A stretch of 64,000 bases of DNA. Source: Escherichia coli (GTDB lineage Bacteria > Pseudomonadota > Gammaproteobacteria > Enterobacterales > Enterobacteriaceae). Positions 1 through 64,000 of this stretch are shown one piece after another; positions within the stretch are counted from its first letter, which is position 1, and each line of letters begins with the position of its first letter. The translations under genes and the position numbers were made by a program. The stretch is taken from assembly GCF_003018255.1 (NCBI RefSeq), contig NZ_CP027440.1. One strand, given 5' to 3'. A model generated the notes under the pieces. That model was not told where the DNA came from. It did no database searches and worked only from the letters and a program-made list of their open reading frames with translations.

Positions 1-12288: not shown

Positions 12289-12516
12289 TTAAACGTTTTT
12301 ACGTTCGATGGTCTGTTCGCCCCAAAAAAGCGAATCTTTATCGGTCTTAGCAAAGGCTTTGACTAACACTTCATCGCTACCTTCTTCCCAAATCTTTTCT
12401 GCCATTTTTTCGTCGTACCCGGCGACTTCGAAAATGGCCTCGGCTATTTCCGGCGACGTATTGCGCAGAGATGCCCATTCACCGACGTGATGAGCTTTCG
12501 CTTCTTGAGTTGGCAT
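12289..12516 (-). CDS. yccJ: uncharacterised protein YccJ (75 aa)
   Basis: 75-aa ORF ([23 protein letters not shown]...) directly downstream of wrbA in the same orientation. Confidence 0.88.
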
Positions 12517-12536
12517 GCGTATCCTCCTGTTGAAGA

Positions 12537-13151
<615 letters not shown>

Positions 13152-13505
13152 TTATCTCTATTCCGTAGCGATTCGCTACCACTTATTTAAAGATAAGACG
13201 TCCTTTTCAGAGTGCAAATTTCACAACCACTTATTTGATTTATAACAACTTTCACAAGCACGTAATTTTGTCGCAAAATGACACATTTTTATCTCATCGC
13301 GTTTTTTTAATCATAAGAGCGGCTTATGGATAATTATTGGAGATGGTATCTATTCTCGCTAAGAAGCTGTTGCAGGATATTACCAAACGCGGGTCTGCCC
13401 ACGTCAGTTCACTAAGCTTAGTCCCACGTAGCGAAAATATGGCAGCCGCCATACGCCGCGTTAATTCTATGCAATATGATGTCTATACCCAGACGGAGGT
13501 CAGTA

Positions 13506-13679
13506 ATGGCAAACCATCGAGGCGGTTCCGGCAATTTTGCAGAAGACCGCGAAAGAGCATCAGAAGCAGGTAAAAAAGGTGGACAGCACAGCGGGGGTAA
13601 TTTCAAAAATGACCCGCAGCGCGCATCTGAAGCAGGTAAAAAAGGTGGCAAGAGCAGTCACGGTAAAAGCGACAACTAG
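13506..13679 (+). CDS. ymdF: stress-induced KGG-repeat small protein YmdF (57 aa)
   Basis: Track ORF 13476..13679 trimmed to ATG at 13506 with SD ggaggt; MANHRGGSGNFAEDRERASEAGKKGG... with duplicated ASEAGKKGG motif. Confidence 0.85.
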   Translation: MANHRGGSGNFAEDRERASEAGKKGGQHSGGNFKNDPQRASEAGKKGGKSSHGKSDN

Positions 13680-13734
13680 CCGGGCTAATCAATGACGCAT
13701 GCATTTTTGTCTGTAGCTCGTCAAAACGCCATCA

Positions 13735-13760
13735 CCGCCGGTTACCCCGGCGGTTTTCTG
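13735..13760. terminator. stem-loop terminator between ymdF and rutG
   Basis: ccgccgg-ttacc-ccggcgg hairpin followed by ttttctgttt on the plus strand. Confidence 0.6.
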
Positions 13761-13761
13761 T

Positions 13762-15090
13762 TTATGGCTCCTGATGAACAACTTCTGGCGGTGGAACGTC
13801 AACCAACCTTCTGCTTAACAACGCATTGAGTAAAATCGCGCCAAAGGTGGCTGTACCGATCCCTCCCAACGTAAAACCGCCCAGTGTGAGAGCAAAATCA
13901 CCCGCACCCAGCACTAAGGTTACTGCGACCATAATCAAATTACCGTTCTGGCTTAAATCCACACTGTTTTGTACCCAGATCCGTGCGCCTGCGACGGCAA
14001 TCAGCCCGAACACAACAATTGATGCACCACCAATCACCGCGGCCGGAATAGTATGGATCAGCGCGCCAAATTTCGGCGAAAAGCCCAACAGCATGGCGAT
14101 GACGGCAGCGGCAACAAACACCAGCGTCGAGTAGACTTTTGTCACGGCCATCACACCAATATTCTCGGCGTAGGTGGTTACGCCGCTACCGCCGACAGAG
14201 CCAGAAAGCATCGTCGCCAGCCCATCGCCTACGAATGCCCGCCCCATATACGGGTCCATATTGCGTCCGGTCATCCCGGCGACCGCCTTGAGATGACCTA
14301 AGTTTTCCGCCACCAGAATCACCGCCACGGGCGCAATCAGCATCATTGCCTGACCATTAAAAGCAGGAGTGGAAAAATGTGGCAGACCGAACCAGGCAGC
14401 ATGGCTGACGAGAGTAAAATCGACGGCTTTTCCCAGCCCTAAAACGTTGGTCATCACGCCATACAGCAGACAGGCGACAATTAATCCTACGAGAATCAAT
14501 AATCGCTGGATCATGCCACGGGTAAATACGGCCACCAGCCCAATACACAGCACCGTCATTACCGCCATCCAGCTATCAAAGGCCGAAGCCGATACATTTT
14601 TCACTGCGATAGGCGCTAAGTTCAGGCCAATCGCCATCACTACCGCACCTGTCACAACCGGTGGCATTAGTCGTTCAATCCAGCGCGTACCGATTTTCAT
14701 CACCACCAGGCCAATGACGGTATAAACCAGCCCACAGGCGATAATCCCGCCCAGCGCGATGCTGATATTCGGATTAATTCCCTGACCATTAAAGCCCGTC
14801 GCGGCAATCACCACGCCGACAAAAGCCGCGCTGGAACCGAGATAACTGGGCACGTGCCCGCCGGTAATAAAGAAAAACAGTAACGTGCCGATCCCCGACA
14901 TTAAAATGGAAAGATTGGGATCCAGCCCCATCAGAATTGGCATTAACACCGTCGCGCCAAACATCGCCACCGCGTGTTGAACGCCCATTACTGCCGTTTG
15001 AGCAAACGGCAATCGTTCATCCGGCGCGACCACGCCGCTCTCTGTAGAGGTCGATTTTAACTGCCAGTGAGGAAAACCGAACATTGCCAT
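13762..15090 (-). CDS. rutG: pyrimidine (uracil) permease RutG (442 aa, NCS2 family)
   Basis: Track ORF trimmed to ATG at 15090 (MAMFGFPHWQLK) preceded by GGAG SD; polytopic membrane protein. Confidence 0.9.
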   Translation of the reverse strand: MAMFGFPHWQLKSTSTESGVVAPDERLPFAQTAVMGVQHAVAMFGATVLMPILMGLDPNLSILMSGIGTLLFFFITGGHVPSYLGSSAAFVGVVIAATGFNGQGINPNISIALGGIIACGLVYTVIGLVVMKIGTRWIERLMPPVVTGAVVMAIGLNLAPIAVKNVSASAFDSWMAVMTVLCIGLVAVFTRGMIQRLLILVGLIVACLLYGVMTNVLGLGKAVDFTLVSHAAWFGLPHFSTPAFNGQAMMLIAPVAVILVAENLGHLKAVAGMTGRNMDPYMGRAFVGDGLATMLSGSVGGSGVTTYAENIGVMAVTKVYSTLVFVAAAVIAMLLGFSPKFGALIHTIPAAVIGGASIVVFGLIAVAGARIWVQNSVDLSQNGNLIMVAVTLVLGAGDFALTLGGFTLGGIGTATFGAILLNALLSRRLVDVPPPEVVHQEP

Positions 15091-15110
15091 CAGCTGTCTC
15101 CTTAAGGAGG

Positions 15111-15605
15111 TTAACAAGCAGGGCGCATCAGCGCGTGATAACTGCGATCGAACCACACCAGCCCGTAGGGTGTGGCGTGACGATGAATCGCTTCGATGGC
15201 GCAAAACAAAATGTCGTGGGTGCCGACGCTCACCACCTGGCTGATACGGCAGTCAAACGAAACCAGTGCCTCTTCCAGTTGCGGGCATCCGGTCACACCA
15301 GTCTGCCAGCGGGCGGCGGCAAAGCGGTGTTCCATGGGCGTTTTGCCGCCAAAAAGGTTTGAAAGCGGCTCCTGCCCGGCGCTAAGTGTATTTACACACA
15401 GCGTTCGATTTTCATTGAATACCGGCCAGACGGACGCCCCACGATTCAGGCACACCAGTAATGTGGGCGGCGTGTCAGTCACGCTGCAGACGGCGCTGGC
15501 GGTGAACCCGGCGCGCCCGGCTGGACCGTCCGTAGTGATGATATTGACCGCCGCGCCCATACAGGACATCGCATCGCGAAAGGTTTGTTGATCGACAATG
15601 TTCAT
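15111..15605 (-). CDS. rutF: flavin reductase RutF (164 aa)
   Basis: Track ORF trimmed to ATG at 15605 ([14 protein letters not shown]) with AAGGAG SD. Confidence 0.9.
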
Positions 15606-15615
15606 TGTTTGCTCC

Positions 15616-16206
15616 TTACAACAGCCCGCAGGCTTCTTCAAAGGACAGACGTGGCAGGCGCGCAAAAAGTTTGCTGGAATCGCCATAGCCGATATTAATC
15701 AGCAGATTGCTCTTCAGCGTGCTGCCCGCAAAAAAGGCGTCGTCAACGTATTGACGGTCAAAGCCCGACATCGGGCCGGTATCCAGCCCCAGCGCACGGC
15801 AGGCGACGATCAGATAGGCCGCCTGCATGGAACTGTTGCGAAACGCTGTTTCTTCGGCAAGTTGTGGACTGGAGGTAAACCAACTGCGGGCATCGCCGTG
15901 AGGAAACAGCTGTGGTAACCGTTCATAAAATTCACTGTCCCAGGCGACGATAGCGGTGACGGGCGCGGTCAGGGTTTTTTGCAGATTGCCGCTGGAAAGC
16001 GCCGGGCGCAGACGTTCTTTTCCTTCTGCAGTGCGGATAAACACGATCCGTGCCGGAGAACAGTTAGCTGATGTCGGCCCCCATTTCATCAGGGCATAAA
16101 TCTCCCGTAACGTCTCATCGCTGACGGGTGTCTCCCGCCAGCCGTTGTGAGTGCGGGCATCGGTGAACAGGGTGCTAAGCGCACCTGGGCTAACGGCTTC
16201 GTTCAT
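15616..16206 (-). CDS. rutE: malonic semialdehyde reductase RutE (196 aa, nitroreductase-like)
   Basis: 196-aa [26 protein letters not shown]. Confidence 0.92.
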
Positions 16207-16215
16207 AGCAATTCC

Positions 16216-17016
16216 TTACAGAGCGGCTTCACGGTGATGTAACAGGCTGGCAAGCCCGTTGAGTAACAGAGCATTAAACGTTTCGGGATCGGTCACGTTG
16301 CAGGCGTGTCCGCCATAGCGCATCACCATTTTCTGGCTATCGGGCAGGGCGGCATGAAGTTCACTGGAACATGCTGTTGGCACCAGCAGATCATCACTGG
16401 CGCAGATGATTTGCACCGGGCAGCGGATACGATCCGCATGGTGACTAAAGTCAGCGCGTTTGAGGGCGTTAAGTCGACGCAGTAAATTATTTTTGCCTTG
16501 AAAATGCGCCAGTGCCAGCGCGTCTTCTGCCTCAAGGCGAGGTGCGCGGGCCGCCATCCAGTCGGCGGGATAGAGGAACAACGGCTGCGCTTCCACCCAT
16601 GCCTGCGCGCCGCCGCTATGTAGTAACTGTTCGCGAACCTGAAAACAGCGGCGCGTATGGGCGTTTATTCGTAGCCAGCCGTTAACGCTGACCAGCACAG
16701 TTACCGACGCGGGATAATCCAGCGCCAGCTGCATTCCCACCAGCGCACCGAGCGCATGGCCGACCACCGCGTAACGCTCAATCCCTGCGGCTACCAGCGC
16801 CTGATGCAGTTCCGCTGCCATCTGGGCGATACTGTAATCTTCTGCCAGCGTGTCGGGATTATTGCCGGTGCCGCGCTGGTCGTAACAGACTACCTGATAC
16901 TCCTGAACCAACACCGCCAGTTGCGGTAACCAGTAACTGCCGCTACCGCCAAGACCCGAAATCAACACCACTACGGGCGCATCAGCATAAGGGGGAGGTG
17001 AGAGTGAAAGTTTCAT
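16216..17016 (-). CDS. rutD: aminoacrylate hydrolase RutD (266 aa, alpha/beta hydrolase)
   Basis: Track ORF (TTG-initiated) trimmed to ATG at 17016 ([26 protein letters not shown]). Confidence 0.9.
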
Positions 17017-17023
17017 CGCGGCC

Positions 17024-17410
17024 TCACTTGGCGATATGCGCAATTGTGGCGATTTCCACCAGCGCGTCAGGTTTTACCAGTCCGCACTGAATGCAGAATC
17101 GCGCCGGTTTGTCACCCGGGAAAAATTCGGCGTAGATTTCGTTAATCGCGGCGTAATTTTTCCAGTCGGTAATAAAGATGCTGTTGAAGGTCACATCCGC
17201 CATTGTGCCACCCGCCGTCTCGATGACCTTGCGGATGGTTTCCAGAACGTGGCGGGTTTGCGCCTTTGGGTCATCGGCAAACAGCACGTTGTTATGTTGA
17301 TCAAAAGCCAGCGTACCGGAGACATACACCACGCCATCAGCCAGCGTGCCGGGAACGAAGGGGGCCAGCGGTGCGCTGCTGCCAGCAGGAATAATTACGG
17401 ATTTTGGCAT
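17024..17410 (-). CDS. rutC: aminoacrylate peracid reductase RutC (128 aa, YjgF/RidA family)
   Basis: 128-aa [35 protein letters not shown]. Confidence 0.93.
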
Positions 17411-17421
17411 CGTTAAACTCC

Positions 17422-19262
<1,841 letters not shown>

Positions 19263-19290
19263 ATCCTTTTCAGCCGCGTAATGGCTTGTT

Positions 19291-19307
19291 TGCAAAGCGG
19301 ATGCCAG
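19291..19307 (-). promoter_or_regulatory. sigma-54 (-24/-12) promoter for the rut operon
   Basis: Minus strand reads CTGGCATccgctTTGCA, matching TGGCAC-N5-TTGCA; located just upstream of rutA. Confidence 0.75.
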
Positions 19308-19370
19308 TTTTTAAAAAGTGAATGTTATTAATGTGTTAATGTTAAGTTGTCTAAAATGCCTGAAAAAAAG

Positions 19371-19386
19371 TGGACTAAACGGTCAA
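19371..19386. promoter_or_regulatory. candidate RutR operator in the rutA-rutR intergenic region
   Basis: tggactaaacggtcaa resembles the palindromic RutR box TTGACCAnnTGGTCAA (imperfect left half). Confidence 0.5.
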
Positions 19387-19492
19387 AACAGTTGCACATA
19401 AAACATGCATTCGTGCGCGATGAGAGTGCAGAAGGTCGAGGCCGGGCGGGGGTTTTGCTATCCTGTTGCCAATCAACAAGAGGGGAGAGCGC

Positions 19493-20131
19493 ATGACGCA
19501 AGGCGCAGTGAAAACAACGGGTAAGCGTTCGCGCGCAGTAAGCGCGAAGAAAAAAGCGATTCTTAGCGCAGCACTGGACACTTTTTCACAATTCGGTTTT
19601 CACGGCACAAGGCTGGAGCAGATCGCGGAGTTGGCGGGTGTTTCAAAAACCAATCTGCTGTATTACTTTCCGTCAAAAGAGGCGCTGTATATAGCCGTAC
19701 TGCGGCAGATTCTCGATATCTGGCTGGCACCGTTAAAAGCGTTTCGAGAAGATTTCGCCCCGCTGGCGGCGATCAAAGAATACATCCGTCTGAAGCTGGA
19801 AGTTTCCCGCGATTATCCGCAGGCTTCGCGCCTGTTCTGTATGGAGATGCTGGCAGGTGCACCGCTGTTAATGGATGAACTGACGGGCGATTTGAAGGCA
19901 TTAATTGATGAGAAATCGGCGCTCATTGCCGGTTGGGTTAAAAGCGGCAAACTCGCGCCGATTGACCCGCAGCATTTGATTTTTATGATTTGGGCTTCCA
20001 CTCAACATTACGCCGATTTTGCCCCTCAGGTGGAGGCGGTGACAGGCGCGACGTTGCGCGATGAGGTGTTTTTCAATCAAACGGTTGAAAACGTGCAGCG
20101 GATTATTATTGAGGGGATTCGACCACGTTAA
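19493..20131 (+). CDS. rutR: TetR-family repressor RutR (212 aa)
   Basis: Track ORF trimmed to ATG at 19493 (MTQGAVKTTGKRSRAVSAKKK), SD aggggagag; TetR HTH (FHGTRLEQIAELAGVSKTNLLYYF). Confidence 0.92.
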   Translation: MTQGAVKTTGKRSRAVSAKKKAILSAALDTFSQFGFHGTRLEQIAELAGVSKTNLLYYFPSKEALYIAVLRQILDIWLAPLKAFREDFAPLAAIKEYIRLKLEVSRDYPQASRLFCMEMLAGAPLLMDELTGDLKALIDEKSALIAGWVKSGKLAPIDPQHLIFMIWASTQHYADFAPQVEAVTGATLRDEVFFNQTVENVQRIIIEGIRPR

Positions 20132-20170
20132 AGATGCCGGAGGAGGTTGTAACATCCTCCGGCTACCTGT

Positions 20171-23100
20171 TTAACCGATCGTCATTAAACTGGCGTTACC
20201 GCCAGCAGCAGCGGTATTCACACTCAGCGAACGCTCGATATACAGCCGTTCCAGAAGGATATTGCTTTCGCCACGGGCAAAACCCTGCACCGAAACAATT
20301 GCACCATCCCGCGCGGCAACGGCTTCACACAATGCGCGAAGCTGATCCGAATCACCGTGGAAGATCACCGCATCAAATGGTTGAGCGGTTATATTTTCCG
20401 CTTTCGCCAGTTGAATACGTTCGCTGACTGCCGATGGCAATGCCTTCACTAACTGACGATGCAGCGCATCATCCGGCCACAGCACCTGGCTACCCACCGC
20501 CAGCACGGCGGCGAGCTGAGTCAGCGCATCCTGTTCATCATCCGCAATACACAACACGCGCTCACGCGGCAGCAGCGTCCAGGTGTTGCGTTCACCCGTC
20601 GGCCCTGGCAACAATCGTTGTGTTCCTGCCTGCGCCAACTCGCCATATTGCGTACATAACGCCTGCAATTCTGGACGGTTTGCCGCCCATTCCCGCAGTG
20701 CATTTAGCGGCTGAGTCAATGCGGCTTTCAACTGCGCATCGACCGGATACTCCGCATCCTGACGCGCGAGCGTCACTGCCAGCGCACTTTCCGGGCGATT
20801 CGCCAGCAGACGGTAGAGATAGAGCGGACCGCCTGCTTTCGGCCCGGTACCGGACAACCCTTCGCCGCCGAACGGTTGCACCCCAACCACCGCGCCCACC
20901 ATATTACGGTTAACGTACAGATTACCGACCTGGGCCGAGCCAGTGACCTGGGCAATGGTTTCATCAATACGCGTATGAACGCCAAGCGTCAGACCATAAC
21001 CGGAAGCGTTAATCTGCTCGATCAGCGCCGGCAGCTGGTTACGGTTGTAACGCACCACATGCAACACCGGACCAAAGACCTCTTTTTGTAATTCGGCAAA
21101 GTCATCCAGTTCGATCAGCGTCGGAGCGACAAAGGTGCCGCTTTGCCATTCACGGGCATCTTCGCTGTTTTCCCGCACCGCCTGGAACACCTGACGGCCT
21201 TTACTACGCATGGTCTGAATATGACGCTCGATATTGGCTTTCGCTTCGCTATCAATCACCGGACCGATATCGGTGGTCAGGCGACCCGGATTACCCATCC
21301 GGCATTCGGCCATTGCGCCGCGCAGCATTTTCAGCGTGTGGCCGGCAATCTCATCTTGCAGGCACAGCACGCGCAGTGCCGAACAACGCTGACCTGCACT
21401 GTCGAACGCCGAGGCCAGCACATCTATTACGACTTGTTCGGTCAGTGCTGAAGAATCGACAATCATCGCGTTCATGCCGCCGGTTTCCGCAATGAGCGGA
21501 ATTGGGCGACCCTGAGCGTCCAGGCGGCTGGCGATATTGCGTTGCAGTAACGTAGCGACTTCGGTTGAACCGGTAAACATCACCCCGCGCACGCGTTCAT
21601 CACCCGTCAGTTGCGCGCCCACGGTTTCACCCCGACCTGGCAGCAATTGCACCACGCCTGGCGGTACACCCGCTTCCAGCAAAATGGCGATCCCTTGCGC
21701 GGCAATCAGCGGCGTTTGTTCTGCCGGTTTTGCCAGTACGCTGTTACCTGCCGCCAGTGCGGCAGCGATCTGCCCGGTGAAAATCGCCAGCGGGAAGTTC
21801 CACGGGCTGATACATACCACAGGCCCTAATGGACGATGGGTTTCGTTAGCGAAATCATCCCGCACCTGTCCGGCGTAGTAGTGGAGAAAATCGACCGCTT
21901 CACGCACTTCGGCAATGGCGTTACTGAAGGTTTTTCCGGCTTCACGCACCAGAATACCAATCAGTTGCTGCATCTGGCTTTCCATTAGCACGGCAGCGCG
22001 ATGCAAAATCGCCGCGCGTTCAGCCGGAGGAGTGGCAAACCAGATTGGCGCATTATTAACCGCACTTTCCAGCGCTTGTTCTACTTCACGCGGCGTGGCT
22101 TCACGCACAAAGCCCACAATATCTTTCGGTTCCGCAGGGTTAATAACGGGCGACATCTCACCTGCCGCTACCGGTTGTTCCAGCATTGGCAAGGCCTGCC
22201 ATTTTTGCAGTGCACTATTGAGCAGGGCAGAGGAGAGCGAGGCCAGACGGTGTTCGTTAGCGAGATCCAGCCCTGCCGAGTTGTCGCGCCCGTGACCGTA
22301 AAGATCGCGCGGCAGGGGAATTTTCGGATGCGGTAATCCAGTTTGCCCTTCCTGTTGCGCCAGTTTTTCTACAGCAGTGACCGGATCGGCAACCAGTTCA
22401 TCCAGTGGCAAAGAGGTGTCGGCAATACGGTTAACAAACGAGGTGTTAGCACCGTTTTCCAGCAGGCGACGCACCAGATACGCCAGCAGCGTTTCATGTG
22501 TGCCAACCGGGGCATAAATACGACACGGACGGTTAAGTTTGCCGTCGGCAACTTTCCCGGTGACCTGCTCATACAGTGGCTCGCCCATACCATGCAGGCA
22601 CTGGAATTCGTACTGACCCGGGTAGTAGTTCTGACCCGCCAGTTGATAAATTGCCGCCAGCGTATGGGCGTTATGCGTTGCGAACTGCGGGTAGATTAGA
22701 TTCGGCACCGCCAGCAGCTTTTTCGCACAGGCGAGATATGAAACGTCGGTATACACCTTGCGGGTATAAACCGGATAACCTTCAAGGCCGTCCATCTGCG
22801 CGCGCTTGATTTCACTATCCCAGTACGCGCCTTTCACCAGGCGAATCATCAGACGGCGACGGCTGCGGGTGGCGAGATCAATCAGGTAATCAATCACCGG
22901 TGGGCAGCGTTTTTGATAAGCCTGAATAACAAAACCGATGCCGTTCCAGCCTGCCAGTTCCGGCTCGAAACAGAGTTTTTCCAGCAGATCGAGGGAGATC
23001 TCCAGACGATCGGCCTCTTCGGCATCGATGTTAATACCAATATCGTACTGACGCGCCAGCAGGGTGAGTGATTTCAGACGTGGGTAAAGCTCTTCCATTA

Positions 23101-24133
23101 CCCGGTCATACTGGGCGCGGCTGTAACGCGGATGCAGCGCCGACAGCTTGATTGAAATGCCCGGACCTTCATAGATGCCACGACCATTGGACGCTTTACC
23201 AATGGCGTGAATCGCCTGCTGATAGGAAACCATATACGCCTGTGCATCTGCGGCGGTCAGCGCGGCTTCGCCCAGCATATCGTAGGAGTAACGGAAACCT
23301 TTCTCTTCCAGCTTGCGTGCATTGGCTAACGCTTCTGCAATGGTTTCACCCGTGACGAACTGCTCGCCCATCAGGCGCATCGCCATATCCACACCTTTGC
23401 GGATCAGCGGTTCACCGCTCTTACCGATAATGCGGTTCAGCGAGCGGGAGAGGCTGGCTTCGTTATGGGTGGAAACCAGTTTGCCGGTAAACAGCAGCCC
23501 CCAGGTGGCGGCATTAACAAACAACGACGGGCTACGACCAATGTGTGACTGCCAGTTACCGTTGCTGATTTTGTCGCGAATTAACGCATCACGGGTGGCT
23601 TTGTCGGGAATACGCAACAACGCTTCTGCCAGACACATCAGCGCCACGCCTTCCTGCGATGACAACGAAAACTCCTGCAATAACCCCTGAACCATACCTG
23701 CGCGACCACTGGCGTTTTTTTGATTACGCAGTTTATCGGCCAGTTGATACGCCAGTTTGTGCGCCTGTTCAGCAACTGGCTGCGGCAGGCGAGCTTGTTC
23801 CAGCAGCATCGAAACCGCTTCGGTTTCCGGACGGCGATAGGCAGCGGTGATCGCGGCGCGGGAAACCGACTGGGGCAAAATTTGCTCGGCAAAGTCGAGG
23901 AAAGGCTGGTGTGGTTCCTCTGCCGGAGTCGGTGCTTCATCGCTCTCATTGGCAGCGCCAGAAAGCAGCGCAGGTAGCTCCGGCAGAGTATCGCTGTTTT
24001 CCAGTTGTTCAAGATAAGAAAAAATCGCCTGTTTAATTAACCAGTGTGGCGTGCGATCGATACGTGTCGCGGCAGACTTAATACGCTCACGCGTCGCGTC
24101 GTCCAGCTTAACCCCCATGGTGGTGGTTCCCAT
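20171..24133 (-). CDS. putA: bifunctional proline dehydrogenase / P5C dehydrogenase and transcriptional repressor PutA (1320 aa)
   Basis: Track ORF trimmed to ATG at 24133 (MGTTTMGVKLDDATRERIK, ribbon-helix-helix N-terminus); 1320 aa. Confidence 0.93.
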   Translation of the reverse strand: MGTTTMGVKLDDATRERIKSAATRIDRTPHWLIKQAIFSYLEQLENSDTLPELPALLSGAANESDEAPTPAEEPHQPFLDFAEQILPQSVSRAAITAAYRRPETEAVSMLLEQARLPQPVAEQAHKLAYQLADKLRNQKNASGRAGMVQGLLQEFSLSSQEGVALMCLAEALLRIPDKATRDALIRDKISNGNWQSHIGRSPSLFVNAATWGLLFTGKLVSTHNEASLSRSLNRIIGKSGEPLIRKGVDMAMRLMGEQFVTGETIAEALANARKLEEKGFRYSYDMLGEAALTAADAQAYMVSYQQAIHAIGKASNGRGIYEGPGISIKLSALHPRYSRAQYDRVMEELYPRLKSLTLLARQYDIGINIDAEEADRLEISLDLLEKLCFEPELAGWNGIGFVIQAYQKRCPPVIDYLIDLATRSRRRLMIRLVKGAYWDSEIKRAQMDGLEGYPVYTRKVYTDVSYLACAKKLLAVPNLIYPQFATHNAHTLAAIYQLAGQNYYPGQYEFQCLHGMGEPLYEQVTGKVADGKLNRPCRIYAPVGTHETLLAYLVRRLLENGANTSFVNRIADTSLPLDELVADPVTAVEKLAQQEGQTGLPHPKIPLPRDLYGHGRDNSAGLDLANEHRLASLSSALLNSALQKWQALPMLEQPVAAGEMSPVINPAEPKDIVGFVREATPREVEQALESAVNNAPIWFATPPAERAAILHRAAVLMESQMQQLIGILVREAGKTFSNAIAEVREAVDFLHYYAGQVRDDFANETHRPLGPVVCISPWNFPLAIFTGQIAAALAAGNSVLAKPAEQTPLIAAQGIAILLEAGVPPGVVQLLPGRGETVGAQLTGDERVRGVMFTGSTEVATLLQRNIASRLDAQGRPIPLIAETGGMNAMIVDSSALTEQVVIDVLASAFDSAGQRCSALRVLCLQDEIAGHTLKMLRGAMAECRMGNPGRLTTDIGPVIDSEAKANIERHIQTMRSKGRQVFQAVRENSEDAREWQSGTFVAPTLIELDDFAELQKEVFGPVLHVVRYNRNQLPALIEQINASGYGLTLGVHTRIDETIAQVTGSAQVGNLYVNRNMVGAVVGVQPFGGEGLSGTGPKAGGPLYLYRLLANRPESALAVTLARQDAEYPVDAQLKAALTQPLNALREWAANRPELQALCTQYGELAQAGTQRLLPGPTGERNTWTLLPRERVLCIADDEQDALTQLAAVLAVGSQVLWPDDALHRQLVKALPSAVSERIQLAKAENITAQPFDAVIFHGDSDQLRALCEAVAARDGAIVSVQGFARGESNILLERLYIERSLSVNTAAAGGNASLMTIG

Positions 24134-24157
24134 GCCATTACTCCTGTTGTTCTGAAA

Positions 24158-24368
24158 GGTGCAACTTAACGTTATCGTGAAATATCCATGATGTTGCAAC
24201 TTTGTGCAACTGTGTTAAATGTGACCTGCGTAGCAAGCTTAAAAATGAATGAAATGTTAATAAACGAAATCGATATGACAGGGATTAAAAAAATAACTCA
24301 GACTTTTTCTCTGCGGCAGTTAACATTTTTGAAAGGTGCAACCGCAAAAAATGTGAGAGAGTGCAACC
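24158..24368. promoter_or_regulatory. put control region with five PutA operator hexamers (GTTGCA / TGCAAC)
   Basis: TGCAAC at 24160-24165, 24195-24200, 24205-24210, 24338-24343, 24363-24368 in the divergent putA-putP intergenic region. Confidence 0.7.
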
Positions 24369-24555
24369 TGATGAAAAATAGTGTCGCTGAGCACTAAAAT
24401 TTAATGTAAATGGTGTGTTAAATCGATTGTGAATAACCAGCGCTTCCGGCAGGATACGGTCGCCCTGGTAAAACATAAACTCTGTTACCCCGTTCCGGTG
24501 GCAGATATAACGGCAAGTTTCGACATTGCCGATAATAATTTTTTGGAGACTTTAG

Positions 24556-26064
<1,509 letters not shown>

Positions 26065-26099
26065 GGGACTTAGCCTGCGGCGGTTTTGTTTGGCTTCAG

Positions 26100-26345
26100 C
26101 AGCGGGTTGCGCTCCCTTAATGTGCCTCGCCATATAAATTGAATGGTGCAGGGAGCGCGCAGGGGGCGGCCAATCGCCGCCGCCCCCTGCACCCCCGGGC
26201 TCTGGCGAACAAAATCGCCGCTGCGCGGTACCTTCAGCTTATCCCCTTCGGCTACCGGGTCGGGCGCGAGGTAACGTCCTGTAAGACGCGCCCTCAGCCC
26301 ACATCCATGTGGGCTGCCCCGGCCTTCGGGGAACGCTTCAGCGAT
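26100..26345. repeat. GC-rich element with nested dyad symmetries (box C/RSA-like intergenic repeat or structured 3' UTR)
   Basis: gcgctccct...agggagcgc; perfect 12-bp inverted repeat gcagggggcggc / gccgccccctgc; cccacat/atgtggg; ccccggccttcgggg hairpin; no credible ORF. Confidence 0.5.
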
Positions 26346-26652
26346 TTTGACGCCACCAACACCCGAGCTGTTATTATGTTCCGGGCAAAAAGTTAGATTT
26401 GATAATCGCGGATGGACGAAATTGCTTGATACACCCGCTTATCAGTTTTACATGGAAGCTCTGATGCATTGAGTCTGGACAGTTTTGTCGGCTGGATAAG
26501 GCATTTACGCGGCATCTGGCAAGAACACATGGCTCGTTGTAAACAATCCCATCTTTGTACCTGGAATAATCGTTTATATCCCCTGGCATTACCTTTCTTT
26601 GTTTACATTCCAACATCATTTTATAAACATTCTGCTTGTATTTTTCTTTACC

Positions 26653-26671
26653 GTAATGATAATCGCTATCA
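26653..26671. promoter_or_regulatory. Fur box upstream of efeU
   Basis: gtaatgataatcgctatca matches GATAATGATAATCATTATC at 14 of 16 core positions, about 60 bp upstream of efeU. Confidence 0.7.
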
Positions 26672-26729
26672 CTGCGATTTACTTTTCTTTGCATAGATTG
26701 ACTCAGAAAAACGTTTAAGGGTGGGTGGC

Positions 26730-27560
26730 ATGTTTGTTCCGTTTCTCATTATGTTGCGCGAAGGACTTGAAGCCGCGCTGATTGTCAGTTTGATTGCCAG
26801 CTATCTTAAGCGTACCCAGCGAGGCCGATGGATTGGTGTGATGTGGATTGGCGTGCTGTTTGCCGCTGCGTTGTGCCTGGGCTTGGGTATCTTCATTAAC
26901 GAAACCACCGGCGAATTTCCGCAAAAAGAACAGGAACTGTTTGAAGGTATCGTGGCGGTGATCGCCGTGGTGATCCTTACCTGGATGGTTTTCTGGATGC
27001 GCAAAGTGTCGCGCAACGTCAAAGTGCAACTGGAACAGGCAGTCGATAGCGCATTGCAGCGTGGAAATCATCATGGCTGGGCGCTGGTGATGATGGTCTT
27101 TTTTGCCGTTGCAAGGGAAGGGCTGGAGTCGGTCTTTTTCCTGCTGGCGGCGTTTCAACAAGATGTCGGGATCTGGCCGCCGCTGGGTGCAATGCTCGGT
27201 CTTGCTACAGCCGTGGTGCTCGGCTTCCTGCTCTACTGGGGCGGTATTCGCCTCAATCTTGGTGCATTTTTTAAATGGACCAGCCTGTTTATTCTCTTCG
27301 TCGCCGCAGGGCTGGCGGCTGGTGCCATTCGCGCATTTCATGAAGCCGGATTGTGGAACCACTTTCAGGAAATCGCCTTCGATATGAGTGCGGTGCTCTC
27401 AACTCACTCGCTGTTTGGCACGCTGATGGAAGGGGTTTTTGGCTATCAGGAAGCGCCGAGCGTCAGCGAAGTCGCCGTCTGGTTTATTTATCTCATCCCG
27501 GCGCTGGTGGCATTTGCTCTGCCACCACGCGCAGGGGCGACAGCGTCTCGCTCCGCGTAA
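26730..27560 (+). CDS. efeU: ferrous iron permease EfeU (276 aa, FTR1/OFeT family), apparently intact
   Basis: Continuous ORF (track 26721..27560, ATG at 26730 MFVPFLIMLREGLE) containing both REGLE motifs; no frameshift visible. Confidence 0.88.
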   Translation: MFVPFLIMLREGLEAALIVSLIASYLKRTQRGRWIGVMWIGVLFAAALCLGLGIFINETTGEFPQKEQELFEGIVAVIAVVILTWMVFWMRKVSRNVKVQLEQAVDSALQRGNHHGWALVMMVFFAVAREGLESVFFLLAAFQQDVGIWPPLGAMLGLATAVVLGFLLYWGGIRLNLGAFFKWTSLFILFVAAGLAAGAIRAFHEAGLWNHFQEIAFDMSAVLSTHSLFGTLMEGVFGYQEAPSVSEVAVWFIYLIPALVAFALPPRAGATASRSA

Positions 27561-27617
27561 CAAATACGACGCAAACTCTTGCTTAGTTACAACATACTTT
27601 AAAGGGATAGTCTCGTC

Positions 27618-28745
27618 ATGACCATTAACTTCCGCCGTAACGCATTGCAGTTTAGCGTGGCTGCGCTGTTCTCTTCTGCTTTTATGGCTAACGCCGCTGA
27701 TATTCCGCAGGTCAAAGTCACTGTGACAGATAAACAGTGCGAACCGATGACCATTACGGTTAACGCCGGGAAAACACAGTTCATTATTCAGAACCACAGC
27801 CAGAAGGCGCTGGAGTGGGAGATCCTCAAAGGCGTGATGGTGGTGGAAGAGCGGGAAAATATCGCCCCTGGTTTTAGCCAGAAAATGACGGCGAATTTAC
27901 AGCCTGGCGAATACGATATGACCTGCGGTCTGCTGACTAACCCGAAAGGGAAGTTGATCGTCAAAGGTGAGGCAACGGCGGATGCGGCGCAAAGTGATGC
28001 GCTGTTAAGTCTTGGTGGTGCAATTACTGCATATAAAGCGTATGTCATGGCGGAAACCACACAGCTGGTGACCGACACCAAAGCCTTTACCGACGCGATT
28101 AAAGCAGGCGATATCGAAAAAGCGAAAGCACTGTATGCGCCGACGCGCCAGCACTATGAGCGCATTGAACCGATTGCTGAACTGTTCTCCGATCTGGATG
28201 GCAGCATTGACGCCCGTGAAGATGATTACGAGCAAAAAGCCGCCGATCCGAAATTCACCGGTTTCCACCGTCTGGAAAAAGCATTGTTTGGCGATAACAC
28301 CACCAAAGGGATGGATAAGTATGCCGACCAGCTTTATACCGATGTGATCGATTTGCAAAAACGCATCAGTGAACTGGCTTTCCCTCCTTCAAAAGTGGTC
28401 GGCGGTGCAGCCGGACTGATTGAGGAAGTGGCGGCCAGCAAAATCAGCGGTGAAGAAGATCGCTACAGCCACACCGATCTGTGGGATTTCCAGGCTAACG
28501 TTGAAGGCTCGCAGAAAATTGTCGATCTGCTGCGTCCACAACTACAAAAAGTGAATCCGGAACTGTTGGCAAAAGTCGATGCCAACTTCATAAAGGTCGA
28601 TACCATTCTGGCGAAATACCGTACTAAAGACGGTTTTGAAAATTACGACAAACTGACCGATGCTGACCGGAATGCACTGAAAGGACCGATTACTGCGCTG
28701 GCGGAAGATCTGGCGCAACTTCGCGGTGTGCTGGGGCTGGACTAA
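27618..28745 (+). CDS. efeO: periplasmic iron uptake component EfeO (375 aa, cupredoxin + M75 peptidase-like)
   Basis: 375-aa ORF with signal peptide [26 protein letters not shown]. Confidence 0.93.
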
Positions 28746-28750
28746 GCGTT

Positions 28751-30022
28751 ATGCAGTATGAAGATGAAAACGGCGTGAATGAACCGTCACGCCGACGTTT
28801 ACTGAAAGGGATTGGTGCGCTGGCGCTGGCGGGAAGTTGTCCGGTCGCTCATGCACAAAAAACGCAAAGTGCGCCGGGTACGCTTTCACCGGATGCACGC
28901 AATGAGAAACAGCCGTTTTATGGTGAGCATCAGGCAGGGATCCTGACGCCACAACAGGCTGCAATGATGCTGGTGGCGTTTGATGTGCTTGCCAGCGATA
29001 AAGCCGATCTTGAACGGTTGTTTCGCTTGTTGACTCAGCGTTTTGCTTTTCTGACTCAGGGCGGAGCGGCACCAGAAACGCCAAATCCGCGCCTGCCACC
29101 ACTCGATTCCGGCATTCTTGGCGGCTACATTGCGCCCGATAATCTCACCATAACGTTATCGGTGGGCCACTCATTGTTTGATGAGCGCTTTGGCCTTGCG
29201 CCACAGATGCCGAAAAAGTTGCAGAAGATGACGCGTTTCCCCAACGACTCGCTGGATGCGGCGTTATGTCATGGTGATGTGTTGCTACAAATTTGCGCCA
29301 ACACCCAGGACACGGTGATCCATGCGCTGCGCGATATCATCAAACACACGCCGGATTTGCTCAGCGTGCGCTGGAAGCGGGAAGGGTTTATTTCCGACCA
29401 CGCGGCGCGTAGTAAAGGTAAAGAGACACCGATTAATTTGCTGGGTTTCAAAGACGGCACTGCCAATCCCGATAGCCAGAATGCGAAGTTGATGCAAAAA
29501 GTGGTGTGGGTGACGGCAGATCAGCAGGAGCCTGCGTGGACAATCGGTGGTAGCTACCAGGCGGTGCGGTTGATTCAGTTTCGGGTGGAATTTTGGGACA
29601 GAACGCCGCTGAAAGAACAGCAGACGATATTTGGGCGTGATAAGCAAACCGGCGCGCCGCTGGGAATGCAGCATGAGCATGATGTGCCTGATTACGCCAG
29701 CGATCCGGAGGGGAAGGTGATCGCGCTGGACAGCCATATCCGGCTGGCGAATCCCCGCACGCCAGAGAGTGAGTCAAGTCTGATGCTGCGTCGTGGCTAC
29801 AGTTATTCGTTGGGCGTCACCAATTCCGGGCAACTCGATATGGGGCTACTGTTTGTCTGCTACCAACACGATCTGGAAAAGGGCTTCCTGACAGTACAAA
29901 AAAGGTTGAATGGAGAGGCGCTGGAGGAATATGTCAAACCTATCGGTGGCGGCTATTTCTTTGCGCTGCCGGGTGTGAAGGACGCGAACGATTATCTCGG
30001 AAGCGCATTATTGCGGGTTTAA
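28751..30022 (+). CDS. efeB: Dyp-type peroxidase / deferrochelatase EfeB (423 aa, Tat substrate)
   Basis: 423-aa ORF with twin-arginine signal [16 protein letters not shown]. Confidence 0.93.
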
Positions 30023-30028
30023 TGTTTT

Positions 30029-30157
30029 TAGGCGGATAAGGCGTTTACGCCGCACCAGGCGTTCGTGCGCTGATGCGACGCTTGCGCGTCTTATCATGCC
30101 TACAATCGGTGCGGGTTCGGTAGGCCGGATAAGGCGTTCACGCCGCATCCGGCAAGC
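30029..30157. repeat. REP/BIME cluster (three REP units) downstream of efeB
   Basis: ggcggataaggcgtttacgccgcaccaggc ... gatgcgacgcttgcgcgtcttatcatgcctac ... taggccggataaggcgttcacgccgcatccggca. Confidence 0.85.
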
Positions 30158-30205
30158 TTTTACCAGTACTGCGAATCCTGCTGAAAGCACACAGCTTTTT
30201 TATCA

Positions 30206-30223
30206 CTGTCATCACTTTGTCAT
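30206..30223 (+). promoter_or_regulatory. Pho box (PhoB binding site) in the phoH promoter
   Basis: CTGTCAT-cact-TTGTCAT direct repeats with 4-bp spacer. Confidence 0.75.
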
Positions 30224-30647
30224 CTTTCCAGTAGAAACTAATGTCACTGAAATGGTGTTTTATGGTTAAATATAAGTGAATATATTGTTGCAATGAATGC
30301 GAGATCTGGTGTAATTATTAAGTAGCAGCGGAAGTTCCCGGCAGTGATAGTCAGTCACTATGGAGATCGCGGATGGTAACGTCCTGTACTGGACAATGTT
30401 TTGTTAAGCAAGGCTCCACCACTCGCGGAGATTTCTCCTCCGGTAGCAACTTCGTCACTCTGTATTTTTCTCACTTCCTCTCTTTACTCGTGTTACCGAC
30501 GCCGCAAACGGTGTGCGTAGCCGTTTTTCGGCATTTTATCCAAAAGCAAACTATGGCTTACAAGGAAGCCAACCCTCTGATGTTCGTGCGCATAATCGCG
30601 CTGCCAACGGCGCGTGTGATGAATACAAACAACTCAAGGTGCTCTCC

Positions 30648-31436
30648 ATGGGAAGACAAAAAGCAGTGATCAAAGCTCGTCGCGAGGCAAAACGTGTGCT
30701 GAGACGGGATTCGCGCAGCCATAAGCAGCGTGAAGAAGAATCGGTCACCTCGCTTGTGCAAATGAGCGGCGTAGAAGCCATTGGTATGGCCCGCGATAGT
30801 CGCGATACCTCGCCCATCCTCGCGCGAAATGAAGCGCAATTGCACTATCTGAAGGCTATTGAGAGTAAGCAGCTGATATTCGCCACGGGCGAAGCCGGGT
30901 GCGGAAAAACCTGGATCAGCGCAGCAAAAGCGGCAGAGGCCCTGATACATAAGGATGTCGACAGGATTATCGTCACCCGTCCAGTTCTGCAAGCCGATGA
31001 AGATCTTGGCTTCTTACCTGGTGATATCGCAGAAAAGTTTGCTCCCTATTTTCGCCCGGTCTACGACGTGCTGGTTCGGCGCTTAGGGGCTTCCTTTATG
31101 CAGTACTGCCTGCGACCGGAAATAGGGAAGGTGGAAATTGCGCCGTTCGCCTATATGCGTGGACGTACCTTTGAAAATGCAGTCGTCATTCTTGACGAGG
31201 CGCAGAATGTGACTGCCGCGCAAATGAAAATGTTTTTAACCCGCCTCGGGGAGAACGTGACGGTTATCGTCAACGGTGATATCACGCAATGCGATTTGCC
31301 TCGCGGCGTGCGCTCCGGATTAAGTGACGCGCTGGAACGTTTCGAAGAAGATGAAATGGTCGGGATCGTCCGATTCGGTAAAGAGAATTGCGTACGTTCG
31401 GCACTTTGCCAACGTACGCTACATGCATACAGTTAA
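30648..31436 (+). CDS. phoH: phosphate-starvation-inducible ATPase PhoH (262-aa form)
   Basis: ATG at 30648 (MGRQKAVIKARREAKR); Walker A GEAGCGKT; the same frame is open upstream (track ORF from 30513), consistent with a longer isoform. Confidence 0.85.
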   Translation: MGRQKAVIKARREAKRVLRRDSRSHKQREEESVTSLVQMSGVEAIGMARDSRDTSPILARNEAQLHYLKAIESKQLIFATGEAGCGKTWISAAKAAEALIHKDVDRIIVTRPVLQADEDLGFLPGDIAEKFAPYFRPVYDVLVRRLGASFMQYCLRPEIGKVEIAPFAYMRGRTFENAVVILDEAQNVTAAQMKMFLTRLGENVTVIVNGDITQCDLPRGVRSGLSDALERFEEDEMVGIVRFGKENCVRSALCQRTLHAYS

Positions 31437-31453
31437 GTGTATTATCGGCGCAG

Positions 31454-31479
31454 AGCCCGGGCGAACCGGGCTTTGTTTT
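31454..31479 (+). terminator. rho-independent terminator after phoH
   Basis: agcccgg-gcgaa-ccgggct hairpin followed by ttgtttt. Confidence 0.7.
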
Positions 31480-31485
31480 GGGTGT

Positions 31486-31899
31486 TTATACCCGGACTAG
31501 CGTTTTTTCTGAAACCACCATTTTTATTTGTCCCTGACTGGTGAAGTGTACGCTCATCCTGTGGCTTTTTTGTAGTTGCTGATAAAGCTCATCAGGTATT
31601 GCTAAGCTCTCTGCATATTCTTGCGGCGTATATTGGTATGCTGCATGATGCTGCTGTTTTTTAAAACGCAGCTTATTGTACAATGCCCAGACGATTAACA
31701 CGACGGCATTCGCCACTGCCAGCAAAAAATAGAACTGAAGTCGGCTTCTGGCCTCGCTTTGCCAGTAATAACCCGTCAGCAGATCAATGGCGAATAAGAA
31801 TATGAACAAAGCAAATAATGTCCACAAGATGGTTGTGGCAACATAATCAACCAGTAAACGTACTGGCGATTGTCGGGTCGTAATAATTAGATTGTTCAT
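31486..31899 (-). CDS. pgaD: PNAG synthase accessory subunit PgaD (137 aa)
   Basis: 137-aa membrane [29 protein letters not shown]. Confidence 0.92.
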
Positions 31900-31900
31900 A

Positions 31901-33226
31901 TTAACCTCTCAGAATCCCACGATCGGGACTTACCCAACGAGCGCGTTGTTTTTTAGGCATCAACATGACTCGTGTAAATGATACCAATGTCGTTGCCAGG
32001 CTTAGCATCCAGAAAATAACCGGAAACCAAATAATCCAGAAAAGCGATGAAGCCAGATTGTGCTCATAGCGATTCTCAATTACCAGACTGACAATAAATT
32101 GCAGTAAACATAACGTGCACAATAATATTCCGGCAGTATGTGTCGCTGCGATATGTGTCAATTCAATATTTAACGGTACACCTGCAAGTTGGACTGCGTA
32201 AATAATGAAACCGACCAGGCAGGTAAAGGCCCATATTGTCGTCAGGCAGTATTCAAAAAACAGTGGCCACATTCGAAAGTTTTCTTTTCGCCACAACCTT
32301 GTCATATTTTTGAGGAATACTTCTGCACCGCCCTGAGCCCAGCGCAGGCGCTGTTTCCACAGCCCTTTTAACGTTTCAGGCATTAATATCCAGCACAGCG
32401 CCCGTGGCTCGTAAAAAATCGTCCACTGATTCAACTGCAGCTTCCAGCTAATATCAATATCTTCGGTGATCATATCGTCACTCCAGTAACCCACTTCTGC
32501 CAGGGCGCTGCGACGAAATGCGGCAATAACACCGGAAACGGTAAATACATTTCCATAGATACGCTGGGTCCGCTTGATCAAACCAATAATTGAGGAATAC
32601 TCGCCAACCTGAATTTTACCCACTAGGGTAGAACGTGTGCGAATACGAGGATTACCGGTTACGGCACCCACACGTGGGTTGTACAACATCGGTTCCACAA
32701 TATATGCCGCTGCATCGCGGTCTAATAACGCGTCGCCATCAATGCACACCAGATATTCACTTTTCGCCGCGGCAGCTCCGGTTTTAAGCGCAATGGCTTT
32801 CCCCTGGTTTTGCGCCAGATGAATGACCCGCAGACGGGGAATTTGTGCAGCCATGCGATCCAGGATGGCACGGGTTTTGTCTGTTGAACCATCATTTACG
32901 GCAATAACTTCAATGTTCTCATAACGCTGTGCTAAAGCGGCATGTATGGTTTCCTCAACGTTTTTCTCCTCATTAAAACAGGGAATGATAATGGAGATAG
33001 ATGGATTATCTTTCAACTGGGGGGCTGGTGCGTTTTCTCCCCACGGCCAGTGGCGTTCACGATAGACCCAGAAATAGACGCCGCCAATAATCCACATAAT
33101 GGACATAAAAAACGGCCAGAAGAAAACGAACCTCATCATCAGTTCACCAGAGTGAAAGTACGCTACGCATAGAGGTATGCATAACACCAGACATAATATA
33201 AAAAACGATACGATGCGATTAATCAT
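31901..33226 (-). CDS. pgaC: poly-beta-1,6-N-acetylglucosamine synthase PgaC (441 aa, GT2)
   Basis: 441-aa ORF with GT2 motifs ([18 protein letters not shown]); overlaps pgaB stop. Confidence 0.95.
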
Positions 33227-35237
33227 TTTTCGGATACCAGGCTGTTGAAAACTCAGGACGAATAACGTCTATTTCAGGTTGGTTATGCAGAAAATTGTCG
33301 GGATAATAACCATAATTTTTCACTCCATTCAGTTGTAATAGGCTCATCCAGTGAGCGAGTTGTTGTGAAGAAATAGCCTGATGCTGACCATTTTTCTGCC
33401 AGTTTTGTGCCTGTAATTCTAAAATTGATTTGTCTTTAGCCTGCGGGATGCTTTTCATCTGATTGGTCAATTGTGTTAACCATTGATCAGCCGATTTTTC
33501 TGTGACGCCTTCCATATAAGGCATAGCCATAATAGCGGTCCAGTCATAGCTTTTTAGGAAATCAGCATAATTCTGTGCAAACCAAGCTTCACTTTCAGGT
33601 TGTATTACCGGAAGTGCAAAAATATTTCGTGCAGTTTTAACATGTGGACCACGAATGGCTTTTACGCGCGCACTAAGTTCTAAAGTGAAGTCAGTTAACG
33701 CACGACTTTTAAAGCGGGTCCACTGTTTGAATTGCTCCGGGTTTTGTCGAATTTCGCTCAGACTCCCGCTAAAGCCAGCTTGCTGATAAGCCGCGATAGC
33801 CGCTGCACTGGCATCTTCATAATCTGAAAGCAAAGCATCATCGTGGAACAATATGCCATCAAAAGCAGCATGTCCGGCAAGATCATCATATAACATGCCA
33901 ACTTGTGCTCTGACCCTGTCATCGAAAGGGGAGAGACGGCGGTATTGTTCAGGATGAATTTGTGCTTTTTTCTCCCCAGTTGGTAAGTATTTTACTCGCG
34001 TTAATGTGGGATCTAAATCCCAGCTTAATACCGGCATCCACGCATAGATGTTTACACCTGAGCGGGTACGCAATTGCCAGGCAACCCGACTAAAAATATC
34101 TGCTTTCATTGGTAGCAAACGATTTGGAAACCAGACCTCTTTAACCAGCCCATCACCATCGGGATCAGCAAATGCTTGTAAATACACGGTAGATATTTGC
34201 ATATCTTTTACCCTCTGAATTAGCACATCAATATTGCGATCCATTTGCTGGCGGTTTTCGTCATAAATGTAATCAAGATCGATATGCATTACCCGTTGTA
34301 GTGGTTTTTCCTGTACGGTAATAATTTGCTGGGCAAACTCTTTTAATGAGGGATTATTGGCGATTAATACTCGCGGAATGGAATCTAATTGCGACGCATT
34401 TGCCAAACCTGATTCAAGGGTGAAGAACATGTCATAACCGAGTTTTTTTAATTCCGCGATTGCTATGCCATTCGCTTCGCCATAAGGCCAAACAAAAACG
34501 TGTGGATTTACCTCAGCCTTTGTACGCAGGTATTCCGTCATTTTTACAGCATCCAGACGAATTCTTTCCCGGTATTCTGCTGCGGTTTCATACCGTGCGT
34601 GGTCAGTAAAATATGCACGATTTACATATACAGGCAATAAGCTGCCGGTGGCATTAGCCTGAATACCGTAGTGAGAATTCCATGTATGAGAAGCGACCTC
34701 AACGAGCCGGGAACGCGCAACTTCTCGCACTTGTTGCCACGTGGCAAAATATTCTCGACTGACCATCTCATCGCCAAATTTTACTTGTTCATCCGCTGGC
34801 GTATCGACCCAACTGCCGACGGGGGCCCATACAGCAGGCCACTGGAAGGCCTGAAGAATTGGGAAGACGCGGGTATAAAAACTCTGGTAGCCGTCATCAA
34901 AAGTCAGCACTACTGCTTTTTCCGGTAGCGGTTTTCCTCCTCGATGTGCTTCACGAATTTGAGCAATACTGACCGGTTGATAACCGTTCTCGCGCAGCCA
35001 GGCAAATTGTTCACGCAGTGCTGATGTCCGCACTGACATAAAACGCTGGTCGGCAGCTTCGTCTTCAACGTTATGCCATGAAATCGCCACAAAACCATTA
35101 TGCGGCCACGGTTGCTCGGCGAGTAAAGATTCGCGATCCTGTGGCGGTATAAATGATGTTCTTGACTGGCTAATGCACGCAGTGAGCATAATTATACTCA
35201 CCAGCATCAGGATATATTTATTTCCATTACGTAACAT
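33219..35237 (-). CDS. pgaB: PNAG N-deacetylase lipoprotein PgaB (672 aa)
   Basis: 672-aa ORF with lipobox (LTACIS) and polysaccharide deacetylase domain. Confidence 0.95.
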
Positions 35238-35245
35238 ATTTATCC

Positions 35246-37669
35246 TTAAAATCTGAATGTCATATCGAATTCAACGTATAAGTTGTGTTCTCTGTCACCG
35301 TCATAAGGTCGTTTTTCCCAGCGTAGCGTTGCGCCAGCATCAATCACGTCATTCCAGCTAATACGTTGCCCGTAGCCGAGTTGGGTGACGACATCCGTGC
35401 CATAATGTTTTTGCCAGGAGGCACCAACACCTGCGCTGAAGATTTGCTCCCAGCTATTTTCATAGCTTCGCCATAACAAATGACTTGCCTCAAATGCCGG
35501 AACAATATCGAACGTTTTTATAGGGTTGTAGTATGGAGTGTCGTGTTCTGTATTTTGTTCGTAATACAGATTGGGTAGGAAATCGACAATCAAATATGGT
35601 GAAGACCAGATGCGTTCCTGACCCTCAAGTGAGACTTCCTGACGCTGGTTACTGTCGGAAAAATCAGTGAAAGCCCAGGAGACACCGTACTTACGCCGCT
35701 CATTTTGATACCAGCGAACATAAGCCTGAGCACTGTTGCCTGTAACACCATTTTTCATTGCCCGTAATGGAACGCGGTGAGAGAGGCGTTCCAGTTGCGA
35801 ACCAATACGCCAGTTATCATTAAAATCATACCAGCCAGACAGGCGCGCGCCGGGTTTATGCTCATGATTGAAAACGCGTTCAGCGTACTCCGCCTCGAGC
35901 CAGATATTACGTGACCGCCACTCAACACCCGCCAGCCAGTCGCGAACAATCCCTTTTCCTTCGCTAAATTGTCCATCGGCATAACCGAATCCAGCAAAAC
36001 CGCGCCAGTTATCCTTCAGCGGTGGTGAATAAACGATGGTGGTTAAGTCGACATCATGTTTACCACTATCCGGGCCTTCGGCATCAATTCCTGTTGAACC
36101 AGCTATACGAAGCTCTGCAAGATTATGTACATCAACCGCACGTTTTAAACGTACAACGCCGGGATCTTGCGGTTCACGTTCGACAACATCGTGCGTTAAG
36201 ACAGCTGCCTGCTGCCATTCTTGTAACGTTAATGCTGTCCATGCTTGTTCAACCTCCAGATTAATATTACGTGGCTCGATCACTTCTGCTTTTTTTAATT
36301 CATTTTCTGCTGCACGAGGCCAACCGCGGGCTTGTAACACACTCGCGTAATCAATGCGCAGTCCCTGATTTCCTGGTGCGTTATAAGCAAGCTCTCTGGC
36401 TATCATTTCAGCCTGAGGAAGATCATTACTATATTTTGCTACGGTTGAGAGAAACGAATGCCCCTGTAACCAGGTATCATTCGGGATGCTCGTAGGCGTG
36501 CCCATTAACCGAAGGAAAGGCGGCGAAGTATTAATGGTATGTTGGGTGACAGTTAGCGCGCCGGGATAATTTTCACTCTCCAGGTGGCTGTAAAAGAGAT
36601 CCGCAAGTTCTTCATCGGATAAATCCGGGGCAATGGTCTCCTTGTGATAAAAGAGCTCTGTCATTATTGACTGTGCTTTTTTTGGCTGCTGTTCTTTGAG
36701 ATAAGCCGACGCAACCCAATATTGCGCCCAGGGCGGAATAATTTGCCTCGTATTTTTTAAACGCTGATAGTGAGAAATAACGTCTTTATAACGATCGCGA
36801 GTTAATAACGCGCCAAGATGATCAACCTGAATACGCTGGTACTGGGCAGTGCGGTCTGAGTTATCGTGCCACAGAATTTCTAATGCAGCGTATTGGGCGA
36901 GGGCGCGATCGGCAATGGCATAACGTTCACTTTCACTGCGCGTAGGCATAAACGACAGTCTGATCAGTTCGGCATGAATATCAGCGCGAATATCTGGCGT
37001 TAAATTGGCATCGTCAATCGCGGCAGCTAGTTGATTATTACGTAATGCCTGCACGTATTCTGTGGGATATTGTTGCTTAGATGCATTTTCAGGTAATGAC
37101 TCTGTCATCGCCCGTAATTCATCCTGATGACGCCCCGTCAGTTTATAGATATAGGCTTCTGCGAGTAAATTGGCTTTGTCCGGCGCTCCAGATTTAAGCT
37201 GCTTAAGTTTAACCAGCGCAGTATCATAGTGACCCGCATCTGCCAGGGTTAAAATTTGTCCCCGTTGATAATCCTTATTTTGCGGCTCCAGAGAGAGCGC
37301 CTTTTGCCACAGTGTAAGCGAGTTTTGCCATTGTTGCAGGTTACGATAAGCGACGGCGACAGCTGCATAACCACGCGCTGGTAATTGCTGATGACGGTAG
37401 CGGCTGTAAACGGTAATGACCTGTTTATCTTGCCCGGCCCATAAGGCAATTTGTAACCAGTCAGCAATTTGGTTATTACTGAGTGTTGATTTTTGTGCAA
37501 ACCATGACAAAGCTGGCTGAGTATTTCCTTTGCGAGCTTCAATAATCAATGCATCATAGGCGTTATTAACAGCACTCTTCGCCGCGGGACTCGCTGCTAA
37601 AAATGCGGCAGTAAGAAGTTTCAAAGCCCATTTGGTTTTCGGGCACCTTTTTCTGCTACTTGAATACAT
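35246..37669 (-). CDS. pgaA: PNAG outer-membrane export porin PgaA (807 aa, TPR + beta-barrel)
   Basis: 807-aa ORF MYSSSRKRCPKTKWALKLLTAAFLAASPAAKSA. Confidence 0.95.
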   Translation of the reverse strand: MYSSSRKRCPKTKWALKLLTAAFLAASPAAKSAVNNAYDALIIEARKGNTQPALSWFAQKSTLSNNQIADWLQIALWAGQDKQVITVYSRYRHQQLPARGYAAVAVAYRNLQQWQNSLTLWQKALSLEPQNKDYQRGQILTLADAGHYDTALVKLKQLKSGAPDKANLLAEAYIYKLTGRHQDELRAMTESLPENASKQQYPTEYVQALRNNQLAAAIDDANLTPDIRADIHAELIRLSFMPTRSESERYAIADRALAQYAALEILWHDNSDRTAQYQRIQVDHLGALLTRDRYKDVISHYQRLKNTRQIIPPWAQYWVASAYLKEQQPKKAQSIMTELFYHKETIAPDLSDEELADLFYSHLESENYPGALTVTQHTINTSPPFLRLMGTPTSIPNDTWLQGHSFLSTVAKYSNDLPQAEMIARELAYNAPGNQGLRIDYASVLQARGWPRAAENELKKAEVIEPRNINLEVEQAWTALTLQEWQQAAVLTHDVVEREPQDPGVVRLKRAVDVHNLAELRIAGSTGIDAEGPDSGKHDVDLTTIVYSPPLKDNWRGFAGFGYADGQFSEGKGIVRDWLAGVEWRSRNIWLEAEYAERVFNHEHKPGARLSGWYDFNDNWRIGSQLERLSHRVPLRAMKNGVTGNSAQAYVRWYQNERRKYGVSWAFTDFSDSNQRQEVSLEGQERIWSSPYLIVDFLPNLYYEQNTEHDTPYYNPIKTFDIVPAFEASHLLWRSYENSWEQIFSAGVGASWQKHYGTDVVTQLGYGQRISWNDVIDAGATLRWEKRPYDGDREHNLYVEFDMTFRF

Positions 37670-37905
37670 CCTGTATTACTCCATGTATTGCCAAAATCTC
37701 TCTCTATATCTAATTACAGGTAACTGAAAAGAAAGATATTTTTGCATCTCATAATCCGTTATTAAACGCGGAAGAGACACGTGAATTGTTGATGATGAGA
37801 AGAAGAAATGATGAGCAGATTGTCCATATAAAATCCTTTTCTCGCCCGAAAATCCATTCCAATGATGAGGATCTTCAGGAATACGGCATAAATCCCAATG
37901 CCTTT
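37670..37905 (-). promoter_or_regulatory. long pgaA 5' leader carrying multiple GGA motifs (CsrA-binding type)
   Basis: Six or more GGA triplets on the transcribed strand, including one over the SD (AGGAUG at the start codon). Confidence 0.6.
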
Positions 37906-38256
37906 TTCAAAATAAATTAGGATTAAAATAATTAAATCAGTAAATTCCGATGCATAATTTCGGATTTTTCGAAAGTCCTGATGAAAGGCAGCGCTACTGC
38001 ACTCACGAATTTAATTGTTATTCCTAATGTATCTATTAATTAATGCTTTATAAGGATTTTATTATAATCCTTTATAAGTATTTGCAAGCCTGCCTTGCAG
38101 CAAAAAATGTATAAAGCATTAAAGTGATAATAATTACATTCTGCAACTATCATCATCGGTATTGTTTGTGGGTGGATTTTCATATTGACAACAGTACAGT
38201 TCTTATATCTATTAATAATAAAAAGGGATCTACAACCTACAGGTTGGTGTAGCTTT

Positions 38257-39624
38257 ATGGAAAAAGACTATTTGGGAATTAGTAGTACTGTATTAGTGAG
38301 CTTATTGTTTGGGCTTGCATTGGTTTTGGTTAATAGTTGGTTCAATCAGCCAACCGTTGAGGAAGTTGTTCCACGATCAACCTATCTGATGGTTATGATT
38401 GCTTTATTTTTTATCGATACTGTTGCATTTATTTTTATGCAGTTGTATTTCATTTATGACCGTAGGCAATTTTCAAACTGTATACTTAGTTTGGCTTTTC
38501 TAAGTTGTTTGATTTACTTTATTAAAACCGTCATTATCATTCAGCAAATTATTGAGGGGCGTTTGACAAGCAGTGTTGTTCAAAATGACATTGCAATTTA
38601 TTATTTGTTTCGTCAGATGAGTTTGTGCGTATTAATATTTCTGGCATTGGTAAATAAAGTTAGTGAAAACACAAAACAGCGCAATTTGTTTTCCAAAAAA
38701 GTGACTTTGTGCATAACTTTGTTTTTTGTTCTTGGGGGGCCGATAGTTGCTCACATATTTTCTAGCCATTATGAGAGCTACGATTTACACATTGCCGAGT
38801 TAACCAATAAAAATGGTCAGGTGGTTTGGAAAGCCTCATATGTTACCATAATGATTTTCATGTGGTTAACCTTGCTTTCGGTTAATCTATACTTTAATGG
38901 TTTACGCTGTGATATCTGGAACGGGGTGTCGGTGATTGCTTTTTGTGCCGTGCTGTACAATATCTCTCTGTTATTTATGAGCAGGTATAGCGTGTCCATT
39001 TGGTATATTAGTCGCACTATTGAAGTAGTCAGTAAGTTAACCGTTTTGGTAATTTTTATGTGCCATATATTCAGTGCGCTACGAGTAACAAAGGACATTG
39101 CACATCGCGATCCCTTAACCAATATATTTAACAGAAATTATTTTTTTAATGAACTGACGGTTCAATCAGCATCGGCCAAAAAAAAACCTTATTGCGTCAT
39201 GATTATGGATATTGACCACTTCAAAAAAGTCAACGACACCTGGGGACATCCGGTTGGCGATCAAGTGATAAAGACAGTGGTGAATATCATTGGGAAAAGC
39301 ATACGACCAGATGACCTTTTAGCGCGCGTTGGCGGCGAAGAGTTTGGCGTCTTGCTGACGGAGATCGATACTGAATGTGCGAAAGCTTTAGCGGAAAGGA
39401 TTCGGGAAAATGTTGAACGTTTAACTGGCGATAATCCTGAATACGCCATACCACAAAAAGTGACAATTAGTATTGGCGCTGTTGTAACGCAGAAAAATGA
39501 GTTAAACCCTAAGGAGATCTATCAACTGGCTGATAACGCACTTTACGAGGCGAAAGAGACCGGGCGTAATAAGGTGGTAGTAAAAGAGGCAGAAATTCTT
39601 ATCAACCGCAAGGATGATGAATGA
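38257..39624 (+). CDS. dgcT: membrane-anchored diguanylate cyclase DgcT/YcdT (GGDEF domain)
   Basis: Track ORF trimmed to ATG at 38257 (MEKDYLGISSTVLVSLLFGLALVLV); multiple TM helices then GGDEF domain (RVGGEEFGVLL). Confidence 0.88.
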   Translation: MEKDYLGISSTVLVSLLFGLALVLVNSWFNQPTVEEVVPRSTYLMVMIALFFIDTVAFIFMQLYFIYDRRQFSNCILSLAFLSCLIYFIKTVIIIQQIIEGRLTSSVVQNDIAIYYLFRQMSLCVLIFLALVNKVSENTKQRNLFSKKVTLCITLFFVLGGPIVAHIFSSHYESYDLHIAELTNKNGQVVWKASYVTIMIFMWLTLLSVNLYFNGLRCDIWNGVSVIAFCAVLYNISLLFMSRYSVSIWYISRTIEVVSKLTVLVIFMCHIFSALRVTKDIAHRDPLTNIFNRNYFFNELTVQSASAKKKPYCVMIMDIDHFKKVNDTWGHPVGDQVIKTVVNIIGKSIRPDDLLARVGGEEFGVLLTEIDTECAKALAERIRENVERLTGDNPEYAIPQKVTISIGAVVTQKNELNPKEIYQLADNALYEAKETGRNKVVVKEAEILINRKDDE

Positions 39625-39685
39625 GTCTGTCGCTAGTTGTCGACCTCCGCCTGGGGCTTCTCATCCCCCAGTGTGTGAAATATAC

Positions 39686-39716
39686 GAAAAAAAGCTCGCA
39701 CTTTCGTACGAGCTCT
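39686..39716 (-). terminator. terminator downstream of serX (bidirectional hairpin shared with the dgcT 3' end)
   Basis: agctcg-cactttcgta-cgagct hairpin flanked by A7 on plus (T7 on minus). Confidence 0.7.
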
Positions 39717-39726
39717 TCTTTAAATA

Positions 39727-39814
39727 TGGCGGTGAGGGGGGGATTCGAACCCCCGATACGTTGCCGTATACACACTTTCCAGGCGTGCTCCTTCAGCCAC
39801 TCGGACACCTCACC
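39727..39814 (-). tRNA. serX: tRNA-Ser (anticodon GGA), 88 nt with long variable arm
   Basis: Minus strand reads GGTGAGGTGTCCGAGTGGCTGAAGGAGCACGCCTGGAAAGTGTGTATACGGCAACGTATCGGGGGTTCGAATCCCCCCCTCACCGCCA; 7-bp acceptor stem, GGA anticodon, CCA end. Confidence 0.93.
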
Positions 39815-39995
39815 AAATTGTCGTTCCTGTCTTGCTGGAACGGGCGCTAATTTAGGGAAATCATGACCTGAGGTCAACAAACTTTTTTAAAAAATCGCTC
39901 GATTATTCAAACTTCAATCAATATGCAGTTTTAATAAGCGAAATTTGCTTTTTTTGCCACCGACCACGGATTTGTTATGCTGCTGGTCTTTGTAG

Positions 39996-40985
<990 letters not shown>

Positions 40986-41039
40986 TAAAGCATCAGGTTT
41001 CCTGCTATCCTTGGCGGGAATTGAATACAGGAGAGAGTT

Positions 41040-41777
41040 ATGTATCCCGTCGACCTTCATATGCATACCGTTGCCAGCACGCATGCATATAGCACATTGA
41101 GTGATTACATTGCCCAGGCCAAACAAAAGGGCATTAAACTTTTTGCGATCACCGATCATGGCCCGGATATGGAAGATGCGCCGCATCACTGGCACTTCAT
41201 TAACATGCGTATCTGGCCGCGAGTGGTTGATGGGGTTGGGATCCTGCGCGGCATCGAAGCTAACATTAAAAATGTTGACGGTGAAATTGACTGCAGTGGC
41301 AAAATGTTTGATTCGCTGGATCTGATTATTGCCGGTTTTCATGAGCCGGTGTTTGCGCCGCATGACAAAGCGACCAATACGCAAGCGATGATCGCCACTA
41401 TCGCCAGCGGCAATGTGCATATAATAAGCCATCCCGGAAATCCGAAATATGAAATAGATGTTAAAGCCGTTGCTGAAGCAGCCGCGAAACATCAGGTGGC
41501 GCTGGAAATCAATAATTCCTCATTTTTACACTCACGTAAGGGCAGTGAAGACAACTGTCGGGCGGTAGCCGCAGCGGTACGTGACGCTGGAGGTTGGGTG
41601 GCATTAGGCTCGGATTCTCACACTGCGTTTACCATGGGGGAATTTGAAGAGTGTCTTAAAATCCTCGACGCGGTAGATTTTCCGCCAGAGCGCATTTTGA
41701 ATGTTTCTCCGCGCCGCTTACTTAACTTCCTTGAATCTCGCGGTATGGCACCGATTGCGGAATTTGCAGACCTTTAA
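41040..41777 (+). CDS. ycdX: PHP-family zinc phosphatase YcdX (245 aa)
   Basis: 245-aa [23 protein letters not shown] (PHP HxH motif). Confidence 0.92.
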
Positions 41778-41800
41778 TTACTAGTAATGGAAATATATTA

Positions 41801-42355
41801 ATGAATGAGTTTTCTATCCTCTGTCGTGTGCTGGGTTCGCTCTATTACCGCCAACCGCAAGATCCTTTACTGGTGCCGTTGTTTACCCTGATTCGTGAGG
41901 GGAAACTGGCTGCGAACTGGCCACTGGAGCAGGATGAGTTACTGACGCGTTTACAGAAAAGCTGTGATATGACGCAAGTCTCTGCCGATTACAATGCGTT
42001 GTTTATCGGCGATGAATGTGCTGTGCCGCCATATCGTAGCGCATGGGTTGAGGGCGCAACGGAAGCGGAAGTGCGCGCTTTTCTTTCCGAACGAGGGATG
42101 CCACTAGCGGATACGCCAGCCGATCACATCGGCACATTGCTGCTTGCGGCTTCCTGGCTGGAAGATCAGTCAACGGAAGATGAGAGCGAAGCACTGGAAA
42201 CACTGTTCAGTGAGTATCTGTTACCCTGGTGTGGTGCGTTCCTTGGCAAAGTGGAGGCCCATGCAACTACGCCTTTCTGGCGCACCATGGCACCGCTAAC
42301 CCGCGATGCTATTAATGCAATGTGGGACGAGCTGGAAGAAGATTCTGAAGAGTAA
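41801..42355 (+). CDS. ycdY: TorD/DmsD-family chaperone YcdY (184 aa)
   Basis: 184-aa ORF MNEFSILCRVLGSLYYRQPQDPLLVPLF. Confidence 0.9.
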   Translation: MNEFSILCRVLGSLYYRQPQDPLLVPLFTLIREGKLAANWPLEQDELLTRLQKSCDMTQVSADYNALFIGDECAVPPYRSAWVEGATEAEVRAFLSERGMPLADTPADHIGTLLLAASWLEDQSTEDESEALETLFSEYLLPWCGAFLGKVEAHATTPFWRTMAPLTRDAINAMWDELEEDSEE

Positions 42356-42456
42356 ATGTGATCTGCATCACTCATAACTGCAACGGGTAATTTGTTGTTG
42401 CATAAAATGTGTGCTCGATCTCATTCATGGCCGCGTTTTCTGCTATCATGCGCGGC

Positions 42457-42948
42457 ATGAACATACTTCTCTCTATTGCAATCACAACAGGCATTCTCTC
42501 CGGTATCTGGGGATGGGTGGCTGTTTCCCTGGGCTTACTAAGCTGGGCGGGCTTCCTGGGCTGTACGGCCTACTTTGCCTGCCCACAAGGTGGGCTGAAA
42601 GGGCTGGCGATCTCCGCTGCAACCCTGCTTAGTGGCGTGGTGTGGGCGATGGTCATTATTTACGGTAGTGCACTGGCACCACATCTGGAAATACTCGGTT
42701 ATGCCATAACCGGTATTGTCGCGTTTCTGATGTGTATCCAGGCCAAACAGCTGCTGCTTTCATTTGTTCCGGGGACGTTTATAGGCGCATGCGCGACGTT
42801 TGCCGGGCAGGGTGACTGGAAACTGGTGTTACCTTCGCTGGCGCTTGGACTGGTATTTGGTTACGCAATGAAAAACAGCGGCCTGTGGTTGGCGGCGCGT
42901 AGTGCAAAGACGGCTCACCGTGAGCAGCAAATCAAAAATAAAGCGTGA
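42457..42948 (+). CDS. ycdZ: inner membrane protein YcdZ (163 aa, DUF1097)
   Basis: Track ORF trimmed to ATG at 42457 (MNILLSIAITTGILSGIWGW); four predicted TM helices. Confidence 0.85.
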   Translation: MNILLSIAITTGILSGIWGWVAVSLGLLSWAGFLGCTAYFACPQGGLKGLAISAATLLSGVVWAMVIIYGSALAPHLEILGYAITGIVAFLMCIQAKQLLLSFVPGTFIGACATFAGQGDWKLVLPSLALGLVFGYAMKNSGLWLAARSAKTAHREQQIKNKA

Positions 42949-43011
42949 GGGGCACTCACGCTTTCGCTTAAACCGTAAAATGTCGGATGATAATTCCGGC
43001 ATTTTTATCTA

Positions 43012-43845
43012 TCAGGATTCCGGTGGAACCGACATATGGCGGTATTTCACTAGAATGTCATTCTGCCGTTCTGCTTTATTTTGCAAATCCCAAAGACCGC
43101 GGTCGATACCATCATTAATCAGGAAAATGACGCCTGTTTCGATAGCCGACATCAGGCACAGCATAACGGGTTCGTTCGAGGTGTAACCTACTTCCCCTTC
43201 CAGCAAGCGCTGGTAGTCAATAAAGCGGAAGACCCCCGCCTGAACTTCATAGGAAAGTATCGTCTTACTGGTGTTCACCGAGGAGAGGATCTCGCCGGTA
43301 CTCACATTGACGACGCGCAGGTTCACGGCAATCTGATCAAGCTGGTATTGCGTGTCTGCACCGATCCCAAAATATCTTGCCCCAACCCCGCCCGATTTAA
43401 CGTTGCTTTCATAACCGATAATTGAACCTTCAACCATGATATTTGCCGCCGTTAAAGATTGCAGCGGGATTCGGTTATTAATGGCAACCGTGCCGTTTTC
43501 TTGTGCCGCACGAATAATCTTGCGCTCGTTAAGCAGGTTTTGTAAGCCTTGGCGCTCCAGCGGTATAAACCAGCGAGAATCTTTCAATGCCGTGACCAGC
43601 ATTGCCGTGGCGCTTTGCGGAACAGCAGTGGAGAAGTTACTTGCCGGGTAGGGTTTAAATTGCCCGGTTTCGTCCTGAATGTTGTATACCGAAACAAAGA
43701 TCTTACCCGTCGGCGCTGGCAGATGGGTCAAATCTTTGTAGCTCTGAGCACGAGGCATTAATGTCGGTCTGGCGGCTTCTTTAGGCGGGGCGGTTAAGCA
43801 TCCGCTCAGTAACATGACGGCAACCAAAAGAAATAAGCGCTGCAT
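43012..43845 (-). CDS. csgG: curli secretion channel lipoprotein CsgG (277 aa)
   Basis: 277-aa ORF MQRLFLLVAVMLLSGCLTAPP (lipobox). Confidence 0.95.
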   Translation of the reverse strand: MQRLFLLVAVMLLSGCLTAPPKEAARPTLMPRAQSYKDLTHLPAPTGKIFVSVYNIQDETGQFKPYPASNFSTAVPQSATAMLVTALKDSRWFIPLERQGLQNLLNERKIIRAAQENGTVAINNRIPLQSLTAANIMVEGSIIGYESNVKSGGVGARYFGIGADTQYQLDQIAVNLRVVNVSTGEILSSVNTSKTILSYEVQAGVFRFIDYQRLLEGEVGYTSNEPVMLCLMSAIETGVIFLINDGIDRGLWDLQNKAERQNDILVKYRHMSVPPES

Positions 43846-43871
43846 GATTATTTTCCTTATGAAGCTGGGGC

Positions 43872-44288
43872 TTAAAAATCGGTTGAGTTATTTTGTAAAC
43901 CCGAAACCTGGATGGTCGAGGTTTGTCCGGTTTTACGATCTGTCACGTTCAACTGCAATTGACCATCGCGGTTAGCAATATCAACAATATAATCGTTGGT
44001 CACCATGCGGCCCGGTTTACCGGTATTAATATTCGACAGTAGCCCACCCAAAATTTGTGACTGGATGGCCTGAGTAAAGTTATCTAACGCCGAGGGCGTT
44101 TCAATACCAAAGTCATCGTTATAGCTCGGATCTTTATAAGAGTTTTGGGCCTGAGCGCTATTTAACAAAAAAGCGCCATTATTTGGGTTACCACCAAAGT
44201 TTGGATTACGGAACTGGAAAGTCATGGTTCCAGCCCAACTTAATGGCGAAATAAGCATGAGTAGAACTACTGCATGTTTGACACGCAT
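43872..44288 (-). CDS. csgF: curli assembly component CsgF (138 aa)
   Basis: 138-aa [36 protein letters not shown]. Confidence 0.95.
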
Positions 44289-44312
44289 TGCAGCCTCCGA
44301 ACAATTTATTAT

Positions 44313-44702
44313 TTAAAATTCATCATGCGCCAAATCGCCCGTACTTAATAACGCTTGGTTTATCTGGCGACGATTTAGTGCTTCTTCAGTTTGAATCAGT
44401 GCAAAGACGACAGTTTTCTCGAAGTCTCTTTTCAACGGAAATAAAAAAGTCTGGAAAATAACGTCCTGATTCACCGTTATTGTGATCCAGCTTCCCCATC
44501 GTGCACTGGGCCTTTCATTAATCGTTAAGTTACCCGTATAGTCACTTTCCCATTTATCACTAAAGGCTCGGTAAAAATCATGGCCAATAGATGAAACAGT
44601 ATGGTCAGTTAACAATCCCGGGACTTCTACCTCAACGGCGTGAAGATTCCCTGCGGCGAACAGAAATTCTGCCGCCACAATCCAGCGTAAATAACGTTTC
44701 AT
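44313..44702 (-). CDS. csgE: curli secretion specificity factor CsgE (129 aa)
   Basis: 129-aa [36 protein letters not shown]. Confidence 0.95.
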
Positions 44703-44706
44703 GGCT

Positions 44707-45357
<651 letters not shown>

Positions 45358-46110
45358 GATGAAACCCCGCTTTTTTTATTGATCGCACACCTGACAGCTG
45401 CCTCTAAAATAGAAGCACCAGAAGTACTGACAGATGTTGCACTGCTGTGTGTAGTAATAAATCAGCCCTAAATGGGTAAAATATAAAACTAATGGATTAC
45501 ATCTGATTTCAATCTAGCCATTACAAATCTTAAATCAAGTGTTAAACATGTAACTAAATGTAACTCGTTATATTAAAATGTTAATCTTAAGGTTTTATTA
45601 AGTTTAGAAATGATAGAAAAGTTGTACATTTGGTTTTTATTGCACAATTTTAAAAAATCATACAAATGGTGCTAACTTACTAATAATGCATATAAAAAAT
45701 ATTTCGGTGTAGTCCTTTCGTCATGTAAAACGTTCTTGTTTTTTCTCCACACCTCCGTGGACAATTTTTTACTGCAAAAAGACGAGGTTTGTCACGGCTT
45801 GTGCGCAAGACATATCGCAGCAATCAGCGACGGGCAAGAAGAATGATTGTCTGGTGATTTTTGATAGCGGAAAACGGAGATTTAAAAGAAAACAAAATAT
45901 TTTTTGCGTAGATAACAGCGTATTTACGTGAGTTTTAATACTTTGGTATGAACAAAAAAAGAAAAATACAACGCGCGGGTGAGTTATTAAAAATATTTCC
46001 GCAGACATACTTTCCATCGTAACGCAGCGTTAACAAAATACAGGTTGCGTTAACAACCAAGTTGAAATGATTTAATTTCTTAAATGTACGACCAGGTCCA
46101 GGGTGACAAC
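45358..46110. promoter_or_regulatory. 753-bp divergent csgD / csgBAC regulatory region
   Basis: Long AT-rich ORF-free intergenic region between divergently oriented csgD and csgB. Confidence 0.85.
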
Positions 46111-46566
46111 ATGAAAAACAAATTGTTATTTATGATGTTAACAATACTGGGTGCGCCTGGGATTGCAGCCGCAGCAGGTTATGATTTAGCTAATTCAGAA
46201 TATAACTTCGCGGTAAATGAATTGAGTAAGTCTTCATTTAATCAGGCAGCCATAATTGGTCAAGCTGGGACTAATAATAGTGCTCAGTTACGGCAGGGAG
46301 GCTCAAAACTTTTGGCGGTTGTTGCGCAAGAAGGTAGTAGCAACCGGGCAAAGATTGACCAGACAGGAGATTATAACCTTGCATATATTGATCAGGCGGG
46401 CAGTGCCAACGATGCCAGTATTTCGCAAGGTGCTTATGGTAATACTGCGATGATTATCCAGAAAGGTTCTGGTAATAAAGCAAATATTACACAGTATGGT
46501 ACTCAAAAAACGGCAATTGTAGTGCAGAGACAGTCGCAAATGGCTATTCGCGTGACACAACGTTAA
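46111..46566 (+). CDS. csgB: curli nucleator minor subunit CsgB (151 aa)
   Basis: Track ORF trimmed to ATG at 46111 (MKNKLLFMMLTILGAPGIAAAAGYDLANSEYNFAV). Confidence 0.93.
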   Translation: MKNKLLFMMLTILGAPGIAAAAGYDLANSEYNFAVNELSKSSFNQAAIIGQAGTNNSAQLRQGGSKLLAVVAQEGSSNRAKIDQTGDYNLAYIDQAGSANDASISQGAYGNTAMIIQKGSGNKANITQYGTQKTAIVVQRQSQMAIRVTQR

Positions 46567-46606
46567 TTTCCATTCGACTTTTAAATCAATCCGATGGGGG
46601 TTTTAC

Positions 46607-47062
46607 ATGAAACTTTTAAAAGTAGCAGCAATTGCAGCAATCGTATTCTCTGGTAGCGCTCTGGCAGGTGTTGTTCCTCAGTACGGCGGCGGCGGTAACC
46701 ACGGTGGTGGCGGTAATAATAGCGGCCCAAATTCAGAGCTGAACATTTACCAGTACGGTGGCGGTAACTCTGCTCTTGCTCTGCAAGCTGACGCCCGTAA
46801 CTCTGATCTGACCATTACCCAGCACGGCGGCGGTAACGGCGCAGATGTTGGCCAAGGTTCTGATGACAGCTCAATCGATCTGACTCAGCGTGGTTTCGGC
46901 AACAGCGCTACTCTTGATCAGTGGAATGGTAAAGATTCTACTATGACTGTTAAACAGTTCGGTGGTGGTAACGGTGCTGCTGTTGACCAGACTGCATCTA
47001 ACTCCAGCGTCAACGTCACTCAGGTTGGCTTTGGTAACAACGCGACCGCTCATCAGTACTAA
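46607..47062 (+). CDS. csgA: major curlin subunit CsgA (151 aa)
   Basis: 151-aa ORF with five imperfect amyloid repeats (S-x5-Q-x-G-x-G-N-x-A-x3-Q), e.g. SELNIYQYGGGNSALALQ and SDLTITQHGGGNGADVGQ. Confidence 0.96.
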   Translation: MKLLKVAAIAAIVFSGSALAGVVPQYGGGGNHGGGGNNSGPNSELNIYQYGGGNSALALQADARNSDLTITQHGGGNGADVGQGSDDSSIDLTQRGFGNSATLDQWNGKDSTMTVKQFGGGNGAAVDQTASNSSVNVTQVGFGNNATAHQY

Positions 47063-47084
47063 TACATCCTCTGTATTAAAGAAA

Positions 47085-47108
47085 CAGGGCGCAAGCCCTG
47101 TTTTTTTT
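47085..47108 (+). terminator. rho-independent terminator after csgA
   Basis: cagggcgcaagccctg hairpin followed by T8. Confidence 0.85.
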
Positions 47109-47120
47109 CGGGAGAAGAAT

Positions 47121-47504
<384 letters not shown>

Positions 47505-47505
47505 G

Positions 47506-47885
<380 letters not shown>

Positions 47886-47979
47886 GTTTCTGAACAACTC
47901 ACGTTGCTGAGCAGAAAAATGCGATTTAACCAAAAAGCCTGCTGTACACTTAAGAAACAAGAAGGTGTAAGGAGGCGTT

Positions 47980-48513
47980 ATGAAAACGCGTATTCATGTT
48001 GTGCAGGGTGATATTACCAAACTGGCCGTTGATGTGATTGTGAATGCGGCTAATCCGTCATTAATGGGAGGCGGCGGCGTCGATGGGGCCATTCATCGCG
48101 CAGCGGGTCCGGCCCTGCTGGATGCCTGTTTAAAAGTCAGGCAGCAGCAGGGCGATTGCCCTACGGGGCATGCCGTTATTACGCTTGCAGGCGATCTTCC
48201 CGCGAAAGCCGTAGTGCACACCGTCGGGCCAGTCTGGCGTGGTGGTGAACAAAACGAAGACCAGCTTTTGCAGGATGCCTATCTCAATAGCCTGCGACTG
48301 GTGGCAGCAAACAGCTATACGTCAGTGGCTTTTCCTGCAATCAGTACTGGAGTTTATGGTTACCCTCGTGCGGCAGCGGCTGAAATCGCAGTAAAAACCG
48401 TTTCAGAATTTATTACCCGTCACGCTTTACCCGAACAGGTATACTTTGTCTGTTATGATGAAGAAAACGCCCACCTCTACGAAAGACTCCTTACTCAACA
48501 AGGAGATGAATGA
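47980..48513 (+). CDS. ymdB: macrodomain O-acetyl-ADP-ribose deacetylase YmdB (177 aa)
   Basis: 177-aa [46 protein letters not shown] (macro domain). Confidence 0.93.
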
Positions 48514-48514
48514 T

Positions 48515-49936
48515 TTGCCCCGGCTGGCGAGTGCGGTGCTGCCACTGTGTTCGCAACATCCCGGTCAGTGTGGCATTTTTCCTCTGGAGAAAAGTCTGGA
48601 TGCGTTTGCCGCCCGGTATCGTCTGGCCGAAATGGCAGAGCATACGCTGGATGTTCAGTATTACATCTGGCAGGACGATATGTCGGGTCGGTTACTCTTT
48701 TCCGCCCTGTTAGCCGCAGCAAAGCGTGGCGTTCGCGTCCGTTTGTTGCTGGACGACAACAATACGCCCGGACTTGACGACATTTTACGCTTGCTTGACA
48801 GTCATCCCCGCATTGAAGTCCGGCTTTTTAATCCTTTCTCGTTTCGCTTGCTACGTCCGCTTGGTTATATCACCGACTTTTCCCGTCTCAATCGCCGTAT
48901 GCACAATAAAAGTTTCACTGTCGATGGCGTGGTGACGCTGGTAGGGGGGCGAAATATTGGTGATGCCTATTTTGGGGCAGGGGAAGAGCCACTTTTTTCG
49001 GATTTAGATGTCATGGCAATAGGACCAGTTGTAGAGGACGTTGCCGATGATTTCGCCCGCTACTGGTATTGCAAATCGGTTTCACCCCTACAGCAGGTGC
49101 TGGATGTCCCGGAAGGTGAAATGGCGGATCGCATCGAGTTACCAGCATCCTGGCACAACGATGCCATGACGCATCGTTATTTACGCAAAATGGAATCCAG
49201 CCCGTTTATAAATCATCTGGTTGATGGAACGTTGCCGCTTATCTGGGCGAAAACACGTTTATTAAGTGATGATCCGGCGAAAGGGGAAGGCAAGGCAAAA
49301 CGGCATTCACTGTTACCGCAGCGCCTGTTCGATATCATGGGCTCACCCAGTGAACGCATCGATATTATCTCTTCCTATTTTGTACCGACACGCGCAGGTG
49401 TGGCGCAACTCTTACGGATGGTGAGAAAAGGGGTAAAGATTGCGATCCTAACCAATTCTCTTGCCGCTAACGATGTTGCTGTCGTCCATGCCGGATACGC
49501 GCGCTGGCGCAAAAAATTGCTCCGCTATGGCGTGGAATTATATGAACTCAAGCCGACGCGTGAACAAAGTAGTACGTTACACGATCGCGGCATAACCGGT
49601 AATTCCGGTGCCAGCTTGCATGCTAAAACCTTTAGCATCGATGGTAAAACGGTGTTTATCGGCTCTTTCAATTTCGATCCGCGTTCAACATTGCTCAATA
49701 CTGAAATGGGCTTCGTGATAGAGAGCGAAACGCTGGCACAGTTAATTGATAAACGCTTTATTCAGAGCCAGTATGATGCGGCCTGGCAGCTCCGTCTGGA
49801 CAGGTGGGGACGGATCAACTGGGTTGATCGTCATGCAAAGAAAGAGATTATTCTCAAAAAAGAACCCGCCACCAGTTTCTGGAAGCGGGTTATGGTCAGA
49901 CTGGCGTCGATATTGCCCGTGGAATGGTTATTATAA
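48515..49936 (+). CDS. clsC: cardiolipin synthase C ClsC/YmdC (473 aa, PLD superfamily)
   Basis: TTG at 48515 one nt after ymdB stop gives 473 aa (MPRLASAVLPL); two HKD motifs (HNKSFTVDG, HAKTFSIDG); alternative ATG at 48506. Confidence 0.85.
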   Translation: MPRLASAVLPLCSQHPGQCGIFPLEKSLDAFAARYRLAEMAEHTLDVQYYIWQDDMSGRLLFSALLAAAKRGVRVRLLLDDNNTPGLDDILRLLDSHPRIEVRLFNPFSFRLLRPLGYITDFSRLNRRMHNKSFTVDGVVTLVGGRNIGDAYFGAGEEPLFSDLDVMAIGPVVEDVADDFARYWYCKSVSPLQQVLDVPEGEMADRIELPASWHNDAMTHRYLRKMESSPFINHLVDGTLPLIWAKTRLLSDDPAKGEGKAKRHSLLPQRLFDIMGSPSERIDIISSYFVPTRAGVAQLLRMVRKGVKIAILTNSLAANDVAVVHAGYARWRKKLLRYGVELYELKPTREQSSTLHDRGITGNSGASLHAKTFSIDGKTVFIGSFNFDPRSTLLNTEMGFVIESETLAQLIDKRFIQSQYDAAWQLRLDRWGRINWVDRHAKKEIILKKEPATSFWKRVMVRLASILPVEWLL

Positions 49937-49943
49937 GCGTGGC

Positions 49944-64000: not shown

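Follow-up and report, generated by a model that had tools for sequence, protein, structure and literature searches.

The stress gene ymdF of Escherichia coli contains two nearly identical copies of a short sequence within its coding region, which raises the questions of why the copies resemble each other so closely at the DNA level and whether the gene gains or loses copies among natural strains. A first-pass annotation of the window, that is, of the whole 64-kb stretch of E. coli DNA analysed here, had pointed to a near-perfect direct repeat of about 27 bp in ymdF that encodes a duplicated ASEAGKKGG motif, and both parts of this description hold. The first copy, R1 (13557-13582, plus strand; GCATCAGAAGCAGGTAAAAAAGGTGG), and the second, R2 (13623-13648, plus strand; GCATCTGAAGCAGGTAAAAAAGGTGG), were delimited by direct reading and by script, and they agree at 25 of 26 positions, the single mismatch being an A/T difference at repeat position 6, while the 27th bases are unlike (A versus C). 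They share an exact run of 20 nt (13563-13582 and 13629-13648) at an offset of 66 nt or 22 codons, and both lie inside the ymdF coding sequence, where each encodes ASEAGKKGG in the frame of the gene.

Two KGG motifs in a small stress protein

In-register comparison shows the 26-nt repeat to be the conserved core of a longer 66-nt tandem duplication, which corresponds to two 22-residue KGG motifs. Unit 1 (13530-13595, plus strand, codons 9-30; GNFAEDRERASEAGKKGGQHSG) and unit 2 (13596-13661, plus strand, codons 31-52; GNFKNDPQRASEAGKKGGKSSH) are identical at 45/66 nt and 15/22 aa, with 20/40 nt identical outside the core. The repeat is far above chance expectation: exact direct repeats of at least 14 nt within 300 nt occur at two loci in the window (ymdF and a REP/BIME array), and 50 shuffles gave 0.02 such 16-mers and 0 such 20-mers. 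The other locus (9001-9243) is a 101-bp tandem array of 2.4 copies with 95% matches and REP/BIME-like palindromic units, situated between an ORF ending at 8995 and minus-strand ORFs from 9250. The ymdF repeat went unreported by Tandem Repeats Finder (minimum score 30) and by a seed repeat search (seeds 7 and 9), which is a miss by the tools, the repeat itself being present. In the single-sequence minimum-free-energy fold, UCAGA of R1 (13560-13564) pairs with UCUGA of R2 (13626-13630), to which it is complementary through the single mismatch; this pairing was rejected because the R2 codon is not conserved between species, and it is probably fortuitous.

ymdF (13506-13679, plus strand, defined by its ORF and translation) encodes a general stress protein of 57 aa with two KGG repeats (MANHRGGSGNFAEDRERASEAGKKGGQHSGGNFKNDPQRASEAGKKGGKSSHGKSDN), which is identical to the K-12 product WP_001273658.1 in the RefSeq annotation. 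A Shine-Dalgarno sequence, GGAGG (13495-13499), lies 6 nt before the ATG at 13506; an upstream ATG at 13476, opening an ORF of 67 aa, was rejected as the start on account of this placement and of the MANHRGG with which all orthologues begin. Of 5,426 complete E. coli genomes, 5,416 have the homologous locus annotated by RefSeq as ymdF, 'con-10 family general stress protein' (10 genomes are without a match, and seven matches to the ymdF region fall on plasmid-labelled records). The gene sits between wrbA and rutG, the order agp-yccJ-wrbA-ymdF is common to E. coli, Salmonella, E. albertii and E. fergusonii, and wrbA is also found upstream of ymdF in Klebsiella, Enterobacter and Citrobacter. By its synteny with wrbA and its protein identity, the window gene is a member of an Enterobacteriaceae ymdF orthologue group.

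The Pfam KGG profile (PF10685, 'stress-induced bacterial acidophilic repeat motif') matches two stretches of the 57-aa protein (E 1.6e-18) at 67 bits against a cut-off of 20.4, the curated gathering score, and YmdF thus belongs to the family; an NCBIfam search of YmdF assigned no family. At 21.1% glycine and a GRAVY of -1.71, the 57-aa protein is a hydrophilin in composition, and the 35-aa form described below has 20.0% glycine and a GRAVY of -1.67; hydrophilins were reportedly defined by Garay-Arroyo et al. 2000 through more than about 6% glycine and a hydrophilicity index above 1. That definition is cited in PMC5437024. The C-terminus of YmdF, KSSHGKSDN, contains no GxxxxGK[ST]-like tail, which the profile match does not need. 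The Pfam description, in the form quoted in PMC9262955, places a Walker-A-like nucleotide-binding motif downstream of KGG, and a passage of the same paper notes that YmdF and YciG differ in this Walker-like motif. YmdF, YciG and STM1513 are presented as small, intrinsically disordered, RpoS-dependent KGG-repeat proteins, and RpoS-dependent expression of ymdF is reported in both E. coli and Salmonella, in passages of PMC7161692 and PMC5437024; in Salmonella, the protein itself has been seen by mass spectrometry (PMC5437024). E. coli K-12 with ymdF deleted is described as forming poor biofilms of impaired architecture and as more susceptible to peroxide, tobramycin and ciprofloxacin (PMC9262955).

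YciG (E. coli b1259), the paralogue of YmdF, is the closest system for comparison. Its two KGG motifs are also arranged in tandem with a period of 22 residues and differ little in sequence from those of YmdF (MAEHRGGSGNFAEDREKASDAGRKGGQHSGGNFKNDPQRASEAGKKGG...), PF10685 matches YciG twice, and the protein is described as a likewise sigma-S-regulated small hydrophilic protein (passages in PMC7161692 and PMC5437024). In contrast to YmdF, it carries a C-terminal QSGGNKSGKS tail, called a Walker-like motif in a passage of PMC9262955. Its gene is part of an operon, yciGFE. By contrast, ymdF is monocistronic and has an intrinsic terminator of its own, which a terminator scan placed at 13734-13764 on the plus strand (stem-loop 13734-13754; ACCGCCGG-TTACC-CCGGCGGT followed by a T-run) and whose stem is kept between species.

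Homogenisation of the repeat cores in Escherichia

Orthologues were sought in one genome per species with the conserved 5' end of ymdF as the query, which gave 95 Enterobacteriaceae matches, 91 of them full-length. Two KGG units with a 66-nt period are present in all 91 full-length orthologues and also in the paralogue yciG, and the duplication is ancient. One of the records retrieved, CACSKA010000011.1 (titled Chryseobacterium sp. 18061; L096), contains a ymdF of enterobacterial type. The encoded protein does not differ from that of Citrobacter sp. 18056 (L090), which comes from the same project, and the record looks like contamination or a mislabelled assembly.

The near-perfect DNA identity of the cores, on the other hand, is specific to Escherichia. 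Outside the genus, in 85 species, the two cores agree at 17-24 of 27 nt (mean 20.1), and the longest in-register exact run has a mean of 8.3 nt and a maximum of 17. Codon 23, in R1, is informative here. It encodes Arg in 84/85 of these species (CGT in 68, CGA in 12, CGC in 3 and CGG in 1), and in 7/7 Escherichia sequences (the window, E. albertii, E. whittamii and four E. coli or Escherichia sp. representatives) it is AAA (Lys), the same as the corresponding R2 codon of each. The only non-Escherichia lineage with Lys in R1 is one Citrobacter amalonaticus genome (L067), in which R1 has AAG and so does its own R2; the close relatives of this genome combine an R1 with CGT and an R2 with AAA or AAG. 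Two independent short templated conversions from R2 to R1, one in Escherichia and one in C. amalonaticus L067, would most likely account for this pattern. The step from CGT to AAA might in principle also have been made by three successive substitutions via CGA and AGA; CGA does occur at this codon in Citrobacter, and an AGA or AGG intermediate at R1 codon 23 was absent from every species scanned. The K-12 yciG cores, unlike those of ymdF, are unhomogenised (GCATCCGACGCAGGCCGTAAAGGCGGT versus GCATCTGAAGCGGGTAAAAAAGGCGGT) and keep Arg in repeat 1.

Homogenisation has gone further within E. coli. Its R2 reads GGT...GGT, in contrast to GGA and GGC or GGG in other Escherichia, and because these two further synonymous R2 sites match R1, the exact run reaches 20 nt in E. 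coli proper. About 130 complete genomes, such as JNEC-KY173 (L119:1684-1857), have TCA for TCT in R2 and hence a perfect 26/26 repeat, an allele that is a further homogenisation step within the species.

Near-identity of this kind might also have arisen without any conversion, through purifying selection on the nine amino acids combined with codon preference, in which case the deletion polymorphism described below would be incidental. ASEAG(K/R)KGG is indeed strictly conserved in both units over 91 species, even distant species share about 20 of the 27 core nucleotides, and most of the resemblance of the E. coli R2 to R1 (GCA TCT GAA GCA) is common to Salmonella and C. amalonaticus. However, unit 2 uses many synonymous codons for the same amino acids (entropy 1.3-1.7 bits), and since these codons vary across species, codon preference does not fix the core codons. 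Moreover, the replacement of Arg by Lys in R1 changes three bases and yields the very codon that R2 has, and in the one other lineage where R1 encodes Lys, AAG stands in both R1 and R2. We regard an origin by selection and codon preference as unlikely on this balance and favour templated homogenisation.

One-copy alleles and their origin

Two O157:H7 genomes align to a 361-nt query in two pieces, with a record span 67 nt below the query span, and the alignment of the window with O157:H7 F1273 and K-12 reveals an exact in-frame deletion of 66 bp. The segment missing from the one-copy allele is 13563-13628 on the plus strand, its register in the alignment being ambiguous at any point of the 20-nt identical run, up to 13583-13648. 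Both endpoints lie within the direct repeat, and one copy is lost together with the intervening sequence, as at a deletion hotspot. In the remaining hybrid copy, the left marker (TCA) is that of R1 and the right marker (GGC) that of R2, which places the crossover inside the 20-nt identical run. The product of the allele has 35 aa and one KGG motif (MANHRGGSGNFAEDRERASEAGKKGGKSSHGKSDN), and the KGG profile matches it in one stretch at 39 bits.

The one-unit deletion is carried by 346 of 5,426 complete E. coli genomes (6.4%, which is not a population frequency because heavily sequenced O157:H7 dominates the 346). Carriers were counted as genomes in which a 70-nt junction-specific query was covered to at least 80%; the spacer was found in 5,066 genomes, and the two groups add up to the 5,412 genomes matching the junction query. 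A 34-nt junction query, none of whose 28-mers matches a two-copy genome, retrieved 476 records, and 60 evenly spaced records among them suggest that about 346 are deletions and about 130 two-copy alleles with a perfect repeat. The carriers are mostly O157:H7, including Sakai, EDL933, EC4115 and TW14359, and the one-copy allele is stably fixed across the sampled O157:H7-type genomes. Assembly collapse was rejected as the source of the deletion, as the 346 are complete genomes from many laboratories and platforms, Sakai and EDL933 among them.

The first-pass annotation had expected slipped-strand expansion or contraction and had set an invariant copy number across strains as the outcome that would speak against it. 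Copy number does vary, with contraction in 346 of the 5,426 genomes, and the expectation of expansion was not borne out: the 34-nt unique-junction query, whose positive control found 476 records, detected no three-copy allele in the 5,426 genomes, and the exact 79-aa three-copy product is absent from a collection of about 15 billion proteins. The longer YmdF relatives retrieved have alternative starts or C-terminal frameshifts, and none is a triplication. Among the E. coli proteins, five have C-terminal frameshift extensions (P0117, P0097, P0090, P0041, P0060), and two are small slippage variants, one with an extra Lys in the AAAAAA run (AGKKKGG; P0056) and one with a duplicated Ala-Ser (ERASASEAG; P0063).

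Contraction is found in other species as well. The 35-aa form is present on 50 contigs of E. albertii (57-aa form on 643) and on 7 contigs of E. fergusonii (57-aa form on 288), and also among Shigella flexneri entries. In E. albertii and E. fergusonii, the one-copy genes occupy the syntenic position adjoining wrbA and have species-specific substitutions. The E. albertii product keeps GGT of R1 and GGC-GGC of R2, so its crossover lies in AAAAAAGG. Four guessed one-copy products for Salmonella and Klebsiella were absent from the protein collection, an absence that weakly suggests a confinement of contraction to the homogenised Escherichia repeats.

Within E. coli, the deletion is found on at least five flanking haplotypes (O157, AMSCJX02/CE0032f, 162.2/B379, XYEH3934 and HCP5S3_I2), which were distinguished by SNPs in the flanks and by whether an intergenic insert of 175 bp is present. 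Carriers of the AMSCJX02 type, 17 in number, are nested among two-copy genomes with 3.1-kb flanks that are 99.9% identical; the best non-self match of strain 162.2 is a two-copy genome, 100.0% identical over 3.3 kb; and the downstream flank of XYEH3934 is identical over 1.6 kb to that of the two-copy strain CUWW10. Could a single deletion event have been followed by the spread of the one-copy allele among lineages through homologous recombination? Every E. coli carrier examined encodes one and the same 35-aa protein (WP_001273654.1), there is hardly any variation in the flanks up to about 100 bp from the deletion on both sides, and no SNP separates the haplotypes from about 13471 to 13683; the import of a tract as long as about 210 bp would therefore be traceless. 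On the other hand, such a history needs four or more very short imports, each a separate event, into backgrounds in which the sequence next to the deletion is otherwise 99.9-100% identical to that of two-copy relatives, and the E. albertii and E. fergusonii alleles, with their own substitutions and, in E. albertii, a crossover elsewhere, must at least have arisen independently. Contraction is recurrent across these species, and very short recombination tracts could conceivably have spread one deletion allele within E. coli; a single origin for all of the alleles is improbable.

We therefore favour a joint reading, with a probability of roughly 85%, in which the repeat is the conserved core of two KGG motifs, was homogenised in Escherichia and is subject to recurrent, repeat-mediated deletion of one unit. 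According to this reading, the ancestral Arg codon of R1, CGN, would have been replaced by the Lys codon AAA of R2, a short templated conversion being the most likely route, and two further synonymous matches in E. coli proper would have lengthened the exact run to 20 nt. The close direct repeats would then misalign, most likely by RecA-independent replication slippage, and each misalignment would remove exactly one 66-nt unit in frame and leave a 35-aa YmdF with one KGG motif; the deletion would have arisen repeatedly and become fixed in the lineage represented by the sampled O157:H7-type genomes, and the short allele would be tolerated or functional.

Deletions between short, close direct repeats are RecA-independent and are attributed to replication misalignment. 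Albertini et al. 1982 reportedly dealt with such direct-repeat deletions in lacI, and Bzymek and Lovett 2001 are said to have ascribed RecA-independent deletion between direct repeats to misalignment during replication. Given that the ymdF deletion is repeat-mediated, its anatomy points to replication slippage as the probable mechanism; single-strand annealing after a break and unequal sister exchange are alternatives that would leave the same sequence. The missing three-copy alleles count against simple slippage, which should also yield duplications, usually more rarely. Like the classical direct-repeat deletion hotspots of lacI, ymdF combines a short repeat (20-26 nt) with a spacer of tens of bases, and its deletion takes one repeat and the spacer with a crossover inside the identical run. 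Unlike them, the ymdF deletion is in frame, removes a domain, is apparently tolerated and forms a natural polymorphism that is fixed in a major pathogen lineage.

A quite different interpretation would make the repeat a phase-variable contingency locus at which YmdF switches reversibly between long and short forms. Copy number does differ among strains with both forms in frame, and ymdF shares with phase-variable SSR loci a repeat-mediated length change in a coding region. Unlike those loci, however, it has two copies separated by a 40-nt unique spacer and no contiguous tract of short units (Tandem Repeats Finder reported no array), the change involves no frameshift, no expansions were seen in the 5,426 genomes, and the short allele is stable in O157:H7-type genomes. 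Nor can slippage restore the long form, since a gene that has lost one copy contains no repeat any more. The contingency interpretation is effectively refuted, and the ymdF repeat is not a reversible contingency locus.

The first-pass annotation had also remarked that the repeat produces a look-alike antisense ORF, and this ORF is present (13418-13651, minus strand; 77 aa with a TTG start) and contains PPFLPASDA twice, in mirror of the repeat. That it is a real overlapping gene for whose product the repeat is maintained is hardly credible, for although the frame is open over 77-79 codons in the window and in many relatives, it starts with TTG, matches no Pfam family, varies from 13 to 126 codons with unconserved ends over 90 species, has its wobble positions at those of ymdF, being the antisense frame that typically is open by accident, and varies in a pattern that tracks the codon periodicity of ymdF. 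It is a shadow ORF, a mechanical by-product of the repeat that is unsupported as a gene.

Multi-repeat proteins of the KGG/con-10 family include Bacillus GsiB and Neurospora con-10. Members share the repeat motif of YmdF and vary in copy number, and the proteins retrieved here include a 91-aa KGG homologue with three repeats (P0070). A passage in PMC9262955 likewise describes PA2190 of P. aeruginosa as about twice the length of PA2146, likely by a duplication event. In the wider family, copy number differs between genes and species, whereas in ymdF it varies within one species at one orthologous locus. The locus offers a natural example of slight homogenisation, from CGT (Arg) to AAA (Lys), that lengthens a repeat and is followed by recurrent loss of a domain, and O157:H7 and some other lineages, with their naturally half-length YmdF, provide a ready-made test of whether one KGG motif suffices. 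An annotated gene, a curated protein repeat and textbook instability make this an ordinary feature of an already-known kind; the practical consequences are modest and the current understanding of repeat instability is unchanged. We found no discussion of the recurrent deletion, the Escherichia homogenisation or the synonymous island described below in the titles, abstracts and passages retrieved from the ymdF literature. For annotation, the one-copy allele is a real gene of 35 aa. The Sakai reference record leaves the 35-aa ymdF unannotated, and other records name the one-copy allele inconsistently.

A synonymous-constraint island and the surroundings of ymdF

The left part of R1 overlaps a 21-nt island (13551-13571, plus strand, codons 16-22; GAAAGAGCATCAGAAGCAGGT, read as GAA AGA GCA TCA GAA GCA GGT), delimited by per-codon entropy, that shows almost no synonymous variation over the 91 Enterobacteriaceae orthologues. 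Its mean entropy is 0.24 bits, compared with 1.30 for the equivalent codons of unit 2 and 0.88 for all unconstrained codons (permutation p ~0.0003), and its rare AGA codon is kept in 88/91 orthologues. RNAalifold over 90 species leaves the island essentially unpaired and gives no conserved structure that would explain it, and Rfam returned no family at the gathering score over the region, the lone sub-threshold hit being an sroD-like match on the ymdF terminator (E 0.07; 22 bits versus a cut-off of 50). What we take to be the seeds of the known sRNAs RyhB, DsrA, RybB and OmrA/B match the island over 6-7 nt only, which is no evidence of a relation. All observed deletions leave the island intact, with crossovers to its right. 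We tentatively suggest, as a possibility rather than an expectation, that the island might be an RNA-level element within ymdF, such as a binding site for an sRNA or for Hfq (ARN-rich) or a decay determinant, and that the frozen R1 might then template an occasional conversion of R2.

Upstream of ymdF, a sigma-70 consensus scan reported no site directly before the gene; CTATAC (13483-13488), picked out by eye, may be a -10-like element. A palindrome in the wrbA-ymdF intergenic region (13412-13421; CTAAGCTTAG) is conserved across most of the 90 species aligned and might serve one of the divergent genes as an operator. In CUWW10 (L002:1748-2445), an IS1A is inserted in the wrbA-ymdF interval, about 90 bp before the start of ymdF, where it presumably displaces the promoter region. 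In O157:H7 Sakai (L009:1-2550), the wrbA site is where the lambda-like prophage Sp5 ends, about 420 bp upstream of ymdF in its one-copy form; prophage and deletion are unrelated, since the deletion is also present in O157 F1273, where wrbA is intact. Downstream, K-12 (L003), 162.2 (L006), B379 (L115) and XYEH3934 (L117) have an extra stretch of about 175 bp between the ymdF terminator region and rutG, which is absent from the window and from O157 and whose insertion point is about 13739-13743. A query containing this insert matched 24-47 places per genome, which identifies it as a dispersed REP-type element.

Follow-up and report, generated by a model that had tools for sequence, protein, structure and literature searches.

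The spacer between rutR and rutA in the window (the whole 64-kb stretch of E. coli DNA that was analysed) is the E. coli control region shared by the divergent rutR and rutABCDEFG units, a nitrogen-regulated region that has already been characterised, and the comparison with other species strongly supports a start of rutA translation at the ATG at 19205, 57 bases downstream of the K-12 reference start. The 382-aa start at 19262 appears to be an annotation artefact, and its first 19 residues are almost certainly never made. As a whole, the model in which NtrC and sigma-54 activate rutA, RutR damps this activation, and a 75-nt leader precedes a start at ATG 19205 is, in our judgement, very probably correct. 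The promoter, the RutR box and the NtrC dependence have all been published before, and the result is known biology together with an annotation correction.

The 411 bases around the control region were 100% identical to E. coli Nissle 1917, and the same 411 bases were found in 5,421 of 5,426 complete E. coli genomes. The annotated Nissle 1917 record places these bases between rutR and rutA and shows rutB-G, putA and putP around them. The gene rutR, which encodes a TetR-family repressor, occupies 19493-20131 on the plus strand (ATG 19493; Nissle annotation and ORF list) and is divergent from rutA, whose coding sequence as supported here runs on the minus strand over 18114-19205 (363 aa plus stop). 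The published E. coli rutAp, the sigma-54/NtrC promoter of rutABCDEFG (b1012 operon) with its RutR operator, is the locus found in the window: both its 17-mer promoter motif and its 16-mer RutR box match the published ones exactly, and the DNA shows no differences. The sole discrepancy is the rutA start, giving 382 aa in K-12 NC_000913.3 versus 363 aa in PGAP genomes. For comparison, a RutA search of species-representative genomes was carried out, which yielded 80 Enterobacterales loci with 83-98% protein identity. Positions are given relative to the predicted rutA transcription start at 19280, and the promoter motif, the RutR box, the weaker NtrC-like dyad and the three candidate start ATGs were confirmed at their coordinates by a minus-strand read of the window.

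The bare motif matches for sigma-54, RutR and NtrC were not above chance in the 64 kb. TGGCAYN5TTGCW gave 1 match versus 0.39 expected, with at least one match in 32 of 100 shuffles; the RutR consensus at up to 3 mismatches gave 2 matches versus 2.98 expected; and the NtrC dyad consensus at up to 3 mismatches gave no match in the control region. Function of these motifs was accepted on the strength of their conservation and of published binding experiments rather than of the motif scores. When the upstream regions were aligned, separate conserved blocks were resolved, corresponding to dyad 1 (TGCACnnnnAnnGCGCA at 19430-19414), dyad 2 (yGCCnGnTTTnnGTGCA at 19409-19393), the RutR box (TTTTGACCnTTTAGTCCAC), an A/T-rich block (CAAC..TTAACA...TAATAACA at 19349-19322) and the promoter. 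Among the most conserved intergenic blocks are the two NtrC-like dyads and the RutR box, and the conservation profile of the rutA/rutR spacer peaks at the RutR box.

The sigma-54 (-24/-12) promoter of rutABCDEFG was located on the minus strand at 19307 to 19291 (CTGGCATCCGCTTTGCA). The GG at 19305/19304 and the GC at 19293/19292 have the exact -24/-12 spacing, the doublets being 10 nt apart, and the 16-mer TGGCATCCGCTTTGCA at 19306 to 19291 shows 0 mismatches to TGGCAYN5TTGCW. The motif was present upstream of rutA in 80/80 other Enterobacterales, usually ~100 nt before the MKIG ATG. The identical 17-mer is carried by OS10, a sigma-54 ChIP-seq site tabulated by Bonocora et al. 2015 (PMC4591121), and in Table 1 of that paper the predicted start of OS10 is separated by 19 bp from the centre of the motif and by 18 bp from the long rutA start, the rutA start having the EcoCyc status 'P' (predicted). 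In vitro, RpoN holoenzyme gave a gSELEX peak of 71-73% intensity in the rutA/rutR spacer (PMC8743547). From the geometry of the -12 GC, the rutA transcription start is predicted at ~19280; a search for a mapped 5' end of rutA mRNA in the searchable literature found none. The predicted start and ATG 19205 together define a putative 75-nt 5' leader of the rutA mRNA at 19206-19280 on the minus strand.

The RutR operator lies at 19371-19386, centred at -98.5 and 6 bp from NtrC-like dyad 2, and reads TTGACCGTTTAGTCCA on the minus strand (19386 to 19371) and TGGACTAAACGGTCAA on the plus strand, with 11/14 matches to the 16-bp semi-palindrome TTGACCAnnTGGTCAA. The RutR site reported for rutA by ChIP-chip and footprinting is exactly TGGACTAAACGGTCAA, likewise scored 11/14 (PMC2475637), and mutation of the box abolished rutR autoregulation (PMC4325133). 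The centre of the box was found at ~-88.5 in Yersinia, at -98.5 in Enterobacteriaceae and at -106.5 to -108.5 in Erwiniaceae (loci L003-L082). The RutR box at carAB P1, TTGACCATTTGGTCCA, is bound by the same protein and shows the same 16-bp semi-palindrome with 13/14 matches (PMC2475637), and the rut box of most other Enterobacteriaceae, TTGACCATTTAGTCCA, is closer to the carAB site. The two systems differ in that RutR acts positively at carAB, from ~-184.5, whereas at rut a single site represses both divergent units.

Two NtrC-like dyads were found further upstream. Dyad 1 (19414-19430, TGCACTCTCATCGCGCA) is centred at -142 and dyad 2 (19393-19409; TGCATGTTTTATGTGCA on the minus strand, 19409 to 19393) at -121, 21 bp apart, giving two sites that share a helical face and lie more than 100 bp before the promoter. 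Relative to the consensus TGCACCANNNTGGTGCA, dyad 1 has 4/14 mismatches in the window and 3/14 in many other species, and dyad 2 has 5/14. The outer TGCA(C) and G(T/C)GCA of both dyads are strongly conserved; in dyad 1, TGCAC and GCGCA are conserved to at least 80-90%, and in dyad 2 the right half, GTGCA, is strongly conserved and the left half weakly. A third NtrC-like 17-mer, TGCACCnTTTTTGACCA, with 3-4 mismatches, was observed at ~-108 in Kosakonia, Mangrovibacter and Buttiauxella (L009, L012, L014, L034, L035, L038, L043, L044 and others). It arises where the right half of dyad 2 joins the RutR box's left half, and E. coli matches it poorly. Such a site would bring NtrC and RutR into direct competition.

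Binding of NtrC to the region has been reported as ChIP-seq peak 4 (94-fold) at ycdMLKJIHG, the old name of the rut operon, in which ycdM is rutA (PMC4066584). NtrC dependence of rut expression is cited in PMC4325133 and PMC10891134, and a figure of the latter, a 2024 paper, shows RutR and NtrC boxes in the region. Comparison of the published tables showed that the ChIP-seq interval (K-12 1073221-1073301, U00096.2) corresponds to about -40 to +40 of rutAp, over the sigma-54 promoter and not over the dyads ~120-140 bp upstream. The NtrC peak lies over the promoter likewise at glnK, glnH, astC and ddpX (PMC4066584 peaks against PMC4591121 motif centres). A peak over the promoter is consistent with cross-linking through a DNA loop or with limited resolution. 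The poor consensus match of the dyads (4-5/14 mismatches) and the offset of the peak count against the NtrC part of the model.

Between the RutR operator and the promoter, a conserved A/T-rich block was found at 19322-19349 (minus strand CAAC..TTAACAcatTAATAACAT; centre ~-55), which is also identified by its TTAATAACA stretch. On the plus strand the block contains TATTAATGTGTTA, which, read by eye, has 1 mismatch to the IHF core WATCAANNNNTTR. The block could be a putative IHF site and/or part of the divergent rutR promoter. A sigma-70 consensus scan for the rutR promoter gave no match, and a search for IHF binding data at the block found none. On the other side of the dyads, between dyad 1 and the rutR ATG, a further conserved block, CAGGATAGCAAAA (19453-19465, minus strand), shows 80-90% identity over 40 Enterobacteriaceae sequences and falls in the expected rutR 5' untranslated region.

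The arrangement of these elements was compared between families. The 21-bp spacing of the dyads is kept in Enterobacteriaceae (-142/-121) and in Erwiniaceae (about -151/-130), where the entire upstream unit lies ~9-10 bp further from the promoter. Since the distances of the RutR box and the dyads to the promoter shift between families in ~10-bp steps, roughly whole helical turns, the comparison suggests that helical phasing is under selection. In Stutzerimonas (Pseudomonadaceae; L084, 1260-1500) the order of elements is that of E. coli, with two NtrC-like dyads first, followed by a RutR-like box (CAGACCAAATGGTCCA), a TTGATAA-containing block at the place equivalent to the A/T-rich block, and a sigma-54 promoter (CTGGCCTGCATCCTGCT). 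Stutzerimonas differs in its leader, which carries a 7-bp hairpin, CUGCCCG...CGGGCAG, and in its RutA start, MDVGVF. A sequence-only reading of this DNA had called a strong sigma-54 match at 19291-19307 and a RutR-like operator at 19371-19386; the former proved to be the published, ChIP-seq-bound promoter, present in 80/80 species, and the latter is identical to the published ChIP-chip site and conserved. The weak NtrC-like dyad that it placed at 19393-19409 is judged real because it is conserved across families and the Stutzerimonas order of elements is identical, but it is one of a pair, and the stronger site at 19414-19430 had been missed.

The promoters glnAp2 and glnHp2 are classic NtrC-activated sigma-54 promoters. 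The rut region resembles both in having two phased NtrC-like dyads more than 100 bp upstream of a -24/-12 promoter, and may resemble glnHp2 in having an A/T-rich, possibly IHF-type segment between enhancer and promoter. It differs from them in that its dyads are far weaker matches to TGCACCANNNTGGTGCA (4-5 mismatches) and in that a TetR-family operator is inserted between the enhancer and the putative bend.

We propose that, under nitrogen limitation, phosphorylated NtrC would bind the two phased dyads at -142 and -121, and sigma-54 RNA polymerase would wait at the -24/-12 promoter (19307-19291) as a closed complex. Phosphorylated NtrC would reach the polymerase by DNA looping over the A/T-rich segment, probably bent by IHF, and transcription would proceed from ~19280. 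Uracil-free RutR, bound at -98.5 with the enhancer on one side and the bend on the other, would dampen activation; lying 6 bp from dyad 2, it would hinder assembly of the NtrC oligomer, or looping, until uracil releases it. From the same operator RutR also autoregulates rutR. The resulting mRNA would carry a 75-nt untranslated leader, and the ribosome would start at ATG 19205 by way of the GAGG 6 nt upstream.

Several lines of evidence place the rutA start codon at 19205. The ATGs at 19208 and 19205 are in frame (MMKIG) and have gaagagagg upstream; the Shine-Dalgarno (SD) sequence GAGAGG occupies 19212-19217 on the minus strand, and its GAGG ends 6 nt before ATG 19205 and 3 nt before ATG 19208. 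MKIGVF or MKVGVF was found at the rutA start in 80/80 Enterobacterales loci, with the ATG equivalent to 19205, and AGG was found 5-8 nt before this ATG in 74/80 species, mostly at 6-7 nt, with 6 nt as the mode (54). The SD block shows little or no variation in the leader alignment. The 382-aa annotation adds 19 codons (19206-19262, minus strand, from ATG 19262, MQDAAPRL...), which are judged to be untranslated leader. An in-frame stop occurs within the 19 codons upstream of the MKIG ATG in 33/80 loci, and 15 complete E. coli genomes have a TGA at extension codon 13 with rutA annotated as intact at 363 aa.

Protein comparison gave the same boundary. The NCBIfam RutA equivalog TIGR03612, a luciferase-like FMN monooxygenase family, matched over its full length with 724.6 bits versus a cut-off of 498.3, and its positions 1-354 correspond to residues 20-373 in the 382-aa protein. 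RutA homologues from many Proteobacteria are 360-370 aa long and span no more than 95-97% of the 382-aa query, and the profile and homologue searches returned no homologue or family profile covering residues 1-19. The position of the promoter points in the same direction: if transcription begins ~18 nt before ATG 19262, a 382-aa product is implausible and the SD-preceded MKIG start is the real one. The short start gives a leader of 75 nt, close to that of glnA (73); the long start gives one of 18 nt, shorter than in any other of the sigma-54 promoter entries compared from Table 1 of PMC4591121. The sequence-only reading had suspected that the shorter start might be correct, and the MK[IV]GVF conservation, the upstream stops, the TIGR03612 profile and the SD bear this out. 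It had named 19208 and 19205 as a pair; both are indeed in frame behind the SD, but only 19205 is conserved.

The short start is not new, as it is already used by PGAP and by structure constructs. The 382-aa form is annotated in the curated K-12 record NC_000913.3, and only the K-12 reference keeps it; PGAP annotates rutA of Nissle 1917 as 363 aa with its start at window position 19205, and leaves the leader without annotation in every sampled E. coli genome. Among PDB constructs, 5WAN is the 382-aa form, and 6SGG, 6SGL and related entries are 363 or 364 aa. A search of the accessible literature for an N-terminal peptide of native RutA found none.

That the 382-aa start is genuine, or used beside the short one, with a 19-residue extension specific to Escherichia and a few relatives, we regard as highly improbable. 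Both in K-12 and in the window no stop interrupts the frame between 19262 and 19205, but a rough estimate gives ~40% for an 18-codon stretch remaining open by chance. An in-frame 11-residue peptide can be read in several other genera, but the same nucleotides are out of frame in 28 species, besides the 33/80 loci with stops and the E. coli lineage in which the TGA leaves rutA intact. The 382-aa form was soluble enough for crystals (5WAN), so the extension is compatible with folding. A point against the 382-aa start is that residues 1-19 fall outside every family profile and homologue. The only SD-like sequence at 19262 is AAGGA, which stops 1 nt short of the ATG; by established spacing rules this leaves too little room for a normal SD interaction. 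The extension ORF appears to be open only by chance, and its first codons to be a nucleotide-conserved leader element. The case resembles the over-extended N-terminal calls of early E. coli K-12 annotation, in which a long ORF was taken at its first in-frame ATG and conservation, SD and promoter position indicate a downstream start; it differs in that the rutA extension is conserved at the nucleotide level, which can mimic protein conservation in close relatives.

A start at ATG 19208 in E. coli (MMKIG, 364 aa) in place of 19205 is unlikely, though less so than the 382-aa start. This ATG is in frame behind the same SD as 19205, and 6SGL, 6TEF and 6TEG were made with the 364-aa form; the spacing to GAGG, however, is 3 nt versus the conserved 6 nt at 19205, and PGAP picks 19205. 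The codon before the conserved ATG is ATG in 3/80 species and GTG in 20/80, which would allow a start there, but it is a non-start codon in 57/80, so that ATG 19205 is the only universally available start. ATG 19205 is the conserved start, and 19208 is an Escherichia-specific duplicate.

Within the rutA leader, a conserved module was found at 19236-19279 on the minus strand, reading ACGCGG-CUGAAAAGGAUA-UGCAGGAUGCAG-CG-CCCCGU-CUGAC (as minus-strand DNA, ACGCGG..AAGGAUAUGCAGGAUGCAGCGCCCCGU) and beginning at ~+2 of the predicted transcript. It is quite possible, if somewhat short of probable, that this stretch (19279-19236) is conserved as a cis-regulatory leader element, RNA or DNA, and not for protein coding. 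As RNA, it would be a mostly single-stranded platform with two GGA motifs and a short 5'-terminal closing helix, which could bind a CsrA-like protein, an sRNA or the ribosome, or protect the 5' end; as DNA, it would be a downstream operator. Conservation of the core GCAGGAWGCA and of its flanks reaches at least 90% in two families, Enterobacteriaceae and Erwiniaceae, amid neighbouring leader positions that vary freely, and it is independent of frame: among 81 sequences (the 80 loci and the window), 31 have the core in frame 0 with respect to MKIG, 14 in frame 1 and 14 in frame 2, and 22 lack it. When the alignment was read by eye, substitutions in the module had no third-position pattern. The strong conservation of the core and its independence of frame argue for a cis-element, and the conservation of MQDAAPR is at the nucleotide and not at the protein level. 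The extension looked plausible because MQDAAPR can be read in several other genera through this nucleotide conservation. A leader peptide or uORF encoded by MQDAAPR was rejected: the ATG is not conserved, being GTG, CTG, AGC or CGC elsewhere, the SD-like AGGA lies directly against it, and what follows varies between species in frame and in length.

The module was cleanly missing from the Enterobacter hormaechei/cloacae group, Dryocola and some Buttiauxella, whose leaders are 33-36 nt, and it was not found in Yersinia, Ewingella, Acerihabitans or Stutzerimonas. Its clean absence in lineages with 33-36-nt leaders indicates modular behaviour, which favours a cis-element; its absence from Yersinia, Ewingella, Acerihabitans, Stutzerimonas and some Enterobacter shows that it is dispensable, which speaks against one. 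A search of E. coli genomes found the module in single copy, and a repeated element was rejected on this ground. In Buttiauxella gaviniae (L044) the leader is 160 nt long, with a ~58-nt insertion containing an inverted repeat, CCCCAGGAGCTTACTTGAGTAAGTGACTGGGAC, which may be a small mobile or REP-like hairpin. On the plus strand opposite the rutA leader, at 19243-19259, a weak terminator-like hairpin with a T-run (CGGGGCGCTGCATCCTG then CATATCCTTT) was observed, which is probably incidental to the conserved leader sequence.

Folding analyses were less favourable to an RNA element. A search of Rfam with 19100-19560 at E up to 10 returned only an RsmY fragment inside rutR (10.7 bits versus a gathering threshold of 57, E = 3.4), a chance-level match, and no family match to the module. 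The whole leader, folded as a single sequence, had z +0.8 and was not more stable than shuffles, and the module, folded per sequence, had a mean z of +0.8 and was less stable than dinucleotide shuffles; a stable riboswitch-like fold was rejected on the latter result. RNAalifold on 58 leaders gave only a 2-bp hairpin. Clade-wise RNAalifold of Enterobacteriaceae gave a short closing helix, and a helix ACGnGG/CCnCGU is predicted in most sequences, which supports an element. In the hand-proposed helix one pair, 19279:19242, covaries (A-U in 12, G-C in 42), the other pairs being invariant or mismatched; this lone covariation may stem from one evolutionary event. What is conserved in the module is its sequence and not a stable fold.

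Two conserved GGA motifs 9-11 nt apart are present in the module, one of them in a UGC-AGGAU-GCA mini-hairpin, and these also count in favour of a cis-element. CsrA leaders carry two or more GGA motifs, of which one or more sits in a hairpin loop and one usually overlaps the SD. In the rutA leader the 5' U of the mini-hairpin varies without compensation (13 unpaired cells), and no GGA overlaps the SD. The literature search found no link of rutA to CsrA or to sRNA/Hfq, which counts against the element, and the module was matched to no DNA-binding protein either. The translation efficiency of rutA-G is raised under nitrogen limitation (PMC9624429), an observation that is compatible with a role for the module and not specific to it. 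Our best guess, held with low confidence, is that the module is a post-transcriptional control or stability element. The more specific proposal, that the 44 nt at 19279-19236 are an undescribed modular cis-element of the rut leader, or a downstream operator, that has been lost repeatedly, is tentative and we consider it rather doubtful.

Correction of the rutA start affects expression constructs (5WAN being the long form), residue numbering and proteomics databases, and also analyses of 5' UTR length and translation efficiency. The regulatory architecture of the rut control region is textbook NtrC/sigma-54 control with an interposed TetR-family repressor, and the conserved leader module is the only part with potential for new biology. 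If it proved to be a cis-element, it would add post-initiation control of pyrimidine catabolism above NtrC and RutR.

What the first reader, a model, noticed from the sequence alone, without database searches (positions are those of the whole stretch)
24158..24368. Cluster of five TGCAAC (GTTGCA) PutA operator hexamers in the put control region
Five hexamers are spread over about 210 bp of the putA-putP divergent region. Three sit close to the putA start (24160-24210), including a palindromic gttgcaac, and two lie near the putP side (24338-24368), consistent with PutA autorepression of both promoters.
Basis: partly seen in the sequence, partly recalled or inferred. Interest (0 to 1): 0.25.

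Follow-up and report, generated by a model that had tools for sequence, protein, structure and literature searches.

The report
Known PutA operators of E. coli put region
The five TGCAAC/GTTGCA hexamers are real, far above chance, and are the already published binding sites through which the E. coli proline enzyme PutA shuts off its own gene and the proline transporter gene, so the finding is correct but ordinary.

Summary
TGCAAC occurs on the + strand at 24160, 24195, 24205, 24337 and 24362, and 24193-24200 is the palindrome GTTGCAAC. All five lie in the 422-bp spacer between putA (20171-24133, -) and putP (24556-26064, +) of an E. coli chromosome. Local shuffles give 0.38 sites on average, and 5 or more in 2 of 20,000.

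The adjacent PutA is full length. Its first 52 residues are identical to the crystallised PutA DNA-binding domain (PDB 2GPE, 2RBF). The DNA listed for 2RBF, cGGTTGCACc, is the reverse complement of window 24335-24344. Genomic SELEX found PutA bound only at this spacer. So these are the known PutA operators: already known, low interest.

What I add:
- Four hexamers are fixed in position across 80 Enterobacterales loci. The one nearest putA (24160) is present in about 99% of E. coli genomes but absent from E. albertii and the other genera.
- The two "putP-side" sites lie at the middle of the spacer. They are about 95-125 bp upstream of the only strongly mapped putP start (24462) and inside the small gene ymdG, so simple occlusion of that promoter is unlikely.
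- The putP leader carries a covariation-supported hairpin that has no Rfam match.

The parts
20171..24133 (-). putA, trifunctional PutA (1320 aa): repressor, proline dehydrogenase and P5C dehydrogenase
   Evidence: The longest ORF runs 20171-24199. The real ATG is at 24133, from the sequence. NF008772 matches residues 1-1320 at 2654 bits. RefSeq annotates the same CDS.
23978..24133 (-). Codons 1-52 of PutA, the ribbon-helix-helix DNA-binding domain
   Evidence: Identical to PDB 2gpe and 2rbf chains over residues 1-52. The beta-strand TTMGVKLD, which includes Lys9, is at least 95% conserved in 77 Enterobacterales PutAs.
24160..24165 (-). Operator nearest putA ('O5', numbering recalled from Zhou 2008): aAGTTGCACc in putA sense, 27-32 nt upstream of the putA ATG
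   Evidence: Exact hexamer. The 35-mer 24154-24188 is 100% identical in 5372 of 5426 E. coli genomes. The site is absent from E. albertii and 77 other loci.
24193..24200 (.). Operator 'O4', the perfect palindrome GTTGCAAC
   Evidence: Matches on both strands. Invariant in 18 genera. The block ATGTTGCAACTTTGTGCAACC is at least 90% conserved in 80 of 80 loci.
24205..24210 (-). Operator 'O3', 10 bp centre-to-centre from O4; overlaps the inferred putA -35
   Evidence: The adjacent base 24211 is polymorphic (T/C) among E. coli strains.
24337..24342 (-). Operator 'O2'; with its flanks it equals the DNA of the PutA52 co-crystal 2RBF
   Evidence: The reverse complement of 24335-24344 is cGGTTGCACc, as listed for 2rbf in PMC4655474. 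Nearly invariant across genera, with 2 exceptions among 18.
24362..24367 (-). Operator 'O1', 25 bp centre-to-centre from O2
   Evidence: GTGAGnGAGTGCAACCT is invariant or nearly so in 18 genera. The O2-O1 spacing is kept in 52 of the 57 loci in which both hexamers are exact.
24181..24209 (-). Inferred putA core promoter: -35 TTGCAC (24204-24209), 17-bp spacer containing O4, -10 GATATT (24181-24186), start near 24174
   Evidence: Inference from the sequence and from conservation of AATATC at 90% or more in 18 genera. It was not picked up by the consensus scan, and I found no TSS data for putA.
24275..24397 (+). ymdG, a 40-aa small protein gene that contains O2 and O1
   Evidence: The translation MTGIKKITQTFSLRQLTFLKGATAKNVRECNLMKNSVAEH lies within the 69-aa ORF. 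It is identical to YmdG in PMC6001520, K-12 coordinates 1079024-1079146. PGAP annotates the 69-aa version as hypothetical. E. albertii carries a 1-nt deletion in it.
24427..24462 (+). Main mapped putP promoter: -35 TTGTGA (24427-24432), -10 CAGGAT (24450-24455), TSS G24462 (94-nt leader)
   Evidence: TSS at NC_000913.2 1078434, with 5' UTR 94 nt and upstream sequence ...TTGTGAATAACCAGCGCTTCCGGCAGGATACGGTCG (PMC3415461 supplement). The same position is the strongest + strand Cappable-seq TSS. Both hexamer blocks are conserved. The hexamer assignment is my inference.
24482..24504 (+). Conserved hairpin in the putP 5' leader: 8-bp stem and 7-nt loop; the octamer CGTTCCGG (loop plus closing G-G) is invariant
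   Evidence: Across 50 distinct sequences, 88% of cells are paired against 30-46% when the partner is slid. There are 110 both-sides-changed cells, 6 of 8 pairs are compensatory, and 0 of 500 shuffles reach the score. RNAalifold predicts the same hairpin. No Rfam match at E<=1.
24556..26064 (+). putP, sodium/proline symporter
   Evidence: NF011948 at 1138 bits; RefSeq annotation.

Best explanation
The region is the put control region of E. coli, and the five GTTGCA hexamers are the operators of the autorepressor PutA.

How it works:
- PutA dimerises through its N-terminal ribbon-helix-helix domain. The paired beta-strands of one dimer read one hexamer plus a few flanking bases.
- When proline is scarce, PutA is cytoplasmic and occupies the operators.
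- The three putA-proximal sites cover the inferred putA -35 (O3), the spacer (O4) and the early transcribed region (O5). Together they would exclude or block RNA polymerase.
- The two central sites (O2, O1) are needed to repress putP.
- When proline is oxidised the flavin is reduced and PutA moves to the membrane. This depletes the DNA-bound pool and de-represses both genes.

Shown here: the sites, their non-random clustering and conservation, the identity of the repressor domain, and the identity of O2 with crystallised DNA.
Taken from the literature: binding, repression and the membrane switch.
Inferred: the position of the putA promoter and the way O1 and O2 act on putP.
For: - Five exact sites in one orientation, strongly non-random.
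- The flanking genes are putA and putP.
- The RHH domain is identical to PDB 2GPE and 2RBF.
- The 2RBF DNA, cGGTTGCACc, matches 24335-24344.
- gSELEX gives a single PutA peak, at the putA/putP spacer (PMC8249747).
- Repression of putA and putP, and the redox-driven switch from DNA to membrane with a Kd of about 45 nM, are described in PMC5293562 and PMC5879082.
- O1-O4 and their spacings (10 bp, about 132 bp, 25 bp) are conserved across 80 Enterobacterales loci, while the sequence between them is free to vary.
- The DNA-reading beta-strand is conserved in the same genomes.
Against: - I could not read the primary paper (Zhou et al. 2008, PMC2665032). The operator numbering and the '3 for putA, 2 for putP' assignment therefore rest on my memory of its abstract.
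- O5 is not conserved outside E. coli, so its contribution cannot be supported by phylogeny.
- O1 and O2 lie about 95-125 bp upstream of the dominant mapped putP TSS. Occlusion of that promoter is therefore not supported.
- O3 and O4 resemble a -35 element (TTGCAA, TTGCAC), so part of their conservation could be due to promoter function.
Confidence: 0.95

Rival explanations
1. The hexamers are a chance cluster in an AT-rich spacer and have no function.
For: GTTGCA is not enriched in the window overall: 53 observed against 55.8 expected. Clusters of 3 occur by chance elsewhere, for example at 42262-42402.
Against: Shuffles of the spacer give 5 or more sites in 2 of 20,000. Whole-window shuffles give such a cluster in 2 of 1,500. 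All five sites share one orientation. Four are positionally conserved in 80 loci from many genera, with about 40-fold enrichment over the flanks.
Confidence: 0.01
2. The conserved hexamers are mainly promoter or activator elements, or a coding constraint of ymdG, and not PutA sites. O3 and O4 would be -35-like TTGCAA/TTGCAC. O1 abuts a conserved AAATGTGA motif that resembles a CRP half-site.
For: O3 and O4 overlap the inferred -35 and spacer of the putA promoter. Conservation around O1 (GTGAGnGAGTGCAACCT) extends beyond the roughly 9 bp that one PutA dimer contacts. O1 and O2 lie inside the ymdG reading frame.
Against: The same hexamer recurs five times, which no single promoter element explains. 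O2 matches the DNA co-crystallised with PutA. gSELEX maps PutA to this spacer. ymdG is not conserved: E. albertii has a frameshift and the 24260-24320 region is rich in indels, whereas O1 and O2 are conserved. Dual use as both operator and -35 is compatible with the main explanation.
Confidence: 0.04
3. Only four sites (O1-O4) are the working system. The 24160 site (O5) is a recent E. coli-specific addition of little or no regulatory weight.
For: O5 is absent from E. albertii and from 77 other loci. Its 13-bp context TGAAAGGTGCAAC is an exact copy of the O2 context, which suggests a recent small conversion or duplication.
Against: It is fixed in about 99% of 5,426 E. coli genomes. It lies between the inferred putA start and the Shine-Dalgarno sequence, a good roadblock position. 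As I recall Zhou 2008, it was one of three sites needed for full putA repression. Other lineages carry their own extra hexamers near putA, at 36 or 94-99 nt upstream, which suggests recurrent selection for a third site.
Confidence: 0.2

Closest known systems
E. coli K-12 put control region, PutA operators 1-5 (Zhou et al. 2008, J Mol Biol 381:174; PDB 2RBF)
   Same: Same species, same spacer, same five GTTGCA hexamers. A strain with K-12-like coordinates (strain LIM) differs from the window at only 5 spacer positions, none inside a hexamer. The O2 flanks equal the 2RBF DNA. The repressor domain is identical.
   Different: Only strain-level SNPs. The base next to O3 (24211) is T here and C in the K-12-like strain, as it is in most other genera.
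Salmonella put control region (Hahn et al. 1988; Ostrovsky de Spicer, O'Brien and Maloy 1991), as cited in PMC5879082 and PMC8871633
   Same: Divergent putA/putP. The O4/O3 pair and the O2/O1 pair sit at the same distances (64/74 and 204/229 nt from the putA ATG).
   Different: There is no hexamer at the O5 position. Instead an exact hexamer in the opposite orientation lies 99 nt upstream of putA, where E. coli has the one-mismatch GTAGCA at 24230.
Pseudomonas putida PutA45 RHH domain and its DNA complex (PDB 2JXG, 2JXH, 2JXI)
   Same: A homologous RHH domain (E = 2e-20 against the window's PutA 1-45). It is an autorepressor of divergent put genes (PMC8871633).
   Different: I did not examine the Pseudomonas spacer. 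That its motif is also GTTGCA is my recollection and was not tested here.
Other ribbon-helix-helix repressors with repeated short operators (MetJ, Arc, CopG, NikR)
   Same: A beta-sheet reads a short repeated motif, and several dimers bind per control region.
   Different: In PutA the RHH domain is fused to a 1,300-residue membrane-associating enzyme. The signal is relocation to the membrane rather than a corepressor (PMC5293562).

Membership tests
PutA operator set of an enterobacterial put control region | Exact GTTGCA hexamers, several per region | tested here: met
   Five exact sites in one orientation, one of them the palindrome GTTGCAAC.
PutA operator set of an enterobacterial put control region | Located in the spacer between divergently transcribed putA and putP | tested here: met
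   putA 20171-24133 (-) and putP 24556-26064 (+), by NCBIfam equivalog models and RefSeq annotation. All sites lie within 24134-24555.
PutA operator set of an enterobacterial put control region | The cognate PutA carries the N-terminal ribbon-helix-helix domain (type C, trifunctional) | tested here: met
   NF008772 trifunctional model matches at full length. Residues 1-52 are identical to PDB 2gpe and 2rbf.
PutA operator set of an enterobacterial put control region | Clustering beyond what composition predicts | tested here: met
   shuffles; 8.8 per kb against 0.2 per kb.
PutA operator set of an enterobacterial put control region | Sites conserved in related genomes that encode an RHH-PutA | tested here: met
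   O1-O4 are conserved in position in 80 loci. O5 is not: it is specific to E. coli.
PutA operator set of an enterobacterial put control region | Direct binding of PutA to the sites, and loss of repression when they are mutated | not testable with these tools
   Literature only. The 2RBF DNA equals O2 (PMC4655474). gSELEX gives a single peak at this spacer (PMC8249747). EMSA with 420-bp put control DNA gives a Kd of about 45 nM (PMC5293562). The per-site gel shifts and reporter assays of Zhou 2008 could not be read.
PutA operator set of an enterobacterial put control region | Operators overlap or adjoin the regulated promoters | tested here: inconclusive
   On the putA side, overlap with an inferred -35/-10 is plausible but no TSS data were found. 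On the putP side, the dominant mapped TSS (24462) is about 95-125 bp downstream of O1 and O2.

The most novel reading that the evidence does not exclude
The put operator set may be less uniform than the textbook picture suggests.

(a) O5 would be a young operator specific to the E. coli lineage. It would have been created by copying the 13-bp context of O2 into the putA leader, tightening autorepression in this species only.

(b) O1 and O2 sit inside the translated small ORF ymdG and about 95-125 bp upstream of the only strongly mapped putP start. They would then repress putP not by occluding that promoter but in one of two ways: by road-blocking an upstream, proline- and CRP-dependent ymdG-putP transcript, or by forming a looped complex with O3-O5.

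Neither point is excluded by my evidence. As far as I could see in the papers I could read, neither is stated there.
Probability: 0.3. Interest if true: 0.3.

Novelty: already known. Interest (0 to 1): 0.1.

Why it matters
For the scan, it shows that the first-stage reader can recognise a real, experimentally defined operator array from raw sequence. Biologically nothing new is established about PutA itself. The small increments would interest people who work on proline utilisation, but they do not change the accepted model. Those increments are: which of the five sites are ancient and which is specific to E. coli; the distance of O1 and O2 from the mapped putP start; their overlap with ymdG; and a structured putP leader.

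Tried and rejected
- **Chance cluster:** rejected by shuffles and conservation.
- **ymdG coding constraint as the reason O1 and O2 are conserved:** rejected. ymdG is frameshifted in E. albertii and its 5' half is rich in indels across genera.
- **The conserved block GGCAGGATACGG (24447-24458) as a CsrA-type GGA hairpin in the putP leader:** rejected. The mapped TSS is at 24462, so the block is promoter DNA: the -10 CAGGAT and its surroundings.
- **Long-range pairing CGGCAG (24447-24452) with TTGCCG (24526-24531), proposed by RNAalifold:** not supported. There are no compensatory changes and U-U mismatches occur. Its 5' arm is also upstream of the TSS.
- **Rfam scan of 24000-24700:** no match at E<=1.
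- **Consensus promoter scan:** found only one + strand candidate (24371-24400). It is not conserved and does not match the mapped TSS.
- **Primary literature:** Zhou 2008 (PMC2665032) and three related PutA papers or reviews (PMC2664619, PMC3715380, PMC5650515) are not held. Nor are PMC3234827, PMC207177 and PMC4288677. Full-text searches for GTTGCA together with PutA gave only PMC4655474.
- **A minus-strand TSS for putA:** not found. The Cappable-seq file is truncated, Kim 2012 lists none, and the Conway 2014 supplements are not held.

Full report
**What is there.** The window is E. coli chromosome. The 422-bp stretch 24134-24555 is 100% identical to strain 104 and is present in 5,420 of 5,426 complete E. 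coli genomes. To its left, on the minus strand, lies putA. The longest ORF runs to 24199, but the real start is the ATG at 24133, giving 1,320 aa. NCBIfam's equivalog for the trifunctional regulator/proline dehydrogenase/P5C dehydrogenase matches over the full length at 2,654 bits. To its right lies putP (24556-26064, NF011948). RefSeq annotates both genes the same way.

**The observation.** TGCAAC occurs on the + strand at 24160, 24195, 24205, 24337 and 24362, which is GTTGCA in the putA sense. GTTGCA on the + strand at 24193 makes 24193-24200 the palindrome GTTGCAAC.

The hexamer is not over-represented in the window as a whole (53 observed, 55.8 expected). The cluster itself is far from chance:
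- The background rate predicts 0.16 sites per 210 bp (Poisson P for 6 or more = 2e-8).
- Dinucleotide-preserving shuffles of the spacer average 0.38 sites. They reach 5 in 2 of 20,000 and never reach 6.
- Five non-overlapping sites within 210 bp anywhere in a shuffled 64-kb window arose in 2 of 1,500 trials.
- All five sites point the same way.

**Identity with the known operators.** PutA residues 1-52 encoded here are identical to the crystallised ribbon-helix-helix domain (PDB 2GPE, 2RBF, 2AY0) and homologous to P. putida PutA45 (2JXG). PMC4655474 tabulates the DNA contacted in 2RBF as cGGTTGCACc, citing Zhou et al. 2008. That string is the reverse complement of window 24335-24344, the 24337 site with its flanks.

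Three papers describe PutA as binding operators between putA and putP and repressing both genes:
- PMC5879082 gives the basic model.
- PMC5293562 adds that PutA dimerises through the RHH domain and binds 420-bp put control DNA with a Kd of about 45 nM. It also reports that proline reduction of the flavin drives PutA to the membrane while lowering DNA affinity only about two-fold.
- PMC8249747 reports by genomic SELEX that this spacer is PutA's only target in the K-12 genome.

I could not open Zhou et al. 2008 itself. From memory, its abstract reports five operators with the motif GTTGCA, three critical for putA repression and two for putP. The numbering O1-O5 that I use (O1 = 24362 through O5 = 24160) is also recalled, anchored only on O2 being the crystallised site.

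**Comparative test.** One scan of GTDB species genomes with PutA residues 1-330 returned 80 Enterobacterales loci, from Escherichia to Yersinia, Serratia, Pantoea and Hafnia. All have divergent putA and putP with spacers of 375-700 bp.

In the putA-sense orientation each spacer holds 3-5 exact hexamers: 56 loci have 4, 14 have 3 and 11 have 5. That is 8.8 per kb, against 0.20 per kb in 512 kb of flanking sequence. The sites fall into two pairs. One is a proximal pair 10 bp apart, at 61/71 nt from the ATG in E. coli. The other is a distal pair 25 bp apart, about 132 bp further upstream.

In an 18-genus alignment the blocks ATGTTGCAACTTTGTGCAAC and GTGAGnGAGTGCAACC are invariant and GGTGCAACC is nearly so. 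The sequence between them varies freely, and mean column identity is 64%. Consensus over all 80 loci agrees. The DNA-reading strand of PutA (TTMGVKLD, including Lys9) is at least 95% conserved in the same genomes. This is strong phylogenetic footprinting for O1-O4.

**The odd one out.** The site nearest putA (24160, 'O5') is found only in the E. coli loci. E. albertii has TAAAGGTATAGC where E. coli has TGAAAGGTGCAAC, and other genera show no similarity there. Within E. coli it is fixed: the 35-mer 24154-24188 is 100% identical in 5,372 of 5,426 genomes, and five divergent strains keep all five hexamers.

Its 13-bp context TGAAAGGTGCAAC (24153-24165) is an exact copy of the O2 context (24330-24342). 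Seven extra identical flanking bases are unlikely by chance (about 6e-5). This suggests a small conversion or duplication in the E. coli lineage, or strong convergence on the high-affinity flanks.

Other lineages carry their own extra hexamers near putA. Three loci have one at 36 nt. Others have one at 94-99 nt, in either orientation, including Salmonella and E. albertii. At that second position E. coli has the one-mismatch GTAGCA at 24230.

**Geometry and mechanism.** On the putA side the best promoter candidate is -35 TTGCAC (24204-24209, inside O3), a 17-bp spacer containing O4, and -10 GATATT (24181-24186). Its complement AATATC is at least 90% conserved. This predicts a start near 24174 and puts O5 at about +9 to +15. 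That is an inference. The simple consensus scan did not report it, and I found no putA TSS data.

On the putP side two independent genome-wide maps place the dominant start at NC_000913.2 1078434, which is window G24462, with a 94-nt leader. These are Kim et al. 2012 (PMC3415461 supplement) and Cappable-seq. Cappable-seq also shows weak starts at 24420, 24476 and 24546. The conserved blocks TTGTGA (24427-24432) and CAGGAT (24450-24455) fit this promoter's -35 and -10.

O1 and O2 therefore lie about 95-125 bp upstream of the main mapped start, at the centre of the spacer. 'Near the putP side' overstates their proximity, and occlusion of that promoter is unlikely.

Both data sets come from cells in which put was probably not induced. 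An inducible promoter closer to, or upstream of, O1 and O2 therefore remains possible. Supporting this, O2 and O1 lie inside ymdG (24275-24397), a 40-aa protein detected by epitope tagging, whose published sequence matches the window exactly (PMC6001520). Some transcript must therefore start upstream of 24275 and read through both operators toward putP. Roadblock or looping mechanisms are open. I did not resolve this.

**Side observations.**
- **Leader hairpin.** The putP leader contains a hairpin, 24482-24489 paired with 24497-24504. The octamer CGTTCCGG is invariant and the arms covary. In 50 distinct sequences 88% of cells pair, against 30-46% with slid partners. There are 110 both-sides-changed cells, 6 of 8 pairs are compensatory, and 0 of 500 shuffles reach the score. 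RNAalifold finds the same hairpin.
- **Context of the hairpin.** Rfam has no match. A mapped RNA 3' end at K-12 1079260, which is window 24511, lies 7 nt downstream of it (PMC7815308 supplement). A C/A-rich tract precedes it. GcvB regulation of putP has been suggested in Salmonella (PMC9299463).
- **Second hairpin.** A second, weaker hairpin (24511-24516 with 24526-24531) shows compensatory changes by eye.
- **Natural deletion.** Strain 2013C-3492 has a 177-bp deletion exactly between the two 13-mers, removing O4, O3 and the inferred putA promoter.

**Verdict.** The element is already known. Interest is low. The residual value lies in the conservation map (four ancient sites and one E. coli-specific site), the unresolved putP-side geometry, and the structured putP leader noticed in passing.

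Noticed in passing
window 24482-24504 (+), putP 5' leader: A hairpin with the invariant octamer CGTTCCGG and covarying 8-bp arms, seen across Enterobacterales. 88% of cells pair against 30-46% for slid controls, and 6 of 8 pairs show compensatory changes. There is no Rfam family. A published RNA 3' end (K-12 1079260, window 24511) lies 7 nt downstream. A C/A-rich tract (24470-24481) precedes it, and GcvB control of putP has been suggested in Salmonella. It may be an undescribed cis-regulatory RNA element.
   Followed up: partly
window 24275-24397 (+): The small-protein gene ymdG (40 aa, exact match to PMC6001520) lies inside the put control region and contains operators O2 and O1. PGAP annotates a 69-aa 'hypothetical protein' at 24188-24397 in the same frame. 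The ORF is frameshifted in E. albertii and is not conserved in other genera.
   Followed up: partly
window 24153-24165 and 24330-24342; locus L086: An exact 13-bp direct repeat, TGAAAGGTGCAAC, flanks O5 and O2. E. coli strain 2013C-3492 carries a 177-bp deletion exactly between the two copies. It leaves a 245-bp spacer with two hexamers and removes O4, O3 and the inferred putA promoter.
   Followed up: partly
window 24427-24462 (+): The dominant mapped putP TSS (NC_000913.2 1078434) corresponds to G24462. The strongly conserved blocks TTGTGA and GGCAGGATACGG are its likely -35 and -10 regions. Conservation of the whole GCTTCCGGCAGGATACGGTCGCC block is stronger than a -10 alone would need, so another factor may bind there.
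   Followed up: partly
window 24217-24224 and 24349-24356 (+): Two conserved AAATGTGA motifs resemble CRP half-sites. The first belongs to AAATGTGAcctgcgTAGCA. The second abuts O1 (AAATGTGAgagagTGCAAC), so CRP and PutA could compete there. They were identified by eye from alignment A1 and not tested.
   Followed up: no
window 24211: The base immediately 3' of O3 on the + strand is polymorphic in E. coli. It is T in this window and C in strains B95, LIM (K-12-like coordinates) and RIVM_C029670, as in most other genera. Flanking bases are reported to tune PutA affinity (my recollection of Zhou 2008), so this could be a strain-level difference in O3 strength.
   Followed up: no
E. coli genome search results: Seven matches to the put control region are on records typed as plasmids, and a few genomes hold two copies. 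I did not examine them.
   Followed up: no

Follow-up and report, generated by a model that had tools for sequence, protein, structure and literature searches.

Nucleotides 26107–26368 of the window (the whole 64-kb stretch of Escherichia coli DNA analysed here) are, as judged by alignment to known copies, almost certainly a full-length copy of the TRIP1/RRS repeat, occupying the TRIP1b site in the putP–efeU intergenic region. Both the repeat and its putP site are already known: TRIP1 is a repeat family catalogued by Rudd (1999) and surveyed by Li et al. in 2024 (PMC10888264), and the mechanism of the TRIP1/RRS family, programmed post-replication gaps, has been known since 2023. The window carries an undeleted TRIP1b with all of the RRS sequence features, an allele found in about one in six complete E. 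coli genomes and treated as absent in K-12-based work; the published TRIP1b descriptions that we found (PMC10888264) are of the deleted form only. Taken together, the evidence makes it likely that the element is a full-length, reverse-oriented, dispensable and recombinogenic TRIP1/RRS copy that would trigger gap formation only weakly.

The repeat between putP and efeU

The annotation was taken from NZ_CP029747.1 (E. coli 2016C-3878), a RefSeq record that is 100% identical to the window. The gene order, putA (−), putP (+) and efeUOB (+), is that of K-12, with efeU intact in the window as opposed to being a pseudogene in K-12. The locus is laid out as follows:

24556–26064, + strand: putP coding sequence (ORF list and annotation of NZ_CP029747.1)
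26084–26106, + strand: possible left flank of the repeat, TTTTGTTTGGCTTCAGCAGCGGG, from flank alignments; the TRIP1a counterpart is TTATATGTTGATTCATCATCTTG
26107–26368, + strand: core of the almost certain TRIP1/RRS repeat, full-length TRIP1b allele of 262 bp, from homology and alignment; ‘RRS-C’, the C-rich strand, is the + strand
26730–27560, + strand: efeU coding sequence, intact here (RefSeq annotation)

The core begins 42 nt past the putP stop codon, and the TRIP1b of Li et al. lies 41 bp downstream of that stop, upstream of ycdN/efeU (PMC10888264). In the alignments, homology with other copies spans 26107–26368; the first-pass annotation, which had drawn the element at 26100–26345, was 23 bp short on the right. 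The weakly conserved stretch of about 20 bases to the left of the core (26084–26106, ~60–70% similarity) may also be part of the repeat. That the block is unusually GC-rich was borne out: G+C is 0.649 in 26107–26368 (65%) versus 0.501 for the entire window, and in 100-nt windows it runs at 0.64–0.71 over 26100–26349 versus 0.29–0.48 downstream, with a value of 0.384 for 26369–26720.

The window copy is 89.5% identical to both K-12 TRIP1c (266 aligned bases) and K-12 TRIP1a (258 aligned bases), and has in common with these two copies the hairpins and the 20-nt G-quadruplex (G4) motif GGGGGTGCAGGGGGCGGCGG. The full-length TRIP1 unit is described as ~265 bp long, with 62–65% G+C and a branched ‘double-Y’ fold that has an RNA energy of −131 to −150 kcal/mol; TRIP1a lies after aqpZ, TRIP1c adjoins yohI/dusC, TRIP1d (alx–sstT) and TRIP1e (copA–ybaP) are present in some strains, and the five fixed loci together hold 99% of E. 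coli TRIP1 copies (Li et al., PMC10888264). In homology, canonical locus, G+C and fold energy alike, 26107–26368 agrees with this description. When the element was compared by megablast with 5,426 complete E. coli genomes, 5,425 of them gave a match, at one to eight places per genome (median three), the other two places in K-12-type genomes being yohP–dusC and aqpZ–lysO. The earlier guess of a dispersed intergenic repeat family was therefore correct, and the outcome that had been named as refuting the element’s novelty, many genomic copies under an existing repeat annotation, was borne out in substance, the family name being TRIP1 and not one of those proposed.

Furthermore, TRIP1a and TRIP1c are the two Replication Risk Sequences (RRS) of Pham et al. 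(PMC10287960, PMC10592627), defined as a 222-bp repeat that includes the G4 sequence GGGGGTGCAGGGGGCGGCGG; the canonical RRS form a pair that flanks the Ter macrodomain, with one member on each side of dif at ~650 kb (Pham et al.). The window copy has the RRS sequence, exact GGGGGTGCAGGGGGCGGCGG motif included, and it is not a member of the pair flanking the Ter macrodomain.

Box C and RSA were the families suggested earlier, and a REP/BIME element can be added to them, given that the element is GC-rich, palindromic, intergenic and multi-copy; we regard an identity of this kind as highly improbable. Box C is ~56 bp long and has ~33 copies in K-12, and RSA is ~152 bp long and has ~6. The 262-bp unit and its three K-12 places do not fit box C, and length and copy number likewise do not fit RSA, so that TRIP1/RRS, with a unit of ~262 bp and three copies in K-12, replaces the family names first proposed. 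Rudd, moreover, listed TRIP1 as a separate family. As for REP, the sole nearby REP-like sequence (26490–26526) lies outside the element. This sequence is a degenerate REP with a partial Rfam match to REP/naRNA4. A permissive Rfam scan of 25900–26900 assigned no family to the element, the best hits being chance matches to miRNA models (E = 0.4–6) that fall far below the gathering scores.

Full-length and decayed alleles at the putP locus

The difference between the window and K-12 alleles lies in an internal segment and involves the following features:

26189–26312: 124-bp segment missing from K-12 TRIP1b, with the G4’s first G-run and the greater part of domain 2
26193–26210, + strand: left imperfect direct repeat, CCCCGGGCTCTGGCGAAC (repeat pair D2, 78% identity, spacing 124)
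26317–26334, + strand: right imperfect direct repeat, CCCCGGCCTTCGGGGAAC (repeat pair D2)
26196–26177, − strand: exact RRS G-quadruplex motif, GGGGGTGCAGGGGGCGGCGG (exact match; motif as defined in PMC10592627)

In the alignment, K-12 TRIP1b is a 146-bp remnant that lacks window positions 26189–26312, and the two K-12 BLAST pieces share a 22-bp overlap on the K-12 sequence. Since the locus-specific bases of K-12 TRIP1b are shared by the window allele on both sides of the break (in the loop of hairpin A and at the right end), the window copy is the same locus in undeleted form. The comparison thus identifies the window allele as the undeleted ancestor-type of the 146-bp remnant, and indicates that a loss of 124 bp between the two imperfect direct repeats gave rise to the K-12 form. 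The ~125-bp internal deletion typical of K-12-typed TRIP1b is absent from the window copy: while the two alleles are alike in locus and flanks, only the window allele has a complete G4 and domain 2. The G4 stands out in the window as a whole, its G4Hunter score of −1.84 at 26172 marking the sole site with an absolute score of at least 1.7 in 64 kb. The K-12 putP locus is without the motif that the window allele carries exactly, and Pham et al. reported no occurrence of this RRS G-quadruplex elsewhere in the K-12 genome (PMC10592627).

A full-length copy at putP, called at ≥80% coverage of a 410-bp query that includes the unique flanks, was found in 945 of the 5,426 complete E. coli genomes (~1 in 6). 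A putP-locus allele of either kind is represented by the 3,543 records with a best match of ≥95% identity, and from these two numbers it follows that ~2,600 genomes (~48%) carry the K-12-type deletion; ~1,900 (~35%) have neither putP allele. In O157:H7 EDL933 the locus holds an AT-decayed remnant split by a ~2.2-kb insertion with a hypothetical CDS, and the two other ‘full-length’ alleles that we inspected, E5 and 2013C_3964, are altered as well, by a deletion of 11 bp or by point changes that affect hairpin B and the G4. Over the 101 bp with hairpin B and the G4, identity to the window reaches ≥99% in at most 348 genomes (~6%). As a label for this site, ‘insertion remnant’ suits the truncated K-12 and O157 alleles and does not suit the intact window copy.

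These multiple allele states across genomes suggest that the TRIP1 locus at putP decays repeatedly, and because it does so across strains the putP copy is probably dispensable. The low conservation of the hairpin/G4 segment argues against selection for function at the putP site, and we consider a selected function of the copy here unlikely. Could the window copy then be a neutral relic, a TRIP1 copy without a role that has not yet decayed in this lineage and whose inherited foldability goes unused? We give this reading a probability somewhat short of even. It is favoured by the many independent decay states (the 124-bp and 11-bp deletions, the changes in hairpin B and the G4, the O157 remnant), by the hairpin/G4 segment being kept at ≥99% identity in no more than 6% of genomes, and by K-12 being viable without a full-length copy. 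Against it, RRS are active at any site and an inverted RRS can substitute (Pham et al.), so that an intact copy is not presumably inert; moreover, the relic reading is about selection and not biochemistry, and largely overlaps with the weakly gap-triggering, dispensable TRIP1/RRS copy that we prefer.

The deletion and the decay also bear on the two open reading frames called here, 26139–26396 (+) and 26374–26694 (−), which the first-pass annotation had put down to GC-driven artefacts. That either is a real gene is very unlikely, even though the frames stay open for 85 and 106 codons. Neither has a Pfam match, and neither is called in the PGAP annotation of the identical record NZ_CP029747.1; because single-base indels separate the element copies, no reading frame is preserved. 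In addition, the 124 bp of the first ORF that K-12 has lost are not a multiple of three, and the region of the second is missing from O157 and Kluyvera. Both frames thus look like artefacts, with the qualification that ‘GC-driven’ does not describe 26374–26694, which is mostly AT-rich DNA.

Predicted fold, covariation and relatives of the element

All four of the nested dyads claimed earlier were found at their places, and the structural features of the element are as follows:

26109–26117 with 26150–26158: hairpin A, 9-bp perfect stem GCGCTCCCT/AGGGAGCGC with a variable loop of ~32 nt (inverted repeat I16)
26159–26170 with 26179–26190: hairpin B, 12-bp perfect G+C stem GCAGGGGGCGGC/GCCGCCCCCTGC with an 8-nt loop (inverted repeat I6)
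26210–26349: domain 2, a branched region closed by the long-range helix 26210–26218 with 26341–26349 (predicted minimum free energy, MFE, structure)
26262–26293: domain 2 hairpin GGGCGCG/CGCGCCC (predicted MFE structure)
26295–26304 with 26307–26316: 10-nt perfect dyad CAGCCCACA/TGTGGGCTG with the core CCCACAT/ATGTGGG
26317–26331: hairpin E, CCCCG/CGGGG, CCCCGgccttCGGGG, which is the first 15 nt of the right direct repeat

Hairpin B is kept in K-12 TRIP1b. The fold of 26107–26368 exceeds chance on either strand: as RNA, the + strand folds at −137.6 kcal/mol versus −109.2 ± 4.6 for shuffles (z = −6.15), and as DNA, the − strand folds at −83.9 kcal/mol versus −58.1 (z = −6.6), with none of 200 shuffles as good in either case. 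The RNA ensemble energy of the + strand is −141.2 kcal/mol, and the structure has two branched domains.

To find the element beyond E. coli, one genome per species was scanned for the exact G4 motif. Within Escherichia it is present in E. coli, E. whittamii and two further species; outside the genus it was found in five Kluyvera species (2–7 matches each, with many of the matches at contig ends in the richest genomes), two Pseudocitrobacter species, Enterobacter sp. ENT03 (7 matches) and another Enterobacteriaceae genome (3 matches). The remaining matches to the motif were set aside as chance occurrences in GC-rich taxa or as contaminant contigs.

For covariation analysis we used 29 copies from five genera (Escherichia, Kluyvera, Pseudocitrobacter, Enterobacter sp. 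ENT03 and one further Enterobacteriaceae). In the consensus structure, compensatory double changes affect 12 of the 61 pairs versus 5.6 ± 0.9 in shuffles, and a variant structure with domain 2 closed by a long-range helix, as in the MFE structure of the window copy, does slightly better with 13 of 59; shuffle means across both structures are 5.6–6.5, the observed count was reached in 0 of 500 shuffles, and slid controls give 0–2 compensatory pairs. The changes are spread over the fold: in the stem of hairpin A, columns 24/62 go from C-G to U-A in 8 of the 29 copies, hairpin B has two compensatory pairs in the dusC allele of CFSAN061771, a single pair covaries in the long-range helix (A-U to G-C in 7 copies), as do three in hairpin D. 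A check of covariation across Enterobacteriaceae had been proposed with the first description of the element, and with 12–13 of 59–61 pairs compensatory, above shuffles, its outcome is positive. From these compensatory base changes in 29 copies we conclude that the TRIP1 fold is under selection in the family. The covariation does not single out a strand: pairs in the variant structure are nearly all Watson–Crick and so fit either one, and while G-U counts are 114 cells for the + strand versus 12 for the − strand, the alifold energy is −80.4 (+) versus −105.5 (−).

In Kluyvera, Pseudocitrobacter and Enterobacter sp. ENT03 we observed a composite repeat of 570–650 bp that combines TRIP1 with TwoAYGGAY. 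Its left 260 bp have 82–91% identity to the window element and the exact G4 motif; its right module of ~266 bp, with a match to TwoAYGGAY (RF01731) in four copies, does not occur in the window. The TwoAYGGAY match of Kluyvera and Pseudocitrobacter is above the Rfam gathering score and lies on the same strand, ~95 nt downstream of the TRIP1 module. Searching 5,426 E. coli genomes for the right module by blastn gave three weak partial matches only, and the nhmmer matches in the window and 15 E. coli loci were all insignificant and biased. Phage records yielded no match, and matches in the plasmid collection were to chromosome-like records covering the TRIP1 module only.

Orientation varies at other TRIP1 sites. 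At lysO the repeat is oriented as in K-12 in 4,031 genomes and inverted in place in 895, and natural in-place inverted alleles exist at dusC as well. The two orientations at dusC replace each other as whole cassettes, the edges of which are poorly conserved. In K-12, the place of TRIP1d at alx–sstT is taken by a different palindromic repeat and that of TRIP1e at copA–ybaP by ybaQ.

The element had also been proposed to be a highly structured putP 3′ UTR or an sRNA. On this reading the C-rich strand would be transcribed, and the hairpins would act as a block to 3′ exonucleases, as a transcription terminator or as a protein-binding site. The element points the same way as putP, starting 42 nt past the stop with no terminator-like site between, the RNA fold is far better than that of shuffles (z = −6.15), the same strand trails a gene end at copA and at K-12 aqpZ and yohP, the TwoAYGGAY motif lies on the same strand in Kluyvera and Pseudocitrobacter, and Li et al. 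proposed an ncRNA (PMC10888264). We nevertheless hold an RNA element to be improbable. No Rfam family or U-tract terminator was found; the scan for promoters and terminators detected none in the element and no terminator-like site in 26065–26400, the sole such site of the region being at 26661–26679; and the orientation of the repeat relative to genes varies among loci, TRIP1d being antisense to alx/sstT, and lysO (895 genomes) and dusC having alleles inverted in place. TRIP1a, in addition, is located downstream of aqpZ’s own terminator, and the better-supported of the two structures, almost all Watson–Crick, suits either strand. The UTR or sRNA proposal is therefore not supported.

The orientation flips and the composite repeat raise another possibility: a mobile element, larger than TRIP1 and non-autonomous, would have spread by transposition or cassette replacement, with TRIP1 as its left module and the putP copy as one insertion or its remnant. 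Such an origin, which is compatible with a DNA-folding mechanism, seems to us rather unlikely. Pointing towards it are the 570–650 bp repeat unit of the Kluyvera species and Enterobacter sp. ENT03, the 5–7 or more copies per genome in these taxa (many at contig ends), the 1–8 places per E. coli genome, the presence of both orientations at the same intergenic sites and the replacement of other sequence by TRIP1 as a cassette at alx–sstT and copA–ybaP. However, comparison of alx–sstT, copA–ybaP and dusC revealed no terminal inverted repeats, target-site duplication or clean empty site, there is no associated transposase, 99% of the E. coli copies sit in five fixed loci, and the phage records gave no match and the plasmid matches were chromosome-like and limited to the TRIP1 module. 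The linkage of TRIP1 with TwoAYGGAY in sister genera hints at an origin of RRS within an RNA-encoding or mobile element. If this were true, TRIP1/RRS would not be a purpose-built replication device but the left module of a structured, multi-copy element of 570–650 bp, and the composite origin and orientation flips would challenge the conserved position of RRS and their conserved orientation, in which the lagging strand carries the G4. Orientation polymorphism at the canonical RRS is relevant to the asserted conservation of their orientation and position.

Replication orientation and comparison with known systems

When the lagging-strand template is the G4 strand, RRS block the polymerase and give rise to gaps of ~0.7–2 kb that load SSB and RecA (Pham et al., PMC10592627). 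Gap formation is independent of genomic position, and an inverted RRS can stand in for the native pair (Pham et al.); supercoiling is reshaped when both RRS are deleted or inverted. In the reverse orientation, single-molecule experiments in vitro detected lagging-strand gaps in ~66% of encounters, ~330 nt in size, because the C-rich strand folds too, and in vivo an engineered inverted RRS produced no RecA/SSB peak (PMC10592627).

In the window, cumulative GC skew climbs from 0.03 to 0.37 over 64 kb. From the gene order and the GC skew we infer that the fork travels from putA to efeU. Because the gene order is that of K-12 and the skew is positive, the G4 on the − strand would be on the leading-strand template and the C-rich + strand (RRS-C) would be the lagging-strand template, which is the ‘reverse’ configuration. 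Judged by gene order and skew, the window copy thus does not have the orientation of the canonical RRS.

Applied to this copy, the mechanism described for the family, in which TRIP1/RRS acts as DNA, would run as follows. The duplex would be unwound at the fork and the exposed lagging-strand template would fold into hairpins (on the G-rich strand, a G-quadruplex); the folded template would block the polymerase and leave a transient post-replication gap. At the window copy, lagging-strand gaps would be rarer and smaller than at the canonical lysO and dusC RRS, and the copy would be a dispensable extra and not one of the essential pair. Like other TRIP1 copies, it would be a substrate for inter-repeat homologous recombination. 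Whether the window copy folds and can stall lagging-strand synthesis we judge an even call, and gap formation may be negligible here given that the inverted RRS gave no peak in vivo. The full-length putP copy is a natural test case for a reverse-oriented RRS at a non-canonical position.

Strain 2016C-3878 (NZ_CP029747.1) has an aqpZ–TRIP1–dusC–yohJK–cdd junction ~155 kb from putP. This junction is of the TRIP1a/TRIP1c rearrangement type that Li et al. describe, in which the terminus-centred segment between the two copies, ~1.3 Mb long, is inverted (PMC10888264), and it speaks for recombination between repeats. The megablast search counted five TRIP1 places in this strain. An inversion symmetric about dif would leave the fork direction over putP unchanged. 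The TRIP1 copy at the junction is split inside the GGTAACAT/CCCTGTAA hairpin by an IS110-family element, and the reciprocal yohP–TRIP1–lysO junction, queried with a K-12-derived chimera, was found in no genome at ≥80% coverage. A role for the putP copy as a third RRS becomes conceivable because the canonical pair has recombined and the junction copy is IS110-split; we nevertheless think it unlikely that the putP copy is a working third RRS in 2016C-3878 and that TRIP1/RRS is, at the same time, the surviving left module of a larger structured element. If this were true, the intact, reverse-oriented putP copy might meet the requirement for ‘at least one RRS’ in 2016C-3878.

Compared with the canonical RRS-lysO (TRIP1a) and RRS-dusC (TRIP1c), the window copy differs in three respects. 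Its G4 strand would be the leading-strand template, whereas at lysO and dusC the lagging-strand template carries the G4. It lies at a different position: in K-12, TRIP1b starts at 1,080,855, that is, 165.8 kb inside TRIP1a (915,016) towards the terminus (coordinates from PMC10888264). Finally, there is no evidence of site-level conservation for the window copy, unlike the canonical RRS.

REP/BIME elements resemble TRIP1 in being intergenic, GC-rich, palindromic and often located just 3′ of genes, and a role as a topological barrier has been suggested for BIME-2. However, REP units are ~35 bp long and present in hundreds of copies, and the TRIP1 core is without the REP consensus. As a G4-based trigger of programmed gaps, just one other bacterial sequence is cited, the pilE-associated G4 of Neisseria gonorrhoeae; as described in the cited papers, it is short, is tied to pilin antigenic variation and is unrelated in sequence to the 260-bp, multi-hairpin TRIP1.

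TRIP1 sites and their occupants

TRIP1, the foldable GC-rich repeat known as RRS (Replication Risk Sequence), occupies the putP-efeU spacer of the window as the copy TRIP1b, and the same spacer in two other genomes carries incomplete versions of it:
L061 6525-6746, Kluyvera intermedia: partial TRIP1 in the opposite orientation, without the segment that holds hairpin B (a 12-bp G+C stem with an 8-nt loop) and the G4 motif
L072 3050-5723, O157:H7 EDL933: AT-decayed remnant of TRIP1b
The EDL933 remnant is interrupted by an AT-rich insert of ~2.2 kb that contains, on the opposite strand, a hypothetical CDS of 447 aa. At two further sites, K-12 has other sequence where some strains carry TRIP1: its alx-sstT spacer (L082 2047-2444), the TRIP1d site, holds a different palindromic repeat of the type CCCTCTCCC...GGGAGAGGG...GGGGTGAGGG, which we take to be box C, and in copA-ybaP (L081) ybaQ stands at the position of TRIP1e. 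The alx-sstT and copA-ybaP spacers behave like replaceable cassettes.

Elsewhere in the window, the following features were recorded:
24188-24397: 69-aa hypothetical protein WP_000979516.1, annotated by PGAP within the putA-putP divergent control region
26490-26526: degenerate REP-like palindrome GGCTGGATAAGGCATTTACGCGGCATCTGGCAA, a partial naRNA4 match
26730-27560: efeU, intact, 276 aa
The first of these is probably a spurious gene call. The naRNA4 match scores 21 bits, far under the gathering score of 59.5, and efeU, intact here, is a pseudogene in K-12. Over ~20 kb (window ~32000-52000) the G+C content is 0.44-0.46, as compared to 0.50-0.55 in the rest of the window, and this stretch may be horizontally acquired DNA.

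A composite unit in sister genera

In Kluyvera, Pseudocitrobacter and Enterobacter sp. ENT03 (L017, L068, L069, L071 and other loci), the repeat unit is 570-650 bp long, and in it a variable spacer separates the TRIP1 module from a right module of ~266 bp. The right module, of which there is essentially none in E. coli, contains hairpins showing compensatory changes, and in four copies it matches the TwoAYGGAY RNA motif at 47-49 bits (Rfam gathering score 43), with the matches lying on the strand that is C-rich in the TRIP1 module.

Rearrangement and orientation at the canonical RRS sites

The canonical RRS pair consists of the copies at lysO (TRIP1a) and dusC (TRIP1c). In the window's source strain a single TRIP1 copy joins one flank of each, and one natural dusC allele differs in hairpin B:
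L080 9747-11396, NZ_CP029747.1: aqpZ-TRIP1-dusC junction
L073 2511-2785, CFSAN061771: dusC allele whose hairpin B has two compensatory changes (GGGGGAGGA/TCCTCCCCC)
The junction implies a terminus-spanning rearrangement between TRIP1a and TRIP1c, the reciprocal junction of which was looked for and not found. A transposase gene of the IS110 family (WP_021521716.1) has inserted into the small GGTAACAT/CCCTGTAA hairpin of the junction copy and splits that copy in two. In the CFSAN061771 allele the stem of hairpin B is preserved and the G4 motif is altered to GGGGGTGCAGGGGGAGGAGG.

Both canonical sites vary in orientation among natural E. coli. Of 5,426 E. coli genomes, 4,031 match K-12 in the orientation of the TRIP1 cassette at lysO-aqpZ (L005/L079), and in 895 the match is to an allele whose cassette is inverted in place between the same flanking genes. 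Two orientations were likewise found at yohP-dusC (L002/L073/L030/L041), one shared by K-12 and two further Escherichia genomes (L025, L065), the other by CFSAN061771, E69 and E. whittamii. This variation at lysO and dusC bears on the published claim that the RRS pair has a conserved orientation, with the G4 strand serving as the lagging-strand template.

Follow-up and report, generated by a model that had tools for sequence, protein, structure and literature searches.

The two REXXE motifs of iron permeases of the Ftr1/OFeT family are its hallmark and are thought to line the iron path. The yeast representative of this family (PF03239) pairs the permease Ftr1p with a multicopper oxidase, Fet3p, so that iron uptake is coupled to oxidation. 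In E. coli, the OFeT family member EfeU has 276 aa and seven transmembrane segments (PMC9174327), and this Ftr1-like permease is accompanied by the periplasmic EfeO and the haem-containing, Tat-exported EfeB (PMC7549933, PMC2808357, PMC4746246, PMC9174327), the precise roles of the latter two still being debated (PMC4746246, PMC9174327). Iron transport by the EfeUOB (YcdNOB) systems of O157:H7 and Nissle 1917, the proteins of which are nearly identical to those described below, is reported according to PMC7549933, PMC2808357 and PMC4746246. For K-12, accounts in PMC2808357 and PMC7549933 state that a frameshift leaves the system non-functional and that growth under iron restriction is better with an in-frame operon; this efeU defect is textbook knowledge and was first described in 2006-2007 (Grosse 2006; Cao 2007, both via PMC2808357 and PMC7549933).

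We analysed a stretch of 64 kb of E. coli DNA (referred to as the window throughout), and the region between putP and phoH is, with high confidence, an ordinary and unbroken efeUOB (ycdNOB) operon of the E. coli chromosome, predicted to serve Fur-controlled uptake of ferrous iron (Table 1). The efeU reading frame comprises 831 nt (276 aa plus stop) without any internal stop codon, from the ATG at 26730 to the TAA at 27558-27560, the coding part without stop being 26730-27557. An in-frame GTG at 26721, which would extend the protein by three residues to 279 aa, was considered as the start and rejected in favour of the ATG, because RefSeq uses this same ATG in two strains (2017.09.02CC and O157:H7) and because AAGGGTGG is located 5 nt upstream of it. 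Comparison with family profiles led to scores above the respective cut-offs for the NCBIfam equivalog NF041756 (330.1 bits; cut-off 255), TIGR00145 (349.7 bits; cut-off 303.8) and Pfam FTR1 (PF03239; 300.7 bits; cut-off 25.3), the last one covering residues 1-275 and thus the protein from end to end. A Kyte-Doolittle scan over 19 residues gave six segments with a hydropathy of at least 1.6 (1-24, 32-60, 68-94, 146-173, 177-204 and 242-266) and a seventh, REGLE-bearing one at approximately 118-142 with a peak of 1.59. By this crude method EfeU would have seven transmembrane segments, in agreement with the number given in PMC9174327, and both REGLE motifs are found inside hydrophobic stretches, namely aa 1-24 and approximately aa 118-142. 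The first-pass annotation of this DNA had described efeU as one continuous frame of 276 aa with both REGLE motifs, which is borne out by the reading frame, the motif positions and the profile scores. An identical protein is already present in NCBI and UniRef under the name E. coli EfeU (66 contigs), and no chain related to EfeU was found in a sequence search of the PDB at E <= 0.001.

Table 1. Positions of the efeUOB genes and of associated sites in the window, with the basis of each assignment.
Feature	Position	Strand	Basis
Fur-box-like operator CGTAATGATAATCGCTATC	26652..26670	+	15/19 match to consensus GATAATGATAATCATTATC
CpxR-box-like site GCAAAGAAAAGTAAA	26678..26692	-	pattern scan; 1 mismatch to GTAAA-N5-GTAAA
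Shine-Dalgarno-like AAGGGTGG, 5' of efeU ATG	26717..26724	+	sequence read
efeU, 276-aa Ftr1-type inner-membrane iron permease, intact	26730..27560	+	ORF and family profiles
First REGLE (REXXE) motif, aa 10-14, hydrophobic segment 1	26757..26771	+	sequence read
GG doublet in codon 36 (GGT, Gly) of efeU; one G absent in K-12 (frameshift site)	26835..26836	+	alignment
Second REGLE (REXXE) motif, aa 129-133, hydrophobic segment 4	27114..27128	+	sequence read
efeO, periplasmic cupredoxin-like and M75 (imelysin) protein, 375 aa	27618..28745	+	NCBIfam, Pfam, PDB
efeB, DyP-type haem peroxidase/deferrochelatase, 423 aa	28751..30022	+	TIGR01412, Pfam, PDB

The same annotation had described efeU of K-12 MG1655 as a frameshifted pseudogene and had proposed an alignment to locate the lesion. 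RefSeq indeed lists the MG1655 gene as a pseudogene of 830 nt marked "frameshifted", and when the alignment was performed with the window, K-12 and strain 2017.09.02CC, the sole indel was one G missing in K-12, which reads GATT-GTGTG at this site, with GATTGGTGTG in both other sequences. The frameshift could thus be placed at the GG doublet of codon 36, and the frame of the window is unbroken across it. The frame-0 product of the K-12 gene ends after 36 aa (MFVPF...RGRWIV); when the G is put back, a protein of 276 aa results that differs from EfeU of the window only by L44F and I236V. Across 1.3 kb of DNA, MG1655 is otherwise 98.2% identical to the window and shares promoter, Fur box, efeO and efeB with it, but the K-12 operon is cryptic because one G has been lost in codon 36 of efeU, and the window carries the intact allele.

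The frequency of both alleles was determined among 5,426 complete E. coli genomes by megablast (28-nt seed) with probes of 40 and 41 nt that had the lesion site in their middle; as any 28-nt seed has to span this site, each probe finds its own allele only. The 1.3-kb region of efeU was matched in 5,417 of these genomes. The K-12 deletion was detected in 367 of the 5,426 (6.8%), the undeleted sequence of the window in 3,928, and an undeleted one-SNP variant, for which the probe was taken from the O25:H1 strain CU39ES-1, in 1,024, leading to at least 4,952 genomes (at least 91%) with an undeleted efeU, while approximately 2% were assigned to none of the three alleles probed. Deletion carriers among the matches listed by name were mostly MG1655, W3110, DH10B, MC4100, TOP10, XL1-Blue and other laboratory strains, in addition to a small number of isolates, some of them O16:H48, whose genomes have the size of K-12. 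The frameshift is a peculiarity of the K-12 lineage, its carriers being essentially K-12 derivatives, and the intact gene is the ancestral, species-typical state. The earlier statement that a functional efeU is seen in many pathogenic and commensal isolates was right about the wide distribution of the allele but understated it, as an allele found in at least 91% of the 5,426 genomes is the norm of the species. With such a frequency the strain is unremarkable at efeU; its gene is confirmed as intact and had been read correctly, and the allele is common, already known and annotated, with nothing new about it.

EfeU is followed by the two expected partner proteins, both of full length, the second with a twin-arginine signal, as the first-pass annotation had proposed in naming efeO and a Tat-dependent efeB downstream. 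EfeO covers positions 1-375 of a 375-position profile and was assigned by NCBIfam NF007697 (767 bits) and NF041757 (478 bits), with the Pfam domains Cupredoxin_1 and Peptidase_M75; it starts with a signal peptide and carries an HRLE motif (HxxE) at aa 217. It is a near-perfect match to the solved E. coli structure PDB 7WGU EfeO (E = 8.5e-227), and an identical protein deposited as E. coli is already known under that name in NCBI and UniRef (65 contigs). EfeB reached 617 bits with the equivalog TIGR01412 'tat_substr_1' (cut-off 428) and contains the Pfam domains Dyp_perox_N and Dyp_perox_C. EfeU, EfeO and EfeB thus all score above the curated cut-offs of their families and match the profiles over their full length. 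Its twin-arginine signal is SRRRLLK (aa 13-19), and aa 13-37 fit the pattern of Tat substrates, in which S/T-R-R-x-F-L-K precedes a hydrophobic stretch and an AxA cleavage site. Near-perfect matches to the E. coli structures PDB 2Y4F and 3O72 (YcdB) begin at residue ~33-36 of EfeB, where the PDB chains start, consistent with a cleaved signal. All three genes have the same orientation and are closely spaced, efeO (cupredoxin plus M75) starting after a gap of 57 nt behind efeU and efeB (DyP peroxidase) after one of 5 nt behind efeO, and the gene order putA-putP-efeUOB-phoH-pgaDCBA is collinear with other E. coli chromosomes at 97.8-99.6% identity. Directly 3' of the efeB stop codon, within 30030-30160, two REP-like elements were observed (…GGCGGATAAGGCGTTTACGCCGCA… and …GGCCGGATAAGGCGTTCACGCCGCATCCGGCA…). 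These we take to be REP sequences, which would probably serve as the 3' end or as a stabiliser of the operon transcript.

With O157:H7 and Nissle 1917 the window shares gene order, gene lengths and the chromosomal place between putP and phoH. The proteins differ from those of O157:H7 in 2 of 276 residues for EfeU, 7 of 375 for EfeO and 4 of 423 for EfeB, the exchanges in EfeU (L44F and I236V) being conservative, hydrophobic and outside the REGLE motifs. We would be most surprised if these two exchanges, together with L12F, V29I and V244I in EfeO and a 124-bp repeat in the putP-efeU spacer, measurably changed expression or substrate handling compared to O157:H7 or Nissle. The likeness to yeast Ftr1p-Fet3p consists in the full-length FTR1 match and the two REXXE motifs in hydrophobic segments, to which oxidation-coupled iron uptake may be added for the system of the window by analogy. 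The partners differ, a multicopper oxidase in yeast corresponding to a cupredoxin/M75 protein and a DyP peroxidase at a bacterial inner membrane.

The spacer between putP and efeU (window 26065-26640) is strongly polymorphic, measuring 665 nt in the window, 542 nt in K-12, only 219 nt in an O25:H1 strain and ~2.7 kb in O157:H7, where it holds an additional hypothetical gene of 1,344 nt on the opposite strand. In its place the window has a copy of the 124-bp repeat, and no functional difference is implied by this. The repeat is a G+C-rich segment at 26189-26312 that is absent from K-12 MG1655 and present in 2017.09.02CC. It is dispersed at low copy number: E. coli genomes contain it at a median of 2 sites and at no more than 5, none of them in annotated DNA. 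A copy of at least 95% identity is present in about half of the genomes, and the others have only copies of ~93.6% elsewhere. A REP-like palindrome, GGCTGGATAAGGCATTTACGCGGCATCTGGCAAG, was also observed in the spacer at ~26490-26525.

Downstream of this variable part, a Fur-box-like site lies 60-78 nt upstream of the efeU ATG. CGTAATGATAATCGCTATC is the best Fur match and the only site with at least 15/19 on either strand of the 64-kb window, compared to ~0.15 sites of this quality expected by chance in 64 kb according to first-order Markov simulations. As a 7-1-7 Fur core, TGATAATcGCTATCA (26657-26671) agrees at 12 of 14 specified positions, with two mismatches. The first-pass annotation, whose region began at 26653 and thus one base inside the box, had spoken of a near-consensus Fur box; a candidate site is present and well placed, but the term is somewhat generous for a match of 15/19. 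From the Fur box to the ATG, 79 nt are shared without any difference by K-12, O157:H7, an O25:H1 strain, a pork isolate and 2017.09.02CC, while the 30 nt immediately 5' of the box show several SNPs among the same five strains. In CFT073, efeUOB is one of the core-genome operons under direct control by Fur, and 34 of 35 such operons are also under Fur control in MG1655 (PMC7157518). From these reports Fe2+-Fur would be expected to repress transcription at the operator found here. The CpxR-box-like pair of Table 1, located 3' of the Fur box and ahead of the efeU start codon, is a short motif match that may be compatible with control by CpxAR. Cao et al. 2007, as cited in PMC4746246, mention regulation by CpxAR in their title, and both acid induction and CpxAR control of efeUOB are ascribed to that work in secondary citations; for the window, acid response and CpxR control would follow from this literature. 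A strict consensus scan of 26050-30600 gave no sigma-70 promoter and only weak terminator-like hairpins; under relaxed settings one weak candidate, ATGATA-16-TTTACT (4/6 + 4/6), was detected that overlaps the Fur box.

From the components encoded, EfeU, EfeO and EfeB would jointly take up ferrous iron. EfeU would be a seven-segment Ftr1/OFeT permease of the inner membrane with REXXE motifs in segments 1 and 4, EfeO its periplasmic cupredoxin plus M75 partner and EfeB a DyP haem peroxidase exported by the Tat pathway. By the most likely route, in analogy with Fet3p-Ftr1p, Fe2+ would be oxidised in the periplasm and passed on to EfeU as Fe3+. The intact operon could also have its main role in the extraction of iron from haem, with EfeB as deferrochelatase and EfeU importing the released iron. 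NCBIfam and the PDB depositors name EfeB 'deferrochelatase/peroxidase', and release of iron from haem with the tetrapyrrole ring left intact is attributed to Letoffe et al. 2009 in the summary of PMC9174327. As uptake of Fe2+ is what PMC7549933 and PMC4746246 ascribe to the system in O157:H7 and Nissle, we regard haem as the main substrate as rather unlikely; both roles are not mutually exclusive, and the sequence does not discriminate between them.

The two amino-acid differences from EfeU of O157:H7 and the presence of the 124-bp segment that K-12 lacks might suggest that efeU is inactive or silent here, through lineage-specific L44F and I236V or through altered upstream sequence. This seems very improbable, as both exchanges are conservative and spare the REGLE motifs, the same protein is found on 66 public contigs, the 124-bp segment ends over 340 nt before the Fur box is reached, and from this box to the ATG the 79 nt are the same as in K-12, O157:H7 and a strain with the B2-type allele. 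Single-base homopolymer indels are common sequencing errors, and the intact frame could then be an artefact of sequencing or assembly at a short G run with a K-12-type deletion as the real allele. The chance of this is vanishingly small, since the run is merely GG, the same GG occurs in at least 4,952 complete genomes and the window is also unlike K-12 elsewhere, with many SNPs in the 1.3 kb compared to MG1655 (98.2% identity).

Judged by its genes, the strain would very probably possess a working EfeUOB route for ferrous iron at low pH, like most natural E. coli, and K-12 is the exception at efeU. The main gain is a correct annotation; as K-12 is exceptional at this gene, models of iron uptake based on K-12 omit a system that is present in wild strains. 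Over a larger part of the window, the 24 kb from 20000 to 44000 were matched at 99.6% in only two of the 5,426 complete E. coli genomes, the human isolates JNE23-011 and JNE112863, the next-best genome showing 97.9%, which indicates that, at least for this part of the chromosome, complete genomes of the lineage are scarce. A Shigella origin was considered in view of best identities of only 97.8-99.6% to E. coli genomes and was rejected, as identical EfeU and EfeO proteins are deposited as E. coli and the two genomes that match the 24 kb at 99.6% are E. coli. Beyond the operon, a match to the Rfam family Ysr251, a Yersinia antisense sRNA, was detected at 31238-31431 (-) with 190.8 bits (gathering score 100), antisense to the 3' end of phoH. 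Other Rfam matches above the gathering score were found at 9007-9186 (-), 45413-45504 (-), 55598-55640 (-) and 39730-39814 (-), and these four regions are listed as two tandem naRNA4 (CssrE) copies, ES056 sRNA, ES036 (CssrF) sRNA and one tRNA.

Follow-up and report, generated by a model that had tools for sequence, protein, structure and literature searches.

A probably translated leader ORF upstream of phoH, set apart from the gene by a one-base deletion in an Escherichia coli allele

Leader ORFs act on the genes downstream of them through translational coupling, as in uof-fur, or by gating Rho-dependent termination, as in mgtL-mgtA, toiL-topAI and tnaC. Several of these leader-ORF systems are named in PMC7815308. 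In-frame internal initiation, by which one gene gives two proteoforms, has been identified by Ribo-RET in phoH, arcB and speA (Meydan et al., bioRxiv 10.1101/520783). The phoH gene is a known phosphate-starvation gene, and its repression by ArcA has been described in K-12 (PMC3798270). We analysed the phoH locus in a stretch of E. coli DNA of 64,000 nucleotides, which is called the window hereafter. The best overall explanation of this locus, to which we assign a probability of about 0.6, is a phoH regulatory region with a translated leader ORF that has been split from phoH here by a deletion. The gene and its promoter are ordinary and known, and the leader architecture appears to be undescribed in the searchable literature, in which nothing specific was found on the phoH leader, on the phoH mRNA or transcript, or on phoH in connection with CsrA or Rho.

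The gene, its short start and its terminator occupy the following positions.

30636-30650, + strand: start region of the 262-aa PhoH, with AAGGTG, a 6-nt spacer and ATG 30648
30648-31436, + strand: phoH coding sequence, 262 aa, a P-loop ATPase (PF02562, NF007827)
31455-31479, + strand: intrinsic terminator 3' of phoH, a GC-rich hairpin followed by UUUGUUUU (-22.9 kcal/mol, z = -3.1)

The 262-aa product matches PF02562 (2.2e-76) and, over its residues 9-261, the equivalog NF007827 with 509.8 bits against a cut-off of 380, and the NCBIfam and Pfam PhoH models span this 262-aa core alone. The locus was compared with those of 83 Enterobacterales species, namely 79 Enterobacteriaceae and 4 further species, and the set of relatives was drawn from 80 of at least 568 GTDB relatives. 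The 262-aa PhoH is 92-100% identical over 80 species among the matches listed. The short start region is invariant in the 79 Enterobacteriaceae loci among the matches listed, and so are the first ~15 codons, synonymous sites included. ATG 30648 has a ribosome-binding site of its own in AAGGTG, and it corresponds to the in-frame internal start detected by Ribo-RET in K-12 phoH (Meydan et al., bioRxiv 10.1101/520783). With the exception of K-12, where the product is 354 aa long, every E. coli record checked has the 262-aa start annotated by PGAP. An AlphaFold2 model of the 354-aa form built on a 24-sequence alignment had a pLDDT of 35 throughout, the ATPase core included, and is uninformative on disorder of the extension.

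Transcription of phoH is directed by a well-marked regulatory region.

30206-30223, + strand: Pho box, the PhoB binding site of P1, CTGTCATCACTTTGTCAT, read as CTGTCAT-CACT-TTGTCAT, an exact consensus
30237-30242, + strand: putative -10 element of P1, ACTAAT, read from the sequence, 13 nt past the Pho box
30241-30294, + strand: homologue of the ArcA-P footprint, with direct repeats, overlapping P2 and near-identical to the K-12 phoH site
30288-30317, + strand: putative P2, with -35 TTGCAA (30288-30293), an 18-nt spacer and -10 TAATTA (30312-30317)

An earlier sequence-only reading of this DNA had placed a consensus Pho box at 30206-30223, about 440 bp upstream of the 262-aa start, and both statements hold: the box fits CTGTCAT-N4-YTGTCAY exactly, and ATG 30648 lies 442 nt from its start and 425 nt from its end. 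The box consists of two 7-bp direct repeats near CTGTCAT that are 4 bp apart and have an 11-bp period, as expected of a Pho-regulon promoter, and it is the sole match to the consensus at no more than one mismatch in the 64 kb, where 0.06 would be expected. It aligns to the K-12 box CTGTCATCACTCTGTCAT, from which it differs in one base, and 51 of the 79 Enterobacteriaceae loci among the matches listed have a TGTnA-N6-TGTnA box where it aligns. In Pho-regulon promoters, the box takes the place of the -35 element and lies about 10-13 bp 5' of the -10 hexamer. ACTAAT at 30237-30242 is a weak -10 match, at which a promoter scan gave no call, and P1 transcripts would start near 30249. P2 is located about 70 nt downstream of the Pho box and P1, and its blocks TGTTGCA and TGnTGTAnTTA are kept in the 79 Enterobacteriaceae loci among the matches listed. 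Its transcription start is placed tentatively near 30321-30325 from its position and the coordinates of the ArcA footprint, which by themselves point to about 30321. Kim et al. (J Bacteriol, 1993) reportedly described K-12 phoH as having a PhoB-dependent P1 with a Pho box and a constitutive P2, and are said to have observed in K-12 that PhoB binds and that phosphate limitation induces the gene. The K-12 ArcA site spans 1084083-1084136 (ATGTCACTGAAATGG...TTGCAAT), which is -80 to -21 of the transcription start, and K-12 phoH was derepressed 25-fold in the same ArcA study (PMC3798270 supplement). In an APEC pst mutant, phoH is up 5.95-fold (PMC2648988). A promoter and terminator scan of the window called neither P1 nor P2 nor a phoH terminator; because it missed both promoters and the obvious terminator, it was not relied on. 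The suggestion that phoH has two promoters is thus borne out by what has been published for the K-12 orthologue, but promoter choice cannot select an isoform because P1 and P2 both lie upstream of both starts, ATG 30373 and ATG 30648.

The region between the promoters and the gene contains a second start, an ORF and a remnant of a longer reading frame.

30363-30375, + strand: start region of the leader ORF, with Shine-Dalgarno GGAG (30363-30366), a 6-nt spacer and ATG 30373
30373-30669, + strand: leader ORF of 98 codons plus TGA (30667-30669), out of the phoH frame, with a 22-nt overlap with phoH
between 30469 and 30470, + strand: site of the base missing relative to intact alleles, directly after the T5 run 30465-30469
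30447-30647, + strand: open stretch 5' of phoH and in frame with it, including GTG 30513, a relic of the K-12-type fused frame

ATG 30373 is the equivalent of the annotated start of K-12 phoH, and GGAGATCGCG(A/G)ATGG is nearly invariant in the 79 Enterobacteriaceae loci among the matches listed and is also present in Yersinia, Serratia and Atlantibacter. That this conserved ATG stands in another frame than phoH had been overlooked in the sequence-only reading. Alignment to K-12 and to other E. coli alleles that are intact, as well as phase tracking on the 79-locus alignment, places a 1-nt gap between 30469 and 30470. One base has been lost there, and therefore ATG 30373 opens a separate ORF of 98 codons out of the phoH frame. 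In the alignment with the K-12 annotation that had been proposed as a check, K-12 has a 354-aa ORF from the ATG equal to 30373, but the window allele is frameshifted. The K-12 gene (psiH, b1020) is orthologous, lying likewise between efeB and pgaD, and the two loci share the ArcA/P2 region, the upstream ATG with its GGAG and the Pho box bar one base, and are identical over the 150 nt before the short start. In contrast, the spacer at 30395-30500 is about 25% divergent, and the missing base leaves a 98-aa ORF in the window where K-12 encodes 354 aa. Among 5417 complete E. coli genomes, a window-type 341-nt match at 95% identity or above was found in 1969 (~36%) and a K-12-type 342-nt match in 3448 (about two thirds). 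The 98-aa ORF is present in each of the five window-type records checked, and the intact 354-aa ORF in each of the five K-12-type ones.

The phoH frame had been noted to stay open upstream of 30648 to at least 30513, and it does so for 201 nt, back to 30447, where the stop TAG 30444-30446 bounds it. The in-frame starts after this stop are GTG 30513 and GTG 30639. From this openness together with the Pho box, long and short isoforms had been proposed; applied to the window strain, GTG 30513 and ATG 30648 would give PhoH of 307 aa and 262 aa, possibly via different promoters. GTG 30513 is indeed the first start codon in the open frame, and gene callers give a 307-aa product from it, with 1357 database members (P0001). 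However, GTG 30513 (acgccgcaaacggt GTG) is not preceded by a Shine-Dalgarno sequence, its position is GCG in K-12-type alleles, the region has no coding periodicity, and both promoters lie upstream of ATG 30373. The stretch from 30470 on translates like K-12 residues ~34-92, and the frame is open because the K-12-type frame persists downstream of the deletion. GTG 30513 is therefore an unlikely start, the 30447-30647 stretch is probably not translated in the phoH frame, the 307-aa product called from window-type alleles is most likely spurious, and the two-isoform model has little chance of being right here. An uninterrupted ORF from an upstream start with a ribosome-binding site is present in K-12 and absent from the window. 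Two translation starts are thus a property of the K-12 locus, with its 354-aa start and its Ribo-RET internal start, whereas ATG 30373 is out of frame here. With one base missing between 30469 and 30470, no long isoform is encoded, and the window strain, as judged from its DNA, can make only the 262-aa PhoH.

Comparison across Enterobacterales indicates what the leader ORF may be for. It is open to near the short start in all 83 loci among the matches listed; it is fused in frame with phoH in 51 of them, and in the 32 unfused ones its end falls in the range of -63 to +71 nt relative to the short start. The 79 Enterobacteriaceae loci among the matches listed comprise 51 fused, 23 ending at +22 and 5 ending at -23, and the ORF ends at -21 in Y. 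ruckeri, -61 in Serratia, -63 in Rahnella and +71 in Atlantibacter. An ORF of 97-98 codons ending at +22, as in the window, thus occurs in 23 other species loci among the matches listed, and the length range over the loci is 84-133 codons. The leader frame has no stop in the 74 fused and +22 loci, where the other two frames have 2.7-7.3 stops, and the only stop in the leader frame of the five -23 loci is the terminating one. Amino-acid identity in this frame is only about 50% across loci. Entropy at the three codon positions is 0.82/0.79/0.82 in the extension and 0.12/0.06/0.89 in the core, and differences between close pairs are distributed as 780/655/893 and 423/169/3921, respectively. Because the leader codons are almost without third-position bias, the peptide sequence is not conserved, although a third-position excess of 1.2-1.45-fold in the extension would be compatible with weak selection at the peptide level. 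Other lineages shift frame at 30482, in the T run 30524-30528 and at ~30545 in the 79-locus alignment, and only about six frameshift events are clearly independent. Since most +22 loci share one T-run deletion, the case for an ORF that invariably extends to the start is no more than suggestive beyond the fused lineages.

The upstream ORF might also be untranslated, the region being a plain long 5' UTR with a frame left open by ancestry or chance. PGAP annotates nothing 5' of the 262-aa start, and the 98-aa product has no Pfam or NCBIfam match. Against this stand the nearly invariant Shine-Dalgarno sequence and ATG, the lack of stops in 74 loci at ~50% amino-acid identity, and the 39-kDa product that Kim et al. 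reportedly obtained from the 354-aa start of K-12, the equivalent of ATG 30373, so that this alternative seems improbable. We infer translation from ATG 30373 in the window strain from its conservation and from that reported K-12 product. The locus has a conserved Shine-Dalgarno sequence and start, an ORF kept open without conservation of the peptide, and a stop that is near the downstream start or overlaps it, features of a translated leader; from these features, the upstream ORF is most likely a translated regulatory leader.

Several RNA elements lie within the leader ORF.

30381-30394, + strand: hairpin HP0, GUCC-UGUACU-GGAC, just after the leader start codon
30400-30500, + strand: variable spacer, C-rich and G-poor, presumed to be rut-like in function
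30554-30571, + strand: hairpin HP1, UGGCUU-ACAAGG-AAGCCA, with an AAGGA motif in its loop
30591-30621, + strand: hairpin HP2, with inner stem 30597-30603/30608-30614, loop CCAA and outer CAU/AUG

The stem of HP0 (-6.1 kcal/mol) is invariant and its loop variable in the 79 loci among the matches listed, with one compensatory GCCC/GGGC. HP1 is invariant in Enterobacteriaceae and has two compensatory pairs in Rahnella and one G-U pair in Serratia. Compensatory changes affect 4 of the 7 pairs of the HP2 inner stem, in which 96.6% of cells are paired, compared with 19-61% in slid controls, and HP2 covariation is 0.186, a value reached by none of 500 shuffles (0.121 +/- 0.010). The segment of HP1 and HP2 folds with z = -2.95; the leader as a whole has no extra stability over shuffled sequence (z about -0.3). 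A covariance search of 30200-30660 against Rfam gave no family even at E <= 10, REP/naRNA4 occurring upstream only. In 78 nt of the spacer the C/G ratio is 2.36, which ranks among the highest 0.6% of windows across the 64 kb, and none of the 79 loci among the matches listed falls below 2.0, although the primary sequence is not conserved. In K-12, Term-seq places an RNA 3' end 80 nt into the leader ORF (K-12 1,085,072). This end carries no Rho score, and the table of Rho termination regions in the same paper does not list phoH. CsrA-bound leaders have GGA motifs at the Shine-Dalgarno sequence or in the loops of hairpins, and the HP1 loop ACAAGGA resembles the CsrA SELEX consensus. Because phoH has no entry in the E. 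coli CLIP-seq supplements for CsrA, CsrA was dropped as an explanation and is kept as a lead only.

The K-12 RNA 3' end lies a few nt upstream of the U5 run 30465-30469, and the missing base directly follows UAU UUU UCU, which might allow a tRNA-Phe in the P site to re-pair in the -1 frame. Slippage at this run, either of the ribosome by -1 or during transcription, would then yield long PhoH at a low level. However, the run has only five U, neither a heptameric slippery site nor a downstream stimulatory structure was found in the 30415-30470 fold, other lineages shift at quite different sites, and the peptide lacks conservation. A programmed frameshift at the U5 run is thus unlikely, and recoding as an account of the locus is very hard to credit.

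The 354-aa PhoH could instead be the functional ancestor, with a disordered N-terminal tail that has been lost here, in which case the 98-codon ORF would have no role. The fused state is the commonest, being found in 51 of 79 species loci among the matches listed, the fused lineages have indels in multiples of three, and there is a slight third-position excess. On the other hand, substitution is nearly flat over codon positions and the conserved blocks are invariant at all three, compensatory changes in the stems override the amino-acid sequence, Yersiniaceae, outside Enterobacteriaceae, have a separate leader ORF and not a fusion, and the ORF has been cut short early in none of the 32 unfused loci among the matches listed. 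We regard such simple decay as rather unlikely.

A translated leader would work as follows. As published for the orthologue, PhoB acts at P1 by binding the Pho box (30206-30223 here), and P2, overlapped by ArcA sites, lies some 70 nt downstream; transcripts from both promoters carry a leader of ~330-400 nt before ATG 30648. Translation of the leader, rather than its peptide, would be what matters: ribosomes may cover the rut-like C-rich tract and thereby prevent premature termination, and those that translate the leader ORF may be delivered to the phoH start. Such a dependence of phoH on leader translation has indirect support in the rut-like C/G skew and in the RNA 3' end inside the K-12 leader. 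HP0, HP1 and HP2 could add post-transcriptional control by some factor. In about two thirds of E. coli genomes, K-12 included, the leader ORF is in frame with phoH, which gives the annotated 354-aa protein; on this view the long PhoH of K-12 may be a fusion between leader ORF and gene that varies with lineage. As a broader and more tentative proposal, which is possible but speculative, the phoH leader would be an undescribed cis-regulatory unit found throughout Enterobacterales, composed of a long ORF whose translation serves a purpose in itself, a rut-like tract and three conserved hairpins. It would set phoH output via premature termination or ribosome hand-off, possibly with PhoH itself, CsrA or another bound factor in control, and the 354-aa K-12 PhoH would be a by-product fusion toggled by 1-bp indels between and within species.

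The reference PhoH of K-12 and UniProt has 354 aa, of which 92 residues cannot be encoded by about one third of complete E. coli genomes, by Salmonella or by most Citrobacter. Because these N-terminal residues are often not encodable and evolve in a near-non-coding manner, the 262-aa core should be used in studies of PhoH structure and function. phoH is a widely used marker gene, and its conserved, structured leader points to a possible layer of unstudied post-transcriptional control, for which the natural fused and separate alleles offer a ready-made comparison of leader function.

Compared with the genes in which Ribo-RET detected internal starts, the window locus is similar in that its 262-aa start is the K-12 phoH internal site and that synonymous-site conservation around the start is enhanced. 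It differs in that the site does not lie inside a longer phoH ORF in the window, which leaves one PhoH proteoform, and in that the part upstream behaves like a translated leader, non-coding-like in character. With uof-fur, mgtL-mgtA, toiL-topAI and tnaC, the phoH leader shares a conserved start, a little-constrained peptide, a stop near or overlapping the downstream start, a C-rich tract enclosed by the ORF and, in K-12, an RNA 3' end internal to the leader. Unlike these systems, the phoH leader ORF is unusually long, at 84-133 codons, and alternates in evolution between a separate and a fused state.

The phoH frame is open for 201 nt upstream of the 262-aa start (ATG 30648), to 30447, and this stretch contains two in-frame start codons, GTG 30639 and GTG 30513. 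K-12 MG1655 phoH (b1020) is annotated as 354 aa, and its ATG corresponds to window 30373. In the window, however, the frame of ATG 30373 differs from that of phoH. When aligned to K-12 and closer intact alleles, the window lacks one base between 30469 and 30470, directly after a T5 run. Because the phoH frame from 30470 on reads like K-12 residues ~34-92, the upstream stretch looks like an in-frame extension of the 262-aa core. Recoding at the U5 run to rejoin the two frames is scarcely credible. The sequence-only reading correctly noted that the frame is open upstream of 30648 to at least 30513, and proposed that two promoters or two starts give long and short isoforms. Both are known in K-12, but the isoform model is wrong for the window strain, in which ATG 30373 is out of frame and both promoters lie upstream. 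The locus contains the following features.

28751-30022, plus strand: efeB, the upstream neighbour; the leader region lies between efeB and phoH
30025-30170: REP/BIME elements, downstream of the efeB stop and upstream of the Pho box
30373 to TGA 30667-30669, plus strand: leader ORF of 98 codons, ending 22 nt past ATG 30648
30381-30394: HP0, a hairpin whose GUCC/GGAC stem is invariant and whose loop varies freely; one compensatory variant
30400-30500: spacer, C-rich and G-poor
30554-30571: HP1, a hairpin with AAGGA in its loop; invariant in Enterobacteriaceae, covarying in Rahnella
30591-30621: HP2, a hairpin with compensatory changes in 4 of 7 inner pairs; 96.6% of cells paired
31455-31479: strong intrinsic terminator 3' of phoH, a hairpin of -22.9 kcal/mol plus UUUGUUUU
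After phoH, minus strand: pgaD and pgaC

The Pho box CTGTCATCACTTTGTCAT that the earlier reading had placed upstream of the 262-aa start is indeed present at 30206-30223, 425-442 nt from ATG 30648, as an exact CTGTCAT-N4-YTGTCAY. It is the sole match in 64 kb even at one mismatch (0.06 expected) and aligns with the K-12 box; of 79 Enterobacteriaceae loci, 51 have a TGTnA-N6-TGTnA box at this position of the alignment. Kim et al. in 1993 reportedly described a PhoB-dependent promoter P1 bearing the Pho box, a constitutive promoter P2, a phoH ORF of 354 aa and a ~39 kDa product whose N-terminus was sequenced. ArcA repeats overlap the P2 promoter (PMC3798270); the K-12 ArcA site (1084083-1084136, older coordinates) spans -80 to -21 of the transcription start, and phoH was 25-fold derepressed (PMC3798270 supplement). 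Because this site maps to window 30241-30294, P2 would start near 30321, and the conserved TTGCAA (30288-30293) and TAATTA (30312-30317) fit as its putative -35 and -10 elements. Since P1 and P2 both lie upstream of ATG 30373, the isoform is not selectable by promoter choice. Both the Pho box and the P2/ArcA homology are regarded as established.

Ribo-RET has identified a conserved in-frame internal initiation site within K-12 phoH (bioRxiv 10.1101/520783). This site is AAGGTG-N6-ATG 30648 of the window and is invariant across 79 species. The first ~15 phoH codons (30648-30692) are likewise invariant in 79 species, synonymous positions included, and contain GTGATC, the source of the leader-ORF TGA. 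PGAP annotates 262 aa in all non-curated E. coli records checked, including BL21 and O157:H7 with an intact long ORF. Gene callers nonetheless predict a 307-aa protein from GTG 30513 (P0001, a database protein with 1357 members); such an isoform is very unlikely, as this GTG is without a Shine-Dalgarno sequence and is GCG in K-12-type alleles.

Among 80 species-level loci retrieved, 79 were classified and one had too little upstream sequence; four more distant loci were added. Across species, identity in the core is 92-100%. Enterobacteriaceae share a nearly invariant upstream start region, GGAGATCGCG(A/G)ATGG, which also occurs in Yersinia ruckeri, Serratia and Atlantibacter. The ORF is fused in frame to phoH (~354 aa) in 51 loci, including Enterobacter, Klebsiella, Kosakonia, Buttiauxella and K-12-type Escherichia. 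Another 23 loci have a shifted ORF whose stop falls at exactly +22 relative to ATG 30648, as in the window; among them are other Escherichia, most Citrobacter, Salmonella arizonae and diarizonae and one Enterobacter. The ORF ends at -23 in 5 loci (Kluyvera, Pseudescherichia), at -21 in Y. ruckeri, at -61 in Serratia and at -63 in Rahnella, and Atlantibacter uses the third frame with an end at +71. The shifts lie at no fewer than five different sites, and no early-truncated leader ORF occurs among the classified loci. Every one of the 74 loci of the fused and +22 types has a leader frame free of stops, and the five -23 loci have only the terminating one, against averages of 2.7-7.3 stops in the other two frames. 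That the upstream region is simply an untranslated 5' UTR is highly improbable beside this open frame and conserved start.

In the fused lineages, entropy at codon positions 1, 2 and 3 is 0.82, 0.79 and 0.82 in the extension and 0.12, 0.06 and 0.89 in the core. Close ungapped pairs differ at 780/655/893 sites by codon position in the extension and at 423/169/3921 in the core, and the shifted ORFs are also flat (1390/1249/1309). By this flat profile the peptide sequence is almost unconstrained, although the frame stays open. The peptide-motif-like blocks MVxSCTG and GLQGSQ do not vary at any of the three codon positions, and so it is their nucleotide sequence that is conserved. PhoH models in Pfam and NCBIfam span the core only, and neither collection contains a protein-family match to the 98-aa product. 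A functional disordered tail that has simply been lost would account for the shifted alleles, but is an unlikely reading of so flat a profile.

HP2 covariation is 0.186, compared with 0.121 +/- 0.010 in shuffles (0 of 500 as high), and slid controls are 19-61% paired. The segment of HP1 and HP2 folds with z = -2.95; the stability of the whole leader is not unusual, and no Rfam family matches the leader. The spacer has a C/G ratio of 2.36, which only 0.6% of 78-nt windows in 64 kb reach, and all 79 loci have a ratio of 2.0 or more, while the sequence itself is not conserved. Term-seq of K-12 recorded an RNA 3' end at 1,085,072 (+), 80 nt into the annotated phoH ORF, in two of three condition lists and without a Rho score (PMC7815308 supplements). 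This end corresponds to about window 30463, a few nt upstream of the frameshift site.

Also regarded as established are the conservation of the leader start, the frameshift, a leader ORF that is open yet non-coding-like, the hairpins and the C-rich tract; the structural statements taken together very probably hold. A tentative anti-polarity or coupling mechanism, to which we give a probability of roughly 0.4, can be proposed. Ribosomes initiating at 30373 would translate the leader and cover the rut-like tract, and would terminate at 30667-30669, near enough to the independently strong 30648 start, thereby preventing premature termination or passing ribosomes on to phoH. The hairpins may be targets of further control. 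The long K-12 PhoH would be a fusion that comes and goes via 1-bp indels; in Yersiniaceae, outside Enterobacteriaceae, the leader ORF is separate.

With a 341-nt query across the region, complete E. coli genomes fall into two groups, whose percentages reflect database composition, not natural populations: 1969 of 5417 (36%) carry window-type matches (341 nt, at least 95% identity) and 3448 (64%) K-12-type matches (342 nt, 90-95% identity). The 98-aa ORF is present in 5 of 5 window-type records (ATCC 11775, E166, O104:H4, 504239, PU-1) and the intact 354-aa ORF in 5 of 5 K-12-type records (MG1655, BL21, O157:H7, WP8-S18, 2017.10.01CC). The long PhoH form is removed by a common natural allele. 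The T5 run 30524-30528 is the site of a second, independent 1-nt deletion, seen in E. coli E69, E. whittamii, E. albertii and the K-12-like 39EVA. In 39EVA (L088) it gives a K-12-type allele a 98-aa ORF, and may reflect either recurrent mutation or an assembly error in the homopolymer. The spacer (30395-30500) diverges by ~25% between K-12-type and window-type alleles, against only 3.8% at third codon positions of the adjacent core and no difference in the flanking leader; spacer haplotypes look mosaic across Escherichia.

Over 30100-31500 the window shares 98.9-99.3% identity with ATCC 11775 and E166, and 95.5% with K-12-like strains. Because a DUF2726 gene takes the place of pgaD beside phoH in E166 (L003), the pga operon seems to be missing or displaced there, although the strain is otherwise nearly identical. 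The REP/BIME stretch has several indels relative to K-12 and sub-threshold Rfam naRNA4 (RF02564) matches at 30030-30100 (53.5 bits; gathering score, 59.5) and 30123-30157. The phoH terminator was absent from the output of the consensus scan. Enterobacteriaceae-type phoH (92-95% identity) also appears in a contig labelled Chryseobacterium sp. 18061 (L011) and a protein labelled Bacillus amyloliquefaciens (P0067), records that are probably mislabelled or contaminated.

The gene, the Pho box, promoters P1 and P2 and the K-12 starts of both the long and the short form are already known, and the finding as first written is therefore ordinary. No description of a phoH leader of this kind was found in the searchable literature. 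Added here to the known K-12 picture are a common natural allele without the long form and family-wide evidence for the "extension" as a translated, structured regulatory leader.

Follow-up and report, generated by a model that had tools for sequence, protein, structure and literature searches.

The leader upstream of pgaA in an Escherichia coli strain is very probably the counterpart of the K-12 pgaABCD CsrA operator

Is the long, GGA-rich region that precedes pgaA in this Escherichia coli strain a CsrA-repressed leader, and is the post-transcriptional control of poly-N-acetylglucosamine (PNAG) synthesis preserved with it? In K-12, the pgaABCD mRNA has a 5′ untranslated region (UTR) of 234 nt, to which CsrA binds at six sites (Wang 2005, cited by PMC4052769; PMC7652899); these affect translation and transcript stability and, by way of Rho, elongation (PMC7652899). 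We analyzed the corresponding locus in a 64-kb stretch of DNA, hereafter called the window. The leader lies directly 5′ of pgaA, with pgaABCD divergent from dgcT (ycdT), and the gene order phoH-pgaDCBA / dgcT agrees with that of K-12. Each of the four pga reading frames matches its K-12 counterpart in length, at 96-99% identity. A 601-nt query around the leader matched several complete E. coli chromosomes at 100% identity, over annotated pgaA. The csrA gene itself is absent from the 64-kb window. The leader and its neighboring genes are the following:

37670..37903, minus strand: pgaABCD 5′ untranslated leader, +1 to +234, start placed by homology to K-12
37669..35246, minus strand: pgaA, 807 aa, the regulated gene, intact ORF
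35237..33219, minus strand: pgaB, 672 aa, intact ORF
33226..31901, minus strand: pgaC, 441 aa, intact ORF
31899..31486, minus strand: pgaD, 137 aa, intact ORF
38257..39624, plus strand: dgcT (ycdT), divergent from pgaABCD

The alignment with the characterised leader of K-12 MG1655 is free of gaps and indels, with identity at 230 of 234 positions (98.3%). The four single-nucleotide differences (+84 C>A, +126 C>G, +157 G>A and +198 C>T) leave every GGA triplet of the leader untouched. From the K-12 mapping we infer that pgaA transcription starts at window position 37903; with this numbering, the G and the C closing the predicted stem coincide with the limits published for the hairpin, +61 and +107. 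The interval originally proposed for the leader, 37670-37905, was right as to its location, and its 5′ boundary by homology falls two bases inside 37905. The start site published for K-12 contradicts a short leader, and the CsrA-repressed architecture that had been proposed is borne out by the near-identity to a leader with six published CsrA sites. We therefore hold it highly probable that we are dealing with the orthologue of the K-12 pgaABCD 5′ UTR, a multi-site CsrA operator acting at two levels. The identity of this leader as a CsrA-controlled element is already known and brings no new biology.

The original prediction had drawn attention to multiple GGA triplets on the transcribed strand, and we found eight, at +9, +44, +49, +68, +79, +147, +222 and +233 (first bases at window positions 37895, 37860, 37855, 37836, 37825, 37757, 37682 and 37671, that is, at −226, −191, −186, −167, −156, −88, −13 and −2 relative to the A of the ATG). 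Seven are contained wholly within 37670..37905, and the eighth (aGGAug) ends on the first base of the ATG, the A at 37669. Three GGAs occur on the opposite strand of the interval. Across both strands of the 64 kb, segments of 236 nt contain on average 2.8 GGA (sd 1.7); 0.74% of them reach eight, as do 2 of 540 non-overlapping segments. Mononucleotide shuffles give P=0.0018 for the GGA count of the leader, and dinucleotide-preserving shuffles average 5.3 (sd 1.5), with P(≥8)=0.076. The clustering is real against the genomic background and is not significant once the GG/GA dinucleotide content of the leader is fixed, and the GGA count by itself is a weak argument. Likewise, neither the whole-leader fold (z=−0.28) nor the +61..+107 hairpin (z=−0.12) is stabler than shuffled sequences, so that structure prediction alone would not pick out the leader. 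The assignment rests on homology to a characterised leader and not on GGA statistics. A scan of 36500..39500 on both strands with all 4227 families of Rfam 15 (E≤1) returned no match, which is no argument against the assignment.

Two of the triplets are located at the site of translation initiation, one over the Shine-Dalgarno sequence (−13) and one over the initiation codon (−2), the latter in a hairpin loop:

37679..37682, minus strand: Shine-Dalgarno GGAG (GGA +222; −13..−10), published CsrA site (PMC4052769, PMC7652899)
37663..37677, minus strand: hairpin AAUACA-GGA-UGUAUU with GGA +233 in a 3-nt loop, in minimum-free-energy and consensus folds; published CsrA site over the AUG

In this hairpin, the initiation codon begins with the last loop base and continues into the 3′ arm. 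The original prediction had merged the two sites, reading aGGAug as overlapping the Shine-Dalgarno sequence as well as the start codon; the overlap with the start codon holds, whereas the Shine-Dalgarno sequence is a separate GGAG within uGGAGu (37682..37679), nine bases 5′ of the AUG, and the GGA in it is 11 nt from the one at +233. One CsrA dimer can bridge sites that are 10-63 nt apart (PMC4052769), and mutating the Shine-Dalgarno and AUG sites in K-12 lifted about 60% of the repression (PMC7652899). The site in the AUG hairpin, UACAGGAUGUAU, resembles the SELEX consensus for CsrA, RUACARGGAUGU (PMC2896534), and is invariant in all six aligned leaders, each of which also has a GGA at the Shine-Dalgarno place.

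The second level of control described in K-12 maps further upstream. CsrA bound at two sites in +61..+81 opens a hairpin and unmasks a Rho loading (rut) site, which leads to premature Rho-dependent termination (PMC4052769). The same arrangement is found in the window, where two GGA sites (+68 and +79) lie in the left arm and the right arm belongs to a C-rich tract:

37823..37843, minus strand: left arm of the anti-terminator hairpin, +61..+81, with the two upstream-most mapped CsrA sites (GGA +68 and +79), GAGAAAAGGAUUUUAUAUGGA, identical to K-12
37797..37822, minus strand: right arm, +82..+107, the 5′ half of the Rho loading site (role from PMC4052769)
37764..37822, minus strand: C-rich, G-poor rut region, +82..+140, with the direct near-repeat UCUGCUCAUCAU / UCUUCUCAUCAU

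For the hairpin +61..+107, the window and K-12 give identical predicted pairs and an identical energy (−6.4 kcal/mol), and the hairpin is retained in the consensus fold of six leaders. The difference at +84 falls in its apical loop. The rut tract contains 19 C for 5 G and 14 YC dimers, and the C/G ratio, calculated in 78-nt segments, peaks at 2.2 near +120. The +126 C>G difference lies inside this tract, which has one C fewer and one G more as a result. This layer had been left out of the earlier account, which was correct as to CsrA control and incomplete without Rho attenuation.

The remaining triplets are distributed over the rest of the leader:

37885..37902, minus strand: 5′-terminal stem-loop, +2..+19, GGCAU/AUGCC with GGGA in the loop (GGA +9), in the minimum-free-energy fold
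37853..37860, minus strand: GGA pair +44 and +49, GGAAUGGA, mostly base-paired in the predicted fold
37755..37757, minus strand: GGA +147, AACGGAUU, from the sequence scan

The GGA at +147 is the only one between the hairpin and the Shine-Dalgarno sequence, and one of the six mapped CsrA sites is therefore probably without a canonical GGA. From its resemblance to the SELEX consensus, we presume that an ACAGAGA-like element near +197, which bears a C>T difference in this strain, is a candidate for a mapped site. The pair at +44/+49 apparently lies outside the mapped sites, going by the 2014 description (PMC4052769). The GGA at +9 has a predicted unpaired probability of 0.88-0.90, and the GCAU/AUGC stem and the loop GGA are retained in divergent Escherichia and in a Citrobacter-like relative. 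Since the two upstream-most mapped sites are those at +61..+81 (PMC4052769), the +9 triplet is apparently not among the six, which makes it a lead that is only mildly new. A terminator-like call on the plus strand at 37885..37902, obtained in the promoter/terminator scan, was discarded as it is just the reverse complement of this 5′ hairpin.

We found the leader in 4226 of 5426 complete E. coli genomes. The segment +42..+83 (42 nt, four GGAs) is 100% identical in 4070 genomes, and the segment +200..+250 (51 nt), which includes the sites over the Shine-Dalgarno sequence and over the AUG, is unchanged in 3585 and has one or two differences in 595 more. In seven diverse E. coli leaders picked to span the range of identity, all eight GGAs are invariant and the variation falls elsewhere. 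The A-run at about 37739..37743 (+161..+165) is of variable length, with A5 in the window and K-12 and A9 in CE2050 and B20105. About 1200 of the 5426 complete genomes have no leader match, the locus being apparently missing or disrupted in about 22%, and record H42 retains only the first 44 nt of the query. Matches to plasmids correspond to very large “plasmid” records, probably pieces of chromosome. In one record (L004; NZ_CP027579.1, 2013C-4282), the annotated pgaA start is 45 nt downstream of the usual AUG, which is intact together with the next 25 nt; this may reflect an annotation inconsistency or a downstream lesion.

Beyond E. coli, we aligned the leaders of three distant relatives (L008, L010 and L011), whose PgaA proteins are 88%, 79% and 74% identical, respectively. 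The GGAs at +9, +68, +222 and +233 are retained in all three, those at +44 and +49 in L008 and L010 and not in L011, and those at +79 and +147 are lost in all three. AAAGGAUUU, around +68, is invariant in the six aligned leaders. A scan of contigs with the PgaA N-terminus gave only two loci, one of them a 382-nt contaminant, and other genera were reached through homologous proteins and the contigs that encode them. The contaminant (L009; NZ_JUET01000049.1, Tannerella forsythia ATCC 43037 contig049) consists of the E. coli pgaA promoter and leader; it agrees with K-12 wherever the window differs in the aligned stretch and has one further difference, and is almost certainly E. coli contamination of the Tannerella assembly.

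Upstream of the leader, the promoter is equally close to that of K-12:

37904..38027, minus strand: pgaABCD promoter region, −1 to −124, which PMC4052769 took as the complete promoter

Four differences from K-12 were detected, at −105, −95, −87 and −53, and positions −52..−1 are identical. A scan for consensus sigma-70 promoters found none on the minus strand upstream of pgaA, which fits a promoter that depends on an activator, NhaR (PMC4052769, PMC7652899). An imperfect palindrome, AGGACUUUCGAAAAAUCC / GGATTTTTCGAAAGTCC, at −76..−59 (37962..37979) is unchanged from K-12 and is a candidate activator site, possibly for NhaR. Between pgaA and dgcT, at 38040..38122, two 13-nt arms separated by 57 nt (TTAATGCTTTATA / TATAAAGCATTAA) form a perfect inverted repeat, which encloses a 19-nt direct repeat (TAATGCTTTATAAGGATTT / TAATCCTTTATAAGTATTT). 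This nest of repeats is the part of the intergenic region most divergent from K-12, and it is located 137-219 nt upstream of the pgaA transcription start, beyond the −124 promoter fragment. At the other end of the region, the dgcT start (38257..38262) reads AUGGAA, so a GGA overlaps this start codon too. ycdT/dgcT is listed among the CsrA targets, with a single consensus site (PMC6028588), which makes targets of both divergent genes that flank the intergenic region. Directly after dgcT (region 39625..39900) comes a tRNA-Ser GGA gene (serX; 39727..39814, minus strand), followed by ghrA, ycdX and the csg genes; beside serX, the K-12 segment IS3D-ymdE-ycdU is missing, as is the integrase-bearing island of strain D8.

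Could the GGA cluster have arisen by chance from the composition of an A/T-rich intergenic region abundant in GG and GA dinucleotides, without any regulatory role here? The dinucleotide-preserving shuffles, the unremarkable fold stability and the lack of an Rfam family are all compatible with such an accident. We nevertheless give it next to no credence, given that the leader is 98.3% identical to one for which CsrA binding, relief by mutation and Rho attenuation have been published (PMC4052769, PMC7652899), that about 3600-4100 E. coli genomes have identical copies of its GGA-bearing segments, that strain differences avoid every GGA, and that the triplets are asymmetrically distributed between strands (8 vs 3). 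A more specific proposal is that the leader works mainly through a short upstream frame (AUG at +77, 21 codons, MDNLLIISSSHHQQFTCLFRV) that spans the Rho loading site, ribosomes shielding the RNA from Rho. This frame is open in the window and in K-12, and its AUG overlaps the +79 GGA, so that CsrA could repress it. Against this mechanism, the genetic test of an AUG mutant in K-12 was negative (PMC4052769), both internal differences are non-synonymous (T3N and S16C), which argues against selection on the peptide, and nothing resembling a Shine-Dalgarno sequence precedes the AUG except the +68 GGA. The leader-peptide mechanism was discarded on the strength of the published mutant and the non-synonymous differences, and we see hardly any chance that it is the main one.

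A subtler alternative retains control of the same kind and supposes that it has been retuned in this lineage, the differences at +84, at +126 and/or in the promoter shifting the balance between read-through and termination so that PNAG production differs from K-12. The haplotype of the window is indeed a minority allele, 438 of the 4226 genomes being ≥99% identical to it over 301 nt while most are 98.3% identical, like K-12, and the +126 change replaces a C with a G in the Rho loading tract. Yet the predicted pairs and energy of the hairpin are unchanged, the rut tract retains its strong excess of C over G, and no difference falls in a GGA or in the −52..−1 promoter core; we consider such retuning improbable. 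The broader proposition that either the three 5′-proximal GGAs are functional or the +84 and +126 differences retune Rho attenuation strikes us as somewhat less improbable, although still unlikely. Among these three triplets, +9 is the strongest candidate, either as an extra CsrA site or as part of a protective 5′-end hairpin whose stability would be modulated by CsrA.

Our preferred reading remains a K-12-type operator, and all of the K-12 elements being present and unchanged, K-12-type CsrA/Rho control of pga is expected in this strain. The proposal that post-transcriptional control is preserved is supported in sequence terms by the GGAs and the hairpin, as well as by the C-rich Rho loading region and the promoter-proximal 50 bp, none of which departs from K-12 in its essential features. 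Transcription would initiate at the NhaR-activated promoter, 234 nt 5′ of the pgaA AUG, a start mapped in K-12 and transposed here by near-identity. As the leader emerges, +61..+107 would fold into the imperfect hairpin, whose right arm masks the 5′ half of the C-rich Rho loading site. A CsrA dimer binding the left-arm GGAs (+68 and +79) would open the hairpin and allow Rho to load and to terminate transcription within the leader or early in pgaA. On the transcripts that escape, CsrA would occupy the GGAG at +222 and the loop GGA at +233, a spacing within the reach of one dimer, thereby excluding the 30S subunit and destabilising the mRNA. Titration of CsrA by CsrB, CsrC or McaS would relieve both blocks and allow PNAG to be made. 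Ribosome profiling has revealed an altered translation efficiency of pgaA in a csrA mutant (PMC5694010). Other layers are known as well: NhaR activates the pga promoter and is itself repressed by CsrA, CsrB, CsrC and McaS titrate CsrA, and the effect of PNPase on pga maps to the 5′ UTR (PMC4052769, PMC7652899, PMC8151843).

For annotation, the value of these observations is that the strain is expected to retain the textbook CsrA/Rho control of the synthesis of a biofilm polysaccharide, PNAG. Their comparative value lies in the distinction between GGAs that are constrained across Escherichia (+9, +68, +222 and +233) and those that are dispensable (+79 and +147), a split that could guide mutational work on the many sites of this leader.

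The closest known system is the K-12 pgaABCD 5′ UTR itself (Wang et al. 2005; Figueroa-Bossi et al. 2014, PMC4052769), which has the same locus, gene order, 234-nt length and eight GGAs, and likewise the same hairpin (+61..+107), C-rich tract for Rho loading, sites at the Shine-Dalgarno sequence and at the AUG, and promoter core (−52..−1). It differs by the four leader and four promoter changes, of which only +84 (hairpin loop) and +126 (Rho loading tract) fall within elements of assigned function. In contrast, the regions upstream of pgaA in Enterobacter, Klebsiella, Serratia, Citrobacter and Xenorhabdus cannot be aligned to the E. coli leader and contain 1 to 9 GGA per 240 nt. Like E. coli, several of these other Enterobacterales have two or three GGAs spaced 8-13 nt apart and no more than 31 nt 5′ of the annotated pgaA start. 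These pairs and triplets were observed in L012, L014, L016 and L018 (an Enterobacter cloacae type, Klebsiella aerogenes, Serratia entomophila and a metagenome contig), at −19 and −11 in the Enterobacter cloacae type, which has 9 GGA in 240 nt, at −30 and −19 in Klebsiella aerogenes, and at −31, −18 and −10 in Serratia entomophila. This organization suggests that CsrA control of pga may recur outside Escherichia. The leader also shares with the canonical CsrA-repressed leaders of glgC, cstA and nhaR its GGA motifs, including one that covers the Shine-Dalgarno sequence, a GGA in a hairpin loop, and pairs 10-63 nt apart that a dimer can bridge; what distinguishes the pgaA leader from these is its larger number of CsrA sites.

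Follow-up and report, generated by a model that had tools for sequence, protein, structure and literature searches.

The 3’ ends of the tRNA-Ser genes serW and serX serve as the integration site of a well-described family of islands. OI-43/48 of Escherichia coli O157:H7 are flanked by perfect 14-bp direct repeats, TGGCGGTGAGGGGG, that correspond to the last 14 bp of serW/serX and are identical to the repeats of SRL-PAI (PMC3064760). Both islands encode a P4-family integrase and their precise excision restores an intact serX, as described for OI-48 in O157:H7; large deletions around OI-48 and ycdU were reported as well (PMC3064760). The DNA next to serX has also been described as a pgaD-ycdU ‘genome island’ flanked by efeB/phoH and ghrA/ycdXYZ (PMC4951805, Fig. 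5), and pga/ycdT is subject to presence-absence variation, with some strains lacking pga/ycdT (PMC5635171).

We analyzed a 64,000-nt stretch of E. coli DNA (the window), in which dgcT is followed directly by serX; we refer to this arrangement as the compact junction. The variable region, the compact state and the attB core are all known already. We propose that at positions 39625-39830 the serX end of the phoH-serX hotspot for accessory genes is very probably empty, and we add small refinements to the published accounts: a spacer made of a terminator and a truncated RtT-like unit, the asymmetry of that terminator, base-pair boundaries of the pga-dgcT module, and a K-12 state that is probably derived.

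The dgcT-serX junction and its spacer

The features of the junction are as follows.

38257-39624, plus strand: dgcT (ycdT), a GGDEF diguanylate cyclase of 455 aa, with its TGA at 39622-39624
39579-39624, plus strand: window-type 3’ tail of dgcT, ending in VVVKEAEILINRKDDE and the stop; K-12 and O157-type homology is gone from here
39625-39686, minus strand: truncated single RtT-like 181-bp unit, roughly the initial 60 nt as read on the serX strand, from alignments to K-12, Escherichia and Citrobacter amalonaticus
39651-39671: small hairpin, CTGGGG/CCCCAG, within the RtT-like unit
39687-39720, minus strand: serX intrinsic (Rho-independent) terminator, with an 8-bp stem (GCTCGTAC/GTGCGAGC), a GAAA loop and a U7 tract
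39727-39814, minus strand: serX, intact tRNA-Ser with anticodon GGA (ARAGORN; Rfam tRNA match, 53.8 bits)
39727-39740, minus strand: 14-bp attB core TGGCGGTGAGGGGG, the serX 3’ end, single copy in the window and unoccupied
39849-39877, minus strand: promoter-like site upstream of serX (TTGACC, 17-nt spacer, TAAATT), from a consensus scan only

The order is dgcT, spacer, serX and ghrA, the last beginning at 40047. DgcT is identical to its K-12 counterpart at 417 of 455 residues. The initial annotation estimated that about 100 bp separate dgcT from serX, and the gap measures 102 bp (39625-39726). One minus-strand open reading frame (39602-39880) and two plus-strand ones (39614-39850 and 39621-39866) that overlap the spacer and serX were set aside: they cross the tRNA gene, and the annotation of E. 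coli JNE23-011 has no CDS there. This complete chromosome is collinear with the window from torS to pyrC, with 156 differences over 64,000 positions, and between torS and pyrC its annotation contains no integrase and no transposase.

The initial annotation also stated that K-12 has IS3, ymdE and ycdU between dgcT and serX, which the MG1655 annotation confirms, and that this segment is missing here. Blastn and tblastn searches of the 64-kb window gave no match to K-12 IS3, ymdE or ycdU anywhere. The integrase region of the serX island of strain MS20658 (the first 9 kb of the island), the O157:H7 cluster upstream of ycdU and the DUF2726 gene likewise gave no match in the window; the only blast matches of these foreign-segment queries fell in the spacer and in a 42-bp part of the phoH terminator.

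The spacer had been read as a single bidirectional terminator. A hairpin is indeed present on the plus strand at 39687-39720, but it occupies only 34 of the 102 bp, the other 62 bp being the truncated RtT-like unit, and its plus-strand folding is weak (z -2.0). On the serX strand the terminator folds at -20.9 kcal/mol (z -5.8) with one G.U pair in the 8-bp stem; on the dgcT strand the hairpin folds at -9.4 kcal/mol, with a C.A mismatch in the stem and the tail UCUUCUUU. A terminator scan called 39687-39720 on the minus strand only. The hairpin is thus predicted to be a strong terminator for serX and a weak one for dgcT. Bidirectional use is plausible but weak, because of the C.A mismatch, the -9.4 kcal/mol folding and the minus-only scan call. 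Transcripts of dgcT may end at 39687-39720 in the weaker orientation; they would probably either stop at this hairpin or read through it. The hairpin is kept across Escherichia and Citrobacter, with stem variants.

The spacer is 88-90% identical to each K-12 RtT-like unit over 102-121 nt. In K-12, 4.4 tandem copies of a 181-bp unit lie downstream of serX, and each unit takes in the terminator together with the 3’-terminal 19 nt of the tRNA. This 19-mer is present five times in K-12, at a 181-bp spacing, and K-12 therefore has five tandem 14-bp att cores, because every full unit carries the core. Copy number differs among strains that are otherwise K-12-like: MG1655 has 4.4 units (locus L001, 5318-6121) and B2C has only a 60-nt fragment (locus L007, 9000-9062). 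The unit is old and also lies 3’ of serX in Citrobacter amalonaticus and in a range of Escherichia, E. albertii and E. whittamii among them. The window spacer neither forms a tandem array nor contains a further tRNA 3’ end; the single 19-mer is serX itself. We take the RtT repeats to be Rfam RF00391. The Rfam RtT covariance model gave no match at E<=1 over 37500-41000, nor at E<=10 over 39560-39830, and the spacer is for that reason not classed as an RtT gene. Sub-threshold Rfam scores for this spacer and for the E. coli E69 spacer (sX4, Thr/Leu leaders, MicC) were rejected, as they reflect the tRNA and the terminator hairpin.

The serX 3’ end as an integration site

By its sequence, 39727-39740 is the single empty copy of the characterised attB core. 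The 3’ 19-mer of serX occurs once in the 64-kb window with up to 3 mismatches allowed, so the search for a second serX 3’ end returned none, and no att scar was found; together with the JNE23-011 annotation, this agrees with the initial annotation, which saw no integrase and no direct repeat.

Occupied relatives bear out the proposal that serX is an unoccupied integration site. The left flank of the MS20658 island matches the window at 99.4% identity across 9.8 kb and carries a window-type dgcT tail; the order there is dgcT tail, spacer, the 14-mer TGGCGGTGAGGGGG and island DNA, with a tyrosine integrase gene 277 bp past the dgcT stop. In O157:H7 (Z1812), the 14-mer and an island end identical in sequence to that of MS20658 lie after ycdU, and the two integrases, both P4-type tyrosine integrases, are identical at 396 of 400 aa. 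At the far end of the O157:H7 island, island genes adjoin an intact serX. Nissle 1917 has the dgcT-side pattern of MS20658. The islands of MS20658 and O157:H7 thus lie at the last 14 bp of serX, the repeat described in PMC3064760.

The absence of an integrase island from the window would mean either that none ever integrated or that one was excised precisely. The two histories look alike in sequence because precise excision leaves no scar. A recent island of the SpLE1/OI-48/SRL-PAI type, lost between its 14-bp direct repeats so that the compact junction was restored, would follow the precedent of OI-48 in O157:H7 (PMC3064760); MS20658, with its closely similar flank and identical type of dgcT tail, has an island of this kind at this very core, and Nissle 1917 has the dgcT-side pattern too. 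Nothing in the window sequence speaks for such an event: the core is single, the 64 kb contain no remnant of an island, and the compact junction is widespread across the 95-100% identity classes, which long-term vacancy explains equally well. We consider recent precise excision unlikely.

With a 275-bp query made up of the dgcT tail, the spacer and serX, an uninterrupted compact junction was recovered from 1120 of 5426 complete E. coli genomes (20.6%); all 13 sampled rows of this search, APEC O1 included, span 275-277 bp. A 1.6-kb query recovered 1161 genomes. The comparison with K-12 and other E. coli thus places the window with these genomes and apart from K-12, whose junction is not compact; ymdE/ycdU are present in 2601 complete E. 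coli genomes (48%). The compact junction is ordinary, a common and previously described allelic state of a known hotspot, and with 1120 of 5426 genomes having it, it is less notable than was first suggested.

The phoH-serX hotspot and the age of the compact junction

Two further features delimit the variable interval to the left of serX.

31455-31479, plus strand: phoH intrinsic terminator, hairpin GCCCGGGCGAACCGGGC + TTTGTTTT, the left edge of the variable phoH-serX interval
31480-39624, no single strand: pgaDCBA-dgcT module, accessory low-GC cargo, from the annotation of a near-identical genome and from GC content

Homology to pga-less E. coli (CUPS04, L005) stops at 31479, and the same hairpin follows phoH in two Citrobacter loci (L034, L038). 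The boundaries of the variable interval are 31479/31480 on the left and 39624/39625, the dgcT stop, on the right. The module fills it closely: 6-7 nt separate the end of the phoH terminator from the pgaD stop codon (31486-31488), and 0 nt separate the dgcT stop from the serX spacer. GC content is 43.4% in the module, 38.1% in dgcT and 32.4% in the pgaA-dgcT intergenic region, compared to 53.3% in the left flank. No pga-dgcT is present in CUPS04, KTa005 or E. albertii, which are arranged phoH-DUF2726-serX instead. In a GhrA scan with one genome per species, phoH...serX-ghrA synteny extended across Enterobacteriaceae, with phoH-serX distances from 192 bp to >8 kb; E. coli E69 and several Citrobacter loci are at the short end, with 192-238 bp. 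We rejected E69 (L015) as a clean ‘window minus module’ state, since its phoH terminator region differs, and its phoH-serX spacer may be a deletion product. Because the phoH-proximal spacer of E69 differs, polarity is taken from the Citrobacter loci and general synteny only.

The pgaABCD-dgcT module would then be horizontally acquired cargo between phoH and serX. The term ‘unoccupied’ covers the integrase-island layer of the locus; the neighboring pga-dgcT genes belong to the cargo of this hotspot too, a point made before in PMC4951805 (Fig. 5 legend).

Some side observations concern the same interval. In the GhrA scan, 16 of 80 loci stop within ~700 bp upstream of ghrA (L010, L021, L023-L025, L035, L044, L050, L052, L054, L057, L058, L075, L079, L081 and L088); draft assemblies that break at serX fit the presence of repeats or islands there across Enterobacteriaceae. 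Between phoH and ghrA, many Enterobacter, Lelliottia, Leclercia, Klebsiella and Pseudocitrobacter loci have a complete tRNA-Ser gene in duplicate, at a distance of 2-3.5 kb (L039-L047, L053, L055, L059, L060, L064-L069 and others), which suggests that a small insert lies between the two copies. To the right of dgcT, over 39627-46499, identity to K-12 is 95.9% in serX-ghrA, 96.8-97.8% in ycdX-csgG and 99.4% in csgD, ~5-6 kb off. A divergence gradient of this kind is typical beside a recombination or integration hotspot.

In K-12 MG1655, dgcT is followed by IS3, ymdE (a pseudogene truncated at its N terminus), ycdU, four units annotated ‘RtT sRNA’, serX and ghrA. In O157:H7, full-length ymdE and ycdU end a cluster of >20 kb with fimbrial, FHA-like, fatty-acid/polyketide-type and ABC-transporter genes. 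We take this cluster to be O-island 47 (OI-47). From these arrangements, the K-12 ymdE’-ycdU segment looks like an IS3-truncated remnant of the cluster that is intact in O157:H7; the truncation of K-12 ymdE by IS3 has been described (PMC4951805). The K-12 segment does not represent an element once integrated at the tRNA and then excised in the window lineage. The window lineage would rather never have received the large cluster of which K-12 keeps a remnant.

The last codons of dgcT bear on which state is older. The K-12 blastn alignment stops at window position 39578, inside dgcT and 46 bp before its stop, and the K-12 protein ends in VVVRDVVNFCESP. A second pga-dgcT allele, L011 (NZ_JAATUR010000045.1, 1-9700; window 30329-39745), is 83% identical in DNA over 9.4 kb, with 80% aa identity in PgaA and 78% in DgcT between near-identical flanks (PhoH 99%, GhrA 95%); this allele type is present in 57 of 5426 complete E. 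coli genomes. When L011 was the query, its match to K-12 and O157-type genomes ended at the equivalent point (query 653). The divergent allele nevertheless has a homologous window-type tail, ending in VVMTEAENLMNWKDDD, and shares with the window the junction of the stop with TCTGTCGCCAGTTGTCG of the RtT-like unit; it has 2-3 RtT-like units between dgcT and serX. This exact fusion of dgcT stop and RtT-like unit has thus been kept between two pga-dgcT alleles 17% divergent in DNA.

The compact junction is probably the older state and the K-12 state derived, on the basis of this one divergent allele and the logic of the junction. It would be the older right-hand boundary of the pgaABCD-dgcT module, and it is the simplest original right end, since no deletion starting from the K-12 type can regenerate the window-type tail. 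The ymdE-ycdU-type segment would have arrived later, as a replacement or an insertion, and have overwritten the final ~15 codons of dgcT. A more far-reaching proposal is that the fusion is the original capture junction of pgaABCD-dgcT, that an integrase-less island entered via serX-derived repeats, and that the RtT-like arrays, with a 14-bp core per unit, act as pseudo-attB sites or recombination substrates that drive turnover of the hotspot; we regard this proposal as improbable.

Alternatively, IS3 activity or recombination among RtT-like units could have deleted a segment like that of K-12 (IS3/ymdE/ycdU/RtT array) and so produced the compact junction. Such arrays do collapse, as in B2C, which has the K-12 arrangement without a full unit; IS3 has truncated ymdE in K-12, and large deletions have been reported around OI-48 and ycdU (PMC3064760). 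This origin is very improbable, however: the two types of dgcT part ways over the final 46 bp, so that a K-12-type start could not recreate the window tail, the tail and junction are common to an allele 17% divergent in DNA, and the window has no trace of IS3 or ycdU. An assembly artefact, in which an RtT array was collapsed or an island missed, deserves hardly any weight even though draft assemblies often break at serX (the 16 of 80 GhrA-scan loci), as the same 275-277 bp junction is found in 1120 complete genomes, including the near-identical JNE23-011 chromosome.

Significance and comparison with described systems

Under the favored reading of an empty serX end, the strain is without the serX-borne islands that in EHEC bring tellurite resistance, urease and Iha, and also without the cluster that ends in ymdE-ycdU. 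In ST73 strains, serX-borne islands, likewise absent here, carry microcin, F1C and salmochelin genes. The result is of use for typing, for the choice of a clean attB background and for correct annotation, and of little beyond. Elsewhere in the window, cbpA and agp are only ~530 bp apart (10476-11009), with one small annotated gene fragment in the gap, where K-12 presumably has yccE, apparently absent here; efeU is annotated as an intact gene of 831 bp (26730-27560), and its K-12 counterpart is, we assume, a frameshifted pseudogene.

Compared with K-12, the window shares the flanks of the ycdT(dgcT)-IS3D-ymdE’-ycdU-serX region, namely pgaABCD, dgcT, serX, ghrA, ycdXYZ and csg, as well as the serX-proximal 100-bp spacer at ~88-90% identity. 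The K-12 region is 3.4 kb longer, with IS3, the truncated ymdE, ycdU and 4.4 RtT-like units that each carry the 19-nt tRNA 3’ end, and its dgcT has a different C-terminal tail. With respect to the RtT repeats, which are of tyrT type, tandem and include a tRNA 3’ end, the spacer is homologous to the K-12 units that PGAP labels ‘RtT sRNA’; the window differs in having one truncated unit, no array, no inner tRNA end and no covariance-model score.

The interval is the same as that of the island described in PMC4951805 and PMC5635171, and pga-dgcT and what follows it have the same accessory and variable character; relative to the published pgaD-ycdU island, the window is the variant in which pga-dgcT is present and everything distal is absent. 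The serX end itself is like the empty attB of the serW/serX island family (OI-43/OI-48, that is TAI/SpLE1, of O157:H7, and SRL-PAI of Shigella flexneri). The sorbitol-fermenting O157:NM strain 493/89, with an intact serX, likewise has tRNA-Ser(GGA) and the core TGGCGGTGAGGGGG, with no second repeat and no integrase. The distal neighbor of serX is dgcT in the window and ycdU in O157:H7, and nothing else of substance distinguishes the locus from the empty attB sites of this family.

Follow-up and report, generated by a model that had tools for sequence, protein, structure and literature searches.

The gap between csgD and csgB is almost certainly the shared csgDEFG/csgBAC curli control region of E. 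coli, present here as a common natural allele. Within the window (the whole 64-kb stretch of DNA that was analyzed), the gap runs from 45358 to 46110 and measures 753 bp, bounded by the csgD ATG (minus strand, up to 45357) and the csgB ATG (plus strand, from 46111). It is 65.9% A+T, compared with 49.9% over the entire window. The two genes are divergent and lie inside an intact csgGFED/csgBAC locus, in which all seven csg proteins are full length. The CsgD of the window differs from K-12 CsgD at S19P and S110A, and the RefSeq protein WP_000481500.1 is the csgD product in E. coli JNE23-011 and in seven of eight sampled genomes.

The window is collinear with JNE23-011, with 156 substitutions and no indels across 64 kb, and the RefSeq annotation of that strain could therefore be transferred. 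Ranked by this annotation, the csgD–csgB gap (753 bp) is the longest intergenic gap, ahead of putP–efeU (665 bp), efeB–phoH (625 bp), and pgaA–dgcT (587 bp). No RefSeq feature lies beneath the region in any record examined. The first-pass annotation had described a 753-bp AT-rich divergent gap, assigned it to csgD/csgBAC control, and counted it among the longest non-coding stretches. Its coordinates proved exact, the assignment is borne out by the flanking genes, the 99.1% identity to K-12, and exact matches to known sites, and the gap is actually the longest annotated one of the window. The identity, position, and conservation of the sequence elements were observed directly, and the features are collected in Table 1.

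TABLE 1 Features of the csgD–csgB region and its flanking genes, in window coordinates
Feature	Position	Strand	Remarks
csgD–csgB divergent intergenic control region	45358..46110	.	99.1% identity to K-12 MG1655; 65.9% A+T
csgD CDS, flank	44707..45357	-	216 aa, full length
csgB CDS, flank	46111..46566	+	151 aa, K-12-identical
csgD 5' untranslated leader, 147/148 nt; start 45505/45504	45358..45505	-	no K-12 difference
SL1 leader hairpin, ~-80 to -30 from AUG	45387..45437	-	RNAalifold, 61 leaders, with many compensatory pair changes
sRNA pairing-site cluster	45418..45455	-	contiguous complementarity of 14–19 bp to K-12 sRNAs
OmrB site	45418..45436	-	-79..-61, 19-bp helix
OmrA site	45418..45431	-	14-bp helix
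GcvB site	45433..45450	-	18-bp helix
McaS site	45438..45453	-	-96..-81, 16 Watson-Crick pairs
RprA site	45441..45455	-	15-bp helix
Rfam RF02752 ES056 sRNA match	45413..45504	-	119.7 bits (gathering score 43); E = 1.3e-22; model matched over its full length
K-12 RcsB footprint equivalent (-31 to +54)	45452..45536	.	range from PMC12388358; K-12-identical
A/U-rich Hfq site I (-128 to -112)	45469..45485	-	converted from PMC6061853 (±1 nt); K-12-identical
K-12 H-NS footprint equivalent (+28 to -201)	45478..45706	.	range from PMC12388358 and PMC4894380; includes substitutions 45585 and 45672
csgD P1 -10 hexamer TAGATT	45511..45516	-	read in sequence; unchanged in 59/60 other species
csgD P1 -35 hexamer TTGATT, 16-bp spacer	45533..45538	-	read in sequence
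OmpR activating box GTTACATTTAGTTACATGTT, ~-40 to -59	45545..45564	-	sole match in window; K-12-identical
Two quoted CpxR boxes	45573..45607 (-68..-80 = 45573–45585; -90..-102 = 45595–45607)	-	ranges from PMC4894380
Degenerate MqsA-type palindrome AATCTTAAGGTT (K-12 AACCTTAAGGTT)	45583..45594	.	one mismatch; PMC4894380
MlrA palindrome AAAGTTGTACA-N12-TGCACAATTTT, -113 to -146	45618..45651	.	exact match; site sequence from PMC3509220
Conserved A-tract block	45652..45667	.	at least 80% conserved over 60 species
Substitution C (K-12 A), -167	45672	.	common allele; cross-species column identity 0.08
Initial RcdA binding region equivalent (-192 to -308)	45697..45813	.	range from PMC3535384; K-12-identical
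82-aa mechanical ORF, ATG-initiated, rejected as gene	45769..46017	-	no Pfam match
Substitution T (K-12 C)	45847	.	in the 11-allele E. coli sample, window and JNE23-011 only
Substitution A (K-12 C)	45857	.	common allele
T-run, T6 (K-12 T7; T5 in three sampled strains)	45900..45905	.	explains the 752/753/754 bp of sampled alleles
Substitution A (K-12 G)	45931	.	rare in the E. coli sample; shared with JNE23-011
Conserved block TAATACTTTGGTATGA	45937..45952	.	cross-species footprint
Substitution A (K-12 T)	45954	.	common allele; A is the state in other Escherichia sequences examined
CsgD box CGGGTGAGTTA upstream of csgB	45976..45986	+	sole match in window
Predicted csgBA -10 element CATACT, sigma-S type	46006..46011	+	CATACT in 59/60 species
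csgB ribosome-binding region AGGGTGA	46100..46106	+	block more than 95% conserved

Global alignment against the 754-bp region of K-12 MG1655 yielded six substitutions (45585, 45672, 45847, 45857, 45931, and 45954), one 1-bp indel in a T-run, and no large indels. The stretch from 45358 to 45584, which spans the leader, the core promoter, and the OmpR box, is without any K-12 difference. Five of the seven differences are common E. coli alleles in a sample of 11 alleles. Across complete E. coli genomes, the region was found in 5371 of 5426, and 5329 of these matched with coverage of at least 80%; the exact 753-bp allele is carried by at least 60, many of them of poultry (APEC) and human origin. 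Among 29 evenly spaced E. coli genomes, the region measured 753 bp in 12, 754 bp in 10, and 752 bp in 7. Strain 104 has an intergenic region 100% identical to that of the window, with the remainder at 98–99% identity and 8.2 kb (31480–39679) different. As a common allele with all core control sites present, the region is an ordinary one.

Conservation of the full length had been taken by the first-pass annotation as a sign that the curli regulatory inputs are intact. The length is indeed conserved, being one T short of the 754 bp of K-12, with 752, 753, and 754 bp all common. The inference about inputs stands for all of the well-established ones, which are K-12-identical, but not for the reported MqsA palindrome, which is broken at -80. 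Preserved length by itself is weak evidence for intact inputs because, according to reviews, single-base changes within the region can alter curli expression (PMC13304067).

To view these sites across species, we used a degenerate pattern for the CsgD helix-turn-helix, which retrieved 93 loci from species representatives, 60 of which contained both gene starts; the main representatives of E. coli and of S. enterica subsp. enterica are not among them. The intergenic length was 742–802 bp in the 60 species, which belong to more than 15 genera, including Escherichia, Salmonella, Citrobacter, Enterobacter, Leclercia, Lelliottia, Kosakonia, Buttiauxella, Atlantibacter, and Franconibacter. Peaks of conservation coincided with known elements, with two further blocks at 45652–45667 and 45937–45952.

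The csgD P1 start was anchored by published probe primers at -335 and +67 (PMC12388358); they lie at 45840 and 45439 and thereby place +1 at 45505, while a start at 45504 better fits the -10 spacing and a 147-nt leader (PMC6061853). The -35 hexamer reads TTGCTT in 48 of the 60 other species. A scan for the sigma-70 consensus left the real P1 undetected (8 of 12 positions match) and returned two other promoter-like matches, with no enrichment over shuffles. Upstream, the 20-nt OmpR box pattern occurs in the window and at nine further csg loci, and the OmpR D1 site has been placed at approximately -51 (PMC13304067). The MlrA half-sites are kept across genera. As the MlrA site has been positioned between those of IHF and OmpR (PMC3913822), the conserved A-tract block at 45652–45667 is probably the upstream IHF site.

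Much has been mapped onto this region in K-12, where it is the fifth largest divergent intergenic region at 754 bp, with 26 of 32 mapped protein sites less than 200 bp from the csgD start (PMC5745457), and where no other such region is as dense in mapped protein sites (PMC5745457, PMC12713406). A recent systematic study reported that deletion of several regulators reported to bind the region was without effect on curli expression (PMC12713406), so the presence of a site does not imply a functional input.

The difference from K-12 that touches a reported operator is the C>T change at 45585 (-80), which converts the palindrome AACCTTAAGGTT to AATCTTAAGGTT through one half-site mismatch. The perfect inverted repeat AACCT TA AGGTT at -78, an instance of the MqsA operator form AACCT-N2/3-AGGTT, is absent from the window. 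In K-12, this palindrome was reported as an MqsA operator repressing csgD (Soo & Wood, PMC4894380); the base at -80 is also the outermost of the first quoted CpxR box, and that paper quotes IHF and H-NS ranges that include it. MqsA control of csgD is disputed, as it was not reproduced at physiological levels, whether by deletion or by moderate overproduction (PMC6918082). The exact 41-mer with T occurs in at least 2066 complete E. coli genomes and that with C in at least 1682, and the perfect palindrome was found in none of the 60 other Enterobacteriaceae species. Given that MqsA control was not reproduced, that the T allele is widespread, and that the palindrome is absent from those species, the -80 change is unlikely to be of much consequence. 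Separately, we observe that within E. coli only some alleles of the csgD promoter have the K-12 MqsA palindrome, which is broken in at least 2066 genomes and absent in 60 species; this argues against a conserved MqsA input.

The wider possibility, that this is the curli control region but one functionally rewired in the lineage, with the changes at 45585, 45672, 45847, and 45931 altering the amount of curli or its temperature dependence, we consider quite unlikely. It draws on the seven differences from K-12, one of which destroys a palindrome, and on the -167 change, which lies in the H-NS zone and possibly in the upstream IHF site. Single-base changes in the region can modify curli expression (PMC13304067, PMC11278976), and a 2026 preprint connects semi-constitutive rdar morphotypes with polymorphisms between the genes. 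Apart from the window, only JNE23-011 carries the 45847 and 45931 alleles in the 11-allele sample, and many of the genomes with the exact allele are poultry-derived (APEC). However, all seven differences fall in columns that vary between species (identity 0.08–0.5 over the 60 species) and lie outside the conserved blocks, the -80 change alone reaching the margin of a block, and most of them, including T at -80, are common in E. coli. The 45847 T also occurs in some other Escherichia species, in a poorly conserved area. The 45931 A, which would sit in the 5-bp spacer of a putative CpxR-like TTTAC-N5-TTTTA (45923–45937), occurs in each of the six other Escherichia sequences compared, E. albertii and E. 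whittamii among them, and 45954 A is likewise the state in other Escherichia sequences. These observations favor an ordinary allele of the curli control region.

On the csgD side, the leader has been measured at 148 nt (PMC4152358) or 147 nt (PMC6061853), and its identity to K-12 leaves every mapped sRNA site intact. The hairpin SL1, reported at -83 to -28 (PMC4152358), was recovered with covariation. The first-pass annotation had pointed to the csgD 5' UTR as a place to look for known sRNA target sites, and those of OmrA/B, McaS, RprA, and GcvB were all found there. They were located by a contiguous-helix search with K-12 sRNA sequences in which G-U pairs were permitted; because shuffles reach 14–16 bp under these settings, the helices are persuasive only through their coincidence with published sites, and PMC4152358 and PMC6061853 describe them at corresponding positions. 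Whole-length RNAduplex comparisons of sRNA and leader gave energies no better than those of shuffled sRNAs, and a RydC site in the leader was not recovered by the simple contiguous-helix search. Hfq site I adjoins the region of sRNA-induced RNase E cleavage (PMC6061853).

The leader also bears on the possibility of a separate gene within the interval, be it a stand-alone sRNA (ES056) or a small protein, which we judge to be highly improbable. The ES056 match is strong, and it was the sole Rfam match in 43000–48500. Yet it extends from the csgD transcription start without leaving the leader, and in K-12 as in the window RF02752 falls on the initial 92 nt of the csgD mRNA. The match is therefore most simply read as a csgD leader fragment and not a separate gene; for this leader, cleavage by RNase E induced by sRNAs has been documented, as has possible premature termination (PMC6061853, PMC4152358). 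As for a small protein, the ATG-initiated 82-aa ORF is the candidate, but the T-run polymorphism shortens it elsewhere in E. coli, leaving 64 aa in K-12 and 44 aa in three T5-type strains, and it was rejected as a gene. A Pfam search of the three longest internal ORFs gave no match, and RefSeq places no feature there. The earlier description of the gap as ORF-free does not hold literally, as mechanical ORFs of 30–82 aa occur in it, but it holds biologically, the longest being neither conserved nor matched in Pfam.

The csgB side carries CGGGTGAGTTA, the CsgD box motif (Brombacher et al. 2003). Most of the 60 species keep CGGGTGAG. From the conserved CATACT together with a CsgD box that overlaps the -35 position, we would predict a csgBA start near 46018 and a leader of ~93 nt.

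Between the two promoters, conservation is low (0.38 identity) in the center of the region (45680–45930, ~250 bp). Over 61 sequences, the csgD -35 lay 101 ± 0.3 bp from the distal MlrA half-site and 473.5 ± 3.4 bp from the csgB CATACT, and the MlrA half-site lay 340.5 ± 3.4 bp from the CsgD box (a stretch with sequence identity of ~0.4–0.46). The better-conserved flanks were more variable in length, with a standard deviation of 7–8 bp. The promoter-to-promoter spacing is thus tightly constant across genera despite the unconserved central sequence.

It is conceivable, though unlikely, that the two curli promoters are architecturally coupled via a spacer selected for length and not for sequence. 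If so, the spacer could reflect a defined nucleoprotein loop of IHF, H-NS, and CsgD on which the bistable on/off behavior of the curli genes depends, and the T5/T6/T7 polymorphism, including the T6 of the window, would be fine-tuning inside a tolerated range. The notion that the interval is mere A+T-rich spacer, the remains of a gene, or DNA gained by horizontal transfer, without specific function, could appeal to its base composition and its unconserved center, but is refuted by the conservation pattern, with presence at near-equal length in 60 species of more than 15 genera, sharply conserved blocks at known sites, and nearly invariant spacing between the blocks.

For the curli control region of this strain, we infer from the K-12 and Salmonella literature which proteins bind, which RNAs pair, and what regulation results. 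A weak csgD promoter (TTGATT-16 bp-TAGATT, minus strand) would start transcription at 45504/45505 and would rely on activators at fixed positions, namely OmpR at approximately -50, MlrA at -113 to -146, and IHF farther upstream. H-NS, CpxR, RcsB, RcdA, and others would silence or modulate csgD via footprints that overlap the activator sites. In the 147/148-nt leader, SL1 and its flanking single strands would be bound by Hfq, OmrA/B, McaS, RprA, and GcvB, and the sRNAs would block translation or trigger RNase E cleavage. The CsgD protein made would then bind CGGGTGAGTTA over the -35 position of the csgBA promoter and turn the curlin genes on.

The strain appears, from its sequence, genetically competent for regulated curli production, which bears on biofilm formation and environmental persistence. 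A control region that ranks among the best studied in E. coli fully accounts for the largest non-coding gap of the window, which so offers no candidate for a new element. The allele specificity of the MqsA palindrome, the T5/T6/T7 run, and the length-constrained spacer are specialist side points that leave this verdict unaffected.

The csgD–csgB region examined here is already known. Its counterpart in K-12 MG1655 (NC_000913.3 1103197–1103950, 754 bp) has the same flanking genes in the same orientation; identity to K-12 is complete in the leader and core promoter, across the OmpR box and the MlrA palindrome, in the footprint regions of RcsB and RcdA, and at the CsgD box, and the difference between T6 and T7 accounts for 753 rather than 754 bp. 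The 1455-bp nanC–fimB region of E. coli (Table S6 of PMC5745457) is likewise a long A+T-rich divergent spacer with multiple regulators, but its genes, regulators, and sequence are others, and the analogy is one of design only. In Salmonella and other Enterobacteriaceae, the csgD–csgB (agfD–agfB) region shares the same architecture, at 760 bp in S. enterica subsp. diarizonae. The -10 TAGATT, OmpR-type box, MlrA half-sites, CsgD box, CATACT, and leader hairpin are kept in other Enterobacteriaceae, whereas the sequences diverge over the central ~250 bp and in the 5' portion of the leader, and the csgD -35 is mostly TTGCTT. OmpR sites also differ in number, with six (D1–D6) in Salmonella and D1 only in E. 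coli (PMC10002515, PMC13304067).

Across 61 sequences, comprising the window and the 60 csgD loci with both gene starts (from the species representatives L014–L106), the lengths between regulatory elements are conserved far more than the sequence. The MlrA site stands 340.5 ± 3.4 bp from the CsgD box in more than 15 genera, with the sequence between them poorly conserved, and 101 ± 0.3 bp separate the csgD −35 hexamer from the distal MlrA half-site. The flanks are better conserved in sequence than the stretch between the MlrA site and CsgD box, yet their length is more variable (sd 7–8 bp). At the csgD promoter, the −35 hexamer reads TTGATT in Escherichia vs TTGCTT in 48 of the 60 other species, and the −10 hexamer TAGATT is unchanged in 59 of these 60.

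Features discussed, by window coordinates
Feature	Position	Strand
pgaDCBA/dgcT stretch	31480-39679	
Second A+T-rich tract	37330-39335	
csgD	44707-45357	-
csgD-csgB region (search query)	45358-46110	
csgD -35 hexamer	45533-45538	
csgD -35 to csgB-side CATACT (predicted -10)	45538-46006	
MqsA palindrome	45583-45594	
MlrA site to CsgD box	45641-45976	
T-run	45900-45905	
ymdB	47980-48513	
clsC	48446-49936	

In E. coli, only some alleles of the csgD promoter have the "MqsA palindrome" known from K-12. By exact matches to a 41-mer over the site in complete genomes, the C-type (perfect palindrome, as in K-12) is present in at least 1682 genomes and the T-type (one mismatch, as in the window) in at least 2066; the perfect palindrome was found in none of the 60 other Enterobacteriaceae species examined. 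Together, these counts and the cross-species absence provide population evidence on the disputed control of csgD by MqsA.

We searched 5426 complete E. coli genomes with the csgD-csgB region. No match was found in 55 genomes, and a further 42 covered less than 80% of the region, as in S1-CAM-01-A, which retains just the final 61 bp. Six matches were on plasmid-typed records. In an evenly spaced sample of 29 genomes the region measured 753 bp (12 genomes), 754 bp (10 genomes), or 752 bp (7 genomes). The T-run is T6 in the window, T7 in K-12, and T5 in three sampled strains, and this length polymorphism also moves the reading frame of an 82-aa ORF.

CsgD carries P19 and A110 here vs S19 and S110 in K-12. 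As WP_000481500.1, the accession of CsgD in the collinear strain JNE23-011, is the RefSeq csgD protein in seven of eight sampled genomes, the unusual CsgD is that of K-12. The 156 substitutions between the window and JNE23-011 are clustered, a pattern noted over 10000-14000, 20000-32000, and 56000-58000: 47 of them, for example, fall within 10–14 kb (agp-yccJ-wrbA-ymdF), and they are absent from long stretches. This distribution suggests recombination patches.

The ymdB and clsC frames share about 60–70 bp in both the ORF list and the PGAP annotation, whereas the K-12 record starts clsC immediately past ymdB, a difference in start-codon annotation. Elsewhere, pgaDCBA and dgcT occupy an 8.2-kb stretch adjoining tRNA-Ser. 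Of the window's strongly A+T-rich tracts, the second lies here (up to 68.8% A+T over 753 bp), centered on the 587-bp divergent pgaA-dgcT gap, another control region related to biofilm. The window, K-12, and JNE23-011 all carry this stretch, whereas strain 104, with a csg intergenic region identical to that of the window, has an IS3 element and a DUF2726 gene in its place.

What the first reader, a model, noticed from the sequence alone, without database searches (positions are those of the whole stretch)
48506..48517. ymdB stop and clsC TTG start separated by one nucleotide
The clsC reading frame begins with TTG at 48515, immediately after the ymdB TGA (48511-48513); an in-frame ATG at 48506 inside ymdB is an alternative start. 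The arrangement implies translational coupling of ymdB and clsC.
Basis: partly seen in the sequence, partly recalled or inferred. Interest (0 to 1): 0.25.

Follow-up and report, generated by a model that had tools for sequence, protein, structure and literature searches.

The report
ymdB–clsC junction: ambiguous clsC start
The stop codon of ymdB and a TTG start for the cardiolipin synthase gene clsC really are one base apart, but this is an ordinary, already-annotated E. coli operon junction, and relatives show that the older, more widely conserved clsC start is an ATG about 60 bases upstream inside ymdB.

Summary
The ymdB stop TGA is at 48511-48513, TTG at 48515-48517 and ATG at 48506-48508; both candidate starts are in the clsC frame.

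The TTG is the K-12 GenBank/UniProt start (473 aa). RefSeq starts clsC at ATG 48455, 59 nt inside ymdB (493 aa). A 476 aa form from ATG 48506 is also in public databases.

- **For the TTG:** it is the only candidate with a usable Shine-Dalgarno (AAGGAG, 9 nt upstream). That motif is masked by a small hairpin inside ymdB. In Citrobacter the same position is ATG, and in C. werkmanii it is the only possible start.
- **For the internal ATG:** only 11 of 27 species with adjacent ymdB-clsC have a start codon at the TTG position. Salmonella and five other genera can only start at the internal ATG. The lowest synonymous variation in ymdB lies around that ATG. Published tetracycline ribosome profiling shows more signal there, though its authors call it inconclusive.

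Most likely E. coli keeps both starts, with the TTG coupled to ymdB termination. Either way the clsC initiation signals lie in ymdB DNA, which could explain why clones need ymdB in cis. This is a known locus and a known mechanism, so interest is low to moderate.

The parts
47968..47975 (+). Shine-Dalgarno of ymdB (TAAGGAGG, 4 nt before the ATG)
   Evidence: Best anti-SD duplex is -11.5 to -11.9 kcal/mol. The predicted initiation strength is far higher than for any clsC candidate.
47980..48513 (+). ymdB CDS (O-acetyl-ADP-ribose deacetylase, macro domain, 177 aa)
   Evidence: ORF list. RefSeq annotation of near-identical records. NCBIfam NF001660 at 376 bits over 1-177/177, and Pfam Macro.
48438..48468 (+). 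Nucleotide block conserved across genera (GGTATACTTTGTCTGTTATGATGAAGAAAAC) around the internal ATG pair; ymdB codons 154-163
   Evidence: Alignment of 22 genera/species. It is the lowest synonymous-diversity window in the whole of ymdB: 0.39 against 0.47-0.61 elsewhere, with Tyr155 TAC 0.01, Tyr159 TAT 0.07 and Glu162 GAA 0.00. A relic of this block is retained in front of clsC in Phytobacter, where it no longer encodes YmdB.
48455..48460 (+). Internal ATG ATG in the clsC frame, inside ymdB codons Tyr159-Asp160-Glu161. ATG 48455 is the RefSeq/PGAP clsC start (493 aa) and ATG 48458 is the TetRP 'ATG -57' site
   Evidence: RefSeq CDS coordinates. TetRP Table S2 row 99. An ATG here is usable in 24 of 27 species and is the only start available in 6. 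There is no SD at usable spacing.
48487..48505 (+). 6-bp hairpin in which CUCCUU (48487-48492) pairs with the SD AAGGAG (48500-48505), with a 7-nt loop
   Evidence: MFE and centroid structures. Hairpin alone is -5.1 kcal/mol. P(SD unpaired) is 0.02-0.18 in five sequence contexts. Only 2 of 300 synonymous recodings of the upstream ymdB codons mask the SD as well. The pairing is complete only in E. coli and E. fergusonii.
48500..48505 (+). AAGGAG Shine-Dalgarno for the TTG, formed by ymdB codons Gln174-Gly175-Asp176
   Evidence: CAAGGAGA:anti-SD duplex at -8.5 kcal/mol with spacing 8-9 nt to the TTG. Gly175 uses GGA in E. coli and E. fergusonii but GGC/GGT in E. albertii, Salmonella and Citrobacter.
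48506..48508 (+). In-frame ATG (476 aa form, MNDLPRL) overlapping the ymdB stop region by 8 nt
   Evidence: In frame. No SD at 4-10 nt, and the predicted score is the worst of all candidates at +15.4. Present in Escherichia, the ERR11595005 strain and C. tructae. A 476 aa form exists on 72 contigs in public data.
48511..48513 (+). ymdB stop codon TGA
48515..48517 (+). TTG, the K-12 GenBank/UniProt clsC start (473 aa), 1 nt after the ymdB stop
   Evidence: The 473 aa form is CLSC_ECOLI. The same position is TTG in E. fergusonii, C. sedlakii, C. amalonaticus and the ERR11595005 strain, and ATG in the C. freundii complex. It is TTA in E. albertii, AAA in Salmonella, and a non-start codon in 14 other species.
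48515..49936 (+). clsC CDS in the TTG model. The open frame itself extends upstream to 48395
   Evidence: ORF list. Two PLDc_2 domains. 98-100% identical to RefSeq ClsC.
48527..48554 (+). 12-bp hairpin in clsC codons 5-14, starting 12 nt after the TTG
   Evidence: -12.6 kcal/mol. It accounts for most of the roughly 13 kcal/mol unfolding cost predicted for initiation at the TTG. The z-score of the whole region is not significant (-0.42).

Best explanation
This is the junction of the known ymdA-ymdB-clsC operon, and clsC has two real translation initiation regions, both built from ymdB coding sequence.

1. **Internal ATG pair (48455/48458).** This is the ancestral site, conserved across Enterobacteriaceae, and lies 57-60 nt inside ymdB. 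It has no Shine-Dalgarno and gives a 492-493 aa protein with a polar, unconstrained N-terminal tail.
2. **Junction TTG (48515).** This younger site is restricted to the Escherichia-Citrobacter branch and lies one base after the ymdB stop. It is served by an AAGGAG motif made from the last ymdB codons and gives the 473 aa protein.

On its own the TTG site is weak. TTG is a poor start codon, the SD is locked in a 6-bp hairpin with CUCCUU 7 nt upstream, and a 12-bp hairpin follows. Ribosomes finishing the well-translated ymdB would melt the SD hairpin and release within 4 nt of the TTG. Initiation there is therefore probably coupled to ymdB translation, by hairpin opening and/or termination-reinitiation.

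**Shown:** the anatomy, the distribution across species, the SD energetics, the predicted masking, and the disagreement between annotations.

**Inferred:** that both sites are used in E. coli, that the TTG is coupled, and that this cis arrangement explains the reported need for the ymdB gene for good ClsC production.
For: - **Anatomy:**
- **TTG site:**
  - It is the only candidate with a correctly spaced SD, at -8.5 kcal/mol.
  - It has the best rough thermodynamic score among the clsC candidates, yet is about 10 kcal/mol worse than ymdB's own start.
  - SD masking is stronger than in 298 of 300 synonymous recodings.
  - The junction position is a start codon in 11 of 27 species. It is the only possible start in C. 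werkmanii, and junction-region starts (position 0 or up to 18 nt upstream) are the only ones possible in C. braakii and the ERR11595005 strain, where the upstream frame is closed.
  - C. amalonaticus has its own GAGGAG 4 nt before its TTG.
  - SD and TTG are both intact in E. coli and E. fergusonii, and both altered in E. albertii.
- **Internal site:**
  - It is usable in 24 of 27 species and is the only start in 6, including Salmonella.
  - All three closures of the upstream frame fall among the 11 species that have a junction start (hypergeometric p = 0.056).
  - The synonymous-site minimum of ymdB sits on it.
  - A relic of the block is retained in Phytobacter.
  - ymdB-less relatives carry a 7-16 aa tail before the conserved TRL motif, so a tail is the family norm.
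  - TetRP reads are 0/30.1/16.1 at ATG -57 against 0/0/5.7 at the TTG.
  - RefSeq uses it.
- **Coupling is feasible at +1 nt:** a +2 nt spacing keeps 30-95% of reinitiation in three E. coli gene pairs (PMC10666635).
- **Cis dependence:** clones containing ymdB give more ClsC by an unknown mechanism (PMC8027125). The title of Sawasato & Bogdanov 2024 says the ymdB product is not required.
Against: - No experiment that I could read identifies the ClsC N-terminus. The TetRP authors themselves call ymdC inconclusive, because the site lies inside a translated upstream ORF.
- The internal ATGs have no SD and poor predicted scores (+8 to +13).
- Conservation of the internal ATG is confounded with conservation of the YmdB residues Tyr/Phe-Asp-Glu. 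The synonymous-site signal is modest (p = 0.038, one-sided, not corrected for phylogeny).
- The peptide encoded in the overlap is unconstrained. For example, Leu/Pro, Thr/Ile and Lys/Arg polymorphisms occur within E. coli, all of them ymdB-synonymous.
- The SD-like motif can arise simply from Gly-Asp/Glu-Glu codons, and it also occurs in genera that have no start downstream of it.
- The hairpin is weak (-5.1 kcal/mol), is complete only in E. coli and E. fergusonii, and the region as a whole folds no better than shuffled sequence.
- Coupling itself is untested.
Confidence: 0.5

Rival explanations
1. ClsC starts only at TTG 48515 (473 aa), is translated by ribosomes that have just terminated at the ymdB TGA one base upstream, and the upstream in-frame ATGs are silent by-products of YmdB codons.
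For: - It is the K-12/UniProt model, and the 53,666 Da mass used by the field matches it.
- It has the only well-spaced SD and the best predicted score among the clsC candidates.
- The orthologous ATG is the only possible start in C. werkmanii.
- The internal ATGs arise automatically from TAT GAT GAA codons.
- The overlap peptide is unconstrained.
Against: - TetRP shows more signal at ATG -57 than at the TTG.
- E. albertii has TTA and a weakened SD.
- Salmonella and 15 other species have no start codon at this position, so the family's ancestral start is upstream.
- Synonymous constraint and the Phytobacter relic point to function at the internal block.
- The 473 aa form would be the shortest N-terminus in the family.
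Confidence: 0.2
2. The RefSeq model. ClsC starts only at the internal ATG (48455 or 48458; 493/492 aa), overlapping ymdB by 56-59 nt, and the TTG and AAGGAG at the junction are incidental consequences of the YmdB C-terminal codons Gln-Gly-Asp-Glu-stop.
For: - RefSeq annotation in all six E. coli records inspected.
- It is the only start available in Salmonella, Lelliottia, Leclercia, Enterobacter ENT03, Superficieibacter and Intestinirhabdus.
- Synonymous-site minimum in ymdB, TetRP signal and the Phytobacter relic.
- SD-like motifs occur in the YmdB tail of genera that have no junction start.
Against: - There is no SD, and the predicted initiation is poor.
- The site sits in a well-translated ORF, where elongating ribosomes would interfere.
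- Three Citrobacter lineages have closed the upstream frame and live on junction-region starts alone, so starts at or just upstream of the junction position do work.
- E. coli and E. fergusonii use the rare Gly codon GGA, which completes the SD, and it co-occurs with the TTG.
Confidence: 0.2
3. ClsC starts at ATG 48506 (476 aa, MNDLPRL), used as a reinitiation site by ribosomes terminating at the TGA 5 nt downstream (an 8-nt overlap).
For: - ATG is a better start codon than TTG.
- -8 nt overlaps are the third commonest class of unidirectional gene pair in E. coli (PMC10666635).
- The ATG is retained in E. coli, E. fergusonii and E. albertii (where the TTG is lost), and in the ERR11595005 strain.
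- 476 aa calls exist on 72 contigs.
Against: - AAGGAG abuts the ATG with 0 nt spacing, so no SD is usable. Its score of +15.4 is the worst of all candidates.
- The ATG is an automatic product of the GAT GAA codons.
- It is absent from C. sedlakii, C. amalonaticus, Salmonella and all other genera.
- TetRP did not pick it.
Confidence: 0.07
4. A prfB-like +1 frameshift at GAA-TGA, with an SD-like AAGGAG 2 nt upstream, fuses YmdB to ClsC.
For: - The layout (SD-like element, 2 nt, a sense codon, then TGA) superficially resembles the prfB shift site.
- The clsC frame is +1 relative to ymdB.
- Database proteins of 651-653 aa carry both macro and PLD Pfam hits.
Against: - The tRNA-Glu on GAA cannot re-pair on AAU, so there is no slippery codon (read directly from the sequence).
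- The 651-653 aa proteins change frame in the middle of the macro domain, after residues ~70-125. They are frameshifted ymdB alleles or assembly errors, not junction fusions.
- The motif is not conserved across genera.
Confidence: 0.01

Closest known systems
E. coli K-12 ymdAB-clsC operon (ClsC/YmdC, b1046; Tan et al. 2012 PNAS; Kim & Kim 2017 FEMS Microbiol Lett; Sawasato & Bogdanov 2024 BBA)
   Same: It is the same locus. The window is 98% identical to K-12 over ymdB and the clsC 5' end. Five of the six E. coli records inspected carry the identical YmdB protein accession (WP_000857405.1); the divergent strain YZ22PE165 carries a different one. The TTG start is the K-12/UniProt model. The literature reports that clones including ymdB give more ClsC by an unknown mechanism.
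   Different: Nothing structural differs. The window strain differs from K-12 in the junction region by ymdB-synonymous or clsC-synonymous changes (ACT/ACC, AGT/AGC). I could not read Tan 2012 or Sawasato & Bogdanov 2024, so I do not know whether they already mapped the start.
Termination-reinitiation (TeRe) coupled gene pairs of E. coli, e.g. hyfH-hyfI, ydbH-ynbE, menD-menH (Huber et al. 2019, 2023)
   Same: The genes are co-directional, the SD lies inside the upstream gene, and the stop and start are within the -8..+6 nt class that holds 24% of E. coli unidirectional pairs. A +2 nt spacing still supports reinitiation.
   Different: The tested pairs have a -1 nt overlap and ATG starts. Here the spacing is +1 nt with a TTG, a second in-frame start lies 57-60 nt upstream, and dependence on upstream translation has not been measured.
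Structure-mediated translational coupling, where the downstream RBS is masked by pairing with upstream coding sequence and opened by the translating ribosome (classical examples from RNA phage MS2 and several E. coli operons; from general knowledge)
   Same: The SD of the TTG is predicted to pair with a complementary CUCCUU in the last codons of ymdB.
   Different: The hairpin is short (6 bp, -5.1 kcal/mol), is complete only in E. coli and E. fergusonii, and is unsupported by covariation or experiment.
Genes with two translation start sites found by tetracycline-inhibited ribosome profiling (Nakahigashi et al. 2016, PMC4909307)
   Same: ymdC is in their list of alternative-start candidates (ATG -57). 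[quoted passage not shown]
   Different: For ymdC the authors could not decide, because the site lies inside the translated ymdB ORF.

Membership tests
ClsC (PLD-type cardiolipin synthase C of Enterobacteriaceae) | Two PLD/HKD catalytic domains and near-identity to E. coli ClsC | tested here: met
   Pfam PLDc_2 matched in two stretches (1.6e-40) plus the PLDc active-site motif. 98-100% identity to RefSeq 'cardiolipin synthase ClsC'.
ClsC (PLD-type cardiolipin synthase C of Enterobacteriaceae) | Uses PE plus PG to make cardiolipin | not testable with these tools
   Biochemical property, taken from the literature.
YmdB (macro-domain O-acetyl-ADP-ribose deacetylase) | Full-length match to the equivalog model above its curated cut-off | tested here: met
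   NF001660, 376.1 bits against a cut-off of 271, covering 1-177/177. Pfam Macro 1.5e-45.
Termination-reinitiation coupled gene pair | Same strand, same transcript, with no room for a terminator or promoter between the genes | tested here: met
   The gap is 1 nt. There is no + strand terminator-like site between the genes and no promoter-like site inside ymdB. The operon is named ymdAB-clsC in the literature (reference title).
Termination-reinitiation coupled gene pair | Stop-to-start distance within about -8 to +6 nt | tested here: met
   +1 nt for the TTG and -8 nt for ATG 48506; class defined. Not met if the real start is the internal ATG (-59 nt).
Termination-reinitiation coupled gene pair | Shine-Dalgarno for the downstream gene inside the upstream gene | tested here: met
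   AAGGAG at 48500-48505, -8.5 kcal/mol, spacing 8-9 nt.
Termination-reinitiation coupled gene pair | Downstream translation depends on translation of the upstream gene up to its stop | not testable with these tools
   This needs premature-stop or start-knockout constructs. The only indirect support is predicted SD masking and the reported cis effect of ymdB.
Long-overlap gene pair with an internal out-of-frame start (RefSeq model, 59-nt overlap) | An in-frame start codon with the frame open through to the conserved protein core, kept across species | tested here: met
   Usable in 24 of 27 species and the only start in 6. All three losses fall in species that have a junction start.
Long-overlap gene pair with an internal out-of-frame start (RefSeq model, 59-nt overlap) | Constraint on the overlap beyond what the upstream protein requires | tested here: inconclusive
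   There is a local synonymous-site minimum around the ATG (p = 0.038, no phylogenetic correction), but the overlap peptide itself varies freely.
Long-overlap gene pair with an internal out-of-frame start (RefSeq model, 59-nt overlap) | Experimental initiation signal at the internal start | tested here: inconclusive
   TetRP reads are 0/30.1/16.1 against 0/0/5.7 at the TTG, and the authors flag this 'not conclusive (5' ORF)'.
prfB-type programmed +1 frameshift site | A shift codon whose P-site tRNA can re-pair in the +1 frame, next to a stop codon | tested here: not met
   GAA followed by TGA; the +1 codon AAU cannot pair with tRNA-Glu (sequence). The database 'fusions' are mid-gene frameshifts.

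The most novel reading that the evidence does not exclude
E. coli makes two ClsC isoforms from one mRNA. A 492/493 aa form comes from an SD-less ATG inside ymdB, and a 473 aa form comes from the TTG, which is switched on by ribosomes finishing ymdB. E. coli would then be caught midway through an evolutionary migration of the start codon: internal only in Salmonella and Enterobacter, both in Escherichia and some Citrobacter, junction only in C. werkmanii and C. braakii. On this reading, the long-puzzling 'YmdB requirement' for ClsC activity is simply a cis effect, because all clsC initiation signals lie in ymdB DNA.
Probability: 0.35. Interest if true: 0.45.

Novelty: already known. Interest (0 to 1): 0.28.

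Why it matters
The junction itself is textbook operon architecture in a fully annotated locus. It matters modestly for two practical reasons.

First, the two main reference annotations disagree on the ClsC N-terminus by 20 residues: K-12 GenBank/UniProt gives 473 aa and RefSeq gives 493 aa. Anyone cloning 'clsC alone' from the TTG therefore removes the conserved internal start, the native SD context and any coupling to ymdB.

Second, reviewers of E. coli phospholipid synthesis list the way ymdB boosts ClsC as an open question (PMC8027125). A purely cis, translational explanation is cheap to test, using four point mutations that are synonymous in YmdB.

The comparative series also gives a tidy natural example of start-codon turnover between two sites: internal start only, then both, then junction start only.

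Tried and rejected
1. **Internal promoter or short-leader transcript.** I considered whether the conserved TATACT 9 nt before the internal ATG could act as a -10 element. The consensus scan finds no sigma-70-like site inside ymdB and there is no -35 element, so this is not supported.
2. **YmdB-ClsC fusion by +1 frameshifting.** There is no slippery codon. The 651-653 aa macro+PLD proteins in the databases change frame mid-ymdB. Rejected.
3. **GTG 48536 (+21).** It has a weak SD, is buried in the 12-bp hairpin, and is not conserved. Rejected.
4. **TTG 48446 (-69).** It has a weak AGGU 4-5 nt upstream and a score (+5.3) similar to the junction TTG, but it is lost (TCG) in four Citrobacter (Cu233, C. 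youngae CCUG 30791, C. freundii, C. braakii), and in strain FP75 the TTG that one search lists at this offset belongs to a different ymdB codon. It cannot be excluded as part of the internal initiation region, so I did not treat it separately.
5. **Significant local RNA structure over the whole junction or the internal site.** The z-scores are -0.42 and +0.23. Only the small SD hairpin stands out.
6. **Literature.** Tan 2012 and Sawasato & Bogdanov 2024 are not held. The Ribo-RET preprint does not mention ymdB or clsC and has no supplements held. Searches for clsC with ribosome profiling found nothing relevant.
7. **NCBIfam.** It has no dedicated ClsC model that would show where curators place the N-terminus.
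Full report
**What is in the sequence.** The window carries the E. coli csgBAC-ymdA-ymdB-clsC-opgC region. It matches 5,423 of 5,426 complete E. coli genomes and is 99.9% identical to strain 2017.09.02CC.
- ymdB occupies 47980-48513 and ends GGA GAT GAA TGA.
- One base (T, 48514) follows the stop, then TTG CCC CGG CTG.
- The gene identities hold. YmdB matches NCBIfam NF001660 over its full length at 376 bits (cut-off 271). The downstream protein has two PLD-like domains.
- The one-base gap is not a separate feature. ymdB is offset +2 from the clsC frame, so the first whole clsC-frame codon after any ymdB stop begins one base later. What is non-trivial is that this codon is an NTG, about 3/64 by chance.

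The clsC frame is open back to a TAA at 48392-48394. It contains TTG 48446, ATG 48455, ATG 48458, ATG 48506 and TTG 48515. The reference annotations disagree:
- **TTG 48515 (473 aa):** K-12 GenBank and UniProt use this start. It is CLSC_ECOLI in the databases. Its computed mass of 53,665 Da matches the 53,666 Da quoted in a phospholipid review.
- **ATG 48455 (493 aa):** RefSeq/PGAP starts clsC here, 59 nt inside ymdB, in all six E. coli records I inspected.
- **ATG 48506 (476 aa):** this form is present on 72 public contigs.

**Experimental evidence I could reach.**
- Tetracycline-inhibited ribosome profiling (Nakahigashi et al. 2016, PMC4909307) lists ymdC with an alternative start 'ATG -57', which is window 48458. 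Normalised reads were 0/30.1/16.1 there and 0/0/5.7 at the annotated TTG.
- The authors score it 'not conclusive', because the site lies inside the translated upstream ORF.
- The Ribo-RET preprint does not mention the locus.

**E. coli-specific signals favour the TTG.**
- Only the TTG has a Shine-Dalgarno at usable spacing: CAAGGAGA, -8.5 kcal/mol, 8-9 nt upstream.
- ATG 48506 abuts AAGGAG with zero spacing, and the internal ATGs have nothing better than -3.8 kcal/mol at 10-13 nt.
- A rough RBS-calculator-style score ranks the TTG best among the clsC candidates (+5.1). The others score +5.3 for TTG 48446, +8.3 and +12.8 for the internal ATGs, and +15.4 for ATG 48506.
- All of them are far weaker than ymdB's own start at -4.9.
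- Much of the TTG's penalty is unfolding cost. The SD pairs with CUCCUU (48487-48492) in a 6-bp hairpin, and a 12-bp hairpin (48527-48554) begins 12 nt after the TTG.
- The SD is predicted to be paired in every context tried (P unpaired 0.02-0.18). Only 2 of 300 synonymous recodings of the upstream ymdB codons mask it as well.
- This masking is the best sequence-level argument for coupling. A ribosome reading the last nine ymdB codons must open this hairpin, and it then terminates 4 nt from the TTG.
- The caveats are that the hairpin is weak (-5.1 kcal/mol) and the region as a whole folds no better than shuffles (z = -0.42 and +0.23).

**Comparative evidence favours the internal ATG as the ancestral, conserved start.** I collected 80 ClsC loci from species-representative genomes, plus Salmonella, E. 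fergusonii and further Citrobacter.
- ymdB abuts or overlaps clsC in 27 species of Enterobacteriaceae.
- The TTG-equivalent codon is TTG in E. coli, E. fergusonii, C. sedlakii, C. amalonaticus and one unnamed Citrobacter-like strain, and ATG in the C. freundii complex.
- It is TTA in E. albertii and AAA in Salmonella (which keeps 'TGA T'). It is a non-start codon in 14 other species.
- Six species have no NTG codon anywhere from -39 to +45 and can only start at the ATG inside ymdB: Salmonella, Intestinirhabdus, Lelliottia, Leclercia, Superficieibacter and Enterobacter ENT03.
- An in-frame ATG at the YmdB Tyr/Phe-Asp-Asp/Glu-Glu codons, with the frame open to the conserved core, exists in 24 of 27 species.
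- The three exceptions are C. werkmanii (indel), C. braakii (TAA at -33) and the Citrobacter-like strain (TGA at -24). All three belong to the 11 species that have a junction start (hypergeometric p = 0.056, not corrected for phylogeny).
- Protein-level checks extend the 'no start at the junction' pattern to Cronobacter, Atlantibacter, Pseudenterobacter, Dryocola and Buttiauxella gaviniae.

**Is the internal ATG more than a by-product of YmdB codons?** The evidence is suggestive rather than strong.
- ymdB third positions are clsC-frame second positions, so dual use should depress synonymous change.
- Across 21 species, synonymous diversity is 0.46 in the overlap against 0.55 elsewhere (one-sided p = 0.038).
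- The lowest 15-codon window of the whole gene (0.39) is centred on the ATG. Tyr159 is almost always TAT (this creates the ATG), Glu162 is always GAA and Tyr155 is always TAC.
- These codons form a conserved nucleotide block, GGTATACTTTGTCTGYTATGAYGAnGAAAAY. In contrast, the codons that make AAGGAG vary freely between genera.
- In Phytobacter the intact ymdB ends 181 nt upstream, yet a decayed relic of another ymdB 3' end sits directly in front of clsC. It reads IYLSCYDNKNAR and is 32/42 nt identical to the Enterobacter block. It still provides the in-frame ATG, while the sequence after it has diverged completely.
- ClsC relatives without ymdB start 7-16 residues before the conserved TRL motif, each with a good SD. 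An N-terminal tail is therefore normal for the family, and the 473 aa form would be unusually short.
- Against a protein-level role, the overlap peptide is unconstrained. Within E. coli it shows Leu/Pro, Thr/Ile and Lys/Arg differences, all synonymous in ymdB.

**The junction start is nevertheless real in this branch.**
- C. werkmanii can only use the ATG at the TTG position. There the ymdB stop overlaps it as ATGA.
- C. braakii and the Citrobacter-like strain can only use starts within 18 nt upstream of, or at, the junction position.
- C. amalonaticus has its own GAGGAG 4 nt before its TTG.
- E. coli and E. fergusonii share TTG plus the rare Gly codon GGA that completes AAGGAG. E. albertii has changed both, to TTA and GGC.
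- Within E. coli the 121-nt junction is at least 99% identical to K-12 in 4,918 of 5,423 genomes. In every variant I sampled the TTG, ATG 48506, AAGGAG and the ATG pair are intact.

**Synthesis.** The simplest reading is start-codon turnover between two sites:
- internal only in most Enterobacteriaceae and Salmonella;
- both in Escherichia and several Citrobacter;
- junction only in C. werkmanii, C. braakii and one other strain.

E. coli has both intact, and I cannot tell from sequence how initiation is divided between them. I give 0.5 to 'both used, TTG coupled', 0.2 to TTG only, 0.2 to internal ATG only, 0.07 to ATG 48506 and about 0.01 to frameshift fusion, leaving a small remainder unassigned.

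Coupling at the TTG is mechanistically reasonable for four reasons:
- ymdB has a strong start;
- the SD lies inside ymdB;
- the SD is masked by ymdB sequence;
- the +1 nt gap falls in the -8..+6 nt class that holds 24% of E. coli unidirectional pairs, and three tested pairs kept 30-95% of reinitiation at +2 nt (PMC10666635).

Coupling has not been demonstrated.

**Link to the literature.**
- Reviews state that clones carrying the adjacent ymdB give more ClsC 'by an unknown mechanism' and list this as an open question (PMC8027125).
- Other papers attribute the effect to the YmdB protein.
- Whichever start is used, its signals lie in ymdB DNA: the ATG pair, or the SD plus coupling. A cis translational explanation fits, and four YmdB-silent point mutations would test it.

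**Rejected ideas.**
- An internal promoter using the conserved TATACT is not supported.
- A prfB-like +1 frameshift lacks a slippery codon.
- The 651-653 aa macro+PLD database proteins are mid-gene frameshifts, not junction fusions.
- GTG 48536 is unconserved and buried in structure.

**Verdict.** This is a known locus and a known kind of junction.

Noticed in passing
Proteins P0001, P0002 (E. coli) and P0010, P0011, P0008 (Salmonella-like); equivalent to window 47980-49936: Public assemblies contain 651-653 aa ORFs with both macro and PLD Pfam hits. They are ymdB alleles, or assembly errors, that change frame after ~70-125 residues and then read through in the clsC frame. P0010 stands for 28 member sequences, so a real ymdB frameshift allele may circulate in some Salmonella.
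   Followed up: partly
L083 (Salmonella enterica) 726-1265: In Salmonella the clsC reading frame stays open for 441 nt upstream of the junction, across most of ymdB. This is much further than in E. coli (123 nt).
   Followed up: no
L019 (Phytobacter massiliensis) 2405-2460: A decayed relic of a ymdB 3' end (IYLSCYDNKNAR...) lies directly upstream of clsC, although an intact, differently ending ymdB stops 181 nt upstream. This implies a past rearrangement or replacement of ymdB that spared the clsC 5' region.
   Followed up: partly
L017 (Cedecea), L018 and L021 (Buttiauxella), about 15-19 nt upstream of the E. coli TTG-equivalent position: A second 'stop, one base, start' junction occurs at a different place: TGA C GTG in Cedecea and the Buttiauxella MAG, and TAA T TTG in B. 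izardii. None has a Shine-Dalgarno. An NTG directly after the ymdB stop thus occurs at two different junction positions; I did not test whether they arose independently.
   Followed up: partly
window 48527-48554: A 12-bp hairpin (-12.6 kcal/mol) lies in clsC codons 5-14, 13 nt after the ymdB stop. The U/C difference between the window and K-12 at 48532 keeps the pair (U-G against C-G). It could limit initiation at the TTG or act as a post-stop structure.
   Followed up: partly
NZ_CP069990.1 (E. coli FDAARGOS_1304), hit H25: Only the 3' 63% of the query matches in one piece, there are two places in the record, and ymdB is annotated merely as 'macro domain-containing protein'. ymdB appears to be interrupted in this strain.
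   Followed up: no
(E. coli genomes summary): Five of the ~5,420 matches to the ymdB-clsC region are on records labelled as plasmids rather than chromosomes.
   Followed up: no
L010 (Intestinirhabdus alba) about 2296-2490: Only YmdB residues 113-177 are matched, and in the frame I extrapolated the reading frame stops early (…LLT*). ymdB may be a pseudogene there, while clsC keeps the internal ATG as its only start.
   Followed up: no
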